Part shown: in pieces, positions 1 through 64,000 of the stretch
Layout of the letters: each line of letters opens with the position of its first letter
Numbering within the stretch: position 1 is the first letter of the stretch
IMG/VR virus record: IMGVR_UViG_3300005056_000001
Span: 1-64,000 of that record
Strand: one strand, 5' to 3'
From: a virus
DNA length: 64,000 nucleotides
Made by a program: the position numbers and the translations under genes
The notes under the pieces: model-generated
Seen by the model: only the letters and a program-made list of their open reading frames with translations
What the model was told of the DNA's origin: nothing
Databases searched by the model: none

Positions 1-865
1 CGGTACTTGTGGTTGCTAGATTAACGGTTATCACTTGCCCACTTAAATTAAGCGTGTCGTCGGTGGTGTCCGAAACAACTCCGCCAAGTGTTAGTGTGTC
101 ATGTATCGAAATATTCAATGAATCAATATCACCCTGAAGTTCTTCTAATGCTGCTTGCGTATCTGTACTGCTCAAATTCCCTGTTGGCACAACCGAAATA
201 CCACTTGCATCGGTTGTGACGATCTCTCTAATTTCCCAATTAGGAACACCATCATTGACATACAGGGCATCCTTGTTTTGTGTATCCACATATGATATCC
301 AACCCTCGCTTGGAGTTGTTCCAATCCAAACACTACCATTGAATTCTGCTATATCACCTTTTGTTGCACTATCCCATGCAGCATTTATGGTTCCAACAGT
401 AAAGTCAATAATATACCTGTCTCCCAAAACCTCTGTTGGTGGAACAAGGGTGCTATTTGCAATGTCGATAACCTTTTGTCTTCTGTTGTAACTAGACGTC
501 AATGCCGAAATATCGGTTTGGTTAGTCGTGATTTGATTGCGTTCGGCATTTGTGATAATGGCTCCCGAACCCGCATTTGTTACGTCATTAAATTCGGTCA
601 CACTATGCAAAGACGGGTCAAATGTACCGCCTCCAACAACAGGAACAAACTTTGTTGTTATGTCATCTAACAGATCTTCGAAAGTCGTGTAATCCCCATC
701 ATTAATCCAATCAACCTCTCTAATACGAACAAATGTACCGTCTTTCATTGAGAGTGTTGCAATCGGATTTTCATCACTAATGGCACTAATGAGGTCTATT
801 CTAATAAGTCGTGCAGTCGGCCCATATCTCATCCATGAACTCCCAACTGCTGTGAATAATGACAT
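1..865 (-). CDS. Tail fibre-like protein, N-terminal ~288 aa; gene continues past the left edge of the window
   Basis: Hand translation of the minus strand. The ATG at 865-863 (MSLFTAVGSSWMRYGPTARLIRIDL...) stays open to position 1, so the ORF has no stop in the window and is absent from the ORF track. Fibre-like segments (TNAERNQITTNQTDISALTSS; STDTQAALEELQGDIDSLN) resemble ORF 38105-38698. Confidence 0.6.
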   Translation of the reverse strand, partial: MSLFTAVGSSWMRYGPTARLIRIDLISAISDENPIATLSMKDGTFVRIREVDWINDGDYTTFEDLLDDITTKFVPVVGGGTFDPSLHSVTEFNDVTNAGSGAIITNAERNQITTNQTDISALTSSYNRRQKVIDIANSTLVPPTEVLGDRYIIDFTVGTINAAWDSATKGDIAEFNGSVWIGTTPSEGWISYVDTQNKDALYVNDGVPNWEIREIVTTDASGISVVPTGNLSSTDTQAALEELQGDIDSLNISIHDTLTLGGVVSDTTDDTLNLSGQVITVNLATTST

Positions 866-902
866 ATTTTATATTTTAATTATGTGTTATTTTTAATTGG
901 TA

Positions 903-1217
903 CTATGCATCAATCAACAAGGCTATTCTTTCGCTATACGCTGTTGCTGTGGCATCGGGTTCGATTGGTGTTCCTAGTACAGTTTTGATAAAAATCTTAT
1001 AGACAGAGGCACGTGTGGCCTTTAATGTATAAGTTACTGAATCACCGTCATCATTAGGATTAATGCTTCCAATGTCACCAAAAGTAAGGGATATAATACG
1101 CCCCTTGTCCTGTAATGTGACATAACCATCTACAACAACGGTTGCTATTTGTGTTTCTCTGTCAAATACCATAGGTATGTTTTTTATGTATGTACCATTG
1201 CATTGATACATATACAA
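903..1217 (-). CDS. Hypothetical protein just upstream of the tail fibre gene (start may be the ATG at 1172)
   Basis: ORF track. Same strand as the fibre gene and 38 nt from it. Alternative ATG at 1172-1170. Confidence 0.5.
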   Translation of the reverse strand: MYMYQCNGTYIKNIPMVFDRETQIATVVVDGYVTLQDKGRIISLTFGDIGSINPNDDGDSVTYTLKATRASVYKIFIKTVLGTPIEPDATATAYSERIALLIDA

Positions 1218-1237
1218 AAACCATTAAACCTAAACAC

Positions 1238-2236
1238 ATGAAAGACACTTCCATATTGGACGACGATTTTATCATACAAACACACGATGTAAAGACAAGC
1301 GAAAATGAATCGTTTCTAAACCCCACAAACAACAACATTGACATACTATCCATATGTGGCGCATCCACGGCAGGAGCAGGTGTTAGCGGTGCCTGTGAAT
1401 ACGTCACAGACAAGGGATACAAACCAACACACCTAATAACAGTAAGTTATGGCAGTGTTATATCCTTACCATTGCTTCTTGGGAAAAAAGAGGCAATCAA
1501 GCAGGTCAGCCTAAACCTGAATCACAAACAATTCTTTAGAGTGTCCCCTATGACAAAAAAAGGCAACATATCTTTTTGGGGTCTAATGAGGATTCTTGGT
1601 TCTGTTGTGGCACCCAATAAAATAAAATCCATAGGGGTACAAGATGTCCAAGGATTATTAAAGACGCACGTTTCAAAAAAAGAGTTCTATGACTACCAAA
1701 AGTCCGACAAGGCAGTGATATATATTTGTACAGTCAAGGCCTCCACAATGGAGCCTGTTCTGTTTAATATCAAGGATCGTAGTGTTACATACCAAAGATA
1801 CCTAGACATCGTTTCTGCAAGTTCTAGGATCCCTGTTTGGACACAGCCAATGGTTATTGACGGCGAGGAGTATTATGACGGAGGAATTACAGACATAAAT
1901 GCCTCATGTCTTCTGTTAGACAAGTTCAAGGACAGCGGTCAGAAAGTGAATGAATTGGTTTCAATCTACCCTTTTGGACGTGGCAACAAAGTAGAAGGCA
2001 AGACCATAAAAGGCGTGTTTGGGGCTATCTTTTGGCTCATAGAAACCCTCATAAAGAATGTCGGCAAGAACGACACACTCGAAGAAATGTTTAAGTGTAA
2101 AAACAGGGACATAAAACTTTCACAAATTCACATACCAAAAATATTGGACAGTCTTTATGATGTGGACAAGCCTAGGCTCCTGAAGCTTTATAATTTGGGG
2201 TTGCAATCTGCCAAGGATAATTTTAGAAAATGGTAA
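1238..2236 (+). CDS. Patatin-like phospholipase (divergent)
   Basis: The sequence LSICGASTAGAGVSGACEYVTDKGYKPTHLITVSYGSVISL aligns to the patatin GGGxRG...GxSxG block (here GASTAG and TVSYG, Ser codon at 1445-1447). EEYYDGGITD supplies the catalytic DGG (Asp codon at 1877-1879). I chose the ATG at 1238 over the track start at 1190. Confidence 0.6.
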   Translation: MKDTSILDDDFIIQTHDVKTSENESFLNPTNNNIDILSICGASTAGAGVSGACEYVTDKGYKPTHLITVSYGSVISLPLLLGKKEAIKQVSLNLNHKQFFRVSPMTKKGNISFWGLMRILGSVVAPNKIKSIGVQDVQGLLKTHVSKKEFYDYQKSDKAVIYICTVKASTMEPVLFNIKDRSVTYQRYLDIVSASSRIPVWTQPMVIDGEEYYDGGITDINASCLLLDKFKDSGQKVNELVSIYPFGRGNKVEGKTIKGVFGAIFWLIETLIKNVGKNDTLEEMFKCKNRDIKLSQIHIPKILDSLYDVDKPRLLKLYNLGLQSAKDNFRKW

Positions 2237-2237
2237 A

Positions 2238-2273
2238 AACAAGAAAGGCTCCATAATTGGAGCCTTTCTTGTT
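2238..2273. terminator. Bidirectional intrinsic terminator between convergent genes
   Basis: Perfect 16-bp stem aacaagaaaggctcca / tggagcctttcttgtt with loop taat, starting 2 nt after the TAA at 2234-2236. Confidence 0.7.
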
Positions 2274-2299
2274 TTGTTACTTGTTTTTTACTTTCTTGT

Positions 2300-2623
2300 T
2301 TACTTTCTGCCTTCTAGTACCGACATGTACTTTAGTGCCAATCTTAGACTCATCTTTATCAAGTCATTTATACGATCCTTATATGATTCGGATACCGCCC
2401 AAAGCACCGATTCGAACATTTCTGCATAAAGCCTTTCAGATTTCACCATATTTCTTAGAAGGTTGCTGTCAAAGTCACGCATTGTAGCACCGTCAGGTTC
2501 TTCTTTTAGTCCCTCTGTCACAGTCGCTCTCAATACCTTTAGTTCATCATGACTCAATGCATATGCCTCATGACTAACCAATTGTTCTTTTGTTGCATTT
2601 TCTAATTTTCTGTTGTCGAACAT
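2300..2623 (-). CDS. Hypothetical protein
   Basis: ORF track; ATG at 2623; no recognisable motif. Confidence 0.6.
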   Translation of the reverse strand: MFDNRKLENATKEQLVSHEAYALSHDELKVLRATVTEGLKEEPDGATMRDFDSNLLRNMVKSERLYAEMFESVLWAVSESYKDRINDLIKMSLRLALKYMSVLEGRK

Positions 2624-2662
2624 AATATATTTTTTTAGTTTTAATTAATATTGATTGCCTTA

Positions 2663-2727
2663 CAAATATAGACAAAAAATCCATACCAAAAAATATGGAC
2701 ACGGATTTTAACATTTCTTTAACATTT
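2663..2727 (-). promoter_or_regulatory. Intergenic cassette: TTAACA-N5-TTAACA element, hairpin, TAnnTTTG box
   Basis: 2706-2727 reads ttttaacatttctttaacattt. There is an imperfect hairpin at 2671-2710. 2663-2670 caaatata is TATATTTG on the minus strand, 40 nt upstream of the ATG at 2623. Confidence 0.5.
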
Positions 2728-2747
2728 ATTTTTTCTTGCCTCAAAAA

Positions 2748-3335
2748 CTACACAATCAATCGTTTTTGATAAAATTCAATCTTTTCCTTAATGCTTGCAT
2801 TGTGCAACTCGATGTCAATGGGGATAATTGTTAATTTATCACAACTCAGTGCCTCGTCAAAGGCTTCTTTTTTTGTATAGACACCTGCATTGGTTTTGTA
2901 AGTAGTGTACCCGCATGAATTATCACAATAGTAAGAATAGCCTTTTTTGACGTAGCAAAATTTAACTGAGTCGTTGTCTAGGATTTCATTCAAGTCCGAC
3001 ACACGTTTTCGCTCGGTCTTAATTTTTTCTATACTTTCTAGTGTGAGTTCCTTTTTCTCAAACGAATACATGTCCATTTCCTTGGCCCTCAAGACAGGAA
3101 TATTAAATAGCGTAATCTCCGAACCACTATCCGTGTCAACCATGGTCTCGTATTTTATTTGCTTGAGGATATCATTTTTGGCCTTGCCCCTGTCTGTGGC
3201 ATATCCATAGAATTCGGAGTGAAAAAATCCATCCTCGATTTTTGACAGGTTTAGCCTCCAACACTTGCTGACCATTTTATATTCTTGTGTCTTGTTTTCT
3301 TGTGCCGTATCCGTTGAATAATTAGTCGTATCCAT
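2748..3335 (-). CDS. Hypothetical protein
   Basis: ORF track; tiles with neighbouring minus-strand ORFs. Confidence 0.6.
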   Translation of the reverse strand: MDTTNYSTDTAQENKTQEYKMVSKCWRLNLSKIEDGFFHSEFYGYATDRGKAKNDILKQIKYETMVDTDSGSEITLFNIPVLRAKEMDMYSFEKKELTLESIEKIKTERKRVSDLNEILDNDSVKFCYVKKGYSYYCDNSCGYTTYKTNAGVYTKKEAFDEALSCDKLTIIPIDIELHNASIKEKIEFYQKRLIV

Positions 3336-3458
3336 TTATACTTTTAGTTTTTAATATACCTTTATTTATATATGATGGCTTTTTTGGGTACCCAAAGAGA
3401 ACGTGTACGATAATTCACAAAAAAATGAAAAATCGTACACGTGGAATTGTCGTACATA

Positions 3459-3947
3459 TTATACATCTCTTTTTAATTCCTCCCTTGTCCAAACAATATC
3501 CACCAATTCCTTTCCGAAATCGACAATGTATCCGTCGGGTCTAATTTCTTCGATAGATCCTGAACACTCCCATTCGCCAAGATGTCCACCGCTTCTTGAT
3601 ACAATCTCGGCATTGGGGAGATTAACTTTAACCGACTCACCCATCAACAACACGTCCTCGTGGTTGGCGGCATTTTCTTTTGTCTGAAAGTCCACAAATT
3701 CCCATCTGATACAATCATACCCCGAAAACTCGTTGAGTCTATGAAAATTGTAGTGTTTCCACCTTGTAATAAAGCAAGTGATGTCTCTTGCCAAATATTC
3801 GGGTTTGTCGCTTGAATACGCATGTTTTGCGATTACTATTAGTGGTGCGGACAACAAGTCTTTTGTTGCCACAAAGTCAAAATATACTAGAGACTTTTTA
3901 TACTCTTCTTTGCGTTCTTCGCTTGTGTAGAATGGTTCTTTAATCAC
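3459..3947 (-). CDS. Hypothetical protein (GTG start)
   Basis: ORF track. The start codon at 3947-3945 is GTG and there is no nearby ATG. Confidence 0.55.
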   Translation of the reverse strand: MIKEPFYTSEERKEEYKKSLVYFDFVATKDLLSAPLIVIAKHAYSSDKPEYLARDITCFITRWKHYNFHRLNEFSGYDCIRWEFVDFQTKENAANHEDVLLMGESVKVNLPNAEIVSRSGGHLGEWECSGSIEEIRPDGYIVDFGKELVDIVWTREELKRDV

Positions 3948-3957
3948 GATTTATTTT

Positions 3958-4491
3958 TTAATTGGTTTTAAATTGAATATATGTTGCGACATCCTTTCGT
4001 CCTGTTTGTCTCTCTATTGCCTTTATGATTGCTTTTTGACAAGGTTCTGTCCAAATTTCTACATGTCCATTACGGTGAACATCCAACATTAGAGGGTATA
4101 TATATTCATCAAAATCCAAACCGCTCACATCGTGTTGCATCAGCACCGCAGCAGCTACGATTTTGGCAGCGGCCTCGTCACCCTCATTGGTAGCCATATT
4201 ATAATCCTCTACAACTTCACCAATAATAGGCTCCTGAGAATCCCAACCATATTTCCATACAATGTTAGCAACACCAATAAATGACGAAAGGTGTGGACGC
4301 TGATACTTGTTAAATCCTTCCATAAACAGTGCGGTCGCCTTTGCTAATTCGCTAGGTGTCACATTGCCTTCCATTTGTGTGACCGTGACCCCGTTTGATA
4401 GGTCTACATTTGTTCTGAACTCGAATTTCCCCATTAAACGAACCACCTGTCGTTGGCATTCTTTTGAATCGTATTTATAATCGTTATTCAT
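3958..4491 (-). CDS. Hypothetical protein
   Basis: ORF track; tiles with neighbours. Confidence 0.6.
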   Translation of the reverse strand: MNNDYKYDSKECQRQVVRLMGKFEFRTNVDLSNGVTVTQMEGNVTPSELAKATALFMEGFNKYQRPHLSSFIGVANIVWKYGWDSQEPIIGEVVEDYNMATNEGDEAAAKIVAAAVLMQHDVSGLDFDEYIYPLMLDVHRNGHVEIWTEPCQKAIIKAIERQTGRKDVATYIQFKTN

Positions 4492-4573
4492 GATTTATTT
4501 TTTGATAGTTTTGTTAAATTAAGCACATTAAGCATATGTTGGTTGTGGGCATGATTCAAGTAAAACAAGAATG

Positions 4574-4849
4574 TTAACGCCTTATTGATTTTACAGGAAA
4601 CGACCAACCAATAGAACTGTTTTCATTAAAACCAACAGTCTTGTACTTTGTTCCTTTTTTGATTATACAATAATTGTATATATTTTTATGGGTGAATGTG
4701 TGAGGATTTGAACTTATAGATTTCTCGCCACAACCAAATTTCTCGACAACCTCCCAATTCAAGAATTTCTCGACACATAAACCATGTGTGTATGCATCGT
4801 GTGGAAGCCAATCCGATAATAATTCCATTTTTTTAATCAAGATTTTCAT
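4574..4849 (-). CDS. Hypothetical protein
   Basis: ORF track. Confidence 0.55.
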   Translation of the reverse strand: MKILIKKMELLSDWLPHDAYTHGLCVEKFLNWEVVEKFGCGEKSISSNPHTFTHKNIYNYCIIKKGTKYKTVGFNENSSIGWSFPVKSIRR

Positions 4850-4872
4850 ATCGTCCGATTTTATTCTGATTT

Positions 4873-5274
4873 TTACATTGGTGAATAATTAAAATAACTC
4901 TGACATTGTTGTTGCTCCTTTAGGATTATTCTATTATTTAAGGAACTAAAGGCAGGTTTCTCAATGTTTTTTGCCCGTAAGCGTTTAATCTTATCCACAG
5001 AATTCATGAACTTCTTTATCTTGTCAATAGCCTCGATTTTTGTGGTACAAATACCCATAAAAGGAGCCATATTAGCAGCCCCGAAAGCAATTGCGTGTTC
5101 CCACCCAACAACCATGTTTTCTACCATCACAAAAAACCGTGATAGTGGTACATTATTTTTGTTCCTGTGGTTTCCACATAAATTCCATTCGTCCTTGATA
5201 ACCTCATACACCTTGAATGTTAGCCCGTCGATAATTTGTGTAAAAACTGCATTGGAAAGTGTAGGAATGTTCAT
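4873..5274 (-). CDS. Hypothetical protein
   Basis: ORF track; ATG at 5274. Confidence 0.6.
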   Translation of the reverse strand: MNIPTLSNAVFTQIIDGLTFKVYEVIKDEWNLCGNHRNKNNVPLSRFFVMVENMVVGWEHAIAFGAANMAPFMGICTTKIEAIDKIKKFMNSVDKIKRLRAKNIEKPAFSSLNNRIILKEQQQCQSYFNYSPM

Positions 5275-5322
5275 AGTAATCTATTGGTAGTGTGAAAAAG
5301 AATATTTAATAATATTGTCCTA

Positions 5323-5387
5323 CAAATATAAGGAAACATAAACCAAAAACACAACAAAACCGAAAGCTTAACGTTTTATTAACATTT
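5323..5387 (-). promoter_or_regulatory. Intergenic cassette: TTAACA-type element plus TAnnTTTG box
   Basis: 5368-5387 reads ttaacgttttattaacattt. 5323-5330 caaatata is TATATTTG on the minus strand, upstream of the ATG at 5274. Confidence 0.45.
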
Positions 5388-5437
5388 CAAACCATGTCTC
5401 CTACTTATCAGTGTCGTTGACCTGTGTAATATCTTTT

Positions 5438-5755
5438 TTAGATTGATCCTTTTGTCTTTTCCAAAAAAAACCTTGCAAAAAATAATTTCCATAAAACAAT
5501 TCGGTTCGTTTTTGAAAGCCCTGCCTTTGACATTGCCCTTTTCATGGCAACCTTACATCCATGCATCTGATTGTCTTTGTCTTTGTCATGTTTAACCGCC
5601 GTTCCTTTGCCTACCACGTCGCCATTCAGCAATACTTCACAGTCGGTTGTTGGTGGCCAAGCTTTTCCGATTCCGTTGTAATGTACATACGGACAAGATC
5701 TCCTGAAGGTTATTTCTATGGTATTATTATAGGGTGTTGTATGTGTCACTTTCAT
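5438..5755 (-). CDS. Hypothetical protein
   Basis: ORF track. Confidence 0.55.
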   Translation of the reverse strand: MKVTHTTPYNNTIEITFRRSCPYVHYNGIGKAWPPTTDCEVLLNGDVVGKGTAVKHDKDKDNQMHGCKVAMKRAMSKAGLSKTNRIVLWKLFFARFFLEKTKGSI

Positions 5756-5782
5756 GATTATATATTTTTGTTTATAATTTAC

Positions 5783-5835
5783 TCAACAATATTAAACAAA
5801 AAAATCCGTACCACCAAATGATAGCACGGATTTTT
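5783..5835 (-). repeat. Terminator/promoter cassette, copy A of a 53-bp duplicate
   Basis: The sequence tcaacaatattaaacaaaaaaatccgtaccaccaaatgatagcacggattttt matches 6263-6315 at 51 of 53 positions. Hairpin aaatccgtac (5802-5811) / gcacggattt (5824-5833). TAATATTG box at 5787-5794 on the minus strand. Confidence 0.6.
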
Positions 5836-5869
5836 AATATAGTGGGCAATATCTAAGGATATAGTTAGC

Positions 5870-6232
5870 CTAGTCACGATTGTATAATATTCTTAAACAG
5901 TCCTTTAGCGCCTCGACCTTGCCAAAATTAACCGAGGCCGCATTGTATGTGGTGTCGCTGTAGGTGATATCCTTTCTACCATCCCACTTTTCCAACTCGT
6001 CTTCGGATTCTTTTAGGTGGTACTTAATTGAGTTTATATGGTTTCCTTTAGAAGGTTCCGTAATAATACAATAGTGTGTGTAGTCGGAGTCTAGAAGATA
6101 CCCACCATCATCTCCCTTGAATGTCTTATAGTTATTCGTCATGCTCCCCTTGAGAACACTGCCATCGTGTTTCCTAACCAATACAGGCGTGTCACGCTGT
6201 ACCATGTTGTCCTTTACTTCAATCCAATTCAT
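5870..6232 (-). CDS. Hypothetical protein, DUF551-like N-terminus
   Basis: The pattern MNWIEVKDNM...TPVLV...THYCIITEP resembles DUF551 proteins. It also resembles ORFs 13244-13534 and 60095-60346. Confidence 0.5.
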   Translation of the reverse strand: MNWIEVKDNMVQRDTPVLVRKHDGSVLKGSMTNNYKTFKGDDGGYLLDSDYTHYCIITEPSKGNHINSIKYHLKESEDELEKWDGRKDITYSDTTYNAASVNFGKVEALKDCLRILYNRD

Positions 6233-6262
6233 TTGTATATATTGTTGTTTGTGAACATTTTT

Positions 6263-6315
6263 TCAACAATAGTAAACAAAAAAATCCGTACCACCAAATG
6301 ATAGCACGAATTTTT
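6263..6315 (-). repeat. Terminator/promoter cassette, copy B of the 53-bp duplicate
   Basis: Near-identical to 5783-5835. The two stem mismatches become G-U pairs only in the minus-sense RNA. TACTATTG box at 6267-6274 on the minus strand. Confidence 0.6.
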
Positions 6316-6325
6316 TTAATAAAAG

Positions 6326-6448
6326 GACGATACATCGGATTCGAACCAACAGCCCGCCATTACCTCGAGTAGCAAATAGACTACCCTCGACTTTGCAGAA
6401 TGGTTTACATTTCTGCTTTCATACACTTTCCAAGTATGTAGGTGTCGC
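6326..6448 (-). ncRNA. tRNA-like structured element (~123 nt), not a canonical tRNA
   Basis: Minus-sense 5' GCGACAC (6448-6442) pairs with 3' GTATCGT, followed by discriminator C at 6326. A T-arm GTTGG-TTCGAAT-CCGAT is present (ggattcgaacc at 6337-6347). Three internal hairpins follow: CATAC/GTATG, GCAGAA/TTCTGC with loop ATGTAAACCA, and GGGTAG/CTACTC. It lies in a 220-nt gap just before a terminator. Confidence 0.3.
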
Positions 6449-6452
6449 CCCT

Positions 6453-6749
6453 TTACTCTTCCAAACCAAGTTTAGCTAGAATAGCAGAAACTTTATTAGA
6501 TATTAATTTCGCAACACTTTCTTCTACCTTTGTCTGTATTTTGTAGGTTGACACTTGGTTTCTTATCGCATGCCTTAATACCTCGGTTGTTTGTTTTTCA
6601 ACTTCGCCTACGATATCGAAATTATCAATAGCCTTTTTTACACCCTCCTGTATTTTTGCCTCAATGTCTTTGTTATTCAGCACAACCTGACTCATGATAC
6701 TTGATGCTGCCACTTCTATCTCAAACTTTACTTTAGTCTCACCCTTCAT
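6453..6749 (-). CDS. Hypothetical protein
   Basis: ORF track. Confidence 0.6.
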   Translation of the reverse strand: MKGETKVKFEIEVAASSIMSQVVLNNKDIEAKIQEGVKKAIDNFDIVGEVEKQTTEVLRHAIRNQVSTYKIQTKVEESVAKLISNKVSAILAKLGLEE

Positions 6750-6791
6750 TTTGTTTTTATTTTTATTTTTATTATCCTATTAAATATTTAC

Positions 6792-7856
6792 CTAGAATAG
6801 CAATGAAATATCCACTCCCGTCTGTGCAAGAACCTCTCTTTCGATCTCGTCCCAAATGAATATATTATTGATTTGGGAATGCCCCTCGTCGATCAAGTCT
6901 CCTAGGCGGGCTTTGATTCCATCTCTAATACTGTGGGTGTCCTTGTTGTCTGCACATACAGTACTAATCATTGCATGCAACACAAACATTGATTCCCTGT
7001 TGTCCATCCCATAGGTCGGGAGCAAGATATCGTCAACCGAAATGAATTGCCCATGTTGTCCATATCTAAAAAGAATATTCCTGAAGTTGGGTATTTTTTT
7101 GATGTTTTGTTTGTGGGTGACGTTCCAATGCTCCATAAACAGTGTCACCGAAATTGCCAACTTGGTGGGTGATGGTTCCTTGGTAACCGCAACGATCACC
7201 GTGGGACTAGCAAGATCGTCTACGCCATAAAACTCATATCCGTTGGTATTGAAGGTAATAGGAGTACCCTTTTCTTTTTCTACAATTTCGCCGTCGCTTA
7301 TATCGCCAACACTGCTCAAATATCTATTGGCAGAATCTTTTGAGTCAAAATAGCCATCGTCTGTTGTTAGTATGGATATCTCTTTCCCGTCAATAAAAAT
7401 GGTGCTATCTGTAAAGTCCTCTACCATGACAGGAGACAATTTTGTTTTAAGATCCTCGTTGTTTAGGTTGTTTAGGTGATACCAAACATACAACGTTTTT
7501 TTGTTGTACGGACAACCCTCGCAAATCTCGGTATTTCTTAGACTTCTTCTTCCGCTGTCGTCTGATGTGTTAATTAGGCTATTAACAAATGCATATGCAT
7601 TTTGTTGTTGGTCAAGATTGCTGTATAGTTTAGGAATGTATTCCTTCCATGCCACAACCTGTTCCATGCTCTTTAACAAGGCCGACACAGGGGATTGGGT
7701 GTTGCTCATGGCATCATTTGAATAGGAGTTTAAAAATGTATCATCCTCTGTGTCATAACATATCGTAAATTCTCTCCACCCGCCCTGACACTTGGCATCG
7801 CCTAATTTTGAATGTATCTCCCATTGTTCCCAAATATCACAGACTCTTTTTTCCAT
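6792..7856 (-). CDS. Hypothetical protein (354 aa)
   Basis: ORF track. Its start overlaps the stop of 7856-8074 by 1 nt. Confidence 0.65.
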   Translation of the reverse strand: MEKRVCDIWEQWEIHSKLGDAKCQGGWREFTICYDTEDDTFLNSYSNDAMSNTQSPVSALLKSMEQVVAWKEYIPKLYSNLDQQQNAYAFVNSLINTSDDSGRRSLRNTEICEGCPYNKKTLYVWYHLNNLNNEDLKTKLSPVMVEDFTDSTIFIDGKEISILTTDDGYFDSKDSANRYLSSVGDISDGEIVEKEKGTPITFNTNGYEFYGVDDLASPTVIVAVTKEPSPTKLAISVTLFMEHWNVTHKQNIKKIPNFRNILFRYGQHGQFISVDDILLPTYGMDNRESMFVLHAMISTVCADNKDTHSIRDGIKARLGDLIDEGHSQINNIFIWDEIEREVLAQTGVDISLLF

Positions 7857-8074
7857 TAGTAGCTTTTTTCGTTCTCGTTTAGTATGGCATCATAATTATC
7901 CTTGATGTAGTCAAGGAGATGTTCATTATGTTTTCTTTGTAACGTTTTTTCACACCACAAAAACCAATACGACGGGGCGTCTTCTAATGTTTTTCCGATA
8001 TGTTCCCCAAATTGGATGACAGTATCATCGTCATAAGGAAGATTGTCGTCTGTGGTCTTGGCAAATTTTTGCAT
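7856..8074 (-). CDS. DUF3820-like small protein
   Basis: FGEHIGKTLEDAPSYWFLWCEK resembles the FGKhkGk.l.dvP..Yl.W motif of DUF3820. Confidence 0.5.
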   Translation of the reverse strand: MQKFAKTTDDNLPYDDDTVIQFGEHIGKTLEDAPSYWFLWCEKTLQRKHNEHLLDYIKDNYDAILNENEKSY

Positions 8075-8122
8075 TATTTTTTGTTTTTTGATGAGGCGAT
8101 TGTCTTGCCTCGATTGTTTTTG

Positions 8123-8482
8123 TTAGGTTTTTATTAAAGCATCAATAGATTTGTTCTTTCCCATAAGATCCGTGTCAATAGAAAAATATGCCTTGTTCGT
8201 GAGGTGTGTTGCGATAAATCCACCAATAGTCACAAAATGTTTTGAGCCCAAATGGGTTCTTGTGTCGGCATGCTCATGCTTACAACACGGTGTTGTGAAG
8301 TCCGTACAGTCATGGTATTCCTTTTTGTCTTCTACTTGACCAAAGTCATATACCTGCCCACAATGTTCGCATATAACAGACTCCTCGCATAATGTATGAA
8401 AGAATTTAACCTCTTGGTAAGCCCCGTGTCGGCCAAGTATTCGAATGGTATCGCTTGAAATTTTTACAGTAGTCTTTTCCAT
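8123..8482 (-). CDS. Hypothetical Cys/His-rich protein
   Basis: ORF track. The segments CEHCGQ...HDC...CCKHEH suggest metal binding. Confidence 0.55.
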   Translation of the reverse strand: MEKTTVKISSDTIRILGRHGAYQEVKFFHTLCEESVICEHCGQVYDFGQVEDKKEYHDCTDFTTPCCKHEHADTRTHLGSKHFVTIGGFIATHLTNKAYFSIDTDLMGKNKSIDALIKT

Positions 8483-8550
8483 AATTGATTTTTGTTAAAC
8501 TAATATTGGTAATGTATAACAAAAATACGACAATAACTAAAAAAGTCGTA

Positions 8551-8751
8551 CTAAAAAAGTCTTCCATGGTAAGTAATACCATCCTTGGTTATTGTTCCTT
8601 CGATGGTTCCTGCTTTTGTACCTGCTTTAGTCAGCTTAAATGTGCCATTACTAGATTTTTCGTAAGCAGTTAAAGCACGGAGCATGTCGTCTTTGTGATA
8701 GCACTTATAGCCCTGTAATATAAAATTATTTTTGTCTTCCTTTAATGACAT
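8551..8751 (-). CDS. Hypothetical small protein
   Basis: ORF track. The start lies inside the first unit of a 22-bp tandem repeat. Confidence 0.45.
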   Translation of the reverse strand: MSLKEDKNNFILQGYKCYHKDDMLRALTAYEKSSNGTFKLTKAGTKAGTIEGTITKDGITYHGRLF

Positions 8752-8806
8752 AGTTATTGTTCTTTAATGACATAGTTATTGTTCTTTAATGACACGATTA
8801 CTGTTA
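8741..8806. repeat. 22-bp tandem repeat x3 (third unit degenerate)
   Basis: The unit tttaatgacatagttattgttc occurs at 8741-8762 and 8763-8784. A degenerate copy tttaatgacacgattactgtta occurs at 8785-8806. Confidence 0.8.
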
Positions 8807-9088
8807 CACGCAACCAATCTCAATGCGATTGGCAAGTTCAACGATAGAATCAATGGGCATAATCATCGGCAAATATACCGTACAATTGAAGCTGTCAATC
8901 TCGGTACCCTTTCGGTCGTCCAATATAAGAACAGCCCATCCTTTTGTGTTAAATAGATTTACGCTGTCGTTGAAGCGTTTTGTTTCGCCATCAAGATTTT
9001 TTGTACCAAGATTGGAATATAACACAAATGTTGCAATTGCTCCAAGGGCAAAGGTGAATTTTAAAACTGTTGTATAAGCACTTTTCAT
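8804..9088 (-). CDS. Hypothetical protein with N-terminal signal/anchor
   Basis: The N-terminus is hydrophobic (MKSAYTTVLKFTFALGAIATFVLYS). Confidence 0.5.
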   Translation of the reverse strand: MKSAYTTVLKFTFALGAIATFVLYSNLGTKNLDGETKRFNDSVNLFNTKGWAVLILDDRKGTEIDSFNCTVYLPMIMPIDSIVELANRIEIGCV

Positions 9089-9228
9089 GTTTTACTTTTT
9101 ATATGTGGTTAATTAATCATTATGACAAATGATTAGCATAACATAACGTTAAAAATGATGTTTAATATATTTACCAAACGACAAAGAATTTAGCAGGAGA
9201 ATAATTATCTCTCAAAGTAGAATGTATC

Positions 9229-9249
9229 GAAAAACCATTCGGGTTTTTC
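9229..9249 (-). terminator. Small hairpin terminator after 9306-9956
   Basis: Stem gaaaaacc / ggtttttc with a 5-nt loop. Confidence 0.4.
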
Positions 9250-9305
9250 ATAGATAATATGTTGTCTAAAATACCAACTATTGCCCCGAAAAGATAACAT
9301 CTTGT

Positions 9306-9956
9306 CTAATGCTCGTGATTATCGTCTTCGAAGTCGTGAGAAGCCTTTTGGGCCTGTTCGTGTTGGTTGCAATCATAATCGTTTTGGTCATAGCCAACAT
9401 AACGGGTGTAATTTAGCCTGTTGTATAGCATATATTTTTCGCTGTCTGAGCATTGTATCCTAGTGACGGTTATCTTTGTATTGTTTAATACTTTGCAAAG
9501 GTGTAGGGTATTGTTTTTCATCAATTCAAAGTCTTTTGAGTTTTTGATTGAGTCTAGCCATTCCATAACAACCAATGTGTCTGCCATTGCAGAAAGTCTG
9601 ATATGGTTCTTGTTTTGTATATTTTTTGGATTGACAACGCATAATTCATCTTTTTTGGCATCGTAAGAAAGTGAATACTTTTGCCAACCAATAGTACTCA
9701 AGGGATTGTTGCTTTGTGGACGGAATACATTTACCAATGCCGCCAATCTATAATACCCGTCTACAATTTTGTCGCCCGAGAAGCTGTCTCTTCTTAGTAC
9801 TATTGTGCCAATAGGCAGTCCACGCTTGATGGTGTCCAACAAGTCTTGGGTGAATGTGGAGGGTGGCAATTGTTTTTTTGATGCGGTTATGCGCTTTTCG
9901 CATATACGATTCAGTATATCAAAAAGGGATGTTTGTGTTGTTTCTGTTCTTGGCAT
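9306..9956 (-). CDS. ParB/Srx-fold (DUF262-like) domain protein
   Basis: LLDTIKRGLPIGTIVLRRDSFSGDKIVDGYYRLAALVNVF resembles the DUF262/ParB N-terminal block, with DGYYR in place of DGQQR/DGhHR. Confidence 0.5.
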   Translation of the reverse strand: MPRTETTQTSLFDILNRICEKRITASKKQLPPSTFTQDLLDTIKRGLPIGTIVLRRDSFSGDKIVDGYYRLAALVNVFRPQSNNPLSTIGWQKYSLSYDAKKDELCVVNPKNIQNKNHIRLSAMADTLVVMEWLDSIKNSKDFELMKNNTLHLCKVLNNTKITVTRIQCSDSEKYMLYNRLNYTRYVGYDQNDYDCNQHEQAQKASHDFEDDNHEH

Positions 9957-9995
9957 TGTGTTTTTGTTAATTGGTGATTGTGCAAAGTAATAAAA

Positions 9996-10028
9996 AAAAT
10001 CCGTCCAACGAAATGTTAGACGGATTTT
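9996..10028 (-). terminator. Intrinsic terminator
   Basis: Stem aaaatccgtc / gacggatttt with a 13-nt loop. It has the same AAAATCCGT stem base as the other terminators. Confidence 0.6.
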
Positions 10029-10038
10029 AAATTCTTTG

Positions 10039-10335
10039 TTATGAGTTTAAGTATGTACACTTGATATCAGCCATACGAGAAGCTGTTATAATCACAACTG
10101 TTCTACACCTAGTACACGTCTGTTTTTGTGTTCCTATATCATCAATATCTCCTTGGTAATGCATTTTACCCTTACACTTCACTTCTTTGTCAACTTCATT
10201 ATGTTGAAAAGCATGACTTCTTGGGTACTGTGTGTCTAAATAGTCCTGATACAAATTGTACACTATCGCAATTGCACCAAGACAAGCAAACGTTCGTATT
10301 GCCCAATGAGCAAATAAAATATCTAAAAATTCCAT
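10039..10335 (-). CDS. Hypothetical membrane protein
   Basis: N-terminal TM segment (WAIRTFACLGAIAIVYNLY). Confidence 0.5.
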   Translation of the reverse strand: MEFLDILFAHWAIRTFACLGAIAIVYNLYQDYLDTQYPRSHAFQHNEVDKEVKCKGKMHYQGDIDDIGTQKQTCTRCRTVVIITASRMADIKCTYLNS

Positions 10336-10429
10336 ATTATACAGTATTATCTAGTTAACAATTATTGATAACTTGTGTGCTAGAATTCGTTATAATCAAA
10401 AATCTCCACATCTAGCCACTCACGTTGTG

Positions 10430-10624
10430 CTATCCCGCCTCTCTCATCAAGTCGCAGATTGCGTTTGAGCTTCTCGTCAAGCCTCTCTTATAAGCCGATC
10501 GTTGCTCTTCTTTTACATGCGCATAGATTGCAGATCTAATGAGTTTTTGTTTCTCTTCGTCAGTTAGGTCTTGATTCTTTTTTAATCCGTTGATCGCTTC
10601 GATTTTTGCCATTAAATCATCCAT
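10430..10624 (-). CDS. Hypothetical small protein (ATG at 10624; the track start at 10687 is GTG)
   Basis: ORF track, with an internal ATG giving MDDLMAKIEAING... Confidence 0.4.
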   Translation of the reverse strand: MDDLMAKIEAINGLKKNQDLTDEEKQKLIRSAIYAHVKEEQRSAYKRGLTRSSNAICDLMREAG

Positions 10625-10723
10625 GTTATTATCTTTTTGTAGGTTATTATTGCGTTTTGTAAATTTTTTAAAACAATTCCTTATCACTAAAAATTCTGTT
10701 CTTAGTGCTTTCGGCTCCTTACC

Positions 10724-11023
10724 CTAGGAATTTCCTCTAGACTCCTTAGAAATCTTATTAAACATTTCTCGTCCCATATAGGCAGGAGAAAACTCTGCAT
10801 ATCTTTTTGTTTTATATGGCAACATGTGAGGCTTTCCCATCACACTAACAACCCCCTTTTCCTTGAAGAATGAAAGTGTAGCCTGTACGTCGTCGGGATG
10901 AACAACCACCAAAACACCTGCCTTGATAGAGCCTTTTCCTTGTATACACCTAAGTGTTTTTATTCCTAGACTTTTTAATCCTTGCTTCATTTCTTTGGCA
11001 TCTAATCTTAAAGGAGCTTTCAT
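10724..11023 (-). CDS. Hypothetical protein
   Basis: I chose the ATG at 11023 (MKAPLRLDAK...). The track N-terminus would overlap the promoter repeat. Confidence 0.5.
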   Translation of the reverse strand: MKAPLRLDAKEMKQGLKSLGIKTLRCIQGKGSIKAGVLVVVHPDDVQATLSFFKEKGVVSVMGKPHMLPYKTKRYAEFSPAYMGREMFNKISKESRGNS

Positions 11024-11045
11024 TTTTATATTTTTAAAGTGTGAC

Positions 11046-11088
11046 ACAAATCTACAACAAGTTTTACGATTACGCAAGTTTTACGTAA
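11046..11088 (-). promoter_or_regulatory. Promoter repeat, copy 1 (TAGATTTG box plus two CGTAAAACTTG direct repeats)
   Basis: The minus-sense sequence is TTACGTAAAACTTGCGTAATCGTAAAACTTGTTGTAGATTTGT. The box lies at 11047-11054. It is near-identical to 11434-11476. Confidence 0.5.
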
Positions 11089-11098
11089 GATTGATGTT

Positions 11099-11392
11099 TT
11101 AATAATCGGAATATGGAATATCGAAAGACGATGCTAACACGTTAGGTGTAAAGTAAGGGCTTTGTTTTGTTGCCTCAATTACTCTAGTTCGTGTTAGAGT
11201 CACCTTTCCTTTTACAACCTTCATGGATTCAATTTCTTCAGCATCGTAAGTCGCCAATGATTCCATCATAACCCCGTTTTCGGTAACCTCAAGAACGGTT
11301 TCGATTATCTTCTTGTCGGCAAAAATACACCAATAAGAAAGTATTGTACCTTTTATTGCCTCAATTGTCGTGTTGCCTACTTTGGTTTCCAT
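11099..11392 (-). CDS. Hypothetical protein
   Basis: ATG at 11392 (METKVGNTTIEAIKG...). The track start at 11437 is TTG and lies inside the promoter repeat. Confidence 0.5.
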   Translation of the reverse strand: METKVGNTTIEAIKGTILSYWCIFADKKIIETVLEVTENGVMMESLATYDAEEIESMKVVKGKVTLTRTRVIEATKQSPYFTPNVLASSFDIPYSDY

Positions 11393-11433
11393 ATTGCCTA
11401 CTTTAATTTGTTTACGTTTGATTACTTGTTGAT

Positions 11434-11476
11434 ACAAATCTACAACAAGTTTTTTAATTACGCAAGTTTTACGTAA
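11434..11476 (-). promoter_or_regulatory. Promoter repeat, copy 2
   Basis: Same 43-bp element as 11046-11088, differing only in a 3-nt spacer. TAGATTTG box at 11435-11442. Confidence 0.5.
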
Positions 11477-11521
11477 TTTATATTTGTTTTATTTAAAACT
11501 TTCTTCAAAAACAACAAAAAT

Positions 11522-11550
11522 CCGCCACTCCGAGTGTGTAGGAGTGGCGG
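11522..11550 (-). terminator. GC-rich intrinsic terminator
   Basis: Stem ccgccactcc / ggagtggcgg with a 9-nt loop, followed by a T-run in the minus sense. Confidence 0.7.
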
Positions 11551-11626
11551 CTTAAAATGTCGTGTGTTATACTGTCGTGTTTATGATTGGTGCTATCGTA
11601 CCTCTTCGTATAGTATACCATACGCC

Positions 11627-11923
11627 TTAAAAATTCATCTTTATACCATACGTCTTGTACAGACTGTCTATTGTATAAATACCGATCACAGGCGGTTTGT
11701 CGGGGTATTCGGCAATGGCATGGTATTCGTTCTTTTGTTCACCATCCTTCTTGTATGTCAATTTTCGAACCAAGAGTATTATGTCTTCATTACTGAATTG
11801 TATATAATTTCTACACTTCACGTCTTCCGAAAAACCCCCGAACGACTCGACGGTGTCCTTAATATAAACACATTCAAACTTCATTGGCTTGGGGTTGATA
11901 CGTGTAATCATTTGAAATGGCAT
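11627..11923 (-). CDS. Hypothetical protein (ATG at 11923)
   Basis: ORF track. The track start is GTG and overlaps the upstream gene. The ATG at 11923 leaves an 11-nt gap. Confidence 0.5.
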   Translation of the reverse strand: MPFQMITRINPKPMKFECVYIKDTVESFGGFSEDVKCRNYIQFSNEDIILLVRKLTYKKDGEQKNEYHAIAEYPDKPPVIGIYTIDSLYKTYGIKMNF

Positions 11924-11934
11924 ATCGTCTGTTT

Positions 11935-12561
11935 TTAAACATCCCAAGAATAAACCTTGGGACACAATTCTTTAATCTTTTTATAGGCAGCCAAAAATTC
12001 TTCGGTTTGGTATTTGTCCATGGGCATGATCTTCTGTATATAGGACAAGACTGCATTATAACCACCGCCTTTGTTAAATTCGACAAGCACAGGAACAGCC
12101 CATTCACAATCCAAAACATCAAATCCGACCACACAACATGATGCCTCAAAAAACAAATCATTGGCATTAAGATATAATGAGGTTGTCGACTCGACCAAGT
12201 CCTTGTATGGGTTGTCATTGCTCTCCCAATCAATAGCTTCTTCTGAAGAAGTCTCGTTTGGTGGATATTTTTGACTAATAAAAGGCATAGAAGGGAATAG
12301 CCGTTTATTTAGTTCTAAAAACCTGTCCCCATTGGACATAAAATTTCTGTCTTTATCTTCTTCATATGGACACACAAATGTTAGTGGTTCGTCTAGCAGA
12401 TTATTACCCCTAGAAAAGAAGGTCTCGATCCATAGGTGTGAAAATCTATCCTTATCCTCTTCCCAATTTCCCGTCATTTTATAGACACCCTCGATCTCGT
12501 CACTTTCTAAATGTTTGTCATACGTACTCTTTATAAGAGATTTGTAGCAGAATCCTATCAT
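11935..12561 (-). CDS. Hypothetical protein
   Basis: ORF track. Confidence 0.6.
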   Translation of the reverse strand: MIGFCYKSLIKSTYDKHLESDEIEGVYKMTGNWEEDKDRFSHLWIETFFSRGNNLLDEPLTFVCPYEEDKDRNFMSNGDRFLELNKRLFPSMPFISQKYPPNETSSEEAIDWESNDNPYKDLVESTTSLYLNANDLFFEASCCVVGFDVLDCEWAVPVLVEFNKGGGYNAVLSYIQKIMPMDKYQTEEFLAAYKKIKELCPKVYSWDV

Positions 12562-12573
12562 TTTTTATCATTT

Positions 12574-12930
12574 TTAACTTGCAAAATCAATGGCAACTAT
12601 TTTGTTATTGAGCATACCAAAGGAGTCCATTTTTTCTTCTATCGGAAATTTATATTGATTGTTGTCACCAAACTTTATAAAATTGTCATAATCGAAGGCG
12701 AACCAATCTTTTCTTGTTATCTCGTCACATCGTGGACATATATTCAGAAAACCTCCCCACACAGAAAAATAGATCGGACAAAGCTTGGATGTGTTGTCAC
12801 CTCCTGTCCATTCCTTTTCTGACATATTACCAAGCAGACCCAACAAAAACCCTTTCCATGAGCCTAGTATCGGGAACTTGAAGGCCAATCTTTTTGTCAA
12901 AACAACACACCTACTATGTCCGCACCTCAT
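12574..12930 (-). CDS. Hypothetical protein with faint protein-kinase-like motifs
   Basis: The ATG at 12930 overlaps the upstream stop as ATGA. LAFKFP (VAIK-like), NMSEKEW and KMDSFGMLNNKIVAIDFAS (D..N...DFG-like) are seen, but the protein is too short for a full kinase fold. Confidence 0.5.
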   Translation of the reverse strand: MRCGHSRCVVLTKRLAFKFPILGSWKGFLLGLLGNMSEKEWTGGDNTSKLCPIYFSVWGGFLNICPRCDEITRKDWFAFDYDNFIKFGDNNQYKFPIEEKMDSFGMLNNKIVAIDFAS

Positions 12931-13247
12931 GGTCGGTCTATATCTATAACCTCCCAATCTGTGGCATCATGGTCTTTGGTGAATATACCCACATCTTTTT
13001 TTGGACTAACCCATACATCATTGTTGGTTTTTATGTCAACATTGTCTTTTGTGGAAAATAGTCTCCAACGGGTGTATAATACACTTTCACTTGTGCCAAA
13101 ATCAAACATTTTAAACTTGCGTGTGTCGTTTTTTCGTTGGACTATTTTGCCGTCTTTCATTTCTTGCTTTGCCCAATTCCATGAACCCCTAAGCGAATAT
13201 CGTATGACAATCCAATCACGGACTGAAACAACTATTTTCTTAATCAT
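12927..13247 (-). CDS. DUF2829 (Tad2-like) family protein, paralogue 1
   Basis: LRGSWNWAKQEMKDGKIVQRK and the C-terminal TDWEVIDI match the DUF2829 pattern ([FW]xxAxxxMxxGxxVxR ... DWxV). Confidence 0.6.
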   Translation of the reverse strand: MIKKIVVSVRDWIVIRYSLRGSWNWAKQEMKDGKIVQRKNDTRKFKMFDFGTSESVLYTRWRLFSTKDNVDIKTNNDVWVSPKKDVGIFTKDHDATDWEVIDIDRP

Positions 13248-13534
13248 GTCTCACATTTTGGGTGTATCGGAAGATGTCTCCACCAATAAACATAATAATA
13301 ATCAATGTTGGACTCCAATAGCTCACCCTCTTGATTAATCCATGCCTCATTCGATTCGCTATCTGTATAAATCACAGAAGTTGGTAGTTCGCCAATATCG
13401 TAGTATTCGAAAACATCTTCTATCGTTGCTATTGTGGTGTTAAATTTACCGAACGTTGATTTTTTATATAAAACCAACACTTCAACTCCCTTTTTTGGAA
13501 GATTATCCTTTGTTTTTCTTATCCATTCTTTCAT
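13244..13534 (-). CDS. DUF551-like protein
   Basis: ATG at 13534 (MKEWIRKTKDNLPKKGVEVLVLY...WRHLPIHP). There is an ATGA overlap at its 3' end. Confidence 0.55.
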   Translation of the reverse strand: MKEWIRKTKDNLPKKGVEVLVLYKKSTFGKFNTTIATIEDVFEYYDIGELPTSVIYTDSESNEAWINQEGELLESNIDYYYVYWWRHLPIHPKCET

Positions 13535-13535
13535 A

Positions 13536-13814
13536 TCAATAAAATTGTGGCAGGTTATTATCCCACTCAAAAACCTCCCAATCGGTTCTTTTGAGGGTCT
13601 TTAAAAATATATTGGAACTGCTCCAATTGGAGTCCTCCTTGTTGTCGGAAAAGTCCCACACAATTCTTTGGTTTTGTGGGTTGTCAAGTTTATACTTTAT
13701 GGTACCCAAGGCAGAGGCGGGTCGAACAATCCGACCTGCCTCCATCTGTCTAAGTGCCCACTTCCATGTGCCTCTTAATCCAAGTGTGTTTGATATAGTA
13801 TTTTTAATTGACAT
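13536..13814 (-). CDS. DUF2829 (Tad2-like) family protein, paralogue 2
   Basis: LRGTWKWALRQMEAGRIVRP and the C-terminal TDWEVFEW. Confidence 0.6.
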   Translation of the reverse strand: MSIKNTISNTLGLRGTWKWALRQMEAGRIVRPASALGTIKYKLDNPQNQRIVWDFSDNKEDSNWSSSNIFLKTLKRTDWEVFEWDNNLPQFY

Positions 13815-13866
13815 TGATTGTATGGCTGTGTTTTATGCGTCCAATTTGTGTTTATTCGCATCCTCC

Positions 13867-14100
13867 CTAGTCTTGCAATGTGGATTGAGGCATGTCATCC
13901 TGAAGCTCGGACAATGCCTCAATCAATTCCGACAAACTTTCTCGGGTCAAGTAAAGAGATGCAACCTTTCGATTCGATCGTTCTTGAGTTTTTTCGGTTA
14001 TCGTTAAAATGATTGGCAACGGCCCACTCTTCTCCTCCACACACAGGGTGTTTTCAATAGTTCCAACATTGTCGAATGAGAATTTTGTTTCTTTTTTCAT
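13867..14100 (-). CDS. Hypothetical protein
   Basis: ORF track. Confidence 0.5.
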   Translation of the reverse strand: MKKETKFSFDNVGTIENTLCVEEKSGPLPIILTITEKTQERSNRKVASLYLTRESLSELIEALSELQDDMPQSTLQD

Positions 14101-14110
14101 TGTGTTATTA

Positions 14111-14596
14111 TTAATTATGTTTATTGTTGACTGTAATTATTTCTCCTAACTCTTCACTGTAGTGTAGATTGTTGACCAAAAGTAACTTTGACAAGAACTC
14201 GTCAAAGTCGTCGGTAATAATCAAACTAATTGTATCTTTTATGCCTATAAACAGATCAATCTCTCTGTTTGGTTTATCTATGTACCCTGCTCCGATGATA
14301 GCTCCGCACTGTAAAAGAAAGAGTGTTCTTGTGGGTGCCCTTGGATATTCCTTGTCAGTTGTATAGTTGTCCCCACACTTGGCATCTTTTCGGCATTCGA
14401 CTAACCCCCTCAGTAGCACACATATTTGCATGAACTCTGTATGATTAAGTGTAATAACTAGTTCGATTGGTGTGTCTTTGCTCCCCTCTTTTCGGGTTTC
14501 ATTAGACCTTACTCCTACTTGCACACATCTACCGTTTTTTAGTGGGTACATCGTGACCGTTACGGGCTCTGTTTCGAATATCGTTTTAATTATCAT
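14111..14596 (-). CDS. Hypothetical protein
   Basis: ORF track. Confidence 0.6.
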   Translation of the reverse strand: MIIKTIFETEPVTVTMYPLKNGRCVQVGVRSNETRKEGSKDTPIELVITLNHTEFMQICVLLRGLVECRKDAKCGDNYTTDKEYPRAPTRTLFLLQCGAIIGAGYIDKPNREIDLFIGIKDTISLIITDDFDEFLSKLLLVNNLHYSEELGEIITVNNKHN

Positions 14597-14619
14597 ATAT
14601 AATTATTGTTTTATTTTGT

Positions 14620-14901
14620 TTACTCCTCAAATTTCCATGTTCTCCAATCATCGGGTAATACCGTGCCCCTAGTAAAAATAATAATCGGAGTTTCTGTACC
14701 GTCACGGTTTTTAATGCTTTGAATATTCTTACCTTCCTCAAAACGAACGTCTCCGTATGTTTTGAGGGCCTTTAGTATGGCATCTTTGGTGAAATGTAAT
14801 GAGGTATTGATATTATGCACCTCCATACTCTCCTTTAAAATCTCTTCTCTTATCTTTTTTTCCAATTCCTCGGCTGTGCGGTTTTTAATCTTGTTTTTCA
14901 T
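14620..14901 (-). CDS. Hypothetical protein, tandem paralogue B
   Basis: ATG at 14901. ELEKKIREEILKESMEVHNINTSLHFTKDAILKALKT is near-identical to a segment of 14922-15242. Confidence 0.55.
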   Translation of the reverse strand: MKNKIKNRTAEELEKKIREEILKESMEVHNINTSLHFTKDAILKALKTYGDVRFEEGKNIQSIKNRDGTETPIIIFTRGTVLPDDWRTWKFEE

Positions 14902-14921
14902 GTGTCCTGTTTTTGTTTGGT

Positions 14922-15242
14922 TTATTCGCAATCCACATCTCCAAATTCTTCGATTCTTATACCCGACGGAGACACATAATCAAAATATACGTCAAGGGGA
15001 GTATTCGGGCCTTCAATAGGTACAATACTGTGTAGCACACCCTCAACAGAAATGTTACGGTTGAGGGTGGTGGTCTTCCCATCAACGATTGTTTTCAGGG
15101 CCTTTAGTATGTCGTCTTTGGTGAAATGTAATGAGTCGTTGATATTATGACCATCCATACCCTCCTTTAAAATCGCTTCTCTTATCTTTTTTTCTAGTTC
15201 AGCGCACATCTTCAATTTGAGTTCCTTTGTCGTTTTGTCCAT
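14922..15242 (-). CDS. Hypothetical protein, tandem paralogue A
   Basis: ELEKKIREAILKEGMDGHNINDSLHFTKDDILKALKT. The DNA at 15095-15215 closely matches 14761-14880. Confidence 0.55.
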   Translation of the reverse strand: MDKTTKELKLKMCAELEKKIREAILKEGMDGHNINDSLHFTKDDILKALKTIVDGKTTTLNRNISVEGVLHSIVPIEGPNTPLDVYFDYVSPSGIRIEEFGDVDCE

Positions 15243-15290
15243 CGTATGTTATTATTAAAAAAAGAGTTTCCATTCAAGAACCTAACGCCA

Positions 15291-18200
15291 TTAAATCAGG
15301 TATTTCTCAAATTCGTAGAACTTCATATTGTCGTTTCCGTAAGTCTTGACAATGTTGTCCATAATGTGTCGGTAATCGCTTGGCAATATCCTAAGCCTGA
15401 CATCACGCTCCTTTGTGTGTGGATTGGTCTTGATTATGAAGAATGTTTTTAGGTTTTCTTCCACACGGTTTTCCAAACGACTTCTGTTGTAGTCGGATAT
15501 CGTGGAAATGCCCTTGACATCATTGTTCATGAGTACCATCGTGGCTAGTTTATAGACAGACATTTTTAGCTTTGCGTATGTGTCTTCTGATATGACATAA
15601 TTGATTTTTGTAAGTGACTCATATGCCTCGAACATTTTCTTTTTGGTGTCCTCGGCAATCCCAATTGTTGATTGGGTATTTGGTTTTGTGTTGTTTGATA
15701 GGTGGAGTGTGATGTCCTTTATCATCTTCTTGCGAATTTTATTTTCTGCACTTTCGAGTGTTTCTATATGACTGCTCATACGTTTTCCTCTTTTTGCCAA
15801 TGCCAATCTTTCTAGCTGTTGAACAACCATAATATAATTGTCCAATATGTCATAGTTCCTGAAGTCGATCAGGTTACTGAACCTTTCTAGTTCGGCAATC
15901 ACCAACCCGTCGGATTTTTCGTTCATACACATGTCAACCAAAATGGAAAAGTTTTTTGGGTTATAGGCATACTGTTTGGCAATGGGCAATAATTTGCTTG
16001 TAATGTTCTTTAGTCGCTTGTGATGTTTCTCGGGATACTCTATAAGCAAGGTCGCACCGTCTCCTTGGTTTATGGTGATTTTATTGTTGTTGCTTGGTAC
16101 CATTTCGGTTTTGCAGGAGCTAATAAAGGACTCAATGTCTTTTGGCTTGGTGGTCTTCAGGAACTCATGAATCTCCTTGGCAACATCCACAGAAAACTTC
16201 TTACGCTCCTCTGAATTCTCGGAACGGCTTTGTTCGATTGCGCCAACAATATGCGGCTCGTCAATATCAATATACGTGGTATTAACACTATTATAATTAT
16301 AGTGTTTTTTAAACATATTGGCAATATATCTAATGTTGGTACCAAGTCGGTTATATTGCTGCTCGGCAATATATCTAAGTACCATTAAATTGTCTTGGAC
16401 AACCTTAATCTCTCCCATGTAGTCTTCATATGTGTAGGTAAACCTTTTGCTAAGGTCTGCCCAAATCGCAATTTTTTGTTGCTCGGTTATTTTTTCGTCA
16501 TTTAACGAAATGTAATGATTGAAATATGCCACACACTTGTCGTCGCTGATTCGGGCCCGCATTTCTCCGTCAATAACCTTGTGTATGCCCTTTAGGAAGC
16601 GATAATCAAGATTGTTGTTATAGTCTCGTTTTAGCTCATAGTATTTCTTTTTATTTTTTTCGGTTTCGTTGTAAACAGAACGGATAAGCGATGTGTTGAT
16701 ATTTTGCTTTCTAAGGCGGTTTCCGAATTGCTCAAGTGTTTGTGCACTATATTTTGCAAAGGTCGAAATAACCTCAATATCTTTGTCCTCCGACAAGTTT
16801 TTAATATCCACACCAACAGACAAGTACACACTACAAAATAAAACCTTGATGTCATTAGGAATCACGGATTGACCGTTGATTGCCTTGGATGTCACACTGT
16901 CCTTGGTGGCCCTTTTGTAGTAATGCCAATCATCTTTTGTCAACGGGTCGCTGTCCATGTGTTCAAGATGGGCATTAATACCCATAACAATTTCCTCGGC
17001 CCGAAAAGATCCCTCGTCTGTTGGACAAATAACGGTTCGATTCTCGATCATGGCCGTGGCAATCTTTTTACACAACAATGTTTTACAGTCCTTGCTAGAA
17101 TTTGTAAGGATGATATTCATATTCTTTTGTGATTGATGCGGAATCTCCAATTTAATATTCCTGACCTCGATTTTTTTACCGCCGTGCTTGACATCCTTTT
17201 CACACATACGAAAAAGGTTGACCTCATAAATATGGGTGCCCGTCATTCCTATAATGAATGGCACTCTTTCGTATGGGTTTTCTTCTTTGTATTGCAACAC
17301 CTCACGAATTCTTTTCAGGGCCATAGTACAGACCGAGTCGGCATCTGCACTACGAATTGTTTCGGTTGCCAATATGTGAATCTCGTCAATTGCAACATAA
17401 TCATAATTTAGCAACAATTCAACATCCATTCTTGAGAACTTATCAAAAGTCACAACAGACGATGTGCCCACCTTAAAGGCTTCCATCATTTCTTTGTTGT
17501 TCTTTGAGCCCGAAAACGGTTTGAATGCCTGTATTGCAGCCACCCAATCCTCTTTTTCTGAGGGGTGCAAATTTTTGTTGTTCATTATTATGTCAATCTC
17601 CCTGTTTTGGGCCTCCATACCAAACTTGGAGTCCATTGGTGCCGTGTAGGGCATAACCAATAAAACCCGTTTGCTGTGCTTTGTTGCCAACTCGGTGAAA
17701 TATGTCGTCTTGCCTGCCCCTGCACGGGCATTGATGTAATTAAAACAGCGTGTGTCAAGAAACTTTTCTAGCAATGGTGCATAGTCACTCATGTAGAATC
17801 CACCCCCAATATCTTCGGGAACAATTTCAATGTCCATATTCATCGGATTTTTGTCTATGAGCAATTGACATGCATTTTTGTAGTTCAAAAATTTGAAATC
17901 GCTGTCGGTAACAACCTTGTCGTTTTGTAATGACAGCACGCTCGCAACCAATTTGGCAACTTTTCCGACTTTTGGGTCAGTACTTTCCATCTGTTTATAG
18001 TACTGTTGTTTAAAATTGGGCAAACCTTCCTTTGTCAGAGTTTGCTCCATTCTTCGAATATACAAACCGCTACTTTTGAACATTTCTATACCCACCTTTC
18101 TGTGTATAGAAGATTTGGTCAGGTAGGTATTTCTCCATGGACACTCGCCGTCATCAAATAGGTGTTCTTCCCATTCATGCGAGTCGTGGTGCGATTTCTT

Positions 18201-20543
18201 TACCTTGACAGAACAAAGAACCTTCATGATGTCCAAATACTTTGAACGTATATTTTTATATACCTCTTTTGGTTTTCCATACGAGGACAGTTTCTCTAGG
18301 TCGTCGCTGCTTGGGTGTTGTTCGCAACTGATTCCGAATTGTGAATTAATCAACCCCTTTAGCAGACTACCAACCTTCATTCGTTTGATGTGGTACTTAA
18401 AATCCTCGGCTTTCCATGCATCCCAATCATCATACTGTATCGGACGGATCAAAGAAATATCAACCTCGAACAAGTCAAACGCCACATCGTCAAAAAGTTT
18501 ATTGTCGTATGCCCCACGGTTTCTATTGACTCGTGCAATAACCTTCTTGTCCAATTTTCGCATCTCACGTATCTCTGACGAGTTTAGCTTTATATTGAAA
18601 CTGTCTGTGGTTTCGACCAAATATCTAAGGTCTGAAGAGCCCGACAGAATATATCTATAATTGTCAAAATTCTTGGACAACGGTTTTAGGTTTTCGCCCA
18701 AACGTTTTTTTACTACTGCAAGGTTGCTGATCTTAATGTTTGTGATATAACACATAGGGATTGCAGACAACACAAAATATTGTTTGTGGTGCATATTGAC
18801 AAACGTCTCGTCGCTGTGTATCAAGGCGATTCCTTGTTCTATTTTACGCATTGAACCATCAAGAATTGTGTCACCACCACCCTTTTTGACCAATCCACCA
18901 ATTGATCCGTCGTCAATTGTTAGCGTTTCGCCAAAAAAATCATGTAGTTCTACATCCTTCAATACTTCCATAACCAAAGTAAATGCATGCGCATAGCCTA
19001 ATTCCTGCAACAACAACGACGATTCGCTATCCTTTTCGGTGTACCTTGGCAAGACTCCGTTGCCTCCCTCCCTGTTCATTGGGGGCGGTTGTAAATACTT
19101 AAAAATGACATGAACCCCTGTTCCTGAAACAGATAGTTTTGACATAAGATAAGGCTCACAGTAGGTATTCGAAAGCCGCTCATGTAGGTATTTTAGTACA
19201 CGAGAGGCAAATTGTTGCTTAACCTTTAGACTTTGTCCCACTCTTTCAATGACGGGTACCAAGGATTGTGTAAATTTTAAATCTAGATCTAAAAATATTA
19301 GACCATTACACATCTCGGCACCAATTCCGAATTTTGTATTCGGTCTTACAGGGGAATGTGTCTGAAACAAGAATGCAATCTTGTCGGACTTAAGGAATTT
19401 TCCGTCAAGAACATAGGGCTCCACAAGATTAAATATCTCTTGTGTGACACCAAACACTTTCTTTGTGTGACTCGCATTCTTGATAGAAGTCGGAAGTGCC
19501 AAAGCAGAAAAACATTCGATTAATTCGCCTATTCTGTAACTGTTGTTGTAACTGCTGACTTTTGTTAGACACTCTTCCCATGTCTCTTTATATTTGGAAT
19601 TTCTAAAGAACGTTTCTATCTTTTTTGTTGATATACTAGAACTATTACAATACGTGAAATATTTCCCTAGCAACGGGAATGGGCTGCTAAACTTTTTTCT
19701 TGCATCCTTTGTGAATAACACGGCAACCTCTGAAAAGCGTGTACCAAAAAACTTTTCTATGGTGTGTGGAAGCTTTAGTTCTTCTTTTTTTCGTAGAAAT
19801 GCCTTTTGTGTGCTGTCGTGGCCCATCTTTGCATAGTCGTATTTGCTGTTGTAGCTTTTTGTCAGGAACACCAACTCGAGTAATGAAAGAAATTCGGTGG
19901 TACCCTCTTCTTGGTTGTTGTTCAGAGACCTGCTAGTCGAGCTTTTTGCATTTTTTGCGGTGGTGTTAATTAGGTTTTTAAGACCGAACCTAGGGTTTGT
20001 TATCTCAAGAAGTGTCTGTATTCCTATACCATTTTCCTCGCAAAAATCCCGACCCTCGTTCGTCATTAACTTTTTGTGGAGCGCACCAAACACCTCAAGC
20101 AATTCGTTTTCGGCCTTGATGTTGTTCTCAATACCATAATCATACTCAAGCCCTTGTTTGTTGTATGGCAATTTTGTCCATTCTTGAAATAGCGGTCTCT
20201 CGAATCCTATCTCGTCCATGAATTTGGCAGACAGCCTTTCGCCTAGATCTCCACGTTTTTTGGCTGTTTTATAAAAATCCCTGTCGATTGACGAGTAGCG
20301 GTAACACTTCAAGAATGCGATCGTGTAAAGAACGGCATCTGCCATATCCAATCTAGACAATCTTAGGGTGTATTTGTTCTGAGTAGGGTCGCTCAGTTCG
20401 GTTTTGCATATGCCGTCAACCTTGTAATTATAAAACGCCATTGTGGCACCGCTCAGAATAGTTTCCTCTAACAAAGACACATCAAGTTCATTGCTGTTTT
20501 TGTTAAAAAAAATTTTCTTTGCAAGCATCCAAAATGAATTCAT
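15291..20543 (-). CDS. Giant replication protein: AEP primase-polymerase domain fused to an SF2 (DEIH) helicase, 1750 aa
   Basis: AEP motif I is GLIFLDLDLKF (aa 415-425, around 19289). AEP motif II is SVSGTGVHVIF (aa 471-481). Walker A is NARAGAGKTT (aa 938-947, around 17723). The DExH box is AIDEIH (aa 1051-1056, around 17387). Confidence 0.85.
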   Translation of the reverse strand: MNSFWMLAKKIFFNKNSNELDVSLLEETILSGATMAFYNYKVDGICKTELSDPTQNKYTLRLSRLDMADAVLYTIAFLKCYRYSSIDRDFYKTAKKRGDLGERLSAKFMDEIGFERPLFQEWTKLPYNKQGLEYDYGIENNIKAENELLEVFGALHKKLMTNEGRDFCEENGIGIQTLLEITNPRFGLKNLINTTAKNAKSSTSRSLNNNQEEGTTEFLSLLELVFLTKSYNSKYDYAKMGHDSTQKAFLRKKEELKLPHTIEKFFGTRFSEVAVLFTKDARKKFSSPFPLLGKYFTYCNSSSISTKKIETFFRNSKYKETWEECLTKVSSYNNSYRIGELIECFSALALPTSIKNASHTKKVFGVTQEIFNLVEPYVLDGKFLKSDKIAFLFQTHSPVRPNTKFGIGAEMCNGLIFLDLDLKFTQSLVPVIERVGQSLKVKQQFASRVLKYLHERLSNTYCEPYLMSKLSVSGTGVHVIFKYLQPPPMNREGGNGVLPRYTEKDSESSLLLQELGYAHAFTLVMEVLKDVELHDFFGETLTIDDGSIGGLVKKGGGDTILDGSMRKIEQGIALIHSDETFVNMHHKQYFVLSAIPMCYITNIKISNLAVVKKRLGENLKPLSKNFDNYRYILSGSSDLRYLVETTDSFNIKLNSSEIREMRKLDKKVIARVNRNRGAYDNKLFDDVAFDLFEVDISLIRPIQYDDWDAWKAEDFKYHIKRMKVGSLLKGLINSQFGISCEQHPSSDDLEKLSSYGKPKEVYKNIRSKYLDIMKVLCSVKVKKSHHDSHEWEEHLFDDGECPWRNTYLTKSSIHRKVGIEMFKSSGLYIRRMEQTLTKEGLPNFKQQYYKQMESTDPKVGKVAKLVASVLSLQNDKVVTDSDFKFLNYKNACQLLIDKNPMNMDIEIVPEDIGGGFYMSDYAPLLEKFLDTRCFNYINARAGAGKTTYFTELATKHSKRVLLVMPYTAPMDSKFGMEAQNREIDIIMNNKNLHPSEKEDWVAAIQAFKPFSGSKNNKEMMEAFKVGTSSVVTFDKFSRMDVELLLNYDYVAIDEIHILATETIRSADADSVCTMALKRIREVLQYKEENPYERVPFIIGMTGTHIYEVNLFRMCEKDVKHGGKKIEVRNIKLEIPHQSQKNMNIILTNSSKDCKTLLCKKIATAMIENRTVICPTDEGSFRAEEIVMGINAHLEHMDSDPLTKDDWHYYKRATKDSVTSKAINGQSVIPNDIKVLFCSVYLSVGVDIKNLSEDKDIEVISTFAKYSAQTLEQFGNRLRKQNINTSLIRSVYNETEKNKKKYYELKRDYNNNLDYRFLKGIHKVIDGEMRARISDDKCVAYFNHYISLNDEKITEQQKIAIWADLSKRFTYTYEDYMGEIKVVQDNLMVLRYIAEQQYNRLGTNIRYIANMFKKHYNYNSVNTTYIDIDEPHIVGAIEQSRSENSEERKKFSVDVAKEIHEFLKTTKPKDIESFISSCKTEMVPSNNNKITINQGDGATLLIEYPEKHHKRLKNITSKLLPIAKQYAYNPKNFSILVDMCMNEKSDGLVIAELERFSNLIDFRNYDILDNYIMVVQQLERLALAKRGKRMSSHIETLESAENKIRKKMIKDITLHLSNNTKPNTQSTIGIAEDTKKKMFEAYESLTKINYVISEDTYAKLKMSVYKLATMVLMNNDVKGISTISDYNRSRLENRVEENLKTFFIIKTNPHTKERDVRLRILPSDYRHIMDNIVKTYGNDNMKFYEFEKYLI

Positions 20544-20605
20544 ATAGCGGTTTTTGGTTATGGGATTAATAGTAGTACTGTGATGTGTATCTTTAATTCA
20601 TTATG

Positions 20606-20613
20606 CAAAGGTA
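20606..20613 (-). promoter_or_regulatory. Candidate TAnnTTTG box for the 1750-aa gene
   Basis: caaaggta is TACCTTTG on the minus strand, 63 nt upstream of the ATG at 20543. Confidence 0.35.
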
Positions 20614-21051
20614 ATTTTATAACGCACAAATCCAAAATAATTCTTTAAATACTTAAATTAAAAATAATCATATATAATAAAATCAATAACCAAATGTGTC
20701 ATTTTAAAACATTTTGGTTCATAAGTGAAACAATTTGTTTTCGTATTGTTTTAATTAGTATACTTACTGTTATTAGGGATTTTGCCCAAAAAGCCTAGTA
20801 ACAGCTATGGTACTCTAGCCCTTTAGATGTCGTGGTTACAGCACGGCAAATGTTAACATATATAAATAAAACACAACAACGTTTAAAGCGTGCCAAGGTA
20901 GATAGAAACAAATTGTTTTATCAAAAAACGCCATATTATAAATATACATATGTGTTATAGGTCTTTTTTTTCATTTCGTATTTTTGACCACCAAGCAAAA
21001 GAGCCTGCAACGCCTTTATATATCGCACTTATACAAAAATACATAATATGT

Positions 21052-21059
21052 TATTTTTG
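21052..21059 (+). promoter_or_regulatory. Candidate TAnnTTTG box for the tape-measure-like gene
   Basis: TATTTTTG on the plus strand, 67 nt upstream of the ATG at 21126. A second TATTTTTG lies at 20979-20986. Confidence 0.3.
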
Positions 21060-21125
21060 GTGTCTCCCTATAAAACCTAAAAAGAATAATAAATCATAAA
21101 TAGGTACATACAATAAAATCAAAAA

Positions 21126-24014
21126 ATGCCACTAGAAAATGTAAATCTTAGTAGTATATCAGACAATGTACTAATGTATGTCACACAGTCGCAGGAGTCA
21201 AAAACCTCGATGTCTTCCATACTGACCTCTACAAATGTACCGATTATTTCAAGCATTAACAAGGCTTCTGCATCTGCCATGTCAGAGATTAAAAAGCAAA
21301 CAACGACAATGATTGAGATGCGGACTAGTATGTCTATCATGGCAGAAATGATGTCTGTTCAAAATGATTTACTGTTCGACTATATGGAGTCACCCACCAA
21401 TGGAGCGACCGCCGAAATTAAAGTCGTTGTCGAACACCCTCCCAACCCCGCAGCAGCAGAACTGAAAATAATCATAGGAGCAGGGCCAAACGCAGACAAC
21501 CTAGTCGAGGAGCTTAGTGTGTTAACACAAAACGAGGGGGGCTTTCTTCGTGTTGTTCAACATTTTTCCACGCTTGGTGACACACTTCAGAATAAGTTTT
21601 CGAACCTTAGCGGATCCATGGCACAATTACAGGCAATGACCGAACAGGCAAATGAATTGAACCAAGCCTCAGAAGGAGGAAGCAGCAGCAAGGGCATGTT
21701 AATTGCGGCAGGTGCAATGGCAGTACTAGGATTGGCGGTAATGGCACTAGGACAGGCTTTGAACCCCATGACAGTTGTTGGAATAATAGGAGCAATGGCG
21801 TTGCTAAATGTGGCATCCCGTGGATTCACAGAAGAAGCAGGCAAGGGTATGTTATTTGCATCTGCCGCAATGGTCGTATTCGCCTTGGCCACAAAGGCTT
21901 TTGAGTTCATTAATTATAGTGCCCTATTCAAGGGTGTATTGGCAATGGGTGCGTTTGCCCTTGCGATAGGAGGATTGGCCATGGTGACCAAGGGTACCGA
22001 TATGGTCGCAATGAGCAAAGGATTGATATTGGCATCTGTAGCCATCGGAATACTTGCACTGAGCACCATGCTTTTTGAGACTGTCACACCAACATCCATA
22101 ATCAAGATGGGACTTTCGTTGTTTGCGGTTACTATTGCACTAGCAACACTTGGCAAGGTAAAGGGTATCACAAAAGGCGCAGCAGGATTGTTAATTGCCA
22201 CGGGTGCCGTTGCGTTATTGTCGTTCTCGATATCCATGTATGACGACGTTGAGTTCACTTCGATACTCAAGGTCGGTGCAGCATTGGGTGTTGTATCAAT
22301 CGCATTTTACTTTATGGGACAGGTGGCAGGAGGGATAATCAAGGGAGCATTGACAGGGGTTGTAATGGCGGGCAGTCTAATAATTCTAGGATATGCATTA
22401 AAACAAATATCAAGCGACGATATTGACCCCATGAAAATTCTTAAATTTGGGGCAATAACAGGGGCATTGGCGGCAGGATATACAATAATAAGCCTTGCAA
22501 CACCCGCAATATTAGCTGCTGCCGTTGGTATTACTGCGATCGGTGGTTCAATGTTGGTATTGACACTTGCACTAAATCAGGCGGCAGATGTTAAATTAGA
22601 CGAGGAATCAGGATCAAGATTTGTCGAGGCAGTAAGACAGGCAGGCAAGGCAATGAACGTCCTTGCATGGGACATCGGAATTGTGACAGCAGGAAAGGCC
22701 GCATTGGTTGCGGTTCCTATGGCGGCGGCAATAGTCCCATTGGCCCTTAGTTTCAAACTATTGTCCAACACCAAAATGCCTAGTCAAAAAACTGTTGATA
22801 GCTTTGGTAATGCAGTCAGGGGTATTGCCGACACAATTAGCGGTATCGGAATTGTACAGCTTGGAAAAATAGGCATTGCAACACCCATGCTTATTGGTAT
22901 GGGACTGTCAACAATAACGATGGCCAAGTCTATTAGCTCCTTTTCAAGAATATCCGAGAACCCCGAGGTTATTCAGATGGCCGTTATGGGCGTAGACCAA
23001 TTCATTACAGGATTTGCCTCGACCATGGAAAACAACCAAGGCAATTTCGAGAACATGAGAGGCGGTATCAGGAGCTTGGTAGGTATCAGTGGCTTAATGT
23101 CGGGCGTTGCAACGGGTGTTCAAAAAATGGCCAATCTCGAGTTTACCGAGTCTGAAGTCGTTAATGGGAAGTTAGTGGTCAAGAGTACCCGTAAAATGAC
23201 CACCGATGATTTCAAGAATATGGGAACATCACTTGGAATGGTTATTAATGCACTAACCGAACCACTTGCCAAGGTGGGCGCAAAAGGGAGTGGTGCCACA
23301 TTTTCACTTTTTGGGTATGATGTATTTGCCGTCAATTCAAACGAGGTACAACAGGGTATACAGGCACTTTCAGGAATAGGAAACGTTTTTAATCCTATTG
23401 TGAATGTAATAAAAACATTTTCTGAACACGGTATAGACGCCACGAAAGTCGAAGCGTTTGGTACACTTCTTGGACAATTACTAGGCAGTATCACAAATAC
23501 AATACATTCGTTTGTTCTTGGCGAGGACTCTGATGCCAAATTAGACACGCTTGAACGTTATAGCGGAATCACACAACAATTTTTTGGATTCTTTGGGGCA
23601 ACAGACCTAAGCCCTGCGGTAACAGCCGTCGGACAGTTGGGCGAGAATCTTCTAATGGTCAAGGATGCGCTTAATGAGATTGACATTGACAAGATGAAGC
23701 TCCTTAACGATATCGTTTGGAACACAACACATTTTGAGGAGGCCAATATTGAAATGATGATGAAGCTAATACAAGAGTTGAAAAACTTAATGGGTGTGGT
23801 TGCAAAAAGCGGCGGAGGAGACACGGTAACCGACTCTAGTAGTGTGGGTGACACAACAACAAATGTGTTGACAGAAGAAGACACAGGCACAGAGACCGAT
23901 GTGGTCAAGACAGACAAGAAGTCTGCCTCAATGGATACAAGCAAAATTGAAAGTCTGTTGGGTGATTTGATTGATGTGTTCGACCGTACAGTCAGGGTAA
24001 AGGTAATAGAGTAA
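21126..24014 (+). CDS. Tape-measure-like / multi-TM virion protein (962 aa)
   Basis: The ends are predicted to be helical and polar. The central ~550 aa hold about a dozen Gly/Ala-rich hydrophobic segments (e.g. MLIAAGAMAVLGLAVMALGQAL), as in many tape measure proteins. Confidence 0.55.
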   Translation: MPLENVNLSSISDNVLMYVTQSQESKTSMSSILTSTNVPIISSINKASASAMSEIKKQTTTMIEMRTSMSIMAEMMSVQNDLLFDYMESPTNGATAEIKVVVEHPPNPAAAELKIIIGAGPNADNLVEELSVLTQNEGGFLRVVQHFSTLGDTLQNKFSNLSGSMAQLQAMTEQANELNQASEGGSSSKGMLIAAGAMAVLGLAVMALGQALNPMTVVGIIGAMALLNVASRGFTEEAGKGMLFASAAMVVFALATKAFEFINYSALFKGVLAMGAFALAIGGLAMVTKGTDMVAMSKGLILASVAIGILALSTMLFETVTPTSIIKMGLSLFAVTIALATLGKVKGITKGAAGLLIATGAVALLSFSISMYDDVEFTSILKVGAALGVVSIAFYFMGQVAGGIIKGALTGVVMAGSLIILGYALKQISSDDIDPMKILKFGAITGALAAGYTIISLATPAILAAAVGITAIGGSMLVLTLALNQAADVKLDEESGSRFVEAVRQAGKAMNVLAWDIGIVTAGKAALVAVPMAAAIVPLALSFKLLSNTKMPSQKTVDSFGNAVRGIADTISGIGIVQLGKIGIATPMLIGMGLSTITMAKSISSFSRISENPEVIQMAVMGVDQFITGFASTMENNQGNFENMRGGIRSLVGISGLMSGVATGVQKMANLEFTESEVVNGKLVVKSTRKMTTDDFKNMGTSLGMVINALTEPLAKVGAKGSGATFSLFGYDVFAVNSNEVQQGIQALSGIGNVFNPIVNVIKTFSEHGIDATKVEAFGTLLGQLLGSITNTIHSFVLGEDSDAKLDTLERYSGITQQFFGFFGATDLSPAVTAVGQLGENLLMVKDALNEIDIDKMKLLNDIVWNTTHFEEANIEMMMKLIQELKNLMGVVAKSGGGDTVTDSSSVGDTTTNVLTEEDTGTETDVVKTDKKSASMDTSKIESLLGDLIDVFDRTVRVKVIE

Positions 24015-24020
24015 AAGCAA

Positions 24021-24059
24021 AGAATAAAAAAGGCTCCATATTGGAGCCTTTTTTATTCT
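24021..24059. terminator. Bidirectional intrinsic terminator
   Basis: 18-bp stem agaataaaaaaggctcca / tggagccttttttattct with loop tat. It shares the AAGGCTCCA...TGGAGCCTT core with 2238-2273. Confidence 0.7.
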
Positions 24060-24403
24060 TTGAAATATTCCTTTTCGTTAAAGTCTTTTTCGTTATCCGA
24101 ATCATAAACACATCTAAACTTAAGAACCCGACCACGATATTTTTGTTCCATCACCAATGTTATTTCATTGGTTGTTTGGGAATTGAAGTCGCTCAGATTT
24201 ACCATATTCTTTGACTTCAGATATCTGCCATAACAATACTCACTGTCTCCGACATGTAAAAATATTTCGGGATTCTTTTCGTACACCAACTCTTCCCACA
24301 TTTCAAAGGAAATGTCAGGGTGATCTCGTTCGTAGCCATCATCAAGCAATATACGAATACGCTCGGAGTCCGAATTTATATGATCGCTTGATTTAGTTTT
24401 CAT
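24053..24403 (-). CDS. Hypothetical protein (track start 24424; the ATG at 24403 avoids overlap)
   Basis: ORF track. Confidence 0.5.
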   Translation of the reverse strand: MKTKSSDHINSDSERIRILLDDGYERDHPDISFEMWEELVYEKNPEIFLHVGDSEYCYGRYLKSKNMVNLSDFNSQTTNEITLVMEQKYRGRVLKFRCVYDSDNEKDFNEKEYFKE

Positions 24404-24806
24404 TGGGGTTTTTGTTTTCATCATTACCCTCTGTTTCTGTTTGAGGATTTTCTATAACAATATCCACAGTTTCCTTTGGAGCATTGTCCGTTTCTGTGTC
24501 CGCCAAATTCTCGTGTGTCTTGGCTATTCCTGTGTGTACATCCACGGCACAACTGTCTGTTAAATTATCATCGACCGCCACATTATCCTGCTCGTCAAGT
24601 TTGTCAATCTTATTTTTATCCTCCAACTTGGCTTGTTCATAGGAACCTATCAGTGTTCGTAGGTGTGTTCTTAATGCCTCTACGCCTCGATGTCTTGCCG
24701 CCATATGTTTCATTTTCATTATGGAACCCTTTGCCAATTCCAATTCTGTGTCATCGGCAAGAACCGTAATGTTCAAGATATTTGAAGTTCTGAATTTTAT
24801 GCTCAT
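24393..24806 (-). CDS. Hypothetical protein with acidic C-terminal half
   Basis: ORF track. The C-terminus is rich in D/E/N/T. Confidence 0.55.
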   Translation of the reverse strand: MSIKFRTSNILNITVLADDTELELAKGSIMKMKHMAARHRGVEALRTHLRTLIGSYEQAKLEDKNKIDKLDEQDNVAVDDNLTDSCAVDVHTGIAKTHENLADTETDNAPKETVDIVIENPQTETEGNDENKNPNEN

Positions 24807-24810
24807 TATT

Positions 24811-25344
24811 TTATGTATTTACTATGTGATATGGTGGCATAACGCCCCCACTAAGGTATGATGCAGCATCCAATGCCATTTTTATTTTTTCCTTTGGTTT
24901 TATATTATCCTTCAGTGCAAATAGTGCCCCCTTGGCATAGTACACCCCACACCCACAACAATTATATGAGTCGGTAGATTCTCCGACCTGAAAGTCCCAA
25001 CCAATCTCAAAAAGTCTGTCCTTATACCCGACTAAAAAAGTCCCACCTTCATCTGCCCCGTTGTTGGTGGTCAGAAATCCTCCTTCACTAAAACATTTTC
25101 GCAATTCGGTTGCAAAAAGTGTGCACATATACTCAAACACCTCCATATCTTTTACAGGAGGAGGCTTAAAAGAGAATTGTAGAAGTTGTATCATTCGAAA
25201 TGATGTGGTACAGCCAAAAATGAATTTGCCGACCTTAAATACCTTTTTGTCTTTTCGTATAGTAACATCAAGACCCGACACACCCGCCGAGTCTCCGCCT
25301 ATATAAACTTTTTTATTGTGAATAACCCCGACAATACATGTCAT
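24811..25344 (-). CDS. HslV/proteasome-beta-like Ntn hydrolase
   Basis: MTCIVGVIHNKKVYIGGDSAG has Thr2 in the nucleophile position. GCGVYYAKGALFAL corresponds to the GSGGxYAxxAAxAL block of HslV. The length is 177 aa. Confidence 0.65.
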   Translation of the reverse strand: MTCIVGVIHNKKVYIGGDSAGVSGLDVTIRKDKKVFKVGKFIFGCTTSFRMIQLLQFSFKPPPVKDMEVFEYMCTLFATELRKCFSEGGFLTTNNGADEGGTFLVGYKDRLFEIGWDFQVGESTDSYNCCGCGVYYAKGALFALKDNIKPKEKIKMALDAASYLSGGVMPPYHIVNT

Positions 25345-25425
25345 AACATTTTGATTTTTACATTGAACATAATAGAATTTATGATATTTTTAGGGTTTTG
25401 TACGAACATACCCCTTGTTATTAAA

Positions 25426-25456
25426 AATAGTCATGTGATCAGATCACATGACTATT
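25426..25456 (-). terminator. 31-bp perfect palindrome / terminator
   Basis: aatagtcatgtgatc a gatcacatgactatt, followed by TTTT in the minus sense. It contains two GATC sites. Confidence 0.55.
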
Positions 25457-25494
25457 AACGTTAATAACTTTTAAATGTCACAAAGACTTGCCTG

Positions 25495-25941
25495 TTATCC
25501 TCCACAAAGCCCACATTCACATTTATTGCTGCAATATGTGTACTTTCCGTCAAGTATATTATTAATCTCAATACTCAGTAACAATAAAACACGTTCTGTG
25601 AGCCTGTTTTCAGATTCCCGTGTTATTTCACTTGCCTGCCACCGTCCTTTTCTGTACAGTTCTATATCGACGCTAAACCGTGTTTTTTCCAAAAATGAGT
25701 CGGGACGCTTATCTAGTACCACACGACTTTCGCCTTCAATGACATCCCAAATAAAATATTTATATTCAATGAGATCATCGAGTCTCCCATAAGACGCATT
25801 AGGAATTTTAGTTAGATTGCATATGAAAATCCTAAGCGACAACACAGAAACCATATTCTCAATGATTTCTCCGTTGTCTTTCTTGTTTTTAAGCCGAATC
25901 AAGTCGGGTATTATGTCGATCACAACACAACCTTTTCGCAA
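25495..25941 (-). CDS. Hypothetical protein (non-ATG start: TTG at 25941 or GTG at 25923)
   Basis: ORF track. The GTG at 25923 would form a GTGA overlap with the upstream stop. Confidence 0.5.
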   Translation of the reverse strand: MRKGCVVIDIIPDLIRLKNKKDNGEIIENMVSVLSLRIFICNLTKIPNASYGRLDDLIEYKYFIWDVIEGESRVVLDKRPDSFLEKTRFSVDIELYRKGRWQASEITRESENRLTERVLLLLSIEINNILDGKYTYCSNKCECGLCGG

Positions 25942-26108
25942 TCATTAACCGAGATTCCGTGTTTTTTATACACACCCTCACAAACGATAAACATTCGTTC
26001 ACGTGCCTTGGGGTGTACCAAAAACATTTCTCCTATCTTGCCATAATACCAATGATCTTTGTTTGTGTCTATTGTTATACGGACTCTTTTCCATTCGTGT
26101 GCTTTCAT
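25920..26108 (-). CDS. Hypothetical small protein (ATG at 26108)
   Basis: ORF track with internal ATG (MKAHEWKRVRITIDT...). Confidence 0.45.
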   Translation of the reverse strand: MKAHEWKRVRITIDTNKDHWYYGKIGEMFLVHPKARERMFIVCEGVYKKHGISVNDCEKVVL

Positions 26109-26208
26109 AATTGTTTTTAGTTTATGTAATATTACAAAAAATAAACCAAAAAAAAGAATATTGACCAACATTTGTACATATCACAACGTTAATCAATAAA
26201 AGAGAACT

Positions 26209-26889
26209 ATGAAAAACAACAAACTGAATTTATTATTTGGGGCAATATACACTATACTGTTGTGTGTTGTATTTACGGTAATATACAAAACAAAGGTCGG
26301 CAACCTCCTTGCTTCACAGTCAGAAGCACACATGCTCCAATTGACCATGGTTCGTGACTCCTTGTATGCCGAGAAACTGCACCGCATAAACACAGAAATA
26401 CTTGTGGCAGATTTAAATGCCGCAATTTCTATATTACCCGACACGGCATCACACAACCAAATGAAACGTCAAATCGACACATTTAAAAGTGTGGTTCAGT
26501 CACAATACGATGACAATCTTGCCCTAGTAAGAAAAATTAGAAGACTATCCAACACCAACAAACAATTGTTAAACACAAAAATCGTAAAAGATGATCCAAA
26601 AGATATTATACAAAAGTTCTTGGATGGACACAGCTCGATTGTTCAGCCACCAAAAAACACAGCATACACGAGTCCTCAGATTCATGTTCACATTCATAAT
26701 TACACTAACGGTACTAAGCAGCACAAGGGCAACATCAACACACACAACACCGAGCCAAGCTACACAAGCGAGCCAAGCTACACAAGCGAACCGAATCGAC
26801 ACGCTAGGCCCGACGGACAGCTTGGTGTACACAATCCCGATCAAGGACAGCCTAACACTAACAAGAGCCCAAGCAAAGGTAATCTATGA
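26209..26889 (+). CDS. Membrane-anchored coiled-coil protein (N-terminal TM)
   Basis: N-terminal TM segment LNLLFGAIYTILLCVVFTVIY. The C-terminal ~60 aa are low-complexity and overlap the next ORF out of frame. Confidence 0.5.
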   Translation: MKNNKLNLLFGAIYTILLCVVFTVIYKTKVGNLLASQSEAHMLQLTMVRDSLYAEKLHRINTEILVADLNAAISILPDTASHNQMKRQIDTFKSVVQSQYDDNLALVRKIRRLSNTNKQLLNTKIVKDDPKDIIQKFLDGHSSIVQPPKNTAYTSPQIHVHIHNYTNGTKQHKGNINTHNTEPSYTSEPSYTSEPNRHARPDGQLGVHNPDQGQPNTNKSPSKGNL

Positions 26890-27283
26890 ACGATTGGTGA
26901 GCTATGAAAGACTCAGGTACAAGCTAGAGCAAATAGACAGCATATCTGCCATGTTGGAAATAAAACTATCCGACACAAAAATAGACAGTTTTTTTAAAAT
27001 TCTCCAAACAAAAAATAGCGAGCTTGCAACAACACAGCACAACCTACGAATAAAATTAAAGGCATCAGAAGTTCAATCACGTTATTGGGAGTCCGAATAC
27101 AAGACAGAACAAGAGGCACATACCGACACACACGAGCTTCTTGAGAAGTATAAACACAGGCTCAACAAAGTAGAGCTCAACCTAAAACAATCAAACCAAA
27201 ACAAAAAGACAGTTTTACTTGTGGCAGGTTCGGTTGTTGTGGCCCTGATTGGTGGGATTATCATTGCATCTGTCATAAAATAA
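26684..27283 (+). CDS. Coiled-coil protein with N-terminal hydrophobic segment and C-terminal TM
   Basis: ATG at 26684 (MFTFIITLTVLSS...). C-terminal TM segment TVLLVAGSVVVALIGGIIIASVI. It lies in the +1 frame relative to 26209-26889. Confidence 0.45.
   Translation: MFTFIITLTVLSSTRATSTHTTPSQATQASQATQANRIDTLGPTDSLVYTIPIKDSLTLTRAQAKVIYERLVSYERLRYKLEQIDSISAMLEIKLSDTKIDSFFKILQTKNSELATTQHNLRIKLKASEVQSRYWESEYKTEQEAHTDTHELLEKYKHRLNKVELNLKQSNQNKKTVLLVAGSVVVALIGGIIIASVIK
26751..26786 (+). repeat. 18-bp tandem repeat x2 (plus a partial third) inside the ORF overlap
   Basis: cgagccaagctacacaag occurs at 26751-26768 and 26769-26786. It encodes EPSYTS in one frame and SQATQA in the other. Confidence 0.85.
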
Positions 27284-27300
27284 GTCCTGACACAACAATA

Positions 27301-27332
27301 AAAAATGGGTAGCAATGTTGCTACCCATTTTT
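27301..27332. terminator. Bidirectional terminator between convergent genes
   Basis: Stem aaaaatgggtagc / gctacccattttt. Confidence 0.65.
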
Positions 27333-27344
27333 TATTTACACATA

Positions 27345-27743
27345 TTAATCTTTCCACATATCTGCCAACTCAAAAACCTCGTCAATGTTGTCCAAGAAGC
27401 TTCGGAGCGATATTTCTTTTTGGAACGTCATATTAAGATCCGTGGCCTTATCTGTTGTGGTCGGGAAAAATGCTCCCGAATATATTTTACCTTCTTTTTT
27501 TGTGGTTGTGACTTTCTTGCGTAGAGTGACACTGTAATACAAACCAAGTGCCGACGTATCGTTTGTGAATTTATAGTTTATCCTAACGACAACCCCTTTA
27601 ATGGACATGTAAATAACCAACCTGTTATCAATATCAGCGATTATACAATCCTTGTGGCATCTTTGTACAAACACGTCTGTTGTAACACATATAATTCCAA
27701 ACTTCTCAAGCTCTGTCGTTATTAATTTTTTCATTTCGTTCAT
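27345..27743 (-). CDS. Hypothetical protein
   Basis: ORF track. Confidence 0.6.
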   Translation of the reverse strand: MNEMKKLITTELEKFGIICVTTDVFVQRCHKDCIIADIDNRLVIYMSIKGVVVRINYKFTNDTSALGLYYSVTLRKKVTTTKKEGKIYSGAFFPTTTDKATDLNMTFQKEISLRSFLDNIDEVFELADMWKD

Positions 27744-27799
27744 TGTACCTTACTTTTATTATTTTTATTTAGTGATTTCACCTTTATAATTTCTGTGTA

Positions 27800-28510
27800 T
27801 TAAGACAACACCGAGTTTGTGATTCGGTGCCTTATTAATTTAAGCTTTTTTCTGTACTCGGTCATGTCATCGAGATCGTCTTTGCTCAAAAACTCCTGAA
27901 AATTATTATTGGCAAAGGTCTTCAAAGACCCGATAATGTCGTCCAAGGCCTCGACGCTTTCATCTGTAGCAAAGAATTTGTTGTGTAGGAGCCCATGAAC
28001 AACAAGTATATCAATCGCCTTTACCTTACCGTGTAGCTTCATGAACCTATCAAAAGCATCAACGCTTTTATTTTCATTAACCCTATTATACAAAGACTTG
28101 ACATCAATATTTTCTAGATTTGAAATCACATTCCTGACAGCACACTCAAACCTTGCGTAATTTGATATCCCCGAGTCAAAGCGATATCCGATAACATTTT
28201 CCATAGAATCTCCAATGGATATTTCAACACGTGTGAGATTAATCCCATTGTTTTTACACACACTTTCGATTGTTGTCATCAGCAAGGAACTTATGACATC
28301 CTTTTCAAATAAATGCATAAACAACAATATTATTTCCTTTGAAACGCCCAAGTGAAAAACAAAGTCTCCCTCAAAGGTAAAATCAAATCCATGAAGTTGT
28401 TTAACCCTAAGGACATCACCTTTATTTTCGGTTTCGATTGTGAAACTATAATACGTATTATAGTTCATCCCTTCCTCCAAGTCATTAAGACTAATTTTTA
28501 TTGTTTTCAT
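27800..28510 (-). CDS. Hypothetical protein
   Basis: ORF track. Confidence 0.6.
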   Translation of the reverse strand: MKTIKISLNDLEEGMNYNTYYSFTIETENKGDVLRVKQLHGFDFTFEGDFVFHLGVSKEIILLFMHLFEKDVISSLLMTTIESVCKNNGINLTRVEISIGDSMENVIGYRFDSGISNYARFECAVRNVISNLENIDVKSLYNRVNENKSVDAFDRFMKLHGKVKAIDILVVHGLLHNKFFATDESVEALDDIIGSLKTFANNNFQEFLSKDDLDDMTEYRKKLKLIRHRITNSVLS

Positions 28511-28513
28511 TTC

Positions 28514-29185
28514 CTAGTAATTTTCTCCTAATTTATTTAATTTAATTTCAATCTCATCCAACTCCTTTACTATATTGTCTTCCTCCTGTTCTCCTTGTTT
28601 TTCTGCCAACCTTAGCAGAATTTTCCCACGCTCTTCTGTTAGTTCCGCTTTTTGTTTTTTGTGATTGTCTTCGTGTTTGGTTGTAGGTATGTGTATTTCT
28701 GTCTGTGGGCGGTTTATGAGTATTTCTGTATTTGGATTGTCCTTCAAGAAATCGGATAATTTCTTAGAATATATTTGTTGATTAATATGAAACTGACTCA
28801 TTTTAGATTCCGTGGGAGGCGTCTCTTTTTTGTCGATTCTCCGACTAAAAGCGGCACCCATACTATCAACCTTCCCCCCGAGAGTGTCCATGACACCCAT
28901 AACACCATCAAGTACATTACCCAACCTGCCATACACACTAGAAGGCGTTGACGAGTTCTGTATTGCCTTGGTAAACAAGGACACAACACCGTTTATGCAC
29001 CATTTTGATAATTCTATGGCCTGCTCCACAGTCCATATCACAGCCTTTAATAAGACAGGAAATACGAATTTAAATAATTCGACTACGCCCTCAAATATTG
29101 TGGCCAACAAAGAAAAGAATGCTTCGGGTGCCAATATTAATATCAGGATAAAAAATACGATACAGATTAGGAGTGTTGTGGTCAT
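28514..29185 (-). CDS. Membrane protein (2-3 N-terminal TM segments, charged coiled-coil tail)
   Basis: MTTTLLICIVFFILILILAPEAFFSLLATIFEGVVELFKFVFPVLLKAVIW... Confidence 0.6.
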   Translation of the reverse strand: MTTTLLICIVFFILILILAPEAFFSLLATIFEGVVELFKFVFPVLLKAVIWTVEQAIELSKWCINGVVSLFTKAIQNSSTPSSVYGRLGNVLDGVMGVMDTLGGKVDSMGAAFSRRIDKKETPPTESKMSQFHINQQIYSKKLSDFLKDNPNTEILINRPQTEIHIPTTKHEDNHKKQKAELTEERGKILLRLAEKQGEQEEDNIVKELDEIEIKLNKLGENY

Positions 29186-29203
29186 AATTTATAATTTTTT
29201 GTA

Positions 29204-29842
29204 TTAGCTGATATAGAATCCGTTTTCTTGGCACTTTTTTATTAATTGCTTGATGGCCTCTTTTTTGGTGCCATACTCGTTTATGATGGCCAATTCAATG
29301 TTGTCGTTGCTATACATACCAAGGAGGCGTATTGTGGCATTTTCTTTGTCTAGGAACGCTACCATAGACTTTGCAAGACAATCCGTGGGGGATATATCCA
29401 ATGATCCGTCCGAGGGTTGATTGGAATCGACAAGCAAATCACACAGATTAATATCCATCTCATAAATATCCTCCATAAGATATTCGATTATATTTGTGTT
29501 GTCGAATTTTAGATATTTGGTACTGCCGTTATCATCAAGAACAACCAATTGGATATTATGCTTTTTGCAAATATATTCAATAATCTCCTCGTCAGGTTCA
29601 TTGCGATACGAGGCATTCAATACAATGGCAACATTTAGCTTGTCGTCACAGGTGTTTTCCATGCCTACAGCCATTGTGTGACCCGACACTCCAAGCATGT
29701 GATTGTGCGTATCACGGCCTATTTTGTCGGTGTGTATTGAAGTGGTCAATGTGATTCCGTTAAATTCCACAATCTTACATTCGCCTAAACGAATATTATT
29801 CCACATTTCTTCTGTGCTAATTTTTTTATAAAGCGTTTTCAT
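29204..29842 (-). CDS. Hypothetical protein
   Basis: ORF track. Confidence 0.6.
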   Translation of the reverse strand: MKTLYKKISTEEMWNNIRLGECKIVEFNGITLTTSIHTDKIGRDTHNHMLGVSGHTMAVGMENTCDDKLNVAIVLNASYRNEPDEEIIEYICKKHNIQLVVLDDNGSTKYLKFDNTNIIEYLMEDIYEMDINLCDLLVDSNQPSDGSLDISPTDCLAKSMVAFLDKENATIRLLGMYSNDNIELAIINEYGTKKEAIKQLIKKCQENGFYIS

Positions 29843-29880
29843 TATTATGTTTTTTGAGTTACTATGTTGTTTTTGAATTA

Positions 29881-30477
29881 TTATTTATCCGTGTCTAGTG
29901 ACATCAGAAATTCCGTGAGGCGTTTATGGTCACCCTCTATTTTATTGGTATACGCAACCTCTCCTAGTTCATACATGAGACCCAAGGCTTTTACGTCTTT
30001 TTGGTAGGCAATTCCGTTGGTCAATATCCCGAGTACAATTTTATTTTCTTGGATATTAATTTTTTCAGACCATGTTAACTCATTGGAGTTGTTTATGCTC
30101 GTGTGTATATTGACAAGATTTTCGAACCATTGGTATAAATTGTCAATTGCGTAAATTGCATCATAAATACTTTCTATTATAGAATCTGTCCATACAAAAG
30201 TGTTTGTGCAATCGCTTTCGACTTTCATTTCACCATCAAAATCAAGATAGAATATACCACTGCTGTATTTTGTTATATTCAAATCGCATGGTTGTGGATT
30301 GAATAAAAACCGTCCGCTAATCGCATCACCGATAGTGCTAATAGACACACTAGACACTATACAGTCCCCAAGTATCGTTGGTCTTTTATCAACAGGAAAG
30401 TAAAATCTCGAATTACCTTCTACTGTAACATTTTCTATTATACCTTGGATGTATTGTATCTTTTTTTGGATGGTCAT
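29881..30477 (-). CDS. Hypothetical protein
   Basis: ORF track. Confidence 0.6.
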   Translation of the reverse strand: MTIQKKIQYIQGIIENVTVEGNSRFYFPVDKRPTILGDCIVSSVSISTIGDAISGRFLFNPQPCDLNITKYSSGIFYLDFDGEMKVESDCTNTFVWTDSIIESIYDAIYAIDNLYQWFENLVNIHTSINNSNELTWSEKINIQENKIVLGILTNGIAYQKDVKALGLMYELGEVAYTNKIEGDHKRLTEFLMSLDTDK

Positions 30478-30501
30478 GATTATTATTTTATTAACAATAC
30501 T

Positions 30502-30567
30502 CTAATATACAACAGTTTTTTGAATACACAAGCACATCGGACTATATTAACATTATTTTAACACTTT
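30502..30567 (-). promoter_or_regulatory. Intergenic cassette: TTAACA element plus -7-like box
   Basis: 30545-30567 reads tattaacattattttaacacttt. 30502-30509 ctaatata is TATATTAG on the minus strand. The ~35 bp around the box also match cassette 31983-32046. Confidence 0.45.
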
Positions 30568-31182
30568 CTATTTTTGGCTGTCACGGCGTGTTTTTACTGT
30601 AGGCTTAAACATACCCGAGAATATTAAACCACCTGCAAGATCCAACATGAGATCATCAATCTCGCCACCATGAAAATCTTTTAGCCAATCAAAAACATTG
30701 GATACTGTGTGAATTTGGGTTGGAGTGTATTCCTTGGTGATAAAATCAAGTTTTGGAAGATGCTTTTTGTCTGCAATTAATACAGAAAGACTCATGGAGC
30801 CGTCAATGATAAATTTCATGTGCTCACCTGTCTTGTATGCGAAGTAGCCTTGTAATACAGGTTTATTGTCATAATTGGCAATATCTGTTGTGTCTTCGCC
30901 CTTGATTAGTTTTAATTTACCTTTTGTGTTTGTGATAATTTTTGCGATATTGGTACTATTAACATCCCATAATGTACTGTCAGACATTTTTTGACACCCC
31001 TTAATGTCATACATAACGCCGTCAATATGACATATATCAAACTCTTTCATGCTTGACATTGGATTGTGTGCCACGACAAAGCTATTTTCGATATCCAAAC
31101 CCGAAACCTTGAACATGTTGTTTACTTGCTCAAGAGAAAATCCGAGTGATTTTAGGTATTCGATTGTGGTTAATTTTTTCAT
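30568..31182 (-). CDS. Hypothetical protein (ATG at 31182)
   Basis: The track N-terminus would run through the promoter box. The ATG at 31182 gives MKKLTTIEYLKSLGF... Confidence 0.6.
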   Translation of the reverse strand: MKKLTTIEYLKSLGFSLEQVNNMFKVSGLDIENSFVVAHNPMSSMKEFDICHIDGVMYDIKGCQKMSDSTLWDVNSTNIAKIITNTKGKLKLIKGEDTTDIANYDNKPVLQGYFAYKTGEHMKFIIDGSMSLSVLIADKKHLPKLDFITKEYTPTQIHTVSNVFDWLKDFHGGEIDDLMLDLAGGLIFSGMFKPTVKTRRDSQK

Positions 31183-31220
31183 GTTTCGTTGTGTATTAAT
31201 GATTACTATTGATTGCCTTA

Positions 31221-31285
31221 CAAATATAGGCAAAAATCCGTACCTAAAAGAATAGATACGGATTTTAACATTTCTTTAACACTTT
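31221..31285 (-). promoter_or_regulatory. Intergenic cassette: TTAACA element, hairpin, TAnnTTTG box
   Basis: 31263-31285 reads ttttaacatttctttaacacttt. Hairpin aaaatccgta / tacggatttt at 31233-31266. 31221-31228 caaatata lies within the conserved attgccttacaaatata. Confidence 0.5.
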
Positions 31286-31288
31286 ATA

Positions 31289-31582
31289 TCATAACAGATT
31301 CAACTTACGCTGCAATTCGCACAACACAGCCATTTTCTTCACAATACTAGAATGATCAGGAGGAAAATTTTCTCTGAGTTTATTTACCCGACCAAGCACA
31401 CGATCAAAAATATATGATAGCGCAGCCTTATTATTATCAAAACATTTCATTCCGTTGGACTGTAAATCCCATGAAGACTTATACCCCTTTGGAGTAAACC
31501 TGTCGCAGTTTTCTGAAAGTGTACCAAACACCCTGTTAGAGCTATTTTGTTTTGGTTCTACAAAAAAGTAAAATTTATCCAT
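31289..31582 (-). CDS. Hypothetical protein
   Basis: ORF track. Confidence 0.55.
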   Translation of the reverse strand: MDKFYFFVEPKQNSSNRVFGTLSENCDRFTPKGYKSSWDLQSNGMKCFDNNKAALSYIFDRVLGRVNKLRENFPPDHSSIVKKMAVLCELQRKLNLL

Positions 31583-31606
31583 ATTATTTTATGATGTTTT
31601 TTGGCT

Positions 31607-31933
31607 TTACACGCCATAGTGCTTTATCGTTTCGGGATGCACCGAAACATTTTTAATCTTCAATATATCCACAAGGTGTTCGCTGTCGGGTTCGTCAGAC
31701 AATGGCAAAACAAGTTTCCCGTCCAAAAACTCATACGTACCTTCTTGTGTATCATAAATTCCCTCCGAAAAAATAAGGTCTCTATGTAGAATCTTAAAGA
31801 TTTTTGAATAAGCCCCTTTATACATCCTAGAAACTCCCCTAACCAACTCGTAAGGGTCACCTTTGATTTGTATTAGGAGCTTAAATTTCGGTGCTGCTAC
31901 TAACTCTTGTATTGGTCTTTGTACTCGTTTCAT
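31607..31933 (-). CDS. Hypothetical protein (MKRVQ N-terminus)
   Basis: ORF track. It shares its first 5 codons and about 19 bp (ttgtactcgtttcatgatt) with 32059-32490. Confidence 0.55.
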   Translation of the reverse strand: MKRVQRPIQELVAAPKFKLLIQIKGDPYELVRGVSRMYKGAYSKIFKILHRDLIFSEGIYDTQEGTYEFLDGKLVLPLSDEPDSEHLVDILKIKNVSVHPETIKHYGV

Positions 31934-31982
31934 GATTGGTTTTTTACATGGACTAATCTATATGATCAGTCGTAACAATACT

Positions 31983-32046
31983 CAAATATACAACACTTTT
32001 TGAATATCTAGGCATTTTGCATTATTTTAACATTTCTTTAACAAAA
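31983..32046 (-). promoter_or_regulatory. Intergenic cassette: TTAACA element plus TAnnTTTG box
   Basis: 32025-32046 reads ttttaacatttctttaacaaaa. 31983-31990 caaatata is TATATTTG on the minus strand. Confidence 0.5.
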
Positions 32047-32058
32047 ATTACCCTACAA

Positions 32059-32490
32059 TCATTTCGGACTAGGCAACAACTCGCTCTTCATTGCCTTGAC
32101 ATAATCCCTAGACAGGTTCCGATTGAATTGAGGGGTGTATTCCCTGTGCTCGATGGCATAATTAACAGTATCAATAAGAGACTGTACCACATTGTTATCA
32201 AACATAAATCCATTATCTCTCAAATAGATGTTATCAAAAAGTTCGTCGGTAAAGTCGTGTTTACCATTATTGATTCTGTCATACCGTACCGCCTGACGTT
32301 GTGTTAGAACCGCAAGCATTTGGTATAAATTCTTGGTGCTTTTTTCTTGTGCCTCCTTGTTGTAATTTTTCTTTGGAGACAAGAATGTTCTTATATATAA
32401 AACAACATCCATATAGGACATGTATTTTATAAAGTCAGGAATCTTTGATTCGTTGGTATTCACACTTGCTGTTTTTTGTACTCGTTTCAT
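32059..32490 (-). CDS. Hypothetical protein (MKRVQ N-terminus)
   Basis: ORF track. Confidence 0.55.
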   Translation of the reverse strand: MKRVQKTASVNTNESKIPDFIKYMSYMDVVLYIRTFLSPKKNYNKEAQEKSTKNLYQMLAVLTQRQAVRYDRINNGKHDFTDELFDNIYLRDNGFMFDNNVVQSLIDTVNYAIEHREYTPQFNRNLSRDYVKAMKSELLPSPK

Positions 32491-32522
32491 GATTATTTTT
32501 TAAGATATGTACAGATTAAAAC

Positions 32523-33158
32523 CTAAATAAATATTCTAAAGTTGGTCTGAATGTGATTATTAATAACCTGCTTGATGTCGCTATACTGCTTGGTCAAGTC
32601 TTGGATACTAGCCCATCCTTTGATTTCCCCCGCAGGAACTTTTCGGATAACCTCCAAAAAACCGTGGAGCATGGCATCCGTGTCCAACATAAGAAATTTT
32701 GAAAGTGGATAGGACAATTTTCCTGTTTTGTATCCAATAAATATAGGACAACTATCCGAAACCTCGGCAGTTTCCTTGTAGTCAAAGCAAAAAGACAAGG
32801 AATCATATTCTCTTAGCTTAGTATATAGGTCTTTGTATTGAGCCAACGACAGATAATCTAGTCTGTCAAACGTCCGAACACTTTGATTGGTGTCATTGAG
32901 CATTCGGAACGCCGTAAGCAACACATAGGTATCGTTTTCGTCCTTACAGACATAGATGTCGGTTCCTTTATTAATACCAACAGGATTTGTTGGTGTCAGA
33001 TACATAACCCTGTCGGGTTGGTATCCGTGGCCCGCACATGTTTTTTCTATTCTGTCGGATAGTCCCTTACCAACCTGTCTGAGCTCAATCCCGTTAGGAT
33101 TCGTGATTTTGCGTTCGCACATCATATCACGTGCATGTTTTGTTATAAAAAATTCCAT
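32523..33158 (-). CDS. Hypothetical protein with DUF4258-like (RelE-fold toxin-like) N-terminal region
   Basis: MEFFITKHARDMMCERKIT...YVLLTAFRM resembles the DUF4258 pattern (..HA.eRm.eRgI ... vvTvy). This is a weak call made by eye. Confidence 0.55.
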   Translation of the reverse strand: MEFFITKHARDMMCERKITNPNGIELRQVGKGLSDRIEKTCAGHGYQPDRVMYLTPTNPVGINKGTDIYVCKDENDTYVLLTAFRMLNDTNQSVRTFDRLDYLSLAQYKDLYTKLREYDSLSFCFDYKETAEVSDSCPIFIGYKTGKLSYPLSKFLMLDTDAMLHGFLEVIRKVPAGEIKGWASIQDLTKQYSDIKQVINNHIQTNFRIFI

Positions 33159-33229
33159 TTTAATTGATTATTGCTCCATCGAGCGATTGTTTAATTCCTG
33201 ACATTTATGTCGTCAGGATCATTGCCTTA

Positions 33230-33295
33230 CAATAATAAGAAGAAAAATCCATACCAACAAGTGTTGGTATGGATTTTAACGTTTAATTAACACTT
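33230..33295 (-). promoter_or_regulatory. Intergenic cassette: TTAACA element, hairpin, -7-like box
   Basis: 33274-33295 reads ttttaacgtttaattaacactt. Perfect hairpin at 33244-33277. 33230-33237 caataata is TATTATTG, within attgccttacaataata. Confidence 0.45.
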
Positions 33296-33312
33296 CGTGT
33301 GGATAACCGACA

Positions 33313-33612
33313 CTAACCGAATAAATCGGATCGCTCATGTGGTTTGTCAAGCCACACATCACATTCCTTGGCTGCCTTGTCACCCATCAATTTGGCATCA
33401 TGCAGCGAAACACAGGATATTTTCACAACAGGGTCACGCTTACACATTATCGGCATAGACCAAGAATCCATATATTCAACAACAAATCGTGAAGGTTTGT
33501 CATTGTATTGGACAATGATAATCTCATACCTGTTGCCACAGTCCCACATTAAATATGTGTCGGCCTCTTTTGGTTCCTTTATCCAATCTGCATGGTATGT
33601 GTGTTTTTCCAT
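33313..33612 (-). CDS. Hypothetical protein (ATG at 33612)
   Basis: ORF track. The internal ATG removes the overlap with 33632-33835. Confidence 0.5.
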   Translation of the reverse strand: MEKHTYHADWIKEPKEADTYLMWDCGNRYEIIIVQYNDKPSRFVVEYMDSWSMPIMCKRDPVVKISCVSLHDAKLMGDKAAKECDVWLDKPHERSDLFG

Positions 33613-33631
33613 TGTGTTATTTATGGTTGTG

Positions 33632-33835
33632 TTAATAATCGCCATTATCAGAGAAAACAACGGATTCTTCATCTACCGAATATGATCTTATCCGTCCTGC
33701 ATCAATATCATCCGATAGACCTATCTTGATTCGTTCGTCCTGTATTAAGCCCTTGGCCTGTTCAAAAGATTCTGCAACCACGGTTACTTGGGCACTCACG
33801 TACATTCCGTTACCTACCCATATATAAATTTTCAT
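33632..33835 (-). CDS. Hypothetical small protein
   Basis: ORF track. Confidence 0.45.
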   Translation of the reverse strand: MKIYIWVGNGMYVSAQVTVVAESFEQAKGLIQDERIKIGLSDDIDAGRIRSYSVDEESVVFSDNGDY

Positions 33836-33847
33836 AATTAGTGTTGT

Positions 33848-34384
33848 TTATTCTTGTGGAATACTACAATCAAGCTCCTCTAATTCCCCCACAACATCAA
33901 GCCCCAATTGGGCAGCCTCTGCGTTGGTTTGTTCCATGGCAGTTGTGTCATTGTCGGACTCAAAAATTAATGTGATTCCGTTGCTAAGATTTTGTGTGTA
34001 TGACACAACCATACTCTTATCAAGGGCGAGCCAAGCATTCCATGCATCACCACAAGAGTCCCACAGGATATTATCACGATTTTCGTCATGCAATATATTG
34101 CGATGGTGGTCGGATAATTTTCCGTCTTTTCCTAATAGTTGATTTTCTGTCTTCAAGACCCAAAGAGGATTACCATCTTTTTTAGAAACTGCCTCAATGA
34201 TTACATTTCTGTTTGTGACAGGACACTTTCCCATGTCAAATTTTGTGGCTGTTTCTAGCCATTCAGATTTAAGCATATTTTTTGATTTTGACCATACACA
34301 CAAGGCGTAACTTGGTCGAATAATAAAAATCTTGTACATATATCCACCTATACAAGATTTTATATAATGTATAAAGCGAGACAC
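33848..34384 (-). CDS. Hypothetical protein (GTG start; alternative ATG 45 nt downstream)
   Basis: ORF track. Confidence 0.55.
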   Translation of the reverse strand: MSRFIHYIKSCIGGYMYKIFIIRPSYALCVWSKSKNMLKSEWLETATKFDMGKCPVTNRNVIIEAVSKKDGNPLWVLKTENQLLGKDGKLSDHHRNILHDENRDNILWDSCGDAWNAWLALDKSMVVSYTQNLSNGITLIFESDNDTTAMEQTNAEAAQLGLDVVGELEELDCSIPQE

Positions 34385-34397
34385 TGCTCATCAATTA

Positions 34398-34652
34398 CTA
34401 TTTAAAATAGAAATTATTGGGTAGTTTATTTTTACAGGCTGTACCAATCATAAAAACTCCCATGTCGCCTTCGAAATCGTCTTCCGAACTAACCAAATTT
34501 GAGCCATTGTCTACCAAGTGCACCCAATACTTAGGTTTTTTGATAACCTTCCCACAGCAAATACAGGCATTCTCAACCCCCTCGTCATAATCATCCGACT
34601 GTATATCACTTAGAGGGATTTTGAATATCCACCTATTAATAGCATTGCTCAT
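34398..34652 (-). CDS. Hypothetical zinc-ribbon-like protein
   Basis: CICCGK...GTACKNK. A TACATTTG box lies at 34693-34700 (minus strand) upstream. Confidence 0.5.
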   Translation of the reverse strand: MSNAINRWIFKIPLSDIQSDDYDEGVENACICCGKVIKKPKYWVHLVDNGSNLVSSEDDFEGDMGVFMIGTACKNKLPNNFYFK

Positions 34653-34740
34653 GATTTTCTGTTTAAAAAATGTTCTACCGTATTGGTATATTCAAATGTA
34701 CAACAAAAAATCCAAAGTGTTTAATTTTAATGTATTATTT

Positions 34741-35013
34741 TTACCATTTGGCAATAATATTCAATTTCGGATGAACAACCTCATAGTCGGTATGCTGTTC
34801 TCGTGTCAAATGATGCGTGGCGTCTTCCCATACGGCGTCTTCTAAATCCCTTGAGAATGTGCGTCGTAATAGGGCATTTTCGGGCGTATCAATACAGAGC
34901 TTAAGAGTGCCTGTCCAATGTTTACACCTCACAATTCTGCCTTTAAGCATTTGGTGTTTAGCCCATGACCAAGAACCCTTTAATCCAAATGTTATTATAA
35001 TCCATTTTTTCAT
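34741..35013 (-). CDS. DUF2829 (Tad2-like) family protein, paralogue 3
   Basis: LKGSWSWAKHQMLKGRIVRCKHW and the C-terminal TDYEVVHP. Confidence 0.6.
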   Translation of the reverse strand: MKKWIIITFGLKGSWSWAKHQMLKGRIVRCKHWTGTLKLCIDTPENALLRRTFSRDLEDAVWEDATHHLTREQHTDYEVVHPKLNIIAKW

Positions 35014-35034
35014 TGTGTTGTTTTTTTATTGCCC

Positions 35035-35343
35035 TTACAAAACACTTTCGGTATTCTTAATAAGAATCTCGAGCGCAAGATCCGTGAATAGTTGATTCCC
35101 GTGATATGTAAACTGTGCAACATCAACATCCATGGCTCCAATACCACTCATAACCATCTTGGTTGCCACTAGCCAATCCACACCCTTCGAAAAGTATTCA
35201 ATCTTTTTTGAGACATACAAAAAGTCGTCTTCAGGAACCTTCATTACGGTTTCTACAACCCTAAATTGATGCTTATACTTCTCGCCAAGCTCAAACTGTG
35301 GCACCAAGCCGATTTGTTTTAGATAATCTTTTAGTAATTCCAT
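35035..35343 (-). CDS. Hypothetical protein
   Basis: ORF track. Confidence 0.55.
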   Translation of the reverse strand: MELLKDYLKQIGLVPQFELGEKYKHQFRVVETVMKVPEDDFLYVSKKIEYFSKGVDWLVATKMVMSGIGAMDVDVAQFTYHGNQLFTDLALEILIKNTESVL

Positions 35344-35522
35344 TAGTCCACAGTTTTTACCCTAACCGAGCCGTTACCAATCGCCAATTCAAGTTGACCT
35401 TCCATATCCGATATGCCTGTGTCGGGGAATTCGACATCCTCCCAACAATATCCAATAAAAGATTGGTATTTAAATCCGCCAACAAATTCTTCTTTTTTGG
35501 GTACTCTGTATCCTTTTTTCAT
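35343..35522 (-). CDS. Unlisted 59-aa ORF filling the 35344-35545 gap
   Basis: Hand translation gives MKKGYRVPKKEEFVGGFKYQSFIGYCWEDVEFPDTGISDMEGQLELAIGNGSVRVKTVD. Its TAA stop shares one nucleotide with the ATG of 35035-35343 (TAATG). It falls below the track's 60-aa cut-off. Confidence 0.4.
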   Translation of the reverse strand: MKKGYRVPKKEEFVGGFKYQSFIGYCWEDVEFPDTGISDMEGQLELAIGNGSVRVKTVD

Positions 35523-35545
35523 GCCTTATAATAATTTTTATCTGC

Positions 35546-36013
35546 TTATAATAATTTATACCTTCTTTCGCCCTGCATTTTTTCAATAGACGAAACCGTG
35601 TCAGAGAAATATATAATACGTCCCAATTCATGGTCTTCGTGTCCAAGAACAGTTGCAAGGAAGCGTATGGCACCCTCAAAGTCTTGTCCTACGATTGTGT
35701 CATATGCAGCATCGTTTTCCAAGACGGGTGTAATTTGTTTCCATTGATCATCAAAGCCTTCACAACCCAACGTTTCAAGAAACATATGAAAACAGACCTT
35801 TTTTACATTGCTCATGGCCTCAAGATACATTCCTTGTATTTTGGTTGTGTCTCCGCTCAGGTCTTCAAACAATGAAAGCCATTTCATAAAGAAAGGATTG
35901 TCTATGGCGCACATCATTTGACGATGGTCAAAACCCTCGTCCTTTAGAAATCTGTAGAGGTTGAAATTTGGACGTATTGATATCCCGTTAATTATTGCTA
36001 TTGTGCTAGTCAT
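35546..36013 (-). CDS. Hypothetical protein
   Basis: ORF track. Confidence 0.6.
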   Translation of the reverse strand: MTSTIAIINGISIRPNFNLYRFLKDEGFDHRQMMCAIDNPFFMKWLSLFEDLSGDTTKIQGMYLEAMSNVKKVCFHMFLETLGCEGFDDQWKQITPVLENDAAYDTIVGQDFEGAIRFLATVLGHEDHELGRIIYFSDTVSSIEKMQGERRYKLL

Positions 36014-36050
36014 TTGGTTTATTTTATGAATTGTTTATGACAAAAAATGT

Positions 36051-36086
36051 ACAAAAAGGAAAACGCTTGTATATTTTCCTTTTTGT
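36051..36086 (-). terminator. Intrinsic terminator
   Basis: 13-bp stem acaaaaaggaaaa / ttttcctttttgt with a 10-nt loop. Confidence 0.65.
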
Positions 36087-36095
36087 TGAATGTGT

Positions 36096-36788
36096 TTATG
36101 GCAAATTTTCGATGTGTTCATCCTTGACAAGTGCCATATTTTCGTATCCGTATGTGTGTAAGGGATTTGAGACCCATCCGTCAACGTCCTCTTTTGGCTG
36201 AGAAAAGGTCTTGTCTGTGTATGGTGCCAAAATCCATGTTGCCATTTCTGCCATGTAGGTAAGCACAAAATAGTCGGCCTCTTCCTGAAATTCATCTTTG
36301 TAGATGTAAATTTGGTCACCTTCCTTGAAATCGTGGTCAGGATGTGGCTTCAGAGGGGCTATGTATTCTTTGTGTTCCTTGAGTGTCATTTTTCCGTCAG
36401 GAATGAAACTGTATAGAAAGTTTGGCTGTAATTTCACCTCTCCTTTCACCCATACCAACTCACCACTCTCGTTTCGTTCGAGTGTGATCTCTTGGTCGCC
36501 TGTACTTGGACTTGGTTCTCGTGACATTGGTGCCGTGTCGTAAACGGTTTCTGTCATAATGACTTCTCTGAATTCGTCCTGTGAATACACCTCAAAGTTA
36601 TTGCGATTGGTCTTAACAAGCCAATGACTTAACGGCACCGAAAACGAACCGTTCATATTCGTGATACACATCAAACCGTCAGCGTTCTCGACCTGACAAT
36701 CCTCCCCCACAAATTTTTGTACCTCATCTATATCGCCGACAATTAACATAGCATCGAGTCGATTTTTTAAATATATAAATTTACCCAT
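36096..36788 (-). CDS. Hypothetical protein (ATG at 36788)
   Basis: ORF track with internal ATG (MGKFIYLKNRLD...). Confidence 0.6.
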   Translation of the reverse strand: MGKFIYLKNRLDAMLIVGDIDEVQKFVGEDCQVENADGLMCITNMNGSFSVPLSHWLVKTNRNNFEVYSQDEFREVIMTETVYDTAPMSREPSPSTGDQEITLERNESGELVWVKGEVKLQPNFLYSFIPDGKMTLKEHKEYIAPLKPHPDHDFKEGDQIYIYKDEFQEEADYFVLTYMAEMATWILAPYTDKTFSQPKEDVDGWVSNPLHTYGYENMALVKDEHIENLP

Positions 36789-36849
36789 AATAATATTTGT
36801 TACTAATTTTGTTGTTTGTAAACTGTAAACATACAAAAAATAATCAACA

Positions 36850-36883
36850 AAAAAAGGAAAATACAAAAGTATTTTCCTTTTTT
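36850..36883 (-). terminator. Intrinsic terminator
   Basis: 14-bp stem aaaaaaggaaaata / tattttcctttttt. It has the same AAAGGAAAA core as 36051-36086. Confidence 0.65.
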
Positions 36884-36903
36884 ACTAATATGTTTGTGCT
36901 GTG

Positions 36904-37656
36904 CTATACACAGATCAATGCATTAACGAATCGTTCGGTTGATGCAATGACAAGCTCCTCAAGGCTGTCGTGCTCAATAAACGGAATCGTATACGAATAT
37001 GTCATGACTTTTTCGAAGCGTAATCGTCCTGTTTTACGGGTCTCCAATACACGAAGGTCTAACGAGCATACTTTGCTCTCAAAAAGATTTAGCATTGAGC
37101 CCGCCTCTAGTTTTTGTATATCATGTATACTGTTACAATATGCCTCGTTTGATATCGCAATAAGGTCTAGGAGCTGTTCGTGGTAGTAGTTGGATTTTTG
37201 TGTTTTAAACTTGTCTTCCTGACCGCCCCATGTCCATGTACAATCCGTCTGTGTTACATATAGCCTGTCATTGTCCAATAATAATGTGTTGCCTTGTAGG
37301 TGTATATTTTCAAACCTTCCGATGTGTGTATTGACAAACGTCTCCAAAAACAAATCAAACGACTTCTTGTTGGAATCAATGCTTTTTGGTAGACTGACAA
37401 TTGCCTGTCGTTGGGCATGAAATTTAAAAACGTTTTGGCACCCATTGTGTTTTGTGGAATATAGTTTCCACAGACCGTCCTTTATTTTCTTGACGCTATA
37501 CGATATAGTGTCGCAATAGGGCGAATGGAATAAAATAACACCGTTGTTGTATGTTATACTATAACCATCATGTGTATACTCGCCTACTGCGATATTTTCG
37601 AGTGCTGTGGAAGCAATTGCCTCCATGAATTCTGATTTTCTAAGTTTTGTGTTCAA
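36904..37656 (-). CDS. Hypothetical protein
   Basis: ORF track. Confidence 0.6.
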   Translation of the reverse strand: MNTKLRKSEFMEAIASTALENIAVGEYTHDGYSITYNNGVILFHSPYCDTISYSVKKIKDGLWKLYSTKHNGCQNVFKFHAQRQAIVSLPKSIDSNKKSFDLFLETFVNTHIGRFENIHLQGNTLLLDNDRLYVTQTDCTWTWGGQEDKFKTQKSNYYHEQLLDLIAISNEAYCNSIHDIQKLEAGSMLNLFESKVCSLDLRVLETRKTGRLRFEKVMTYSYTIPFIEHDSLEELVIASTERFVNALICV

Positions 37657-37733
37657 TTGTGATATGATTTTTTTTGTTTGTAATCAAATTGATGACACAA
37701 AAATAGGACTAAATATCAAGACCACAAAACTTT

Positions 37734-38066
37734 TTAGGCTATTATTTCAAAAAGAGGGGCGGAATTATGATTCCACCAATAGACATAAAACTCTACATCT
37801 TTAATTTTCACCTTTTTATACATATTTTCGGCAAATTTGTCTACGATTTCATCGAACAAAAACCAATCCCCGTCGTCAAATTCAAATCTTTTGCCTGCTT
37901 CGGCACAAATAGCCTCATAATTTTTCTTGGGGCTTTTGATGTTGGCAGAATTGATGATAATATTCTCACAAAACCATATGAATGCGTTAAGTACATGGGT
38001 ATCAGTAATAACGTGTTCGTTTAATATGTCTTTAAAATTGGCTCTTTTTGTTCCGTTGAATTTCAT
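37734..38066 (-). CDS. Hypothetical protein
   Basis: ORF track. Confidence 0.55.
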   Translation of the reverse strand: MKFNGTKRANFKDILNEHVITDTHVLNAFIWFCENIIINSANIKSPKKNYEAICAEAGKRFEFDDGDWFLFDEIVDKFAENMYKKVKIKDVEFYVYWWNHNSAPLFEIIA

Positions 38067-38104
38067 GTTGTGTTTTTATCAATAACGACATAAATCCAAG
38101 AAAG

Positions 38105-38698
38105 TTATCGAATTAAAATATTTGTGTTGTTACTCACCAAGTGTACATTTTCATATAACGTGCTAATCGTGAGTGTCAACGAACCATTAATAGTTTCGGA
38201 CGAGTTAGCATCAATCGTGACATCGTTGGCAACCGCATCAATTTTAATCACTTCAATACCCTGACCACCCTGACCGACTGCTGTCGATACATTGATCAAA
38301 ATAGGCCCACCCGTACAGTCACACTCTATAGACTCGTTCCATGTGGCCGAATAAGGAGAATCACCGCTATTCAGCGTAACAACAGTTTTGAGCGATTCTT
38401 TGCCTGTGATGGCGGTTTGGTTGTTGCCAATGTCGGTGACATTGGTTCCAATACTAACGCCGTTAGTTCCAATGTCCGTCGAATTGGTTTCGATATTATT
38501 TGCATTGGTTAAAATGGCTCCTGCATTTACAAGGATTGCTGCCTCGTTGGCGTTTGACAATGTGGCAACATCCTCCACAAAAGTTTTTATATTAGACCAA
38601 TTCGTGTCCAATGTTGCAGACGGCATTCTAAATGCAGGATTTAAATAGTCACCAATGTCGATTCTAAGGGTTACTGTTAGTGTTGTTGAAACTGCCAT
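38105..38698 (-). CDS. Tail fibre-like protein
   Basis: Short fibre repeats: NANNIETNSTDIGTNGVSIGTNVTDIGNNQTAITGKE. Confidence 0.6.
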   Translation of the reverse strand: MAVSTTLTVTLRIDIGDYLNPAFRMPSATLDTNWSNIKTFVEDVATLSNANEAAILVNAGAILTNANNIETNSTDIGTNGVSIGTNVTDIGNNQTAITGKESLKTVVTLNSGDSPYSATWNESIECDCTGGPILINVSTAVGQGGQGIEVIKIDAVANDVTIDANSSETINGSLTLTISTLYENVHLVSNNTNILIR

Positions 38699-38715
38699 GT
38701 TATGTTTATTTTGGG

Positions 38716-39819
38716 TTAGTCTGTGTAATTTTCGTCACTGTAATAGGTGTCCATATATGTACTTTCTTCTATTGGTGCACCCGTAATGTCTTTGTATGTG
38801 ATTGTAATGTCCATGTCTTTTGGGAATCCTTTTATTGTTCTATAGATTGCCAACGAATACACCTCGGTGTCTCCTGCCGACTCAAGGTCTTCCAATATCG
38901 TATACAATGTTCCGATCGGATTGTCCACTACTATGTCGTTTGTATTGACACCCTCGATCTGTTGGTGCATAATACTAGACATGAAGTGTAGGGCGTTTAT
39001 GTCTGTTCCTTCCAATGCCATATGGATTTCTTTTTGTGTCGGAACAGCAACAATAATTGTTGTTGGGACATCTTTTGGTATTGTATAGATTATCTCGCTT
39101 GGTAAAGGCACAACTACTTTTGTGAGTGCTTTTATTTCGCTTGGTGTGGTATATTCGGGTTCGCCACTTGTGGGCCCGAAATATGTATAGTAGGGCCAAA
39201 CACCGATTAAATCTATTTGTGCCGTATAAACGTCATCAAAAAATATCCCTGTCGGGTTCGGTGTTCCTGTGTTATCATTTTCTGTTGCGGCTCCCAAAAT
39301 GTCAACATTGACACTAAAATTATTTGTACCCTCCACAATTTGTTCGGTAAATATTAATGTCGATGGATTAATATTTACCGTTGTTGATGGTGTGTTGAAT
39401 TGAAACGGAAGAGCACCATCAAGACCCGTGGCATCGTTTAGTGTTACACTTGCCGATAATTGGTAGTTTGTTAATGTCAGACCTACCTCAAAGTGGTTAT
39501 CAACAATAGGCACCAATAAAGCATCATTTACCGTCAAGGCAACCGTTGGTAGTGTATACACAGGAGGAATTACACCAAAGAATATATTTGTCAATATCTC
39601 TAGTGCTGTTTGTGTGTCGATATCTGTTCCTACAGGAATGTTTCCTGCAAAATAATCGGTAACACGTGTTGTCGAAATTTGATTGGCCGCATTACTATCA
39701 ACATAATCCTTATTGGCAATATCGTCCCCTGCAACAGGAACACTAGGTACTTTTGCATTCTTGATTTTATTACCCCTAAAATCGTGGTTGTTTGAAATTG
39801 GAATATCCTTTTCGGCCAT
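38716..39819 (-). CDS. Tail fibre / baseplate-associated fibre protein
   Basis: The N-terminus ...NKIKNAKVPSVPVAGDDIANKDYVDSNAANQ matches the widespread fibre N-terminal motif (P....DaaNK.YVD). Confidence 0.65.
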   Translation of the reverse strand: MAEKDIPISNNHDFRGNKIKNAKVPSVPVAGDDIANKDYVDSNAANQISTTRVTDYFAGNIPVGTDIDTQTALEILTNIFFGVIPPVYTLPTVALTVNDALLVPIVDNHFEVGLTLTNYQLSASVTLNDATGLDGALPFQFNTPSTTVNINPSTLIFTEQIVEGTNNFSVNVDILGAATENDNTGTPNPTGIFFDDVYTAQIDLIGVWPYYTYFGPTSGEPEYTTPSEIKALTKVVVPLPSEIIYTIPKDVPTTIIVAVPTQKEIHMALEGTDINALHFMSSIMHQQIEGVNTNDIVVDNPIGTLYTILEDLESAGDTEVYSLAIYRTIKGFPKDMDITITYKDITGAPIEESTYMDTYYSDENYTD

Positions 39820-39834
39820 TGTTACGTATGTTTA

Positions 39835-40374
39835 CTATTTTAATCTAATTTCGCCTGTTTCATTTTGTCCAAAATTGACGGTTACGGTTACGGCATCAGT
39901 GATCTCAACATGGGCACTTGTTGTGGTTAACGTGCCTGCAATGTCAATCAAAACCTCAACAGATGTCAGGTTTAGTGTGTGGGCAACCACCACCACATCG
40001 ACACCCGTAAATGGTTGTGTTAAAAATTCTTGTACTGTTTGTATAATCGCATATTTCTCGGGGTTTGTCAGGGGACTTTCGCCCACCAAGGCATCTACCG
40101 TGGTAATATAGAATGTTGTTCCGATACGTATGGCATTTCCAATAAAATACTGATTTAGTGGGTTGTACTCAAGAAAGTTTCCGATATCAATTTGTAGATC
40201 GCTCCAATGGATAGCGTTATCACCGACCTGTCCTGACTGTAGTCGGTATAGTTTGTCGGTGTCTGTCACCCATGCCAATTGGTCATTTAGCGGGAGAACA
40301 GCCCCACTGATCACATCCCCAACTATTTGGGCTATATTATCGGTGTATTGTAATATTTCTATGTTGCTTGCCAT
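39835..40374 (-). CDS. Hypothetical virion/tail-associated protein
   Basis: ORF track. It is the first gene of the fibre operon. Confidence 0.55.
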   Translation of the reverse strand: MASNIEILQYTDNIAQIVGDVISGAVLPLNDQLAWVTDTDKLYRLQSGQVGDNAIHWSDLQIDIGNFLEYNPLNQYFIGNAIRIGTTFYITTVDALVGESPLTNPEKYAIIQTVQEFLTQPFTGVDVVVVAHTLNLTSVEVLIDIAGTLTTTSAHVEITDAVTVTVNFGQNETGEIRLK

Positions 40375-40410
40375 TTGTACAGAGTTGATTCAATTTGCGT
40401 TATATAATGT

Positions 40411-40818
40411 ATGTACAATTTCGATAAAGACCCGACAATAGCAGCCACCACCAAAGAAACTATGTGGCACCAAGGATACAACATCACGGATGATGTATTT
40501 AGGAGCACCCTACTGACTCACATAAACATGGCACACCACCAACAATATGAAAAAAAGTTGGCATTTGATTCGACAGGATTCAAGAGTCGGTGTGTTGTTT
40601 GTAAGGAGGACATGACTTTTAGGCCCGTATACAAAACTATTAGGGCTAGTATCTCAAGAATGGTCTGTGAAGGCTGTAAGGATGAACACCACCAAAAAAT
40701 GAAGGACGACGACTATGTTCAAAAAATGGTTGTTGTGTTGACAAACAGGAGCCTTGCAATGAGTAAAATTATTACTGCTAAAATATTCAATTTTTCATCC
40801 AATAAAGATTCAAAATGA
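40411..40818 (+). CDS. Hypothetical Cys4 zinc-ribbon protein
   Basis: CVVC...CEGC. Its stop overlaps the next start as ATGA. Confidence 0.5.
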   Translation: MYNFDKDPTIAATTKETMWHQGYNITDDVFRSTLLTHINMAHHQQYEKKLAFDSTGFKSRCVVCKEDMTFRPVYKTIRASISRMVCEGCKDEHHQKMKDDDYVQKMVVVLTNRSLAMSKIITAKIFNFSSNKDSK

Positions 40819-41444
40819 CATTAAAACCATTCAAGGGGAACCCGATAACAAGCACTCCACAAATAACACTAGGCATTGACCAATCCCTGACAAGCACAGG
40901 GATTTGTTTGCAGATATGTGGCACCAATTATATTGGGGTTATCCAACAAGACTATATGCGAATCGACGATATGTTCACAGGAATAGTACAGAAAGACACA
41001 GAAAAGGAGTCTCATGTGACGCTATTCAAGCATGAGCGTATCGAAAAACAAATTTTCGAAAGCGACACCTATATAAACCAAGTATTGATAGAAAACGGCC
41101 TAGACAAGTCCGACATCAAGGAAATTCGCATGGAGTCTTTGGCGATGAGTATGGTTTCACAGGGTTCTATTATTGATCTTGCCTTTGTTATCGACTCCTA
41201 TATAAACTACTTCAGGCGTGAATATCCGTCTGTAAGGCTACGCCTAGTGTCTGCAAAAACAGTCAAAAAGGATTATATTGGTTCCCAAAAGAAAAAGAAG
41301 AAAGGCGATCCTAAAATACATCCCAAAGAAAAGATGCTAGAAAAGTTCAACAAGGAATTTGGCACTAAAATGGCCACAAGAACCACAAAAAACCCTGACG
41401 AGGACGGTGTTGATTGTTATGTTTTGGCAAATAAGATCGTTTAA
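40815..41444 (+). CDS. RuvC-like Holliday junction resolvase
   Basis: ITLGIDQSLTSTGICL corresponds to the RuvC GIDPG..tG motif. IRMESLAM supplies the catalytic Glu block. The C-terminal DEDGVDCYVLAN corresponds to D.aDA. Confidence 0.6.
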   Translation: MTLKPFKGNPITSTPQITLGIDQSLTSTGICLQICGTNYIGVIQQDYMRIDDMFTGIVQKDTEKESHVTLFKHERIEKQIFESDTYINQVLIENGLDKSDIKEIRMESLAMSMVSQGSIIDLAFVIDSYINYFRREYPSVRLRLVSAKTVKKDYIGSQKKKKKGDPKIHPKEKMLEKFNKEFGTKMATRTTKNPDEDGVDCYVLANKIV

Positions 41445-41558
41445 TTTCGATTTATTTTTCGGAGTCTCGGACAGACATTGGTTTTTTGGCGTTTTAATAT
41501 TAGCGGGTCAATTACAGGGCTCCATTCATAACATTCATAACATTAAAATATTCTTAAG

Positions 41559-42626
41559 ATGAATTTTTTCAAAAAAGGAAGAAAGGTTGCAAGTGCAGAT
41601 GATTACAAGAAAAGAGAAGAAGAAGCCGCAAAGAGCGACTTTGATGGTGTCTCTTGGAAAGACTCTGCCATCGAATTAAATTTTGGTGAAGAAATTGGAC
41701 TGCGTATCATTGGTGCCGCATTCGAGGGCGAAGATTTTGACGAAGAATTGTGTAATTACCACCACTTTGTTGAACACAAATCTTGCTATGCAGTAGGAGG
41801 ATTTGTTGATGGTCACAATCCTAGATACTATTCCACAAAAACCAATATTAAGACATCAGGAACAGAACCGCCTGCAAGAGCCTTCAAAAAGGTATGGGAC
41901 AAATGGGGCAAGGACTCTGTTCAATTGACACAATTCCAAGAAGTATTGGCACTCAGAGCACACCGAATGTATTGGGTTCAGGTTGTCGAATCAAAATTGG
42001 AAAAGTATCCTGTTGGGAGCATTTTCCGTTTTGCCTGTCCTAGAGACAAGGAAAAGAAATATTGGATGAGTCAATTATTGGACGGTGCAGCAAACCAAAA
42101 GCTAAACTCTTACGACCCATACGAAACCTATGCTGTCCACCCTCTTACAATCGCATGTACTAAAGGTGACCATGGTCGTGACTTTTCTACCTCAAAAATT
42201 GAATACCAATTACCTATGCTAGGTTATTTAGTTTCAAAAGAAATTGTAGAAAAAGTTGGCGGTAAATTTGTGCCATATGTTGATTACAACAAAACCACGT
42301 TCGAGGAATACCACAACGTCGTTCTGACGGACAAGTTAGACGACAAGGCATGGGAATGGTTGGCAATGCAAGAATTCATGAAACAACTATATGCAAACGA
42401 GGCAATAACGCTTGTTCCAAAGAACGGCGAAGAGCTCGAAACGTATGTTGTTGATTTATGCGAAACAATCAAAGACCTTTCGTTTTTCAAGGTTGACGAG
42501 GGTGAGGATATCGGAGATGATTCTGCAAGTGCCTACTTGGATGAAGACAAGAAGACGGATGCAACAACAACAGCCGCCACAACAACAACAGACGATGATG
42601 ACACAGGAGATGATTTGCCTTTCTAA
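41559..42626 (+). CDS. ssDNA-binding protein (gp32-like) with acidic C-terminal tail ending DDLPF
   Basis: C-terminal TTTDDDDTGDDLPF. A Cys/His cluster CNYHHFVEHKSC is present. It sits next to the resolvase. Confidence 0.55.
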   Translation: MNFFKKGRKVASADDYKKREEEAAKSDFDGVSWKDSAIELNFGEEIGLRIIGAAFEGEDFDEELCNYHHFVEHKSCYAVGGFVDGHNPRYYSTKTNIKTSGTEPPARAFKKVWDKWGKDSVQLTQFQEVLALRAHRMYWVQVVESKLEKYPVGSIFRFACPRDKEKKYWMSQLLDGAANQKLNSYDPYETYAVHPLTIACTKGDHGRDFSTSKIEYQLPMLGYLVSKEIVEKVGGKFVPYVDYNKTTFEEYHNVVLTDKLDDKAWEWLAMQEFMKQLYANEAITLVPKNGEELETYVVDLCETIKDLSFFKVDEGEDIGDDSASAYLDEDKKTDATTTAATTTTDDDDTGDDLPF

Positions 42627-42649
42627 CCAACAAGTTTTATCACACAAAA

Positions 42650-42681
42650 AAAAAGATTGCAAATTAATTTGCAATCTTTTT
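42650..42681 (+). terminator. Perfect 32-bp palindromic terminator
   Basis: aaaaagattgcaaatt | aatttgcaatcttttt. It is followed by a TATTTTTG box at 42703-42710 (plus strand) ahead of the sigma-like genes. Confidence 0.65.
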
Positions 42682-42758
42682 TGTTTTTACGCAAATTAGT
42701 GCTATTTTTGTAGAACACTACAGAAAGGATCTGTAACATACCCAAAAATAAGAACCGT

Positions 42759-43625
42759 ATGAACAATTCTGTTAAAAATAGCAATGGTACTATCCCACTA
42801 AAGGAACAAATAGCTTCCATAAGAAAAGTACTTACACAAGAAAATGTAAGACAGTCATTGGCGTTGGGCAAGCGACACGAAAACAAAGACCTGACCTCTG
42901 ATTTGTATACCTATGCCACATTCAGACTAGACAAATGGAAACCGACGGTCATCGACGGGAACCTAGAAGATACAGAGGTTATCATTAAGTTTTGGACAAA
43001 ACTCTTGTCTGATGGCGTAAAAAAAATACTAAGGCTCCAAACCTACCTGCCAACACTCCAAAAAATTGCGCTTGAAAACTCTCAACGTGCGGCCAAGACA
43101 TATATCATAAGATATAGAGTGCGTGACCTGACCTCTGATTTGTACCTATTGGCAATGAGCAGGCTCGGACGTAATTGGTTCCCGCCACCAACAGATTTGG
43201 AGGGTATCTCAAAGGCTTGGGGTGCATACCTAATATCATCATTCAGACATGTTATCGACACCGAACTCAAGGACGATGTCATAAAAAAATGTTCCAAGAA
43301 CGGAGAAACGTTTACTCTCATAAAACAATTCGAGGACGGATTTCCTGATTGGTTCGAGGGTTCAAGTCAAAAAAGAAATACCAAGGGGTTTAACGACATT
43401 TTGGATATCCTCAAAAAAGAGCTGACCACCATAGAATATGGTGTGTTACTAATGAGGAGCAAGATATTCCTGAAGCAAATGACTTTTGACAGCATTGCCG
43501 AATGGTTCAACAACAACCCTGCATTTTGGCATCTTGACATGACAAAGAGTAAGGTACACTCTTGCTTTAAAAAGGCCCAAATAAAGGCCCAAAAAGTACT
43601 AACAGAAGAAGGTTGCACACTTTAA
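42759..43625 (+). CDS. Sigma-70-family (ECF-like) factor, paralogue 1
   Basis: The region-2-like segment is DLTSDLYLLAMSRLGRNWF...AWGAYLISSFRHVIDTELK. The region-4-like segment is LTTIEYGVLLMRSKIFLKQMTFDSIAEWF...KVHSCFKKAQIKAQKVL. An extra N-terminal DLTSDLY copy has 20 bp identical at 42891 and 43133. Confidence 0.55.
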   Translation: MNNSVKNSNGTIPLKEQIASIRKVLTQENVRQSLALGKRHENKDLTSDLYTYATFRLDKWKPTVIDGNLEDTEVIIKFWTKLLSDGVKKILRLQTYLPTLQKIALENSQRAAKTYIIRYRVRDLTSDLYLLAMSRLGRNWFPPPTDLEGISKAWGAYLISSFRHVIDTELKDDVIKKCSKNGETFTLIKQFEDGFPDWFEGSSQKRNTKGFNDILDILKKELTTIEYGVLLMRSKIFLKQMTFDSIAEWFNNNPAFWHLDMTKSKVHSCFKKAQIKAQKVLTEEGCTL

Positions 43626-43634
43626 ACTAAGACA

Positions 43635-44429
43635 ATGGTTATAGAACAAATAGACATGTCCGAGGTAAAGGACATGTTAAATTCTCGGGTCATCAAGCAC
43701 ACGACAGCCCTGACTAAATCCTGTGGTGACATGTTTGGCACAAAGTTATATGAGATAGCCAACAACGAGGCACAAGAATGGATAGAACAGCACAAAAATT
43801 TATCACCAAGCGATTTGTATGTGTTGTGGGAAAAAAGACTTTCGTGTCATTCTGACAAAATTTCTAGCGTACACAAAGTATTTCCTGTTCTAAAAGAAAT
43901 AGCGATCGAGATGTGTACCTATTATGGCAACCACTATAATATAAATTATAATTATGGCGACCTAACAAGCGAATTATACATCTTGGCAATGAGCAGACTT
44001 GCCCGAAAATGGTTTCTGCCACAGGACAACATCGAGGGTATAAAGAAGGCATGGCGGGCCTACCTAAGAGATTCGTTTCGTTCGGTTCTCAAAACGGAGA
44101 GTAAAAGTGGTGTTATACCCACACACATGAGAAATGGCGAGTACTTTAGTCCAATGAAGGATTTTTCGGACGGGCTGCCTGATTGGATTTCTTTCGAGAA
44201 CCCTTCATCGGATAACGGGTACATTAACGATATGTTACAATTATTCAAGAATGTGCTGAGTCCCAATGAGTACACAATTTTAATAATGAGAACAGGAATA
44301 TATTTCCCGATAATGAAATACCAACACATTAGCGATTGTTTGTCGGAAATCGACAACAAGGAGTACACAAAAGGATACATCCATTATGTTTATAAAACAG
44401 CCTGTAAAAAATGTGTTAAATATTTATAA
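43635..44429 (+). CDS. Sigma-70-family (ECF-like) factor, paralogue 2
   Basis: DLTSELYILAMSRLARKWF...AWRAYLRDSFRSVLKTESK and LSPNEYTILIMRTGIYFPIMKYQHISDCL...YIHYVYKTACKKC. Confidence 0.55.
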   Translation: MVIEQIDMSEVKDMLNSRVIKHTTALTKSCGDMFGTKLYEIANNEAQEWIEQHKNLSPSDLYVLWEKRLSCHSDKISSVHKVFPVLKEIAIEMCTYYGNHYNINYNYGDLTSELYILAMSRLARKWFLPQDNIEGIKKAWRAYLRDSFRSVLKTESKSGVIPTHMRNGEYFSPMKDFSDGLPDWISFENPSSDNGYINDMLQLFKNVLSPNEYTILIMRTGIYFPIMKYQHISDCLSEIDNKEYTKGYIHYVYKTACKKCVKYL

Positions 44430-44430
44430 T

Positions 44431-44718
44431 CTACACATCCATGAACATTTTTTCATAGTCGCCCTCGGATATCATATTGTTTTTTAACTTCCCCAAACTT
44501 CTGTAGGCGTTGTCCAATCTTTTTTTGGAGAACAAAAGCTTCTTTCTGACACGGTCGATAGATTTGCATTGGAGCCTTGTTATTTTTGTTAGGTCGCCAT
44601 CCAAACCCTCAAACATATCAAGCGTTTCTGTTGCAAGTAATCTGATTTCTTCGCATAAGAATTCTGCATCACGATAGGCATCGTTTTGTTCCTGTGGTGT
44701 AAGATTCTTTTTTGCCAT
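44431..44718 (-). CDS. Hypothetical protein
   Basis: ORF track. It is convergent with the sigma-like gene with a 1-bp gap. Confidence 0.5.
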   Translation of the reverse strand: MAKKNLTPQEQNDAYRDAEFLCEEIRLLATETLDMFEGLDGDLTKITRLQCKSIDRVRKKLLFSKKRLDNAYRSLGKLKNNMISEGDYEKMFMDV

Positions 44719-44726
44719 ACATCTCT

Positions 44727-46199
44727 TTAATTTATCGGTAATGATTGATTGCTAGATTGTGCCCAAACCGAAGGGAATAACGGAAGTAATACAATTGTTT
44801 CGGGAAGCAATGCTGTCCCGTCAGAATTTCCATACGTATAATAATGATTCAGCAAGTCATTCAATGCGATCACAATGTCCTCCACACTATCTTTTGATAT
44901 AGAAAAGTCAAACAATTGGTAATTTTCGAGGACAAACTTGTATCTGTCGTATATAAATTTTGTGTTAATAAATCCAAGACCCTCGGTGCTTAGCCAAAAC
45001 TTTGGATCCGTGAACAAAACAACGACCTCATCAAAGACCTCTGTTTTCATTAACGTTAAAGTTCTTTCAATGTATGTCGGCGAATATCCAACATCGGCAT
45101 CCAATATTTGTTGACAGTACTGTCTGAGAAAAGGATATGCCGTTGTTACAGGCGTAGAAAGTAGCTGTGTGGCTATTGTTATAGAGAGGCTATACAAATC
45201 ATCCAAGCTAAAAATCGTAAGCGATTGTGCCACATTTAGGGCAATTGCCTCTTCAACCGACAAATCTATAACAACACTCTCAATGTCTGCCGCCAATACA
45301 TCCACACCAATAACATCAAAATCAATCCCTGCATTACCAAGCGCAGTCTGTAGGGTTGCCGAGTCTGTAAACGATTCGAACTCTGATTGTATCACACCCA
45401 CCGCCGTATCAAAGGTTGCCTGATTGGGCAATGGTATAACAATATCGGTACTCATCAATGCATACAAATCAACCAACTCCGACGGGTTTATCACAGATAC
45501 AACCTCTGTTCCAAATTGCGACGAGTCCTCCACAACACGGTAAAACAAAAAATTGACATTAAAATCAGGATAAGAAACCCAATCCGAGCCCCCAATCCCA
45601 TCGCCCCATCCAACGATATAGTAGGCAAACCCTGTGCTCATCAATGATGTTGCCAATCCAACAGGAATGTTGCCATTAATACTTGCCACATCCTGAAATT
45701 CAGGAAACACATCCCCCGAAAACACAACAGTCTGATAGTTTGAATTGACAATTAAATCAACAATAGTTATCGAATAAATATCATGCCCCTCCTTTGCTTG
45801 TTGTCCGACCAAGCCATCAACACCATTGGCAGCTATTCCGTTAACCAACGGGAATTTACCCGCATATGGCGTGGTTTGTGACAGGTTATATTGATATACA
45901 GTTTGGTCACCATTTTCTGCCGTGACTGTTATTGACGAGGCTATTCCGTTAACAACAACCGATGCCTTGGCGTCGATTTGAAAATTCAGATTCGCAATAT
46001 CCTCTATCGTGAATAAAATAATTTCAATCGGGTCTGTTGAGGGAATAGGAAAATAAAAATTTACATTATTCCGAAGCATATAAACAGACTTCAATGTGCT
46101 GTCCGTTGAAATTATTCCTGATGACGGGTCTACTAATTTTATAAGCATAAGGCTGTTTTCTAATATGTACAAAAATGCCCAACCAAAAGGGTCGGGCAC
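44727..46199 (-). CDS. Hypothetical (possibly structural) protein; GTG at 46199 or ATG at 46148
   Basis: ORF track. Confidence 0.6.
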   Translation of the reverse strand: MPDPFGWAFLYILENSLMLIKLVDPSSGIISTDSTLKSVYMLRNNVNFYFPIPSTDPIEIILFTIEDIANLNFQIDAKASVVVNGIASSITVTAENGDQTVYQYNLSQTTPYAGKFPLVNGIAANGVDGLVGQQAKEGHDIYSITIVDLIVNSNYQTVVFSGDVFPEFQDVASINGNIPVGLATSLMSTGFAYYIVGWGDGIGGSDWVSYPDFNVNFLFYRVVEDSSQFGTEVVSVINPSELVDLYALMSTDIVIPLPNQATFDTAVGVIQSEFESFTDSATLQTALGNAGIDFDVIGVDVLAADIESVVIDLSVEEAIALNVAQSLTIFSLDDLYSLSITIATQLLSTPVTTAYPFLRQYCQQILDADVGYSPTYIERTLTLMKTEVFDEVVVLFTDPKFWLSTEGLGFINTKFIYDRYKFVLENYQLFDFSISKDSVEDIVIALNDLLNHYYTYGNSDGTALLPETIVLLPLFPSVWAQSSNQSLPIN

Positions 46200-46229
46200 A
46201 TTATAAAAGTTGTTATGTTAGGTGTTTTC

Positions 46230-47984
46230 TTAGGTAGCCATGGTACGTGCCAACCTTACAATCGACTCCTTTCCGAATTCCATAATAAAAAAGTGCTTGT
46301 CCCAATAGTAATCTGTAACATCGTAAATGTCCACATATGTAATAAAAGATGGCTTTATTTCATGCAATTTTAACTCACCCTTTCCTTCAATAAATGGCGT
46401 GCCATTGTCAAGGCCCATATTATTTATTGTGGCCCCGATATAACTTTGCTTACCCTTAACTCTTGGAAGAGTGATATGCAATCGCACAGCTTCACCCAAA
46501 AAGTTGTCGAAAAGTATATCATACAGACCTGTTCGGTATTCCATACTCTCTGTTAATTGTACCCGTTTCTCGCTCGTTGTTAATTGTACCCGTTTCATTC
46601 TTTCTAATAGTTTTTTTGATATTTTATCGAATCTGATTCCGTTATTTCCAAGTGCCACTTGATATGCCCTGACAATATCCTGTAGTGTAGGGATGGCAAC
46701 CGACTTAAAATTGTAATATCCTATATATTCCACACTTTCCTCGGTTCTTATGACCAAGGTTGATTTGTTTTGATTATACACGATTTTTTCATATGTCTCT
46801 TCATACATAGAACCGTCCATCCAACTATGCCCAACAACAGGAATCGTGTTTCCGTCTTTTATGGCCAATCCAATTAAATAGTTGGCATAGGACATAAGTG
46901 CCAATGTTTTACTTTTTGAATGATCACTGTCAAACCCCTCAAACATACCCCTACCCCCAAAATCATCATCCAAAGAAGGTGCCCTACTTGGTGTTTGGTT
47001 TATTTGGGCCATCCCCTCGTCCATGACCTCGTCATACCACTTGATGAATTCTATCTTATTCTTTGTCTTAAAGTTGTCGATAACACCATCCATAATCATT
47101 CTTCCTGTCATGAATTGGTCAAATTCGGGAGCATTCATTTCCTCTGCTGCTGCCGTCAGGTTCATGTGTATCATTTGGAAAGCAACAAACAGTTCTGATG
47201 TTGGCCAAATCTTACCAAGATCATCCAAGCCTTTTCTTTCGGCCTTTGTGAGTTCTTGTTCCAATACCTTTTTAATTGCAGAAATGATTATGTCGAACCG
47301 TTCGACCTCACTCAAGGGTTTTCTTGGCATTTCCTTTTCGATGGTTTTTAGGCCACGGTGATAACCACTCAGAACAGACATTTTGTCGAAGTCGCTCATG
47401 TCGTTGGCAAAACCATCCATGATAAGCTCGAGTATATAGGATTTTTTGTGTGGCTTCTTTGAGTATTGGTTAAAGTACGAAGTAAATTCCCCGTATGCCA
47501 CAAAATTTTCAATCTCAAGGTAATCCTCGAAGTCGCCTTTTCTTGTTTGTTTAAGCGCAGTCCTAAGCCCCTTCTGTAGATCATTTAACATGTCCTCGAA
47601 TTCCCTTTTAAGGTCTTTACCCTCAAACAATCCTCGAAGTCTATGACACACAACAGATTCTTGTATCATTTTTCGGTCAGTAAGAGCCTTGGTAAGTCGT
47701 GGTTTGGTTTGATTCAATTCGACCATAAAGCCTCTTTTTGATTTATCATCGAATCCATGACCAAGCAAATCAAGAAGTAATGCGGTGTCGTACTCAGACG
47801 AGAAAATCCGTGTATTAGAGTCCTCCACAAATTTAGAAAATATAATGACGTCTTCAATATTCCCCAAATTAAACATAACATCAATGACCGTTCTTGGAAC
47901 CCTAGACCGTTCAACGATTTTTAATGATTTTTTTATAGCCCTCTTGAGCGATTCGTATTTTTGGTTGAATTCCTGTACTAGCAT
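46230..47984 (-). CDS. Hypothetical protein (584 aa)
   Basis: ORF track. It contains an in-frame 27-bp-period duplication (tgttaattgtacccgtttc at 46551 and 46578, encoding KRVQLT twice). Confidence 0.65.
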   Translation of the reverse strand: MLVQEFNQKYESLKRAIKKSLKIVERSRVPRTVIDVMFNLGNIEDVIIFSKFVEDSNTRIFSSEYDTALLLDLLGHGFDDKSKRGFMVELNQTKPRLTKALTDRKMIQESVVCHRLRGLFEGKDLKREFEDMLNDLQKGLRTALKQTRKGDFEDYLEIENFVAYGEFTSYFNQYSKKPHKKSYILELIMDGFANDMSDFDKMSVLSGYHRGLKTIEKEMPRKPLSEVERFDIIISAIKKVLEQELTKAERKGLDDLGKIWPTSELFVAFQMIHMNLTAAAEEMNAPEFDQFMTGRMIMDGVIDNFKTKNKIEFIKWYDEVMDEGMAQINQTPSRAPSLDDDFGGRGMFEGFDSDHSKSKTLALMSYANYLIGLAIKDGNTIPVVGHSWMDGSMYEETYEKIVYNQNKSTLVIRTEESVEYIGYYNFKSVAIPTLQDIVRAYQVALGNNGIRFDKISKKLLERMKRVQLTTSEKRVQLTESMEYRTGLYDILFDNFLGEAVRLHITLPRVKGKQSYIGATINNMGLDNGTPFIEGKGELKLHEIKPSFITYVDIYDVTDYYWDKHFFIMEFGKESIVRLARTMAT

Positions 47985-48031
47985 TTGTTTGTTTTAGTCA
48001 TGTTATGGGTTAACGTTTATGGTATATGTAC

Positions 48032-48073
48032 AAAAAACCTAAACCCCTCGAATTCGAGGGGTTTAGGTTTTTT
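48032..48073 (-). terminator. 42-bp perfect palindromic terminator
   Basis: aaaaaacctaaacccctcgaa | ttcgaggggtttaggtttttt. Confidence 0.7.
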
Positions 48074-48097
48074 ACAGACAACGTATTTTCTTGCAGA

Positions 48098-49072
48098 CTA
48101 GTCCAAAAGACCGTGCATGTCCACAATAATCAAAACCTTATTCTGTAACGACAAGGCATTCTTTTTTAGGTCTGCCTTTAATTTTTTAATGTCAAAATCC
48201 ACCTCAGACTCCTCGGCCCATTTAATGGCATCTTCGTCATTGGAAAACGTTTCCATGGTATCAAATTTTGAGTCTTTTGCCTCACGAATCTGTGATCTGC
48301 GACCTTTCCCTGCCAACATCTCACGAATCTCTCTACCACGGTCGCCATTGCCGTTATTTCTAATGGCTTTACGCTCCATGTAAGACCGTTTTAATTCTCT
48401 TTCGGAGTTGTCATTGCCGTATTTTTGGTAAGCCATGTCGTCATACCCATTTGTGTTCATGTCTTTGTCTCCGCTGTACATATCGTCTCCACTATAAAGC
48501 ATGTCGAAAGTCATGGTGTCATTGTCCATGTTCATATCATTTCTCATGCCACGACCCATGCCCATATCATTCTCCATATTCATGGCATTTCTCATGCCAC
48601 GACCAAAGTCCATATCTTGCGTCTCATAGTCATCCATATCATTTTCGAAGTCCATATCATAGTCGTCCATATCCATGGCATTGTCAAGAAAGCTGTCGGG
48701 GTTAAAATCCATACCCATATTGCTATACGTTGACTTGTATTCGTCGCCTCCATACTCCATTTCATCCACATCCTCGAATCCCATATAGGTAGAAACTAAC
48801 TCGTGTTCGTTGCCCATGTCATAATAAAACTCTTGTTCGCCACAAAGACACTCGTTGTAGTGCTTTGCCACGCTATCATAAGGACACACAATTAATTTGC
48901 CCTTGGAACTTCTTGTGATTATCACGTTTTTCAGTCCGCTTTCGGCAATTGCGTCTTTTACATTTTTCTTGTCCTCGTTTTTTAGTGATTTAAAAACGGC
49001 AGCACTTTTTCCTACTAATACTTCAAGAGCCTCTTTTAATTCTTTTTGGTTGGTAATCCTTTTAGTTGTCAT
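48098..49072 (-). CDS. Met/Asp/Asn-rich repeat protein (ATG at 49072)
   Basis: The central region reads DMDDYDMDFENDMDDYETQDMDFGRGMRNAMNMENDMGMGRGMRNDMNMDNDTM. The track start at 49096 is TTG. Confidence 0.6.
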   Translation of the reverse strand: MTTKRITNQKELKEALEVLVGKSAAVFKSLKNEDKKNVKDAIAESGLKNVIITRSSKGKLIVCPYDSVAKHYNECLCGEQEFYYDMGNEHELVSTYMGFEDVDEMEYGGDEYKSTYSNMGMDFNPDSFLDNAMDMDDYDMDFENDMDDYETQDMDFGRGMRNAMNMENDMGMGRGMRNDMNMDNDTMTFDMLYSGDDMYSGDKDMNTNGYDDMAYQKYGNDNSERELKRSYMERKAIRNNGNGDRGREIREMLAGKGRRSQIREAKDSKFDTMETFSNDEDAIKWAEESEVDFDIKKLKADLKKNALSLQNKVLIIVDMHGLLD

Positions 49073-49101
49073 TATTGTATATTTAATGTTTTTCAATACG
49101 A

Positions 49102-49160
49102 TGTATGTACCATTGGTATTGTGGTATGTACCATTGGTATTTTTGGTATGTACAAATGGA
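49102..49160. repeat. ~20-bp tandem repeat x3 in the promoter region
   Basis: gtatgtaccattggtat occurs at 49104-49120 and 49124-49140. A degenerate ggtatgtacaaatgg occurs at 49145-49159. Confidence 0.75.
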
Positions 49161-49164
49161 GGTG

Positions 49165-49989
49165 TTATAGTATTTTGTCTGAAAATTTAACCAAGTTTGA
49201 TTTAATACGCTCCATCATACGGGAACCTCCAAAGGAATCAAAATCAGGGGCTCTGTGTGGCTGTTGATCGTCTCCTCTGAATTCGGGGGCTTTCATTGGT
49301 TTGGTTGGGGACGGTGTGTTTTTGCCAAAGTGCTCGATTGCGGCATCCATGTGTATCTGCCAAATGTCCGACATAATATCAGGAGTAAATGCCTTGTAAT
49401 TATTTTCTACCTCTTTCCATCCATTGTGGAATGTTTTGCCGCCACCGCCACGCTCACCTGCCCTAGGCATTGTGTCGCCTGTATAGGCAATAACAGTAAT
49501 CATGTCCTTGTCAACACCACTCACGCCCTTAATGATTTGATGCACCAAAAACGTCCGTTTTCGTATTTTGGTTGTGGTCATTATTTGTAATCTTCCACCG
49601 TCCAATTTATTTACCTTAAGGTCTGTCATTCCGTTAAAGTCGTACTCCTTTGCTTGGGGTCTCTTACTTACACCAAAAGCTTTTTTTGCAGCATCTATGT
49701 GTACTTGGCGAATTTCAGACATGATCTCGGGACTAATTGCCTTGTAATGGTTTTCAACTTCTTTCCATCCGTTATGAAACACTTTCCCGCCACCGCCAAT
49801 CTGATTGGCACTAGGCATTGTGTCGCCTGTATAGGAAACGACCGTAATCATTTCTTTGTCAACCCCTCTCACAGACTCGACAATTTGATGTACCCAAAAC
49901 GTCCGTTTTCGTATTTTTGTTGTGGTCATTATCTGATATCGGCCACTGTTTAATTTGTCTACCTCAAGGTCTATTTCTTCATGTCTCAT
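49165..49989 (-). CDS. Hypothetical protein made of two ~125-aa tandem repeats
   Basis: GRYQIMTTTKIRKRTFWVHQIV...GGGGKVFHNGWKEVENHYKA is matched by GRLQIMTTTKIRKRTFLVHQII...GGGGKTFHNGWKEVENNYKA. Confidence 0.6.
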   Translation of the reverse strand: MRHEEIDLEVDKLNSGRYQIMTTTKIRKRTFWVHQIVESVRGVDKEMITVVSYTGDTMPSANQIGGGGKVFHNGWKEVENHYKAISPEIMSEIRQVHIDAAKKAFGVSKRPQAKEYDFNGMTDLKVNKLDGGRLQIMTTTKIRKRTFLVHQIIKGVSGVDKDMITVIAYTGDTMPRAGERGGGGKTFHNGWKEVENNYKAFTPDIMSDIWQIHMDAAIEHFGKNTPSPTKPMKAPEFRGDDQQPHRAPDFDSFGGSRMMERIKSNLVKFSDKIL

Positions 49990-50044
49990 ATAAAACAGGT
50001 TTTTCCGAATGCTTCATGACTATCGGGGGTGTTTATTATGTACC

Positions 50045-50092
50045 AAAAAGAAATAACCATCCAAAATTGTTGTTGGATGGTTATTTCTTTTT
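50045..50092 (-). terminator. Intrinsic terminator
   Basis: 20-bp arms aaaaagaaataaccatccaa / ttggatggttatttcttttt. Confidence 0.7.
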
Positions 50093-50108
50093 CTCTAGGT
50101 GTTGTTTG

Positions 50109-50621
50109 TTATACATTAAACACAAGCCAAGCGATCGTTATGTCTTCCGATATTTCTTTACAATTAAGTGTGAATTTGTTTTCGTGTTCATATTTTAACC
50201 TTTTACGCACTACCTGTAATAAATAGGAAGGAGATCTATCTGTATTATCACTATCCAACTCAACAATTTTGTGTGCGAATAGCAACTGAATGGCATTGTC
50301 AATAATACGTGTTGTGTTACCAACAAATTGACCCTCAATTAAAAGAACATCATCGGTTACAGACACAGGGTCAAGAGGAGGCAATATTCGTAGATAATTA
50401 ACCTCGTCTTTTTTGTCAATATTTTCGACCATCCTATACATTTCAAAGTTTTCTAAAAATGCTTTCATTGGTGCAATATCGGATACCTTAATGATTTCGT
50501 CAAACTGTTCAACTCCTATTTTTTGTGTATAGTAGCTATTTGTATTGGTATCAACAAATTTTGCAATTAAATAGTCCCCCTCGGTGACTACATTGTTGAT
50601 CTTCATTACTCGTGTTTCCAT
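50109..50621 (-). CDS. Hypothetical protein (ATG at 50621)
   Basis: ORF track with internal ATG (METRVMKINNVV...). Confidence 0.55.
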   Translation of the reverse strand: METRVMKINNVVTEGDYLIAKFVDTNTNSYYTQKIGVEQFDEIIKVSDIAPMKAFLENFEMYRMVENIDKKDEVNYLRILPPLDPVSVTDDVLLIEGQFVGNTTRIIDNAIQLLFAHKIVELDSDNTDRSPSYLLQVVRKRLKYEHENKFTLNCKEISEDITIAWLVFNV

Positions 50622-50690
50622 GTTTATTTTTTTACTATAACGGTATTGTGTCGTTAAAGTTGTAAAATAATAAAACAAGAAGAGTTATTG

Positions 50691-50767
50691 TAGCGGAGAT
50701 GGGACTTGAACCCACATGTGACCAATTACGCTTTCAACGTGGTATAAGCACGAGACGTTACACCGCC
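50691..50767 (-). pseudogene. Degenerate tRNA-like gene (77 nt)
   Basis: The acceptor stem GGCGGTG/CTCCGCT has one U-U mismatch. The T-arm GTGGG-TTCAAGT-CCCAT is intact. No canonical D-arm can be drawn. The best anticodon-like arms are CGTG-CTTATAC-CACG (UAU) or CCACG-TTGAAAG-CGT[AATT]GG (GAA, with a 4-nt bulge). Confidence 0.4.
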
Positions 50768-50781
50768 ATGTAGTATAGCAG

Positions 50782-50807
50782 GGCTGATGATAGATTTATC
50801 ATCAGCC
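50782..50807 (-). other. Perfect 11-bp hairpin between the tRNA-Ser gene and the tRNA-like gene
   Basis: Stem ggctgatgata / tatcatcagcc with loop gatt. Confidence 0.6.
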
Positions 50808-50885
50808 TTTAGTATCGTGTATGTATTGTGCTTGGTCATGATTTGTATTTTTAAATAGGTCTGTGTCGTATCTGTTATAAACTAG

Positions 50886-50972
50886 TAGAAGAAGTGGGAG
50901 TCGAACCCACACGAGTCGTTAGCTCCGAACGGTTTTCAAAACCGTGGCCACCGCCCATTGGCTTGCTCTTCC
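50886..50972 (-). tRNA. tRNA-Ser(UGA): tRNA-Ser (anticodon UGA), class II, 87 nt
   Basis: Hand fold. Acceptor GGAAGAG/TTCTTCT. Anticodon arm ACGGT-TTTGAAA-ACCGT. Long variable arm. T-arm GTGGG-TTCGACT-CCCAC. No encoded CCA. Confidence 0.75.
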
Positions 50973-51283
50973 TAATCTACAATACAACAACAAATTTCTT
51001 CAACTAATTGGGTGTCGTTGACAACATATGCGTTTCTTGATGGTAAAAATAAGAATGCCTTTGAATTGTTGACCCGTTCGATAAAGTCTGTTGTTATTAA
51101 ACCGTCTCTTACAGAAAAAATTTCTAGACTTTTCATTACACTTTCGGCAACAGCACTCACGGTTTCGTGTTTTTCAACAACTCTATTTTCGGAATCGCTC
51201 CAAAATACATGGGGACAGGAAACCTCAATAATCAATTCTTCCTTAATTCCATATTTTCCGACCAAATCATTCTTAGTAATCAT
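50972..51283 (-). CDS. Hypothetical protein embedded in the tRNA block
   Basis: ORF track. Its stop abuts the 5' end of tRNA-Ser. Confidence 0.5.
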   Translation of the reverse strand: MITKNDLVGKYGIKEELIIEVSCPHVFWSDSENRVVEKHETVSAVAESVMKSLEIFSVRDGLITTDFIERVNNSKAFLFLPSRNAYVVNDTQLVEEICCCIVD

Positions 51284-51354
51284 ATTGTATTTTGTTTTGT
51301 TTTGTTTTGTTAATAATCACATAACGCAATTATACAATATTTATTCAAAACTTG

Positions 51355-51437
51355 TGGGGGTAGAAGGACTCGAACCTACTCAGTCATAGACACTAGATTT
51401 ACAGTCTAGCACGGCTCTCCAACTCCGTCGCACTCCC
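51355..51437 (-). tRNA. tRNA-Tyr(GUA): tRNA-Tyr (anticodon GUA), class II, 83 nt
   Basis: Hand fold. Acceptor GGGAGTG/TACCCCC with an A4-C69 mismatch. D-arm ACGG-AGTTGGAGAG-CCGT. Anticodon arm CTAGA-CTGTAAA-TCTAG. T-arm GTAGG-TTCGAGT-CCTTC with U50-U64. Confidence 0.75.
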
Positions 51438-51545
51438 ATATTAACATGGTATATTTTTTCGATTATGACACTTTGTTTGGTTAAGCTATCATGGAAACTT
51501 TCCACGGAAGGGCTTCCACCTTCTTGTCTTCATAAAAGTTTCTTG

Positions 51546-51620
51546 GGCACATGACGGGATTCGAACCCGTGACCCTCGGTACCACAAACCGATGCTCTAA
51601 CCGTCTGAGCTACACGAACC
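51546..51620 (-). tRNA. tRNA-His(GUG): tRNA-His (anticodon GUG) with encoded G-1, 75 nt
   Basis: Hand fold. G-1 pairs with C73. D-arm GCTC-AGACGGTTA-GAGC. Anticodon arm TCGGT-TTGTGGT-ACCGA. T-arm ACGGG-TTCGAAT-CCCGT. Confidence 0.8.
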
Positions 51621-51631
51621 ATATATTTTAG

Positions 51632-51704
51632 TGGAGCAGGAGGGACTTGAACCCACATCCTTCGCATTGCAAATGCGATGCTCAGCCAATTGAGCTACTG
51701 TCCC
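51632..51704 (-). tRNA. tRNA-Ala(UGC): tRNA-Ala (anticodon UGC), 73 nt
   Basis: Hand fold. The G3-U70 identity pair is present. A4-C69 mismatch. Anticodon arm TCGCA-TTTGCAA-TGCGA. T-arm GTGGG-TTCAAGT-CCCTC with U50-U64. Confidence 0.8.
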
Positions 51705-51840
51705 GAATCCGACGCTATACTAAGGCAAAAACTGCCAATGACATGAAGCCAACGTTCATATAAGTCAGAAATTACTTTTTGTATCACTAATACAAAGGTT
51801 TTTACACAAAAGTTCCCCAACAATATAATTAAACAAAAAA

Positions 51841-51867
51841 AACACCAACAAGCTAGTTGTTGGTGTT
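51841..51867. terminator. Hairpin terminator upstream of the tRNA block
   Basis: Stem aacaccaacaa / ttgttggtgtt with loop gctag, flanked by A-runs and T-runs. Confidence 0.55.
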
Positions 51868-51935
51868 TAAAAAGAAGTTGTCATACGAGAAGTTAGAAAC
51901 GGTAAACACTATACCGCTCCCCCATACAACTTAAA

Positions 51936-51995
51936 AACAGGCGCAAGGTAATAAAAACAGGCGCAAACAGGCGAAAGTTTCTAAAACAGGCGCAA
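51936..51995. repeat. Iteron-like array: four copies of AACAGGCG(C)AA(G)
   Basis: Copies start at 51936, 51956, 51966 (degenerate) and 51984. Spacings of 20, 10 and 18 bp are roughly in helical phase. The repeats are GC-rich in an AT-rich 530-bp non-coding region. Confidence 0.7.
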
Positions 51996-52238
51996 GAAGC
52001 AAAAAAAATCTTGATCGTTAGGATTTCGTGGGCTACACACGCCTTTTATTATAACCTTCAACCTCCTTTCGGTCAGTCTACTGAGCTTTGTTTCTTTATC
52101 AAAACAACCAAGACTTTTATATCACTGTCACAATATATAACAACTTTATACAGTAAACGAATTTTTTGGGCTTTATCTTGAAAAAAAGATTGTTTTTTGT
52201 CATAGTCCGTAAAATAAGCGTTCTTATAGAAAGAAATA

Positions 52239-52718
52239 ATGACAACACAATTAATAAACCATCTTTCAAGCGAGTCTGAGCGTGTCGGTGCCTTGGATAC
52301 CATTTACTCACAAATGATTGTATCAAAAAGCCTGTCTGCCTATCCAAACTTTTCGGATTGGCTTTATAAAAAGGTTGGCCTTGGTATAGTCATGAACCAA
52401 AGGAGTATTGTGCTAAAATACATAAACAAAAGGCTTGTGGGCTTTGTCATACTAAAACATCACAAAGAGCATAAATTATGCACCTTTTTTATACTCGACA
52501 ACTATCGTAAGCAAGGAATTGGTCATAAAATGATGACGGAATCCATGGCATTTTTGAATACATTCGGGAATGTGCCTATTACGATAACAATGTCCGTGTT
52601 TGTTGTTTCGGATTTTAACAAAATTCTTACGAATCACGGTTTTGTCTTTGATTATGTCGTTCAATCCGAATACACAAAGGATGTTCCTGAGTACCACCAC
52701 ATCAGGCCCTTGTCCTAA
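52239..52718 (+). CDS. GNAT-family N-acetyltransferase
   Basis: VGFVILKHHKEHKLCTFFILDNYRKQGIGHKMMTESMAFL matches GNAT beta4 and motif A (R/Q-x-x-G-x-G/A). Confidence 0.65.
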   Translation: MTTQLINHLSSESERVGALDTIYSQMIVSKSLSAYPNFSDWLYKKVGLGIVMNQRSIVLKYINKRLVGFVILKHHKEHKLCTFFILDNYRKQGIGHKMMTESMAFLNTFGNVPITITMSVFVVSDFNKILTNHGFVFDYVVQSEYTKDVPEYHHIRPLS

Positions 52719-53122
52719 TCCCTTTTGAATGCACTTTTTCTCATCTTGAATCTATTGCATAACTTCTCAATAACACCGTCGGACAATTCACGGTCGCCCT
52801 TTAGTATATCCGAAACATGTTCTTCTGAAACATCCAATATTTTTGCCAAATCTTTTTGGTTTATTTTGTGGTCACACATTAGCGAATTAATCATTTCTAA
52901 TGGAGTACATTCGGTTTCGTCAAAACCATTTCTTGTGTCCCATTCATCAATAAACGTTTCCAATTCCTCTATTTTTGAATCATATAACACATCGTTCTTG
53001 TGGACATAGTCCTCTAACAGGTCACAATATCTATTATACATGTCAATATCTATTATTCGTTTCATTGCTAATTGGTTTAATTTTATTGTTTTAATTGGTG
53101 GCTTGTCTACAGTCAGAGACAT
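52715..53122 (-). CDS. XRE-family HTH protein (HigA/VapI-like C-terminal HTH)
   Basis: NQKDLAKILDVSEEHVSDILKGDRELSDGVIEKLCNRF. It converges on the GNAT gene and overlaps it by 4 bp. Confidence 0.6.
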   Translation of the reverse strand: MSLTVDKPPIKTIKLNQLAMKRIIDIDMYNRYCDLLEDYVHKNDVLYDSKIEELETFIDEWDTRNGFDETECTPLEMINSLMCDHKINQKDLAKILDVSEEHVSDILKGDRELSDGVIEKLCNRFKMRKSAFKRD

Positions 53123-53291
53123 CTAACGCTACCATCGTAAGACACAGCCATATGCTGCCTGTGGCATAGATAGATTGATAGATTATATTGGGTAGTTCAG
53201 GGTAAAAAACAGACAGTAAAAGTGCTGATGTTATGGTAACAATAGGTGGTAGTAACAATAATGCCCGTGTGGATGTTTTTTGTAGATTCAT
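53091..53291 (-). CDS. Possible small two-TM membrane protein
   Basis: ORF track. Two hydrophobic stretches (ALLLLPPIVTITSALLLSVFY; ATGSIWLCLTMVAL). It overlaps the HTH gene start by 32 nt. Confidence 0.35.
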   Translation of the reverse strand: MNLQKTSTRALLLLPPIVTITSALLLSVFYPELPNIIYQSIYATGSIWLCLTMVALDVSDCRQATN

Positions 53292-53363
53292 AATTATTGT
53301 GTTTTTACGGGAAAGAATACGGAGGAACCACGGTCGAATATTTACAATGACCCCTCCGTATTG

Positions 53364-54143
53364 CTATACTCCCAATGTTCTTGTATAATTTTGAAATCTA
53401 AGCTTCACGATCTTGGTACGGTCACTATTCCTTAAGACAACACCCTCCGACCTCATTTTTGCGCTATCAGACAGAGCCACCAAGGTTTTTGGAACAACCG
53501 TATTAAGATAGTCCAAAATGGTTTGGTGATCGAAATTTTTGATATCAACAGGGAGCTGAGGAACCTGTGCAAAATTGTATTTTTTACAAAATTCTGTGAG
53601 TTCGGTGTTTGTGAGGAAGTCGTGTCCATACACAATACCGTTGTCTGTTTCGTATTCTCGGAATGACGAAATTTCTTTGATATCCAACTCAAGAATAGAC
53701 AAATCCTTGATTGTTATTACATCAAAAATACGACAGCCGTATTCATTCTTTGTTCCGTACTGTTTTGAGGCCTTACCAACCGATCCACCATAGAGCTCGC
53801 CATAAATGACGGTCAATTCCTTGAAGTCTGTCGGGAAGGTAACCATTTTTCTGAGTTCGTCAACGATATCCAAGGCAGAATTACGACATAGGTCTTTTGA
53901 ATATGTCAAAATCTCTTTTCTTGAACCAATCAAATATTCATTCCCCCAACAGATCATACGAAAATTTGTGCCATCAACCTTTTCCGAGCCACACAGCTCA
54001 TCGTCCAACGAAATGTCGGTTGCAAGCTCATTCGTCAACATACCCCTGTCACCGATTTTGTGGAGCGTTTTGATTGACGGATACTTGGTCAACGTATTAA
54101 TCTTGTCGATGCCATATTTTAAAACAAGTTCTTTTAATTTCAT
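53364..54143 (-). CDS. ATP-dependent RNA-ligase-family nucleotidyltransferase (no OB domain)
   Basis: Motif I is SEKVDGTN (Lys55 codon at 53979-53981). Further motifs are IYGELYGG, CRIFDV, SEGVVLR and KIVKLRF. The 259-aa length fits stand-alone RNA ligases. A TATATTTG box lies at 54180-54187 (minus strand) upstream. Confidence 0.65.
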   Translation of the reverse strand: MKLKELVLKYGIDKINTLTKYPSIKTLHKIGDRGMLTNELATDISLDDELCGSEKVDGTNFRMICWGNEYLIGSRKEILTYSKDLCRNSALDIVDELRKMVTFPTDFKELTVIYGELYGGSVGKASKQYGTKNEYGCRIFDVITIKDLSILELDIKEISSFREYETDNGIVYGHDFLTNTELTEFCKKYNFAQVPQLPVDIKNFDHQTILDYLNTVVPKTLVALSDSAKMRSEGVVLRNSDRTKIVKLRFQNYTRTLGV

Positions 54144-54252
54144 TTTTACTTTTATGATTTGTTAATATTTTGATTTAGGCAAATATACAAAAAAGGCAGG
54201 ACAATGTATAATCATGTCCCACCTTTCTTGCGCAATATTTTTAATCAATATC

Positions 54253-56388
54253 TTATGCCTGATACAAATTACCGTCAGACCCAAACAAGATCACACCCTC
54301 CAATGTCGGAATTTCTCCGAGCGCAACAGAAGGGATACCCTTCTCACGGCATAAATCTGCCGTGTGGTTGAACAAGCTTTTGTTTGTGACAATAACACCC
54401 TTATAACCGTCAATGTCGGAAGGCGAGGCAAAATCACCGATAAAAATATCTTTTACATCAACTTCCATGGCATCATCAACCGAAAGATTAAGACCCTCGT
54501 GTAAAAGAGGCATGTCTGTGTCGAATGGTTTGATTTCGATGTTACCAACCATGTTTTTATATGCTGCCTGACTAATTTTGCCACACTGATAAAGATCCGT
54601 AAAATAGGCAACCTTGATACGCTTGGTAAGGATGGCAGGCTTTAGTTGGGTGATAATAATATTCCCCTTGTTGTTGACAATAAATTCCACAACACTTGCC
54701 TTTGTTCCAATTTCTCTTGCCTTCATCACCTCCTTGAGGTATGCAATTTGGTCGCCTGTCAGAACATCATAAATGTCACTACCGACAACATTCCCAAGAT
54801 TGTATTCGCTTGCGTCCCCTTGTACACACTCCCCAAATAGTCCTGTCTTGCCTGTAATCGGGTGGTGGTTATAAACAACCCCACCAACTTTAGACTCGAT
54901 ATATTCTTGGATACCAAGCGCAAAACCAAATCCCCATTCCTCGGGAAACGTGTTGTTGTCTTTTCCTTCCTTAATGATAGCCACAATTTCTGTTTTGAGT
55001 TCTTCTAATGTCACAACCCCAATATTTTTTGTTGGCAACTGACCCGATAGCGGCATCATAGGAGAAGTTCGAAGGATAATTTTTTTGCCCTCAAGACTTG
55101 TTACCCCCCTGAATGAGCACTTGGCAGCAAATGTGAAATCGTCAAGTGCCTCGAGTCCTTTTGTATAGATATCCTTGCACATATTCGAATTAAGTACAAC
55201 AAACACAGGAACCTCAGTTTTGCTATTCCCACGGAGATTTTTAAGATTTTGGTATTTTGTGCCATTCCACTTGTCTCCTTTGCCAATCATATTAAATTGA
55301 AAGATATCTTTTATGTTTCTTCCAAGCTCAAACCCTTTATAGCTTTCTGCCGCCAATGCCGCATAGACATCCGCCACTTTTACTTTGTTTTGGGAGCGTG
55401 AATCGACCACAAGTGTTTCCAAACCAAACCGAACATGCCATTCCAAGACGGTGTGTAGTTGTGAGATCGTTTCCATGCCGTGCATATGCCATGTGCCGTT
55501 TCTCATATAGAGGCAGTTATCCTTTTCCCATCCATTGCGCATTACGGCAGGCTCTAGATTATTTAGATGAACCAATATCTCATTTGCATCCAAATAAATT
55601 TTCCCTTCAGGATCCACCATTGCAGAAAAGCTGTGAAAGCCGTATGATTTGTTGTCATAGGAACAACCCGATTGCTGTCTTAATTGCTCGTTGCTCATGT
55701 ATCCCAATACATAGGCAGGAGTATAATCATAGCCATCAGGCATCCAATTGTCATGGATTTGGTTGTGTGGCGTTGTATTGAATGATGTCCCAAACAGCTC
55801 ATTTAGTGCAGCCAATTCGGAAATAAAAGCCTCCATTTTTCTTCTGTAAGAATGTTTAGGGAAAAGCAGTTCCTCCCACTCGTTTTCTTCAATCTTCTTG
55901 AAGTGTTTTGCAAGAACGTCCCTGTCGTATGAGTCGATTGGGGCAGTCTCGTATTCGGAGTCTTCCTTTTTTACAAAGTGTTTCGTAAGCAAATCCTTGT
56001 CATACGAATCAAGTATAGAACACTCCAACTTATTTTTTAACTCGACCAACTTGTCGCCTGTATTGACCATCCATGCAACATCATAGATTTCTTTTACAAG
56101 CTTTTCGGCCACCCATGTTCGGTTAAGCACCAAATGAGTTTCAGAATCACACAAAGAAAGAATCGCCTTCTTTTCTGTTTCGACGTGTGGATGGTCACTG
56201 AAGGTCATAAACCTCCGACCCTCAAGGATGTCAATATAGATAGCATCAGACAAACCATTTTGTGTGGCTTCTCTGAGCATGGATATTGCGCTCTTGACTC
56301 GAAGGTGTGTAAACTCCTCCCTTGCAACATATGTGATACGTTCTAATTCGGCCTTTAGGTCTACTCTTGGTATTGTTATGCTTTCCAT
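54253..56388 (-). CDS. PEP-synthase/PPDK-like phosphotransferase: unknown N-terminal domain, ATP-grasp, phospho-His swivel domain
   Basis: ATP-grasp (PPDK_N-like) blocks are VPVFVVL, IILRTSPMMPLSGQ, GIQEYIESKVGGVVYNHHPITGK, FGECVQGD and VVEFIVNNKGNIIITQLKP. The swivel domain is GVIVTNKSLFNHTADLCREKGIPSVALG (His675 codon at 54364-54366). No PEP/pyruvate TIM-barrel follows. Confidence 0.75.
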   Translation of the reverse strand: MESITIPRVDLKAELERITYVAREEFTHLRVKSAISMLREATQNGLSDAIYIDILEGRRFMTFSDHPHVETEKKAILSLCDSETHLVLNRTWVAEKLVKEIYDVAWMVNTGDKLVELKNKLECSILDSYDKDLLTKHFVKKEDSEYETAPIDSYDRDVLAKHFKKIEENEWEELLFPKHSYRRKMEAFISELAALNELFGTSFNTTPHNQIHDNWMPDGYDYTPAYVLGYMSNEQLRQQSGCSYDNKSYGFHSFSAMVDPEGKIYLDANEILVHLNNLEPAVMRNGWEKDNCLYMRNGTWHMHGMETISQLHTVLEWHVRFGLETLVVDSRSQNKVKVADVYAALAAESYKGFELGRNIKDIFQFNMIGKGDKWNGTKYQNLKNLRGNSKTEVPVFVVLNSNMCKDIYTKGLEALDDFTFAAKCSFRGVTSLEGKKIILRTSPMMPLSGQLPTKNIGVVTLEELKTEIVAIIKEGKDNNTFPEEWGFGFALGIQEYIESKVGGVVYNHHPITGKTGLFGECVQGDASEYNLGNVVGSDIYDVLTGDQIAYLKEVMKAREIGTKASVVEFIVNNKGNIIITQLKPAILTKRIKVAYFTDLYQCGKISQAAYKNMVGNIEIKPFDTDMPLLHEGLNLSVDDAMEVDVKDIFIGDFASPSDIDGYKGVIVTNKSLFNHTADLCREKGIPSVALGEIPTLEGVILFGSDGNLYQA

Positions 56389-56431
56389 GATATTTTTTTA
56401 ATGCTATGTTATTGATTGATGTAAATGTATG

Positions 56432-56487
56432 CAAAAATATATTGTTATCAAAATGTATTTGTTGGTTTTAACATTTCTTTAACACTT
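56432..56487 (-). promoter_or_regulatory. Intergenic cassette: TTAACA element plus TAnnTTTG box
   Basis: 56466-56487 reads ttttaacatttctttaacactt. 56432-56439 caaaaata is TATTTTTG on the minus strand, upstream of the ATG at 56388. Confidence 0.5.
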
Positions 56488-56515
56488 CATATTGTTTTTG
56501 CGTTGGTTGAAATCC

Positions 56516-57433
56516 CTAAGAGAGGTATACCATGCTATCCACAAACCTCTTTGTTTTTGGTGGCATATATTCAATGTCATTACAGAACACATCCATACGC
56601 TCTAGCCGATCTGTGATAATGTTGTCCATTGTCTCAGGGAACGCCTTAATGTAATTATTGTCAAGAAATAACTTTTCTATGCTGTCTAGACCACCAATAG
56701 AGTCAGGAATTGTACTTATTCTGTTATCCGAGAAACACAAAAACGTTACATTTTTCAAATTTCCGATATTTGAAGGAATAGCCTCCAACTGATTAAAACG
56801 AAATATTGCATACTCAAGACGTTCTAAATCACAAAAGCTATCAGGAATCTTTTTTAACTTTGTTCCTTGGCAATAAAAATATACCAACGATTTGAGGTTG
56901 CCTAGGTTTTCGGATAGACGTTCTATGTTGTTGCGTCCAATATTTAAAGTGTACAACCTAGGCATTTCATAAATACTATCAGGAATACCTGTCAAAAAAT
57001 TATCGTCCAAGTCTAAACGTTCTAAATTCTCAAGATTACCGATACATTTATTAACAGACGACATCCTGTTGTTTCTAAGACAAAGAGATGTTAAACATCC
57101 AAGGTTGCCTATGGTGTCGGGAAGTGTTGTTATATGATTATTACTAAGGTGTAATTGTTTTAAGTTAGTTAAAAGCTCTATGCTGTCAGGAACATATTTC
57201 ACTCTATTCGAAGTTATTGAAAGCTCCTCCATGTCGTGTATATACATGACCAATGACTTCGGGACACAAGCCCTAGTGTCAAAAATATCATTATCCTCAA
57301 GCCACCCATTCAGCTTTTTATATGACCCTAAATCCAATTCGATATCGTTCGACTTTGCCAACTCAAACCCCAATTCTATATTCGACTCGTCGCCTGTTTT
57401 GAGCAAAGACATAATTTTTTCTTTTCTGTACAT
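56516..57433 (-). CDS. Leucine-rich repeat (LRR) protein
   Basis: About ten 23-aa repeats of the form LxxLxLxxNxIxxIPDSIGxL (e.g. LTNLKQLHLSNNHITTLPDTIGNL, LENLERLDLDDNFLTGIPDSIYEM). Confidence 0.8.
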   Translation of the reverse strand: MYRKEKIMSLLKTGDESNIELGFELAKSNDIELDLGSYKKLNGWLEDNDIFDTRACVPKSLVMYIHDMEELSITSNRVKYVPDSIELLTNLKQLHLSNNHITTLPDTIGNLGCLTSLCLRNNRMSSVNKCIGNLENLERLDLDDNFLTGIPDSIYEMPRLYTLNIGRNNIERLSENLGNLKSLVYFYCQGTKLKKIPDSFCDLERLEYAIFRFNQLEAIPSNIGNLKNVTFLCFSDNRISTIPDSIGGLDSIEKLFLDNNYIKAFPETMDNIITDRLERMDVFCNDIEYMPPKTKRFVDSMVYLS

Positions 57434-57445
57434 TATAATATATTT

Positions 57446-58105
57446 TTATAAAATATCAGCCTTCTTTGCGCCTTGAGCAAATTCTTTGCAATACATCAAA
57501 TCACTGTTAAGAATCCATTTCTTGTCACTCCCATGATAAAACATGGTTCGGTCACCCTCGACAGAGATTATGTCATTCACAGGAATAGCCACCACACATG
57601 TCCCATCGTTATAATAACGATGTGTTTTTGGTGTTCTCCTCCAACACATTTCATAATACTTGCTAGTAAAGGAATAAAACCTTTCGTTGTGAAACATTGC
57701 CTTAAATTCGATGTAGATTTCTTCGCCTGTCTCGGCACAAAAAATAGGAAATGTGTCGTAGTTAACAAAAAATCTTGGAACATCCTCCACAGCCTTTTGG
57801 TTGTCAAAATCAATCACATCCTTGTTCATGGGAGAGATAGAGTTCATGACATATCTAAAATCAACAAGATCATCTTTCATTGAGGACAAGGCATTGCTAA
57901 TTGTTGAGTCCTCAAGAAATGTGGTTGGCGTCTCACACAGCTCCTTAAATGTCGGGCTTTGCTTGCACATGGCATCCACACACATCTCCAAAAATTTAAA
58001 ATTTCCTTGCAACTGAATGTTGTTCAAGATATGCGACAGTTCGCCACATGTTGTCTTGTCTAATATATGTCTTGTTAGCTGCTTTTTTATTTTAGTATGT
58101 TCCAT
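57446..58105 (-). CDS. Hypothetical protein
   Basis: ORF track. Confidence 0.6.
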   Translation of the reverse strand: MEHTKIKKQLTRHILDKTTCGELSHILNNIQLQGNFKFLEMCVDAMCKQSPTFKELCETPTTFLEDSTISNALSSMKDDLVDFRYVMNSISPMNKDVIDFDNQKAVEDVPRFFVNYDTFPIFCAETGEEIYIEFKAMFHNERFYSFTSKYYEMCWRRTPKTHRYYNDGTCVVAIPVNDIISVEGDRTMFYHGSDKKWILNSDLMYCKEFAQGAKKADIL

Positions 58106-58210
58106 TGCTCTAGATTAAGATATTTTGTAATTCTTTCAAGACCCCAATATATAAAAAATTCCCCAAACAAAAAAGTCTGCACCAATAAAGATACAGACTT
58201 TAACGTTTTG

Positions 58211-58645
58211 TTAATACTTACAACCACCACGCTGCATACCACGCTGCATACCATGTTCTTCGACACAACCAATCACAAAATGACCGATTTGAATGTGAGT
58301 TCCTTCGTCAGAACAAACAAAGGACTTGTCGAACTTAACAATTTGTCCAAAGAATTTTTCTTTGTTTTTCATGTTTTTGTTAATCTCTTCAACACTTGTC
58401 TCCTTGTCTACCAATAACATACCAACAGGAATACACCCAATAGTAACCGAATCAATCGGATAAGTATTTCCGTAATTGTCTGATTGTGTCAAGTCTTGCG
58501 ACAGGTAGGCCGCAAAAAAAGGAATGTCATTAAATACTTGATTGTCTTCTGATTTGTCTTTTGCATCCAAAAATTTGTCCCATGATTTGTTAAATACATA
58601 ACAAGGGTCTCCTATATAATATAATCCTGCTTTCAGTATTGTCAT
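58211..58645 (-). CDS. Hypothetical protein
   Basis: ORF track. The C-terminal GMQRGMQRGG comes from a 12-bp tandem repeat at 58227-58250. Confidence 0.55.
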   Translation of the reverse strand: MTILKAGLYYIGDPCYVFNKSWDKFLDAKDKSEDNQVFNDIPFFAAYLSQDLTQSDNYGNTYPIDSVTIGCIPVGMLLVDKETSVEEINKNMKNKEKFFGQIVKFDKSFVCSDEGTHIQIGHFVIGCVEEHGMQRGMQRGGCKY

Positions 58646-58705
58646 GATAATATGTTTTGCTTTTTTGATCCGATGATACCATCGGGTTGTTATTAATTAC
58701 AAGAA

Positions 58706-58771
58706 CAATATTACAACAAAAAATCCGTACCCACAAGCGTGGGCACGGATTTTAACATTTAATTAACAATT
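58706..58771 (-). promoter_or_regulatory. Intergenic cassette: TTAACA element, hairpin, -7-like box
   Basis: 58750-58771 reads ttttaacatttaattaacaatt. Hairpin at 58718-58753, where one mismatch is a G-U pair in the minus sense. 58706-58713 caatatta is TAATATTG. Confidence 0.45.
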
Positions 58772-58795
58772 ATTTTTATCAAAACGTCATACGTA

Positions 58796-59371
58796 TCAAT
58801 CATTGAATCTAAACTTATAAACCAATGAGCTTTTTTCAAGGAAGACATAGTATACGATGTCCGACTGTGACAATTCCTCGTAGCGGACATCATCAATGCT
58901 TGGTATATTAATATTTGTCGTCGCATTACCAACAATCAACCCTCTTTGGGTTGTTGTTTTGGTCATATTTCGGTTGAGTTCGGCTTTGAATAACTGTGCC
59001 TTTAGAGATTGGTCATAAAGAGTAACCGAACAGTCTGAATCACCTAGCTTTTCCAACAGCTCGTTTAGATTTGTTGGGTTGCTGTAGCTTTTTAGGTTTT
59101 CAGAAATACTACCTCTGCCAATTTTATATTTCTTGTTCAGTGCATCAATTTCCTTCTTAACCTCTTTTATATATTGGTTATGAATAGCCGAACACTCATC
59201 CTTGAGGTCTGCCATCTTTACAATATCCTCGTCTAATGCTTTTTTGGCAAATTCGGCACCAACCAAGGACTGCATACTTTCTCTAATAATGTTGGCCTTT
59301 TTTTGTACCTCCTTAGAGGACATTTGGTCAAAACGTTTACTTTCGTTAAATACTTTAAATTTTTGTCTCAT
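58796..59371 (-). CDS. Hypothetical coiled-coil protein
   Basis: ORF track. Confidence 0.55.
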   Translation of the reverse strand: MRQKFKVFNESKRFDQMSSKEVQKKANIIRESMQSLVGAEFAKKALDEDIVKMADLKDECSAIHNQYIKEVKKEIDALNKKYKIGRGSISENLKSYSNPTNLNELLEKLGDSDCSVTLYDQSLKAQLFKAELNRNMTKTTTQRGLIVGNATTNINIPSIDDVRYEELSQSDIVYYVFLEKSSLVYKFRFND

Positions 59372-59395
59372 TTTTGTGTTTTATTGTTTAATACC

Positions 59396-59998
59396 CTATG
59401 TACAACTTTCGCCAAAACACTTTTCATACTCACCAACAATATTTTCCTTGTACAGCTTCTCGTAAATCTTTTTGTACTCGACCTCGTCATAGCTGTCGTC
59501 TTTTTTAACGGTGGCCTTGTGGGCTGCGCTTCGGGCAATGACATAGGTGGACTCATGAGCCGTCCATATACGGTCTTCGTGACCGTCTCTGTCCGAGAAT
59601 TGCTCAAGAACGTGCTTATTCTCATTAAAAACCGTGTCGTGGAATACCTCACGTTTCTTTTCTGCCCTCATAGTATTCTTGAAGCGCACATCCTCATCAT
59701 GAATATATTTATAAACCTTCTCAAGTGCCTCTTCGATTGTTTTACCATCAAAGCTTGCCATACCCCCACCCGTTGCTCTTGCATCAAAAACAGGATCGCA
59801 GTTTCCCCATTGTGCAATTCTTACAATAACGTTATAGATACTATCCTCTCCTAGGGAAAGAAACTCGGATGAACATGTTGAGATGCCGTCCCAAACACTG
59901 CCATCCTTCAAACCATCTTGGTATTTTTTCCATCCCTTGTCAACAAGATCCTTTATTTTTTGGATGTCAAACTTGGACGGTATATATGTAGTTTTCAT
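59396..59998 (-). CDS. Hypothetical protein
   Basis: ORF track. Confidence 0.6.
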   Translation of the reverse strand: MKTTYIPSKFDIQKIKDLVDKGWKKYQDGLKDGSVWDGISTCSSEFLSLGEDSIYNVIVRIAQWGNCDPVFDARATGGGMASFDGKTIEEALEKVYKYIHDEDVRFKNTMRAEKKREVFHDTVFNENKHVLEQFSDRDGHEDRIWTAHESTYVIARSAAHKATVKKDDSYDEVEYKKIYEKLYKENIVGEYEKCFGESCT

Positions 59999-60094
59999 AA
60001 TATTATTTTAAGTGTTCTAAAATTCTGTTTTTGTGTCGTGGGGTATTAATGTTATATTAGACACCAAGATACAAAAAGATTCCGATATATTGTA

Positions 60095-60346
60095 TTATAC
60101 TCTATATTTTTCAGGAAAATCAGGAAGTGGTTGCCATTCTATTGGTTCCCATCCCTGTCCTGCATTTTCTTGGGCCATTACCCATTTGTTTATGTTGCCC
60201 AAAATATAGCCCGTGTGTTGTTCGTATGATATTTTAGCAGCCACACCGCTTTCGAATAATGGCTGTGTAAGTCTTACGATAACAAGCACCATGGTGTCAA
60301 CAGGAGGAAGGGTTTTGTTTATGTCAATCCATTTGTTTTGCTTCAT
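60095..60346 (-). CDS. DUF551-like protein
   Basis: MKQNKWIDINKTLPPVDTMVLVIV...WQPLPDFPEKY. Confidence 0.55.
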   Translation of the reverse strand: MKQNKWIDINKTLPPVDTMVLVIVRLTQPLFESGVAAKISYEQHTGYILGNINKWVMAQENAGQGWEPIEWQPLPDFPEKYRV

Positions 60347-60361
60347 GTTTTTTCATTAAAA

Positions 60362-63328
60362 TTACACAATCTTAGAAGTTCCCCATGACAGACTTTTCTT
60401 GCCGTCATTGTCCTCGGTGCGCTCCATTAGATTATCAAACAAAGTCGAATCAATTCCAAATTCTTCAAATACTCCATCAAGCGTGGCGGTGTCTTTGGTT
60501 TTGATAAACTCGTTAATTTTTTCTTTGTCCATTAGCAGGGCCAAGATGTTTTTTTCTATTGTTCCGTCATACGACACGAAATGTACATCAGTATGATTCA
60601 CAGAATTATAACGAATGAAACGGAAATAAAACTGTTCCATTCTTGGGATATTCCATTGAAGACCCTCGATGATTACCTTGTCACAAGTCGGAATGTTAAC
60701 CGATGACTTCAGGGATTGTTGTGTGCATACCAAAATACCATTCTCTGTGGCCTCGAATCTGTCTAGGATTGGTTGACGCTTGTCGATACTTACGTCCCCT
60801 GTAATCACAAAAATTTGACGCTCAGGAAAAAGAATTGTAAGGTTTTCGACATATAGTTTTATGGTTTCTTTTCGGGTACATCCAATTGCAACTTTTTCGT
60901 CAAATTTTTGACACAATTGGGCAATTTTATAAAACTTGGTTGGTAGGTCTCCCTTGTAATCCGAAAATGAATTCGGGGTACTACATGCCTTGTACAACAA
61001 TTGCATTTGGCGAACTATTCTGAGGGCAGCATCTTTTCGTGTGCTGCCTGTTGACCCATAAAACTCGCTGATTATGCGGTGGAACTCACGGATTATCACG
61101 CCATAAATTCTTGCCTCATCGGCTGTTTGGTTCACATACTCTGTGTGTACCGTGAATTTTTCTCCTGCAATTTCTTTGAATTTTCTTGTTATGATTGATT
61201 GGTCAATGATCGAGACCAATTTGTCTTGATTGAAAACGTCTTGGTTTTGTTTCTTGATTCCAAAAACGGTTGCCTTGGAAGGATTAAAACAAGACTTGAA
61301 TTGTCCGAATCCCAAACGTGCCTTGTATGGCTGCATGTGGTTTTTATTGTCACGACTTTTTATGTCGCCTTCCTTGTTTTGGACATAGGTCATTTTACAG
61401 GAGTCCAACATATTCACAGAATTATTGAACAACAATTCTAATTGTGGGTATAGTTCTGTGATATTGTTTCTTGTGGTGGTTCCTGTTGCCAAAAACTTTC
61501 TTTTAACACGTCTAAAAATGTCACGGCTTGCACGAGATCGTTTTGATGTGTTTGAACAAATTTCGTCGGACTCATCCATGACAAGACAAACCTTATTACT
61601 CAACGACTTAACCAATTTTTGTAGCTCTTTTTTGAACTTGATAAGCATATTAAAACTAATCAACACAATAGAACCACTGTTTAAAATATGGCTTCTTTTG
61701 GTTATTATGGTATACTCCTCGCCCTGTGTATTCAAAAACTCTGTCCATGTTGTTTTAATGGCCAAAGAAGGAGCCACTATAAATGTTTTTTTGACTTTTG
61801 GTTGGTTGTATTTTGCAAATGCATAACACCCGCCCGTTTTTCCGCAACCCTGTTGCCAATTACAGATTGAATATTGTTTTTGTAAAAAAAGGTTTAGGTC
61901 ATGCGCCTGTATATTATTAAACTTACAGGTCACGGTTTTTTTGTTGCCTAATTTGTCGGTGTCTTCTCTCAGAAAACTAAAATCTTTTAACCATGCAGCA
62001 ATAGACTCACTTTGGGTCATTTCTGAAAATGGTGTTGTTATCTTTTTATTCTCTGCGATCTTGCGTGTGATCAGTTTATTGTATGGGTGGTCAAGATCTT
62101 TTGTCGGTATAAGGTTGGTACCCAACACCAAGTCGCTAAGGGAATACTTTTTCTTTTGTGCCTTTGGGGCCTTACCCTTGACAACAAAGCCATGACGGTG
62201 TTTTACGACTCTTAGAGTCTTGTTGGCCGCCTTTTTATTTTGGGTCTTAACAATTCTTTTTAGATAGGCAAGAACCTTGTTTTCGGTAAGCATTTTCTTG
62301 CTCCATTCGCTGTCCTCCATGCCCATTGGCTTGGTCTGTGTATTGAATTTTTCGATATACGAAATCGCACTGTCCAACTTGGCAGATATTTCGCCGTGTT
62401 GCTTGATTTCAAAAAGGTATTTCTTGACTCTAAACCCAAAATCATCATTTGTTAGCGACTTGTTAAACTCAAGACGTAACGCCGATTTAATATTGTGGCG
62501 CAATGCCAATTTCTTGGAAATTTCTGATTTTGTGCTAACACTATTCGTGTAAGGAACATCCTTGAGATGTTCGGACTTTTTTTGAAGATAGATAACCTTG
62601 GTATTATAATTCTTTACCCCCAAGGCACCAAAGGCATCATTTGTCAGTTGATATTGACCCACGAAATTAAACATCCTGTCTAGGTCATTTATTTGAGACT
62701 TATAATACATCTCGTCGCCAAGGTACGAAGTCGGAACAATGGCCGCCACAACCCCGCCATTTTTTAACATCTTGGCACACATTTTAAAAAACAGTGCATG
62801 GCTTCTGACATGCGTGTTTGTTTCGGTGTCGAACCACTCAAGACTAAAAGGAGGATTGCCCAACACGACATCAAACTTATTTTCGATGGTATTGTTTGGC
62901 AGACTTGCCTCGGTAAAGTCTGCATCAGGATACAGACGGTTGGCAACCTGCACAGACTTTGGACAAATATCCATCCCATGAAAAACGGATTCGTTAGGCA
63001 CAAAATTACAAAACACACCCATTCCACATGTCGGATCCACAATCAATTCGTTTGAGGCAAGACCCACGATATCCACAATATCACTTGCAATCATGGCAGG
63101 TGTATAAAATTGGCCATTCTCGACCTCCTTTTTTGCTGCCGAGTACTCATAGTAATTACGATAGTCTTTAAATTCTAAACCATGCAACCCTCCATCACCC
63201 GTATAGGCATTAAAAATTTGCTCATTGCTAATGGCAGCGGAATCCAATTGGATTGCCATTAAGATCTTACTATTGACCGTTTTGCGGTGGTCTTGTGGTA
63301 TTGTATCGGTAAGGATATTGTATTTCAT
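60362..63328 (-). CDS. N6-adenine DNA methyltransferase fused to an SNF2-family helicase (988 aa)
   Basis: The MTase motifs are GQFYTP, VDPTCGMGVF (motif I) and VLGNPPFS (motif IV, codons around 62846-62857). The helicase motifs are QQGCGKTG (Walker A), LVMDESDE (DExD), LATGTTTRNN (SNF2 motif III) and a C-terminal lobe ILVCTQQSLKSSVNI. Confidence 0.85.
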   Translation of the reverse strand: MKYNILTDTIPQDHRKTVNSKILMAIQLDSAAISNEQIFNAYTGDGGLHGLEFKDYRNYYEYSAAKKEVENGQFYTPAMIASDIVDIVGLASNELIVDPTCGMGVFCNFVPNESVFHGMDICPKSVQVANRLYPDADFTEASLPNNTIENKFDVVLGNPPFSLEWFDTETNTHVRSHALFFKMCAKMLKNGGVVAAIVPTSYLGDEMYYKSQINDLDRMFNFVGQYQLTNDAFGALGVKNYNTKVIYLQKKSEHLKDVPYTNSVSTKSEISKKLALRHNIKSALRLEFNKSLTNDDFGFRVKKYLFEIKQHGEISAKLDSAISYIEKFNTQTKPMGMEDSEWSKKMLTENKVLAYLKRIVKTQNKKAANKTLRVVKHRHGFVVKGKAPKAQKKKYSLSDLVLGTNLIPTKDLDHPYNKLITRKIAENKKITTPFSEMTQSESIAAWLKDFSFLREDTDKLGNKKTVTCKFNNIQAHDLNLFLQKQYSICNWQQGCGKTGGCYAFAKYNQPKVKKTFIVAPSLAIKTTWTEFLNTQGEEYTIITKRSHILNSGSIVLISFNMLIKFKKELQKLVKSLSNKVCLVMDESDEICSNTSKRSRASRDIFRRVKRKFLATGTTTRNNITELYPQLELLFNNSVNMLDSCKMTYVQNKEGDIKSRDNKNHMQPYKARLGFGQFKSCFNPSKATVFGIKKQNQDVFNQDKLVSIIDQSIITRKFKEIAGEKFTVHTEYVNQTADEARIYGVIIREFHRIISEFYGSTGSTRKDAALRIVRQMQLLYKACSTPNSFSDYKGDLPTKFYKIAQLCQKFDEKVAIGCTRKETIKLYVENLTILFPERQIFVITGDVSIDKRQPILDRFEATENGILVCTQQSLKSSVNIPTCDKVIIEGLQWNIPRMEQFYFRFIRYNSVNHTDVHFVSYDGTIEKNILALLMDKEKINEFIKTKDTATLDGVFEEFGIDSTLFDNLMERTEDNDGKKSLSWGTSKIV

Positions 63329-63396
63329 GCTATCTGTTTGTTTTTATGATAATGCTAAGGTAGTAATTTTTGGATAGGTGCAAGTGTATTTGGTTA

Positions 63397-63418
63397 TTTT
63401 AACAAAATATTAACACTT
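63397..63418 (-). promoter_or_regulatory. TTAACA-N5-TTAACA element upstream of the MTase-helicase gene
   Basis: ttttaacaaaatattaacactt. There is no clean TAnnTTTG box downstream. The closest is TACACTTG at 63381-63388. Confidence 0.4.
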
Positions 63419-63427
63419 GGGATGTGT

Positions 63428-64000
63428 TTAAACGTTTCGAGTTCCGCAATCCTTAACGATAAACCTGTCAACACCCCATAGCTTTGTAAGATGTTTTTTG
63501 AGCATACTCACATTTTTAATTCGATGGCCAATCGTCCATGTCTTTCGTTCACCATTGTAGTCTGCAAAATACTTTGTACAGGTGCTACGTGTTGAACTGT
63601 AAGGTTTTGATTTCCACGACTCACGTATTTTGTACAACACAAGACTTCCATCAAGACTTTCGAATTTTAAATAATTTTTTGCCTCTACATTACCATTTTC
63701 TGCACGTTTTCTGAATTCATTCATAAACATAAGTCTTGAATTCTTTAACGTCCCAAACATAGCAGCAATAAGTTCTATATTTGTCATGTCTCTCACATCT
63801 TCCTTCTGTACAGTGTAATACTTGTATAGTCTATGCTCATTGTCTTCTACCTTGTCAACGTTGTCTACCGAAATTGGGTTACCACGTTCCATCGAAACCA
63901 AAACTAAGCGTGATTCGATTTCCTTGAACGTTTCAAAAAGAATATTTTTATTGCTCCATATTTCAGAAAGACTATCAACAAACTTACATACTTTTCTTAC
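63428..64000 (-). CDS. Hypothetical protein, probably 5'-truncated by the right edge of the window
   Basis: The track gives 63428-63901 with a TTG start. By hand, the frame has no stop from 63902 to 64000 (...VRKVCKFVDSLSEIWSNKNILFETFKEIESRLVLVSMERG...). The first ATG is at 63892. Confidence 0.5.
   Translation of the reverse strand, partial: VRKVCKFVDSLSEIWSNKNILFETFKEIESRLVLVSMERGNPISVDNVDKVEDNEHRLYKYYTVQKEDVRDMTNIELIAAMFGTLKNSRLMFMNEFRKRAENGNVEAKNYLKFESLDGSLVLYKIRESWKSKPYSSTRSTCTKYFADYNGERKTWTIGHRIKNVSMLKKHLTKLWGVDRFIVKDCGTRNV

Follow-up and report, generated by a model that had tools for sequence, protein, structure and literature searches.

The window analysed here, a 64,000-nucleotide stretch of viral DNA (positions 1 to 64,000 of IMG/VR record IMGVR_UViG_3300005056_000001), belongs to a contig that is 368 kb long or more. 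An annotation of about 45 ORFs, meant to tell early from late regions, assigned a function to hardly any of them, the exceptions being a methylase-helicase, an RNA ligase, an HslV-like peptidase and an HTH protein. Two ORFs labelled sigma-like in the initial annotation (42759-44429) had, together with their neighbours, no match in Pfam (up to E = 5), PHROGs or a PDB sequence search, and show no similarity to sigma factors in these collections. No cultured phage matched at the nucleotide level when 8 kb of the window were searched, the helicase has no relatives in IMG/VR and an exact look-up of it found no record, and the sole match of a 711-aa protein is itself.

We found that the pattern TTAACR-N5-TTAACA has nine exact sites on the plus strand of the window (2708, 5368, 30547, 31265, 32027, 33276, 56468, 58752 and 63399) and none on the other strand; dinucleotide shuffles average 0.03 and never exceed 1. 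In the direction of transcription (minus strand) the element reads TGTTAA-N5-YGTTAA, and among the 82 minus-strand GTTAA half-sites 11 bp is the sole enriched pair spacing (n = 9). All nine copies lie in gaps between minus-strand ORFs (P ~2e-8, with 13.8% of the window being intergenic), and every one of them lies 4-30 nt past the stop of the gene before it. These results bear out the initial annotation, which had described nine same-orientation intergenic copies of direct repeats 11 bp apart, expected them to exceed shuffled sequence, and seen none ahead of plus-strand genes; we also found no copy ahead of plus-strand genes in the window. The only invariant columns over the nine copies are the two GTTAA cores, with flanks and spacers varying, and the repeat unit can be written as TGTTAAA(G/A)WWW with a period of 11 bp.

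Each copy heads a module on the minus strand. Module 1 consists of element TGTTAAAGAAATGTTAA (2708-2724), ahead of a 107-aa ORF that starts at 2623, a terminator hairpin with a U-run (2676-2709; -12.6 kcal/mol, z -4.2) that holds the -33-like TTG inside its loop, and a -7 box, TATATTTG, at 2663-2670 with a gap of 37 nt from the element. Module 2 has element TGTTAATAAAACGTTAA (5368-5384) and the same box TATATTTG (5323-5330, gap 37) before an ORF start at 5274, and no hairpin, and module 3 pairs TGTTAAAATAATGTTAA (30547-30563) with the -7-like TATATTAG (30502-30509, gap 37) before a start at 30477. In modules 4 and 5 the element is again TGTTAAAGAAATGTTAA (31265-31281 and 32027-32043) and the box TATATTTG (31221-31228 and 31983-31990, gap 36 in both); the likely ORF start of the former is the ATG at 31182 and that of the latter lies at 31933, and module 4 carries a terminator hairpin at 31233-31266 (-18.9 kcal/mol, z -7.5). 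Module 6 contains TGTTAATTAAACGTTAA (33276-33292), a terminator hairpin (33244-33277; -20.6 kcal/mol, z -7.4) and the -7-like TATTATTG (33230-33237, gap 38), with the ORF starting at 33158. Module 7, which precedes the 711-aa ORF (start 56388), combines TGTTAAAGAAATGTTAA (56468-56484) with TACATTTA at a gap of 38 and an additional strict -7 box, TATTTTTG, at 56432-56439 (gap 28). Module 8 has TGTTAATTAAATGTTAA (58752-58768), a terminator hairpin at 58720-58753 (-24.4 kcal/mol, z -6.6) and the -7-like TAATATTG (58706-58713, gap 38) before a start at 58645, and module 9, ahead of the 988-aa methylase-helicase gene (start 63328), has TGTTAATATTTTGTTAA (63399-63415) and the -7-like TACCTTAG (63355-63362, gap 36). 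Additionally, a tenth, degenerate copy, TATTAACAAAACGTTAA, lies at 58200-58216 ahead of an ORF starting at 58105, with a hairpin at 58172-58201 and a -7-like TATATTGG at 58144-58151; its gap of 48 nt is one helical turn further out.

The distance between element and box is nearly constant. A TAnnTTTG-like -7 box occurs 36-38 nt past the element in nine of nine exact copies, where the first description had placed it 27-39 bp downstream in eight. Four of these boxes are strict and five match at 5/6 positions, and the chance of a box with at least 5/6 matches within that 3-nt interval at all nine sites is ~3e-13. A -33-like TTG follows the element by ~16 nt in seven of the nine copies. Since TAnnTTTG occupies -12 to -5 (PMC9723704), the 36-38 nt gap places the element at about -66 to -50, and the unit centres in the window are at about -51 and -62. 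On the coding strand the layout reads nGTTAA-N5-TGTTAA, ~16 nt, TTG, ~19 nt, TAnnTTTG, to which the window promoters conform in nine of nine cases. We rejected readings of the element as an ECF-sigma -35 box or as a substitute for the -33 box, as there is no conservation 16-17 nt downstream and the -7 spacing does not fit. The element marks a subset of the promoters in the window: about 10 of the about 20 sigma-A-like promoters carry it and about half are without it.

Five of the ten modules (2708, 31265, 33276, 58752 and 58200) have a predicted intrinsic terminator hairpin in the stretch that separates element and -7 box, the first four having been recognised in the initial annotation and the fifth being new. 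Their energies range from -12.6 to -24.4 kcal/mol (z -4.2 to -7.5), each is then followed by 5-6 T, and all five have the form of an intrinsic terminator, with a G+C-containing stem-loop, a U-run directly after it and a stop codon upstream. Upon searching Rfam we obtained tRNAs only, and no structured-RNA family, Flavo-1 included, was matched at the elements. Subsets of the cassettes are duplicated and have hairpin and 5'UTR sequence in common (2708/31265/33276 and 30547/32027). The modules resemble the PeSL (promoter-early stem-loop) cassettes of T4-type phages, reportedly described by Arbiol, Comeau and Krisch in 2010, in being short repeated host-type promoter and stem-loop modules between small ORFs of a large phage genome, with near-identical subsets; they differ in their order (upstream element, terminator hairpin, -7 box), in the Bacteroidota type of the promoter, and in that the conserved part reaches into host genomes, beyond the history of cassette duplication. 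The units led by the element, mostly small ORFs of unassigned role plus the DarB-like methylase-helicase, are probably early or host-takeover genes, and this gene content makes the idea of a temporal class of early genes plausible.

The same arrangement is found in other phages. Bacteroides phage B124-14, a 47-kb siphovirus unrelated to the phage of the window, has exactly four nGTTAA-N5-TGTTAA copies, each 37 nt ahead of TAnnTTTG and in the same orientation as in the window; the promoters of B124-14 (n = 4) and of the window (n = 9) agree in layout, with flanks and leaders being unrelated. The element is also found at many IMG/VR promoters of Flavobacteriia phages. Around IMG/VR loci seeded by the 17-mer alone, with the -7 spacing unconstrained, strict TAnnTTTG boxes occur 32 times at 36-39 nt, 6 times at 27-30 nt and 8 times at 47-49 nt, and only once elsewhere in 0-72 nt. 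One related phage group accounts for 89 of 119 IMG/VR loci. The units form arrays of two, three or four (three-unit arrays are common, 30 of 124), other phages often have a third unit at about -40, and some loci place the element at about -55 to -39. Among 118 seeds, 54 are forward and 32 reverse, and the unit centres are at about -39, -50 and -61 in both the forward (gap 37) and the reverse (gap 20-21) layout; judging from these positions, the element would function in either orientation provided that its units stay centred there. A strict copy is absent from the whole genome of Riemerella phage RAP44 and from 25 kb of Bacteroides phage DAC19, and a promoter-type copy from the two phages nearest by helicase similarity, a 43-kb stretch of Tenacibaculum phage pT24, whose sole match has no -7 box after it, and the fecal contig MT836551. 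A short-query BLAST of the triple repeat against cultured phages returned mostly A/T-rich noise.

Upon scanning bacterial genomes with a 23-base pattern, we obtained 71 matches, against ~0.4-10 by a rough chance estimate. About 64 of the 71 are in Bacteroidota, spread over five orders, and Ignavibacteria are also represented. The gaps to the -7 box in these genomes peak at 26-27, 37-40 and 47-49 nt, with troughs between, and the resulting gap classes of 26-28, 36-40 and 47-49 nt, one helical turn apart, reflect a dependence on the face of the helix. The host genes downstream, named from a reading of their N-terminal sequences, include PadR, TetR, MerR and MarR regulators, a small membrane protein, ABC ATPases, a conserved secreted-protein family, a TonB-type receptor and MutS, and are functionally unrelated. 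Because host copies are few, about one per 100 kb of host DNA, host promoters do not carry the element as a rule. Furthermore, distant host lineages retain the exact 17-mer amid unrelated surrounding sequence, so that descent alone does not explain it. Overall, the element is not specific to the phage of the window, and it looks like a promoter booster read by the host rather than a phage-specific switch.

We slightly favour an UP-type reading, in which the element belongs to Bacteroidota sigma-A promoters as an upstream module recognised by the host, most likely by alpha-CTD. Its two TGTTAA(A) units, in helical phase with an offset of 11 bp, would span about -66 to -50, ahead of a -33-like TTG and the -7 box TAnnTTTG, and be read by the host transcription machinery and by no phage protein. 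The C-terminal domains of the RNA polymerase alpha subunits (alpha-CTD), the inferred reader, would dock on one helix face, and host polymerase should consequently be recruited more strongly. The phage would set the element before at least ten small transcription units, and in five of the ten the terminator of the upstream gene appears to be packed into the ~37-nt space between element and -7 box, presumably yielding compact, insulated terminator-promoter cassettes. If so, at least ten phage transcription units would be built for the unmodified host polymerase, and the predicted terminators nested inside promoters would insulate neighbouring genes.

Several observations suit an UP-type element. 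The position just upstream of the core promoter is fixed (9/9, with 36-38 nt to the -7 box), only whole-turn shifts are tolerated, both in genomes and around the unconstrained viral seeds, and the TGTTAAA(G/A)WWW repeats follow the general UP pattern described in PMC12641261, the invariant G being atypical. The E. coli rrnB P1 UP element (Ross 1993; Estrem 1998), which is read by alpha-CTD, is likewise upstream of -35/-33, has two A/T-rich subsites ~11 bp apart with alternating T- and A-tracts, and is helix-face dependent with whole-turn shifts tolerated, whereas the window element has a discrete core with an invariant G, is positioned one turn further upstream with a Bacteroidota -33/-7 core, and its alpha-CTD contact is putative. 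Other points count against an UP-type element: the invariant G and discrete hexamer exceed the specificity of classical A/T-rich UP elements and are more factor-like, about half of the sigma-A-like promoters in the window are without the element, host copies are few, most of the IMG/VR loci (89 of 119) come from one phage group, and several of the Bacteroidota phages checked have no strict copy. In addition, the proximal and distal subsites of the E. coli UP element are at about -42 and -52, and the window units at about -51/-62 lie farther upstream.

A partial parallel is offered by the promoter P_BfP1E6, which we take to be derived from B124-14. Papers report this B. fragilis phage promoter to be strong and to work constitutively in many Bacteroides species in the uninfected state, and it carries 'UP elements' according to a paper citing Whitaker 2017 (Cell). 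Its sequence was not found in the literature searched, and its 'UP elements' may correspond to the repeats of the window. The terminator between element and -7 box in half of the window modules is a point of difference from B124-14 and P_BfP1E6.

The reading that competes best with an UP-type module, although we consider it rather unlikely, is that a conserved host activator occupies the repeats and reaches RNA polymerase from about -50 to -60, phages borrowing its sites. A candidate would be a response regulator of the OmpR/PhoB type, whose binding sites are direct repeats that recur every 10-11 bp. Hexamer direct repeats with a 5-nt gap reproduce the consensus layout of WalR/YycF (TGTWAH-N5-TGTWAH), WalR being a Firmicutes protein, and OmpR/PhoB-family sites (WalR; Pho boxes) also match the window in their 11-bp period and tandem arrays upstream of the core promoter. 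The strongly conserved G and discrete core are traits of factor sites, phasing over several helical turns also suits class I activators, and the low host copy number is regulon-like. However, of the properties of an OmpR/PhoB array we find the 10-11 bp direct-repeat period, and neither a coherent regulon nor a fixed orientation: the downstream host genes have no common function, the element extends over five orders plus Ignavibacteria, in effect phylum-wide, and both orientations occur together with odd unit numbers, the frequent three-unit arrays being unusual for head-to-tail response-regulator dimers. The activator would also need constant activity, given the phage promoter reported to carry 'UP elements' and to be constitutive in several Bacteroides species, and no candidate regulator was found.

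There is only a small chance that the element has no specific reader, in which case phased A-/T-tracts (TGTT/AAAGAAA) would curve or flex the DNA and aid polymerase wrapping, or the copies would reflect mere cassette duplication within the genome, as with the PeSL cassettes. The 11-bp phasing and orientation independence suit an effect of DNA shape, and subsets of the cassettes (2708/31265/33276; 30547/32027) are clearly duplicated, but the invariant GTTAA is not needed for curvature, the two cores alone are invariant while flanks and spacers vary, and the exact 17-mer occurs in distant hosts beyond the reach of descent alone. Finally, the idea that the element marks a temporal class of promoters under an activator or sigma-associated protein of the phage itself is very improbable and, given the host-genome occurrences, largely refuted: although only ~10 of ~20 window promoters are marked, the element is ~15 times denser in the window than in host DNA, the downstream genes are early-like and an HTH_3 protein is encoded at 52715-53122, the motif is not confined to this phage and its relatives, no encoded sigma-like factor emerged, the same element and geometry precede host chromosomal genes and recur in unrelated phages, the adjoining core promoter is of the host sigma-A type, the 'sigma-like' ORFs lack detectable sigma similarity, and the B. 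fragilis phage promoter reported to carry 'UP elements' works without phage. Of the promoter class proposed in the initial annotation, what stands is an upstream element that accompanies promoters at a constant spacing from the -7 box, with its UP-like version fitting best, and the phage-specific activator or sigma-associated class is given up, as the same geometry occurs in B124-14, IMG/VR loci and Bacteroidota chromosomes.

We further propose, tentatively and at somewhat less than even chances, that the 11-bp-phased TGTTAAA repeats are a Bacteroidota-wide and largely Bacteroidota-restricted recognition sequence for an uncharacterised step of initiation, through a base-reading alpha-CTD or a universal constitutive activator. 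Bacteroidota promoters are usually described by -33 and -7 boxes alone, and published promoter surveys may have missed the element: the genome-wide promoter motif search in B. thetaiotaomicron went no further than -50, and the F. psychrophilum study reported sigma-factor binding motifs only. Full-text literature searches found no paper containing the element strings. A Bacteroidota-wide element would be exploited by phages from 47-kb siphoviruses to genomes of more than 368 kb, and it raises the concrete question of what contacts upstream promoter DNA in Bacteroidota. A discrete, phased upstream element of hosts and phages would improve promoter prediction and help to design strong promoters for gut Bacteroides and flavobacteria, and would serve as a sequence mark by which uncultured phages, the present contig with its very few annotatable genes among them, could be assigned to Bacteroidota hosts. 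In some Bacteroidales, a poly-G tract lies between the element and the core promoter, which could act as an on/off switch through a change of phase.

TTAACR-N5-TTAACA was found nine times in the window, exclusively on the plus strand (starting at 2708, 5368, 30547, 31265, 32027, 33276, 56468, 58752 and 63399), against 0.03 copies expected from dinucleotide-preserving shuffles. On the minus strand, which is coding for most of the window (77 of 88 crude gene calls), the element reads TGTTAA-N5-YGTTAA, and each of the nine copies occupies a gap separating minus-strand ORFs, a few bases beyond the upstream gene's stop codon (P ~2e-8, given an intergenic share of 13.8%). These results, the shuffled control included, uphold the initial annotation, which had recorded at these positions nine copies of one orientation, intergenic and ahead of minus-strand genes. 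The density is one copy per 7 kb. Among the 82 minus-strand GTTAA half-sites, 11 bp is the sole enriched pair spacing, occurring nine times, and no pair spacing was enriched on the opposite strand of the window. A relaxed scan added one degenerate copy (58200-58216, minus strand).

Past every one of the nine copies, a -7 box (TAnnTTTG or a five-of-six match) starts at 36-38 nt, with a chance probability of ~3e-13; a -7-like box had previously been placed at 27-39 nt in eight copies, and the box itself stands, but the distance was too loose. In seven of the nine, a TTG lies 15-18 nt past the element and ~19 nt ahead of the -7 box, as expected of a -33 element. Start codons follow 45-80 nt further on, preceded in the aligned regions by A-rich sequence without a Shine-Dalgarno motif, a leader typical of Bacteroidota. 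Since TAnnTTTG occupies -12 to -5 in F. psychrophilum (PMC9723704), the element would span about -66 to -50. An alignment of the ten element regions is invariant at the two GTTAA cores and nowhere else.

Five modules (2708, 31265, 33276, 58752 and the degenerate 58200) carry a strong hairpin and U-run between the element and the -7 box, with energies of -12.6 to -24.4 kcal/mol and z of -4.2 to -7.5, which confirms the four terminator hairpins first noted among the exact copies; the other five modules have no structure in this interval. A -33-like TTG sits inside the hairpin loop in all of the five except 31265. Because hairpin and U-run lie in the spacer, the upstream gene's terminator is predicted, from sequence, to be nested within the promoter of the next gene. 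Sites 2708, 31265 and 33276 have the hairpin and the leader GTAAGGCAAT in common, and 30547 and 32027 a core-promoter region; thus, some cassettes are recent duplicates. Their organisation is similar to that of the promoter-stem-loop cassettes of T4-type phages. The leader, GTAAGGCAAT(C/G)A, directly follows the -7 box on the minus strand (2640-2662, 31198-31220 and 33210-33229) and may be a translation or stability signal; four promoters of Bacteroides phage B124-14 likewise have their own common leader. For the ORF listed at 30568-31233 with a TTG start, ATG 31182 is most likely the true start, as an ORF extended to the TTG would run over the -7 box and hairpin of module 31265.

The element mostly precedes small ORFs lacking any Pfam or PHROG match; the exceptions are an unknown protein of 711 aa and an N6-methylase/helicase of 988 aa, the latter also with a weak partial match to the DarB-like antirestriction family. 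Intergenic sigma-A-like promoters without the element make up about half of those in the window. Two such promoters (TAGATTTG; 11054-11130 and 11442-11520, minus strand), without TGTTAA, have the palindrome TTACGTAAAACTTGCGTAA and the upstream sequence AAAACTTGTTG in common and are probably a second, operator-controlled promoter class. The ORFs at 42759-44429, previously called sigma-like, show no sigma-factor similarity when compared with Pfam, PHROGs and PDB sequences, and the ORF at 52715-53122 is indeed an HTH protein (HTH_3). Four tRNA genes (Ser-TGA, Tyr-GTA, His-GTG, Ala-TGC) cluster at 50885-51704 on the minus strand. Nearly all of the ~45 window ORFs tested were without a Pfam or PHROG match, and the source, a contig of at least 368,684 bp with no nucleotide match among cultured phages to the 8 kb of the window compared, is therefore a very poorly charted huge phage. 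The same region (locus L194) recurs on a 14,785-bp contig of JGI sample 3300029927.

B124-14, which we take to be the source of the widely used promoter P_BfP1E6, has exactly four coding-strand copies of nGTTAA-N5-TGTTAA, each 37 nt ahead of TAnnTTTG, and in these four promoters the element is identical to that of the window. In the literature, P_BfP1E6 figures as a strong, constitutive promoter from a B. fragilis phage that works in several Bacteroides species, and one paper, citing Whitaker et al. 2017, states that it contains 'UP elements'. An exact IMG/VR scan for TGTTAAAGAAATGTTAA returned 119 loci. Across 120 unique contexts, a strict TAnnTTTG follows at 36-39 nt (32), 27-30 nt (6) or 47-49 nt (8), with only one elsewhere within 72 nt, and most arrays consist of two in-phase units (92), with 30 made up of three and 2 of four. 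This evidence comes largely from one lineage, since 89 of the 119 loci belong to one group of related phages (roughly 30% GC; terminases weakly similar to those of Riemerella and Nonlabens phages) and only 5 of 27 clusters have the seed followed by an in-phase -7 box. No strict copies were found in three other Bacteroidota phages: RAP44 (whole genome), pT24 (43 kb) and DAC19 (25 kb).

The element was reversed in 32 of 118 IMG/VR seeds, and 21 of these have a strict TAnnTTTG 20-21 nt away, usually just past a terminator. At loci such as L008, L014, L034, L044, L075 and L104, the order is terminator hairpin, TTAACATTTCTTTAACA, 20-21 nt, TAnnTTTG, ATG. With the unit centre defined as the sixth base of TGTTAAAGAAA, centres fall near -39, -50 and -61 in both layouts, and the element therefore appears to depend on position and phase, independently of orientation.

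In bacteria, scanned at one genome per species for the 17-mer with TAnnTTTG 25-50 nt downstream, we observed 71 matches, where a back-of-envelope calculation that takes A/T bias into account gives roughly 0.4-10 chance matches to a 23-base pattern. Bacteroidota account for ~64 (Flavobacteriales, Bacteroidales, Sphingobacteriales, Chitinophagales and Cytophagales) and Ignavibacteria for one, with four tandem units; five lie outside both, about the chance prediction. Gaps cluster at 26-27 (12), 37-40 (40) and 47-49 nt (8), with troughs between. Several matches are on megabase chromosomal contigs of isolates, including six Winogradskyella and three Pedobacter species. The downstream genes, named from their N-terminal sequences, are ordinary and unrelated: PadR, TetR, MerR and MarR regulators, a small membrane protein, ABC ATPases, a conserved secreted-protein family, a TonB-type receptor and MutS. 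The density in host DNA is low, at five extra copies in 515 kb versus about one in shuffles.

Four features jointly point to conserved host machinery as the reader of the element: its fixed, helically phased position before a host sigma-A core promoter, its presence before unrelated host genes across the phylum, its presence in unrelated phages, and reports that a phage promoter described as having 'UP elements' is constitutively active in uninfected cells. UP elements are functionally the closest known system, and the simplest candidate is a UP-type contact, in which two alpha C-terminal domains would dock on the element. The leading alternative is a conserved activator that is always active; TGTTAA-N5-TGTTAA formally matches the layout of sites bound by the OmpR/PhoB family (the WalR consensus, for example), and the invariant G argues for base-specific reading, but the downstream genes form no coherent regulon, both orientations are used and unit numbers can be odd, all of which speaks against an activator. 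A phage-encoded reader is very unlikely: of the options first proposed, the promoter-associated, UP-like upstream element fits best, whereas the occurrences ahead of host genes and in unrelated phages tell against a phage-specific activator or sigma class. Neither pure DNA curvature nor simple duplication of cassettes can account for cores that stay invariant where the flanks have otherwise diverged, or for conservation in distant hosts.

The search in a genome-wide study of B. thetaiotaomicron promoters was confined to -50 to +1 (PMC7366714) and could therefore not have caught the element, and the F. psychrophilum study reported sigma-factor binding motifs only (PMC9723704). A full-text literature search for the element's sequence strings found no paper. 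The phylum-wide consensus, phasing, orientation independence and nested terminators appear under-described and merit targeted experiment.

In many bacterial matches, the interval from the element to the -7 box holds a putative palindromic operator. On Flavobacteriaceae chromosomes (loci L120, L130, L133, L134, L141, L148, L153, L159, L164, L165, L168, L169, L172, L176, L182, L186 and L187), an inverted repeat TAGTACTATG...CATAGTACTA in this interval is common to element-bearing promoters of a PadR-type regulator gene and a small membrane-protein gene, and TetR-type regulator genes carry different palindromes at their promoters; the pattern reads as a strong upstream element combined with a predicted repressor operator. 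At five loci from Bacteroidales metagenome-assembled genomes (L124, L126, L140, L155 and L183), a run of 6-9 G directly follows the element, before the -7 box (TGTTAAAGAAATGTTAA-aat-GGGGGGGGG-taaa), and slippage in this homopolymer could change the helical phase and so produce phase variation.

Follow-up and report, generated by a model that had tools for sequence, protein, structure and literature searches.

Enzymes of the dikinase family use a swivelling phospho-histidine for the versatile, ATP-driven phosphorylation of unusual acceptors, and members no longer carrying the PEP/pyruvate domain (RPH, HpeHI and VadK) have each opened new biology. RPH, HpeHI and phenylphosphate synthase convert ATP to AMP, Pi and a phosphorylated product (PMC4844700, PMC12167813). 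VadK (Rv1127c) is a truncated PPDK that autophosphorylates on its swivel histidine, His422, in an ATP- and Mg-dependent manner; it has no substrate module, binds methylcitrate-cycle enzymes and exerts its regulatory action through protein partners (PMC13400623). PPDK-like genes without a full TIM barrel are also present in 65 phage records. Phage PPDK-like genes are filed as auxiliary metabolic genes, the ones considered here are without a complete pyruvate domain, and none of their products has a demonstrated function (PMC12038007).

Here we describe a gene of this kind in a 64,000-nucleotide stretch of viral DNA, referred to below as the window. Judged from its sequence, it is a highly diverged mini-PPDK, with an ATP-grasp domain and a swivel histidine behind a 375-residue N-terminal region (Table 1). 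A protein identical to the query (P0001) was called on two contigs, one from JGI 3300029927 and one from ENA (368,684 bp). The source of the gene is a marine jumbo phage. The original prediction had proposed a dikinase-family core with no PEP/pyruvate domain behind an uncharacterised N-terminal region, and this architecture is borne out by hhalign, by Foldseek and by the lack of a TIM barrel. Its ATP-grasp and swivel domains also stand, with their limits moved from residues ~390-625 and ~640-711 to residues ~376-590 and 626-711. The helical linker between them aligns with the PPDK linker, and the AF2 secondary structure places helices at residues 589-601 and 607-614.

Table 1. Features of the predicted phosphotransferase gene and its neighbours, in window coordinates.
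Feature	Coordinates	Strand	Basis
Complete ORF, 711 aa plus stop	54253..56388	(-)	ATG start, intact; ORF list
N-terminal orphan region, aa 1-375	55264..56388	(-)	No family match; aligns with P0002 only
Internal tandem repeat, aa 127-172 (DSYDKDLLTKHFVKKEDSEYE / DSYDRDVLAKHFKKIEENEWE)	55873..56010	(-)	Sequence reading and alignment
Predicted minimal ATP-grasp (PPDK nucleotide-binding) domain, aa 376-590	54619..55263	(-)	hhalign; PF01326 sub-threshold; residue table; codons verified
Predicted helical linker, aa 591-625	54514..54618	(-)	hhalign, matched with the helices that link the nucleotide-binding and central domains of PPDK
Predicted phospho-His swivel (PEP-utilizers mobile) domain, aa 626-711	54256..54513	(-)	PF00391; AF2; Foldseek
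Codon of His675, predicted phospho-acceptor	54364..54366	(-)	Codon check; motif FNHTA
Leucine-rich-repeat (LRR) protein, 305 aa, immediately upstream	56516..57433	(-)	LRR_8 E 1.8e-26; phrog_6688 E 9e-44
Terminator-like hairpin and U-run, directly after the stop codon	54187..54231	(-)	RNA fold
RNA ligase, 259 aa, downstream neighbour	53364..54143	(-)	PF09414 E 2e-18; phrog_548; KxDG, K55

The relationship of residues 376-711 to the ATP-grasp and swivel domains of PPDK is real but remote. Searches with the full protein against Pfam, PHROGs, NCBIfam, PADLOC and PDB sequences gave nothing above threshold, and searching the PDB sequences with a profile was equally negative. Against the full-length query, PF01326 had no match and PF00391 reached only E 0.026 (14.5 bits, below its gathering score of 23.1). 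Taken as segments, residues 371-648 had PF01326 as their sole Pfam match (E 0.014, 15.1 bits, cut-off 27), and residues 633-711 scored 19.2 bits with PF00391 (cut-off 23.1). In the family member L025, PF01326 reached 11 bits, below its cut-off of 27; PF00391 scored 22.6 bits on the longer L025 piece and 23.9 bits, above the cut-off of 23.1, on P0003, a 75%-identical fragment contained in that piece. The two models are the top or only Pfam matches for the relevant segments of two independent family members. A search with these two models had been put forward in the original prediction as the check on homology, with the lack of a significant match to either as grounds for refutation; by that route the query falls under both cut-offs and comes close to failing, and it is the profile-profile and fold evidence that rescues the assignment.

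Homology to PPDK is established by profile-profile comparison. An hhalign comparison of the family profile with a PPDK profile of 10 sequences gave a single local match between residues 376-697 and PPDK 24-490, with 97.2% probability, E 3.5e-11 and a score of 96.6; its 317 columns run collinearly from the GGK motif through the swivel domain. In control comparisons, which used an earlier four-sequence profile scoring 77.6 rather than the one scoring 96.6, reversing the alignment lowered the score to 17.7, and none of 20 column shuffles exceeded 24.4. Truncated plasmid PPDKs from Rhodococcus and Streptomyces were among the sequences behind the matching profile. Other branches of the family matched less well, the RPH group in short pieces only (E 6e-4 and 1e-3) and PpsA with E 4e-4, which places the predicted protein on the PPDK branch rather than on the RPH or PpsA branch. 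BLASTP against Escherichia coli PpsA aligned residues 575-688 with PpsA 328-434, setting His675 on His421 (E 2e-4).

Structural comparison pointed the same way. With a 4-row alignment, AF2 gave a mean pLDDT of 40.8 (33 for a single sequence), and only the swivel domain was modelled with confidence, at block-mean pLDDT values of 60-90, mostly above 70, over residues 621-711. On this low-confidence model, all 10 of the Foldseek PDB matches with E≤1e-3 were PPDK; the PPDK phosphoryl-carrier domain ranked next, followed by RPH and EI-N. The swivel domain matched 2fm4, the PPDK phosphoryl-carrier domain, with a TMt of 0.51. Because the model is poor outside residues 620-711, the Foldseek support is soft and partly sequence-driven.

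Some of the catalytic residues expected of a PPDK-type enzyme are kept and others have changed. The ATP-grasp domain keeps K378, R440, G449, Q494, E568 and Q581, with K583 in place of an Arg; of these, K378 stands for the Lys of GGK, R440 for the Arg of VRSGA, E568 for the Glu of DIEF and Q581 for the Gln of LQTR. The histidine motif reads FNHTADLCRE, and its columns N674, H675, T676 and D678-R681 are invariant in four family members from three assemblies. His675, which the original prediction had singled out in FNHTA as the conserved swivel histidine, proved to be correctly chosen: it aligns with PpsA His421 and with the His of the PPDK TSH motif, and the downstream Arg is kept as R681. The surroundings are thus of the (T/S)-S-H-x-A-x-x-A-R type, except that FN takes the place of TS before the His. 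Across the family, 25 of the 105 PPDK-conserved columns are identical in all members, compared with 9 of the 212 other columns (~5.6-fold), and the identical set includes K378, R440, G449, Q494, E568, Q581, H675 and R681. Several PPDK-conserved positions have changed. The Asp of the DIEF motif is V566 (V or L in relatives), GEDV is degenerate, the second Gly of GGK is Thr or Ala, TSH is FNH, and the LQTR Arg is K583. In mutagenesis work on the Clostridium symbiosum PPDK, D321 reportedly matters. The helical insert of PPDK (~125 aa) is reduced to residues 454-485 (32 aa), and as this helical subdomain of the nucleotide-binding domain is missing, the handling of ATP and Pi may differ.

The protein ends 36 residues past His675. 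In a six-frame translation of the 64-kb window, an HMM for the TIM barrel, derived from 11 PPDK and PpsA sequences, detected no PEP/pyruvate barrel of the PF02896 type (best E 0.11). With this domain absent, phosphate cannot reach pyruvate, and the protein probably moves phosphate from ATP onto some other target. In the scheme that we propose, the minimal ATP-grasp domain would bind ATP, and His675 on the swivel domain would be pyrophosphorylated or phosphorylated at the ATP site. The swivel domain, tethered by the helical linker, would then take the phosphate away from the ATP site and pass it to an acceptor other than pyruvate, which the N-terminal 375 residues or a separate partner would present. 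The domain homology, the kept catalytic residues, the missing TIM barrel, the rarity of the family and the neighbouring LRR gene are observations; the enzymatic activity, its dikinase stoichiometry, what the N-terminal region does and what accepts the phosphate are inferred.

The N-terminal region has no match in Pfam, PHROGs, NCBIfam, PADLOC or the PDB, and hhalign found none to PPDK, PpsA or RPH, their TIM-barrel and RIF-binding parts included. It likewise has no match to the C-terminal half of the same protein, to any ORF of the window or to the C-terminal tails of known phage PPDK-like proteins. A recurrent weak match of residues 307-358 to PpsA 650-703 (E 0.07-0.5) was rejected as noise. 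Residues 1-215 are predicted to be mostly helical, and residues 255-375 are predicted to be alpha/beta and are conserved with P0002, a paralogue that is the sole detectable relative of the region. The repeat unit at residues 127-172 is present in a single copy in the P0002 alignment. Identity between the paralogues is 28-31% in the N-terminal region and 38-45% in the catalytic half, so the N-terminal region diverges faster, as one would expect if it served in specificity or targeting. The proposal that residues 1-375 form a substrate module did not find support: the region is without a homologue, its AF2 pLDDT is below 50, and it diverges faster than the catalytic half.

The family is tiny: a set of 1.84 billion representatives contains just four members, of which two, the query and P0002, are probably paralogues in the same 368-kb genome, with an overall identity of 34-39% (39% in the phmmer match). 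A tblastn search of 50,697 phage records with the query gave no match, and word-indexed searches of 5.8 billion proteins with the protein, the family alignment and P0002 recovered nothing beyond the query and P0002 themselves. When contigs from viruses and metagenomes were scanned with back-translated patterns, no relative could be confirmed.

PPDK (EC 2.7.9.1; for example, C. symbiosum 1DIK) is the best profile and fold match. The predicted protein follows its domain order, in which a three-helix linker joins the nucleotide-binding ATP-grasp to the phospho-His central domain, and retains its positions for Lys, Arg, Glu, Gln and His. It differs from PPDK in having no TIM barrel, no helical insert and a 375-residue N-terminal extension, and in its identity of only ~20%. 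PpsA is a weaker profile match than PPDK and has a TIM barrel that the predicted protein lacks. The original prediction had drawn its comparisons from RPH and glucan-water dikinases. The PPDK branch fits better, and VadK and the phage PPDK-like genes are closer precedents. RPH and the two-component dikinases share the three-part logic of ATP-grasp, swivel His and non-TIM acceptor module; the RPH acceptor domain, however, lies between the grasp and the swivel, where the predicted protein has only a 35-residue PPDK-type linker, and the N-terminal region has no similarity to the RIF-binding/HpeH substrate domain. Glucan-water dikinases are arranged as CBM, His domain and C-terminal nucleotide-binding domain. 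In contrast, the order here is an N-terminal region of its own, ATP-grasp and His, with no CBM match in Pfam.

Compared by description, the VadK-like truncated PPDKs of Actinomycetota resemble the predicted protein in having ATP-binding and phospho-His domains and no PEP/pyruvate domain. VadK, at ~490 aa, is canonical PPDK in sequence and lacks an N-terminal extension, whereas the viral protein is far more diverged and lacks the helical insert. Among the phage PPDK-like proteins, those of Vibrio phages PG28 and J26, Stenotrophomonas phages DLP3 and DLP5 and Rhodobacter phage RcZahn likewise combine PPDK_N with a swivel domain. About as large as the catalytic half is gp139 of Bacillus phage G, also a jumbo phage, which is a 365-aa PPDK_N and swivel protein and was a Foldseek BFVD match of the predicted protein (E 2e-5). 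Unlike the protein described here, the known phage proteins have canonical sequences, with Pfam E values from 1e-42 to 1e-48 and ~40% identity to the bacterial enzyme PPDK; their module corresponds to canonical PPDK residues 1 to ~506, and their extra region (140-230 aa) is C-terminal rather than N-terminal. By hhalign they match the predicted protein with E 3.9e-6, no better than bacterial PPDK does. With truncated PPDK-like genes already annotated in cultured phages and VadK characterised, the idea is less new than the original prediction assumed.

The gene immediately upstream encodes the sole LRR ORF of the 64-kb window, and P0002 is embedded in an array of at least five LRR genes. LRR genes are the only neighbours that recur at both paralogue loci; the fragmentary loci of the other members, L024 (JGI 3300041080) and L025 (GCA_040384045.1, JAWVHH010317255.1), contain none. 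The upstream LRR protein is a possible partner of the predicted phosphotransferase. Since the adjacency is seen at two paralogous loci that probably belong to one genome, it could also be a relic of block duplication rather than a functional link. Downstream, the gap to the RNA ligase gene on the same strand is 109 nt. RNA of positions 54185-54256 (minus strand) folds with -25.5 kcal/mol (z -5.8), and none of 200 shuffles was as stable; the hairpin probably terminates transcription ahead of the RNA ligase. Four tRNA genes are clustered 2-3 kb beyond the ligase.

We consider it somewhat better than an even chance that the protein is a stripped-down PPDK-type core that would work, like VadK, as an autophosphorylating His phosphotransferase on or through protein partners, with the LRR proteins as candidates. 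The chief alternative, unlikely in our view, is a small-molecule dikinase like RPH, phenylphosphate synthase or HpeHI, in which the N-terminal region would bind a small hydroxyl-bearing compound, be it an antibiotic, a toxin, a metabolite or a defence signal, for phospho-His675 to phosphorylate with the beta-phosphate of ATP. Among dikinase-family enzymes that lack a TIM barrel, most of those characterised do act on small molecules (PMC4844700, PMC12167813), the predicted protein has an extra region of domain size, and RPH is among the weaker Foldseek matches. Yet the profile comparison favours the PPDK branch (E 3.5e-11, against 6e-4 for RPH and 4e-4 for PpsA), the RIF-binding/HpeH resemblance is missing, and the extra region is N-terminal and made mostly of long predicted helices, unlike known acceptor domains. 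Nor is there a match to any PADLOC or anti-defence family. The changes in sequence themselves raise the quite improbable reading of a catalytically dead relic, whose role would be binding or scaffolding, for instance in structure or in contact with the host, together with LRR proteins. Its divergence is extreme, with both Pfam models sub-threshold; the DIEF Asp and the helical subdomain are gone, GGK and TSH have become GTK and FNH, and GEDV has degenerated. Against this, K378, R440, E568, Q581, H675 and R681, the residues of greatest importance for ATP, Mg and phosphoryl transfer, are invariant across paralogues at 34-39% identity and in members from other metagenomes, and the ~5.6-fold more frequent retention of PPDK-conserved columns is what a maintained active site leaves behind.

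The neighbouring RNA ligase bears on another possibility, that of an RNA 5'-end kinase whose phospho-His route would lead to the 5'-OH ends of cleaved tRNA or RNA, which the ligase would then seal, countering host anticodon nucleases. Here the ligase is intact (PF09414, KxDG) and close by on the same strand, the tRNA cluster follows, and the neighbouring genes scanned include no P-loop polynucleotide kinase. The strong hairpin with its U-run nonetheless parts the two genes, the 9-kb contig around P0002 carries no RNA ligase, and no end-healing phosphoesterase was found nearby in the 64 kb covered of ~369 kb; moreover, we know of no dikinase-family enzyme that acts on nucleic-acid ends. We regard this reading as highly improbable. 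An operon with the RNA ligase as the leading idea was rejected on the hairpin terminator and the paralogue's ligase-free contig, and a functional link between the two genes is not supported. Of the suggestion that the phage phosphorylates nucleic-acid ends, then, the adjoining ligase speaks in favour, and the intervening hairpin and the contig of the paralogue speak against. Distinctly unlikely, in our judgement, is a new kind of phage effector kinase, whose ATP-driven phospho-His shuttle, freed of the metabolic domain, would be steered by the fast-evolving N-terminal module, by LRR adaptors or by both to host proteins or to 5'-OH RNA ends for the neighbouring ligase, the two paralogues then representing two specificities.

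The lack of a pyruvate domain, the orphan N-terminal module, the paralogue and the LRR neighbours together argue that at least some viral "PPDKs" are non-metabolic phosphotransferases directed at another target. If its acceptor is found, the protein could define a new mechanism of phage-host interaction and could be the smallest functional PPDK-type ATP-grasp known; as the family is tiny, the immediate impact is modest.

Two further features of the locus may be mentioned. Known phage PPDK-like genes have a PTP-type phosphatase gene two to three genes downstream, in contrast to the 64-kb window, which has no PTP-like ORF. A Myotubularin-phosphatase match of a 191-aa ORF at 58796-59371 (E 9e-4) was discarded, the ORF having no CX5R motif and the match lying outside the catalytic region. 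As for transcription signals, the phage is probably of Bacteroidota type, a sigma-70 promoter scan was uninformative, and TAnnTTTG is only mildly enriched.

The 711-aa target protein (P0001) is a real feature. It is a minimal, strongly diverged phospho-His phosphotransferase of the PPDK type, and its N-terminal region is an orphan. The original prediction had placed an ATP-grasp and a swivel His domain in its C-terminal half and expected significant hits to the HMMs PF01326 (PPDK_N) and PF00391 (the swivel domain). In Pfam, the full-length protein matched PF00391 alone (E 0.026, 14.5 bits; cut-off 23.1) and not PF01326, and PHROGs, NCBIfam, PADLOC and PDB sequences gave no match. Segment searches, in which isolated aa 371-648 had PF01326 as its sole Pfam match (E 0.014, 15.1 bits; cut-off 27) and isolated aa 633-711 matched PF00391 at 19.2 bits (cut-off 23.1), were consistent with the full-protein picture, yet sub-threshold. 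With neither cut-off reached, this check, taken literally, almost refuted the prediction, and more sensitive methods were therefore needed.

We scanned 1.84 billion representatives exhaustively with phmmer and recovered three relatives: P0002 (581 aa, 39% identity to the target over aa 255-710) and two C-terminal fragments, P0003 (70 aa) and P0004 (102 aa). P0003 scores above the cut-off for PF00391, at 23.9 bits. Its 1-kb scaffold (L025; NCBI GCA_040384045.1) encodes nearly the entire catalytic half, split by a run of Ns, and the translation is 51% identical to the target over aa 376-580 and 61% over aa 595-711. Additional searches found no more members; the family is very rare. Because P0001 and P0002, each a singleton cluster, share their JGI sample of origin and each list a longest contig of 368,684 bp, they are very probably two diverged paralogues within one phage genome, P0002 lying outside the window.

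We built reference profiles from real genes in annotated records (E. coli ppsA, plasmid-borne PEP synthases, rifampicin phosphotransferases [RPH], seven full-length PPDKs and three truncated PPDKs). In hhalign, the four-sequence family profile aligned with the 10-sequence PPDK profile over aa 482-697 (score 77.6, 95.7% probability, E 9e-9), while the control with a reversed alignment scored 17.7 and the top score among 20 column shuffles was 24.4. Adding L025 gave one local alignment of target aa 376-697 with PPDK 24-490 (317 columns, score 96.6, 97.2% probability, E 3.5e-11), which bore out the predicted domain pair. Since the PpsA (E 4e-4) and RPH (E 6e-4) profiles match far more weakly, these comparisons place the target in the PPDK branch. 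In BLASTP, His675 aligned with His421 of E. coli PpsA. An AF2 model from the four-row alignment was of low confidence (mean pLDDT 40.8; confident at aa ~620-711 only). In a Foldseek search of 350,542 PDB chains with this model, all 10 hits at E<=1e-3 were PPDK, followed by the PPDK phosphoryl-carrier domain 2fm4 (TMt 0.51) and then RPH and Enzyme I N-domains; this supports, but does not prove, PPDK homology. We hold the PPDK-type domain identity with high confidence.

The N-terminal 375 residues matched nothing in family libraries, in the remaining PPDK, PpsA and RPH domains, in the target's own C-terminal half, in other window ORFs or in the tails of phage PPDK-like proteins already known. 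The AF2 model, of low confidence, predicts aa 1-215 to be mostly long helices and aa 255-350 to be an alpha/beta segment. A 21-residue tandem repeat has copies at aa 127 and aa 152. This region exceeds its P0002 counterpart by 125 residues, and the paralogues share 28-31% identity here versus 38-45% in the catalytic half. We infer, rather than observe, a role as a substrate or targeting module; the original proposal was a substrate module.

Truncated PPDK-like proteins in phages are already known: a tblastn query made of the N-terminal and swivel parts of a bacterial PPDK returned 65 phage records. The annotated phage 'PPDK' genes that we examined (647-734 aa) lack a full TIM barrel, and those of Vibrio, Stenotrophomonas and Rhodobacter phages keep canonical PPDK sequence from residue 1 to ~506, after which comes a short non-PPDK tail. 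Two to three genes downstream, all three loci examined encode a PTP-type phosphatase and, after it, a 326-357-aa hypothetical protein; the literature, which regards the gene as a metabolic PPDK, leaves this order unexplained. Phage PPDKs are labelled auxiliary metabolic genes, and functional studies are said not to exist (PMC12038007). Bacillus phage G, a 498-kb jumbo phage, encodes gp139, a 365-aa protein made up of canonical PPDK_N and swivel domains, a compact two-domain 'mini-PPDK' that is also among the target's viral Foldseek hits. The target is not detectably closer to these phage proteins than to bacterial PPDK; its extra region is N-terminal rather than a tail, and no PTP gene lies near it, unlike in the phage loci.

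The nucleotide-binding domain of PPDK has a helical insert of ~125 residues, which in the target shrinks to aa 454-485. Across 105 aligned columns at least 90% conserved in PPDKs, all family members are identical in 25, versus 9 of 212 other columns. Kept residues are K378 (GGK Lys), R440 (VRSGA Arg), G449, Q494, E568 (DIEF Glu), Q581 (LQTR Gln), H675 and R681, and the LQTR Arg is conservatively changed to K583; the DIEF Asp is lost (V566), TSH reads FNH and GEDV is degenerate. The roles assigned to these PPDK residues follow the C. symbiosum literature. As read from the sequence, the pattern matches a maintained active site in which some substitutions are unusual; catalytic competence is fairly likely, and a dead relic distinctly unlikely. 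The predicted lack of a PEP/pyruvate domain held, with no TIM barrel in the protein or in the six-frame translation of the whole window.

Most likely, the grasp domain would bind ATP, His675 would then be phosphorylated, and the swivel domain would hand the phosphate to an acceptor other than pyruvate. We favor a protein-directed role like that of VadK (Rv1127c), a bacterial truncated PPDK that autophosphorylates at His422 and regulates the methylcitrate cycle via protein partners (PMC13400623), although a protein partner as the acceptor itself is a tentative assignment. LRR proteins are possibly partners. The window's only LRR gene lies 127 nt upstream on the same strand, P0002 is embedded in an array of five or more LRR genes (phrog_6688) on a 9-kb stretch, and all belong to the same PHROG; LRR genes are a multigene family in this phage. 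RPH and HpeHI, of the sister branch, are small-molecule dikinases (PMC4844700, PMC12167813), an activity that is rather unlikely for the target. An RNA ligase gene 109 nt downstream, followed by HTH, GNAT and four tRNA genes, could suggest an RNA-end kinase. This RNA-repair operon reading is weakened because a strong hairpin with a U-run, overlooked by the terminator scan owing to its 11-nt loop, probably separates the two genes transcriptionally, and because the 9-kb contig fetched for the paralogue lacks a ligase; an RNA-end kinase is very improbable. The scanned genes near the compact ligase included no end-healing enzyme; the ligase itself has no relative among PDB sequences at E<=0.01. 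TAnnTTTG, the Bacteroidota -7 promoter consensus, occurs ~45-50 nt upstream of both target and ligase and is only mildly enriched over the window (101 matches versus 80 +/- 8 expected).

Coordinates of the target, its domains, neighboring features and compared loci
Feature	Position	Strand	Details
Target ORF	54253-56388	-	intact, ATG start, 711 aa
Minimal ATP-grasp	aa 376-590 of target		
PPDK-type helical linker	aa 591-625 of target		
Swivel domain	aa 626-711 of target		shortened
TAnnTTTG, target	56432-56439	-	
TAnnTTTG, ligase	54180-54187	-	
Hairpin + U-run	54187-54231	-	directly after target stop codon; -25.5 kcal/mol, z -5.8
RNA ligase	53364-54143	-	259 aa; PF09414, phrog_548, intact KxDG (K55)
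HTH regulator	52715-53122	-	3' end overlaps GNAT 3' end by 4 nt
GNAT acetyltransferase	52239-52718	+	converges with HTH gene
Four tRNA genes	50885-51704	-	Ser-TGA, Tyr-GTA, His-GTG, Ala-TGC; 2-3 kb downstream of ligase
N6-adenine methyltransferase + SF2 helicase fusion	60362-63328	-	988 aa; phrog_24008 E 1e-279
Long ORF	15291-20543	-	1750 aa
Long ORF	21126-24014	+	962 aa
P0002 contig	L002 1-9010		JGI 3300029927 Ga0315564_101454
Vibrio phage PG28 'PPDK'-PTP-hypothetical	L026 3995-8139		
Stenotrophomonas phage DLP3, same order	L027 3956-8593		
Rhodobacter phage RcZahn, same order	L028 3893-9137		
Bacillus phage G gp139	L029 4839-5936		

A gene for the identical protein was called on two public contigs, one of 14.8 kb from JGI (sample 3300029927) and one of 368,684 bp from ENA. 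Behind this sample is a reassembled North Pond metagenome, taken from crustal fluids below the seafloor that are cold and oxic (10.1101/2020.08.03.235341). Because the methyltransferase-helicase fusion, which also matches DarB-like antirestriction and PADLOC mad2/BrxHII-like proteins, is 38% identical to proteins of the Tenacibaculum jumbo phages pT24, PTm1 and PTm5, the source element is by this relationship a jumbo phage, probably with a Bacteroidota host. Elsewhere in the window, the two very long ORFs have no Pfam match. GC content peaks (0.443) in the 22-24 kb block, where, in contrast to the rest of the window, GC skew is positive.
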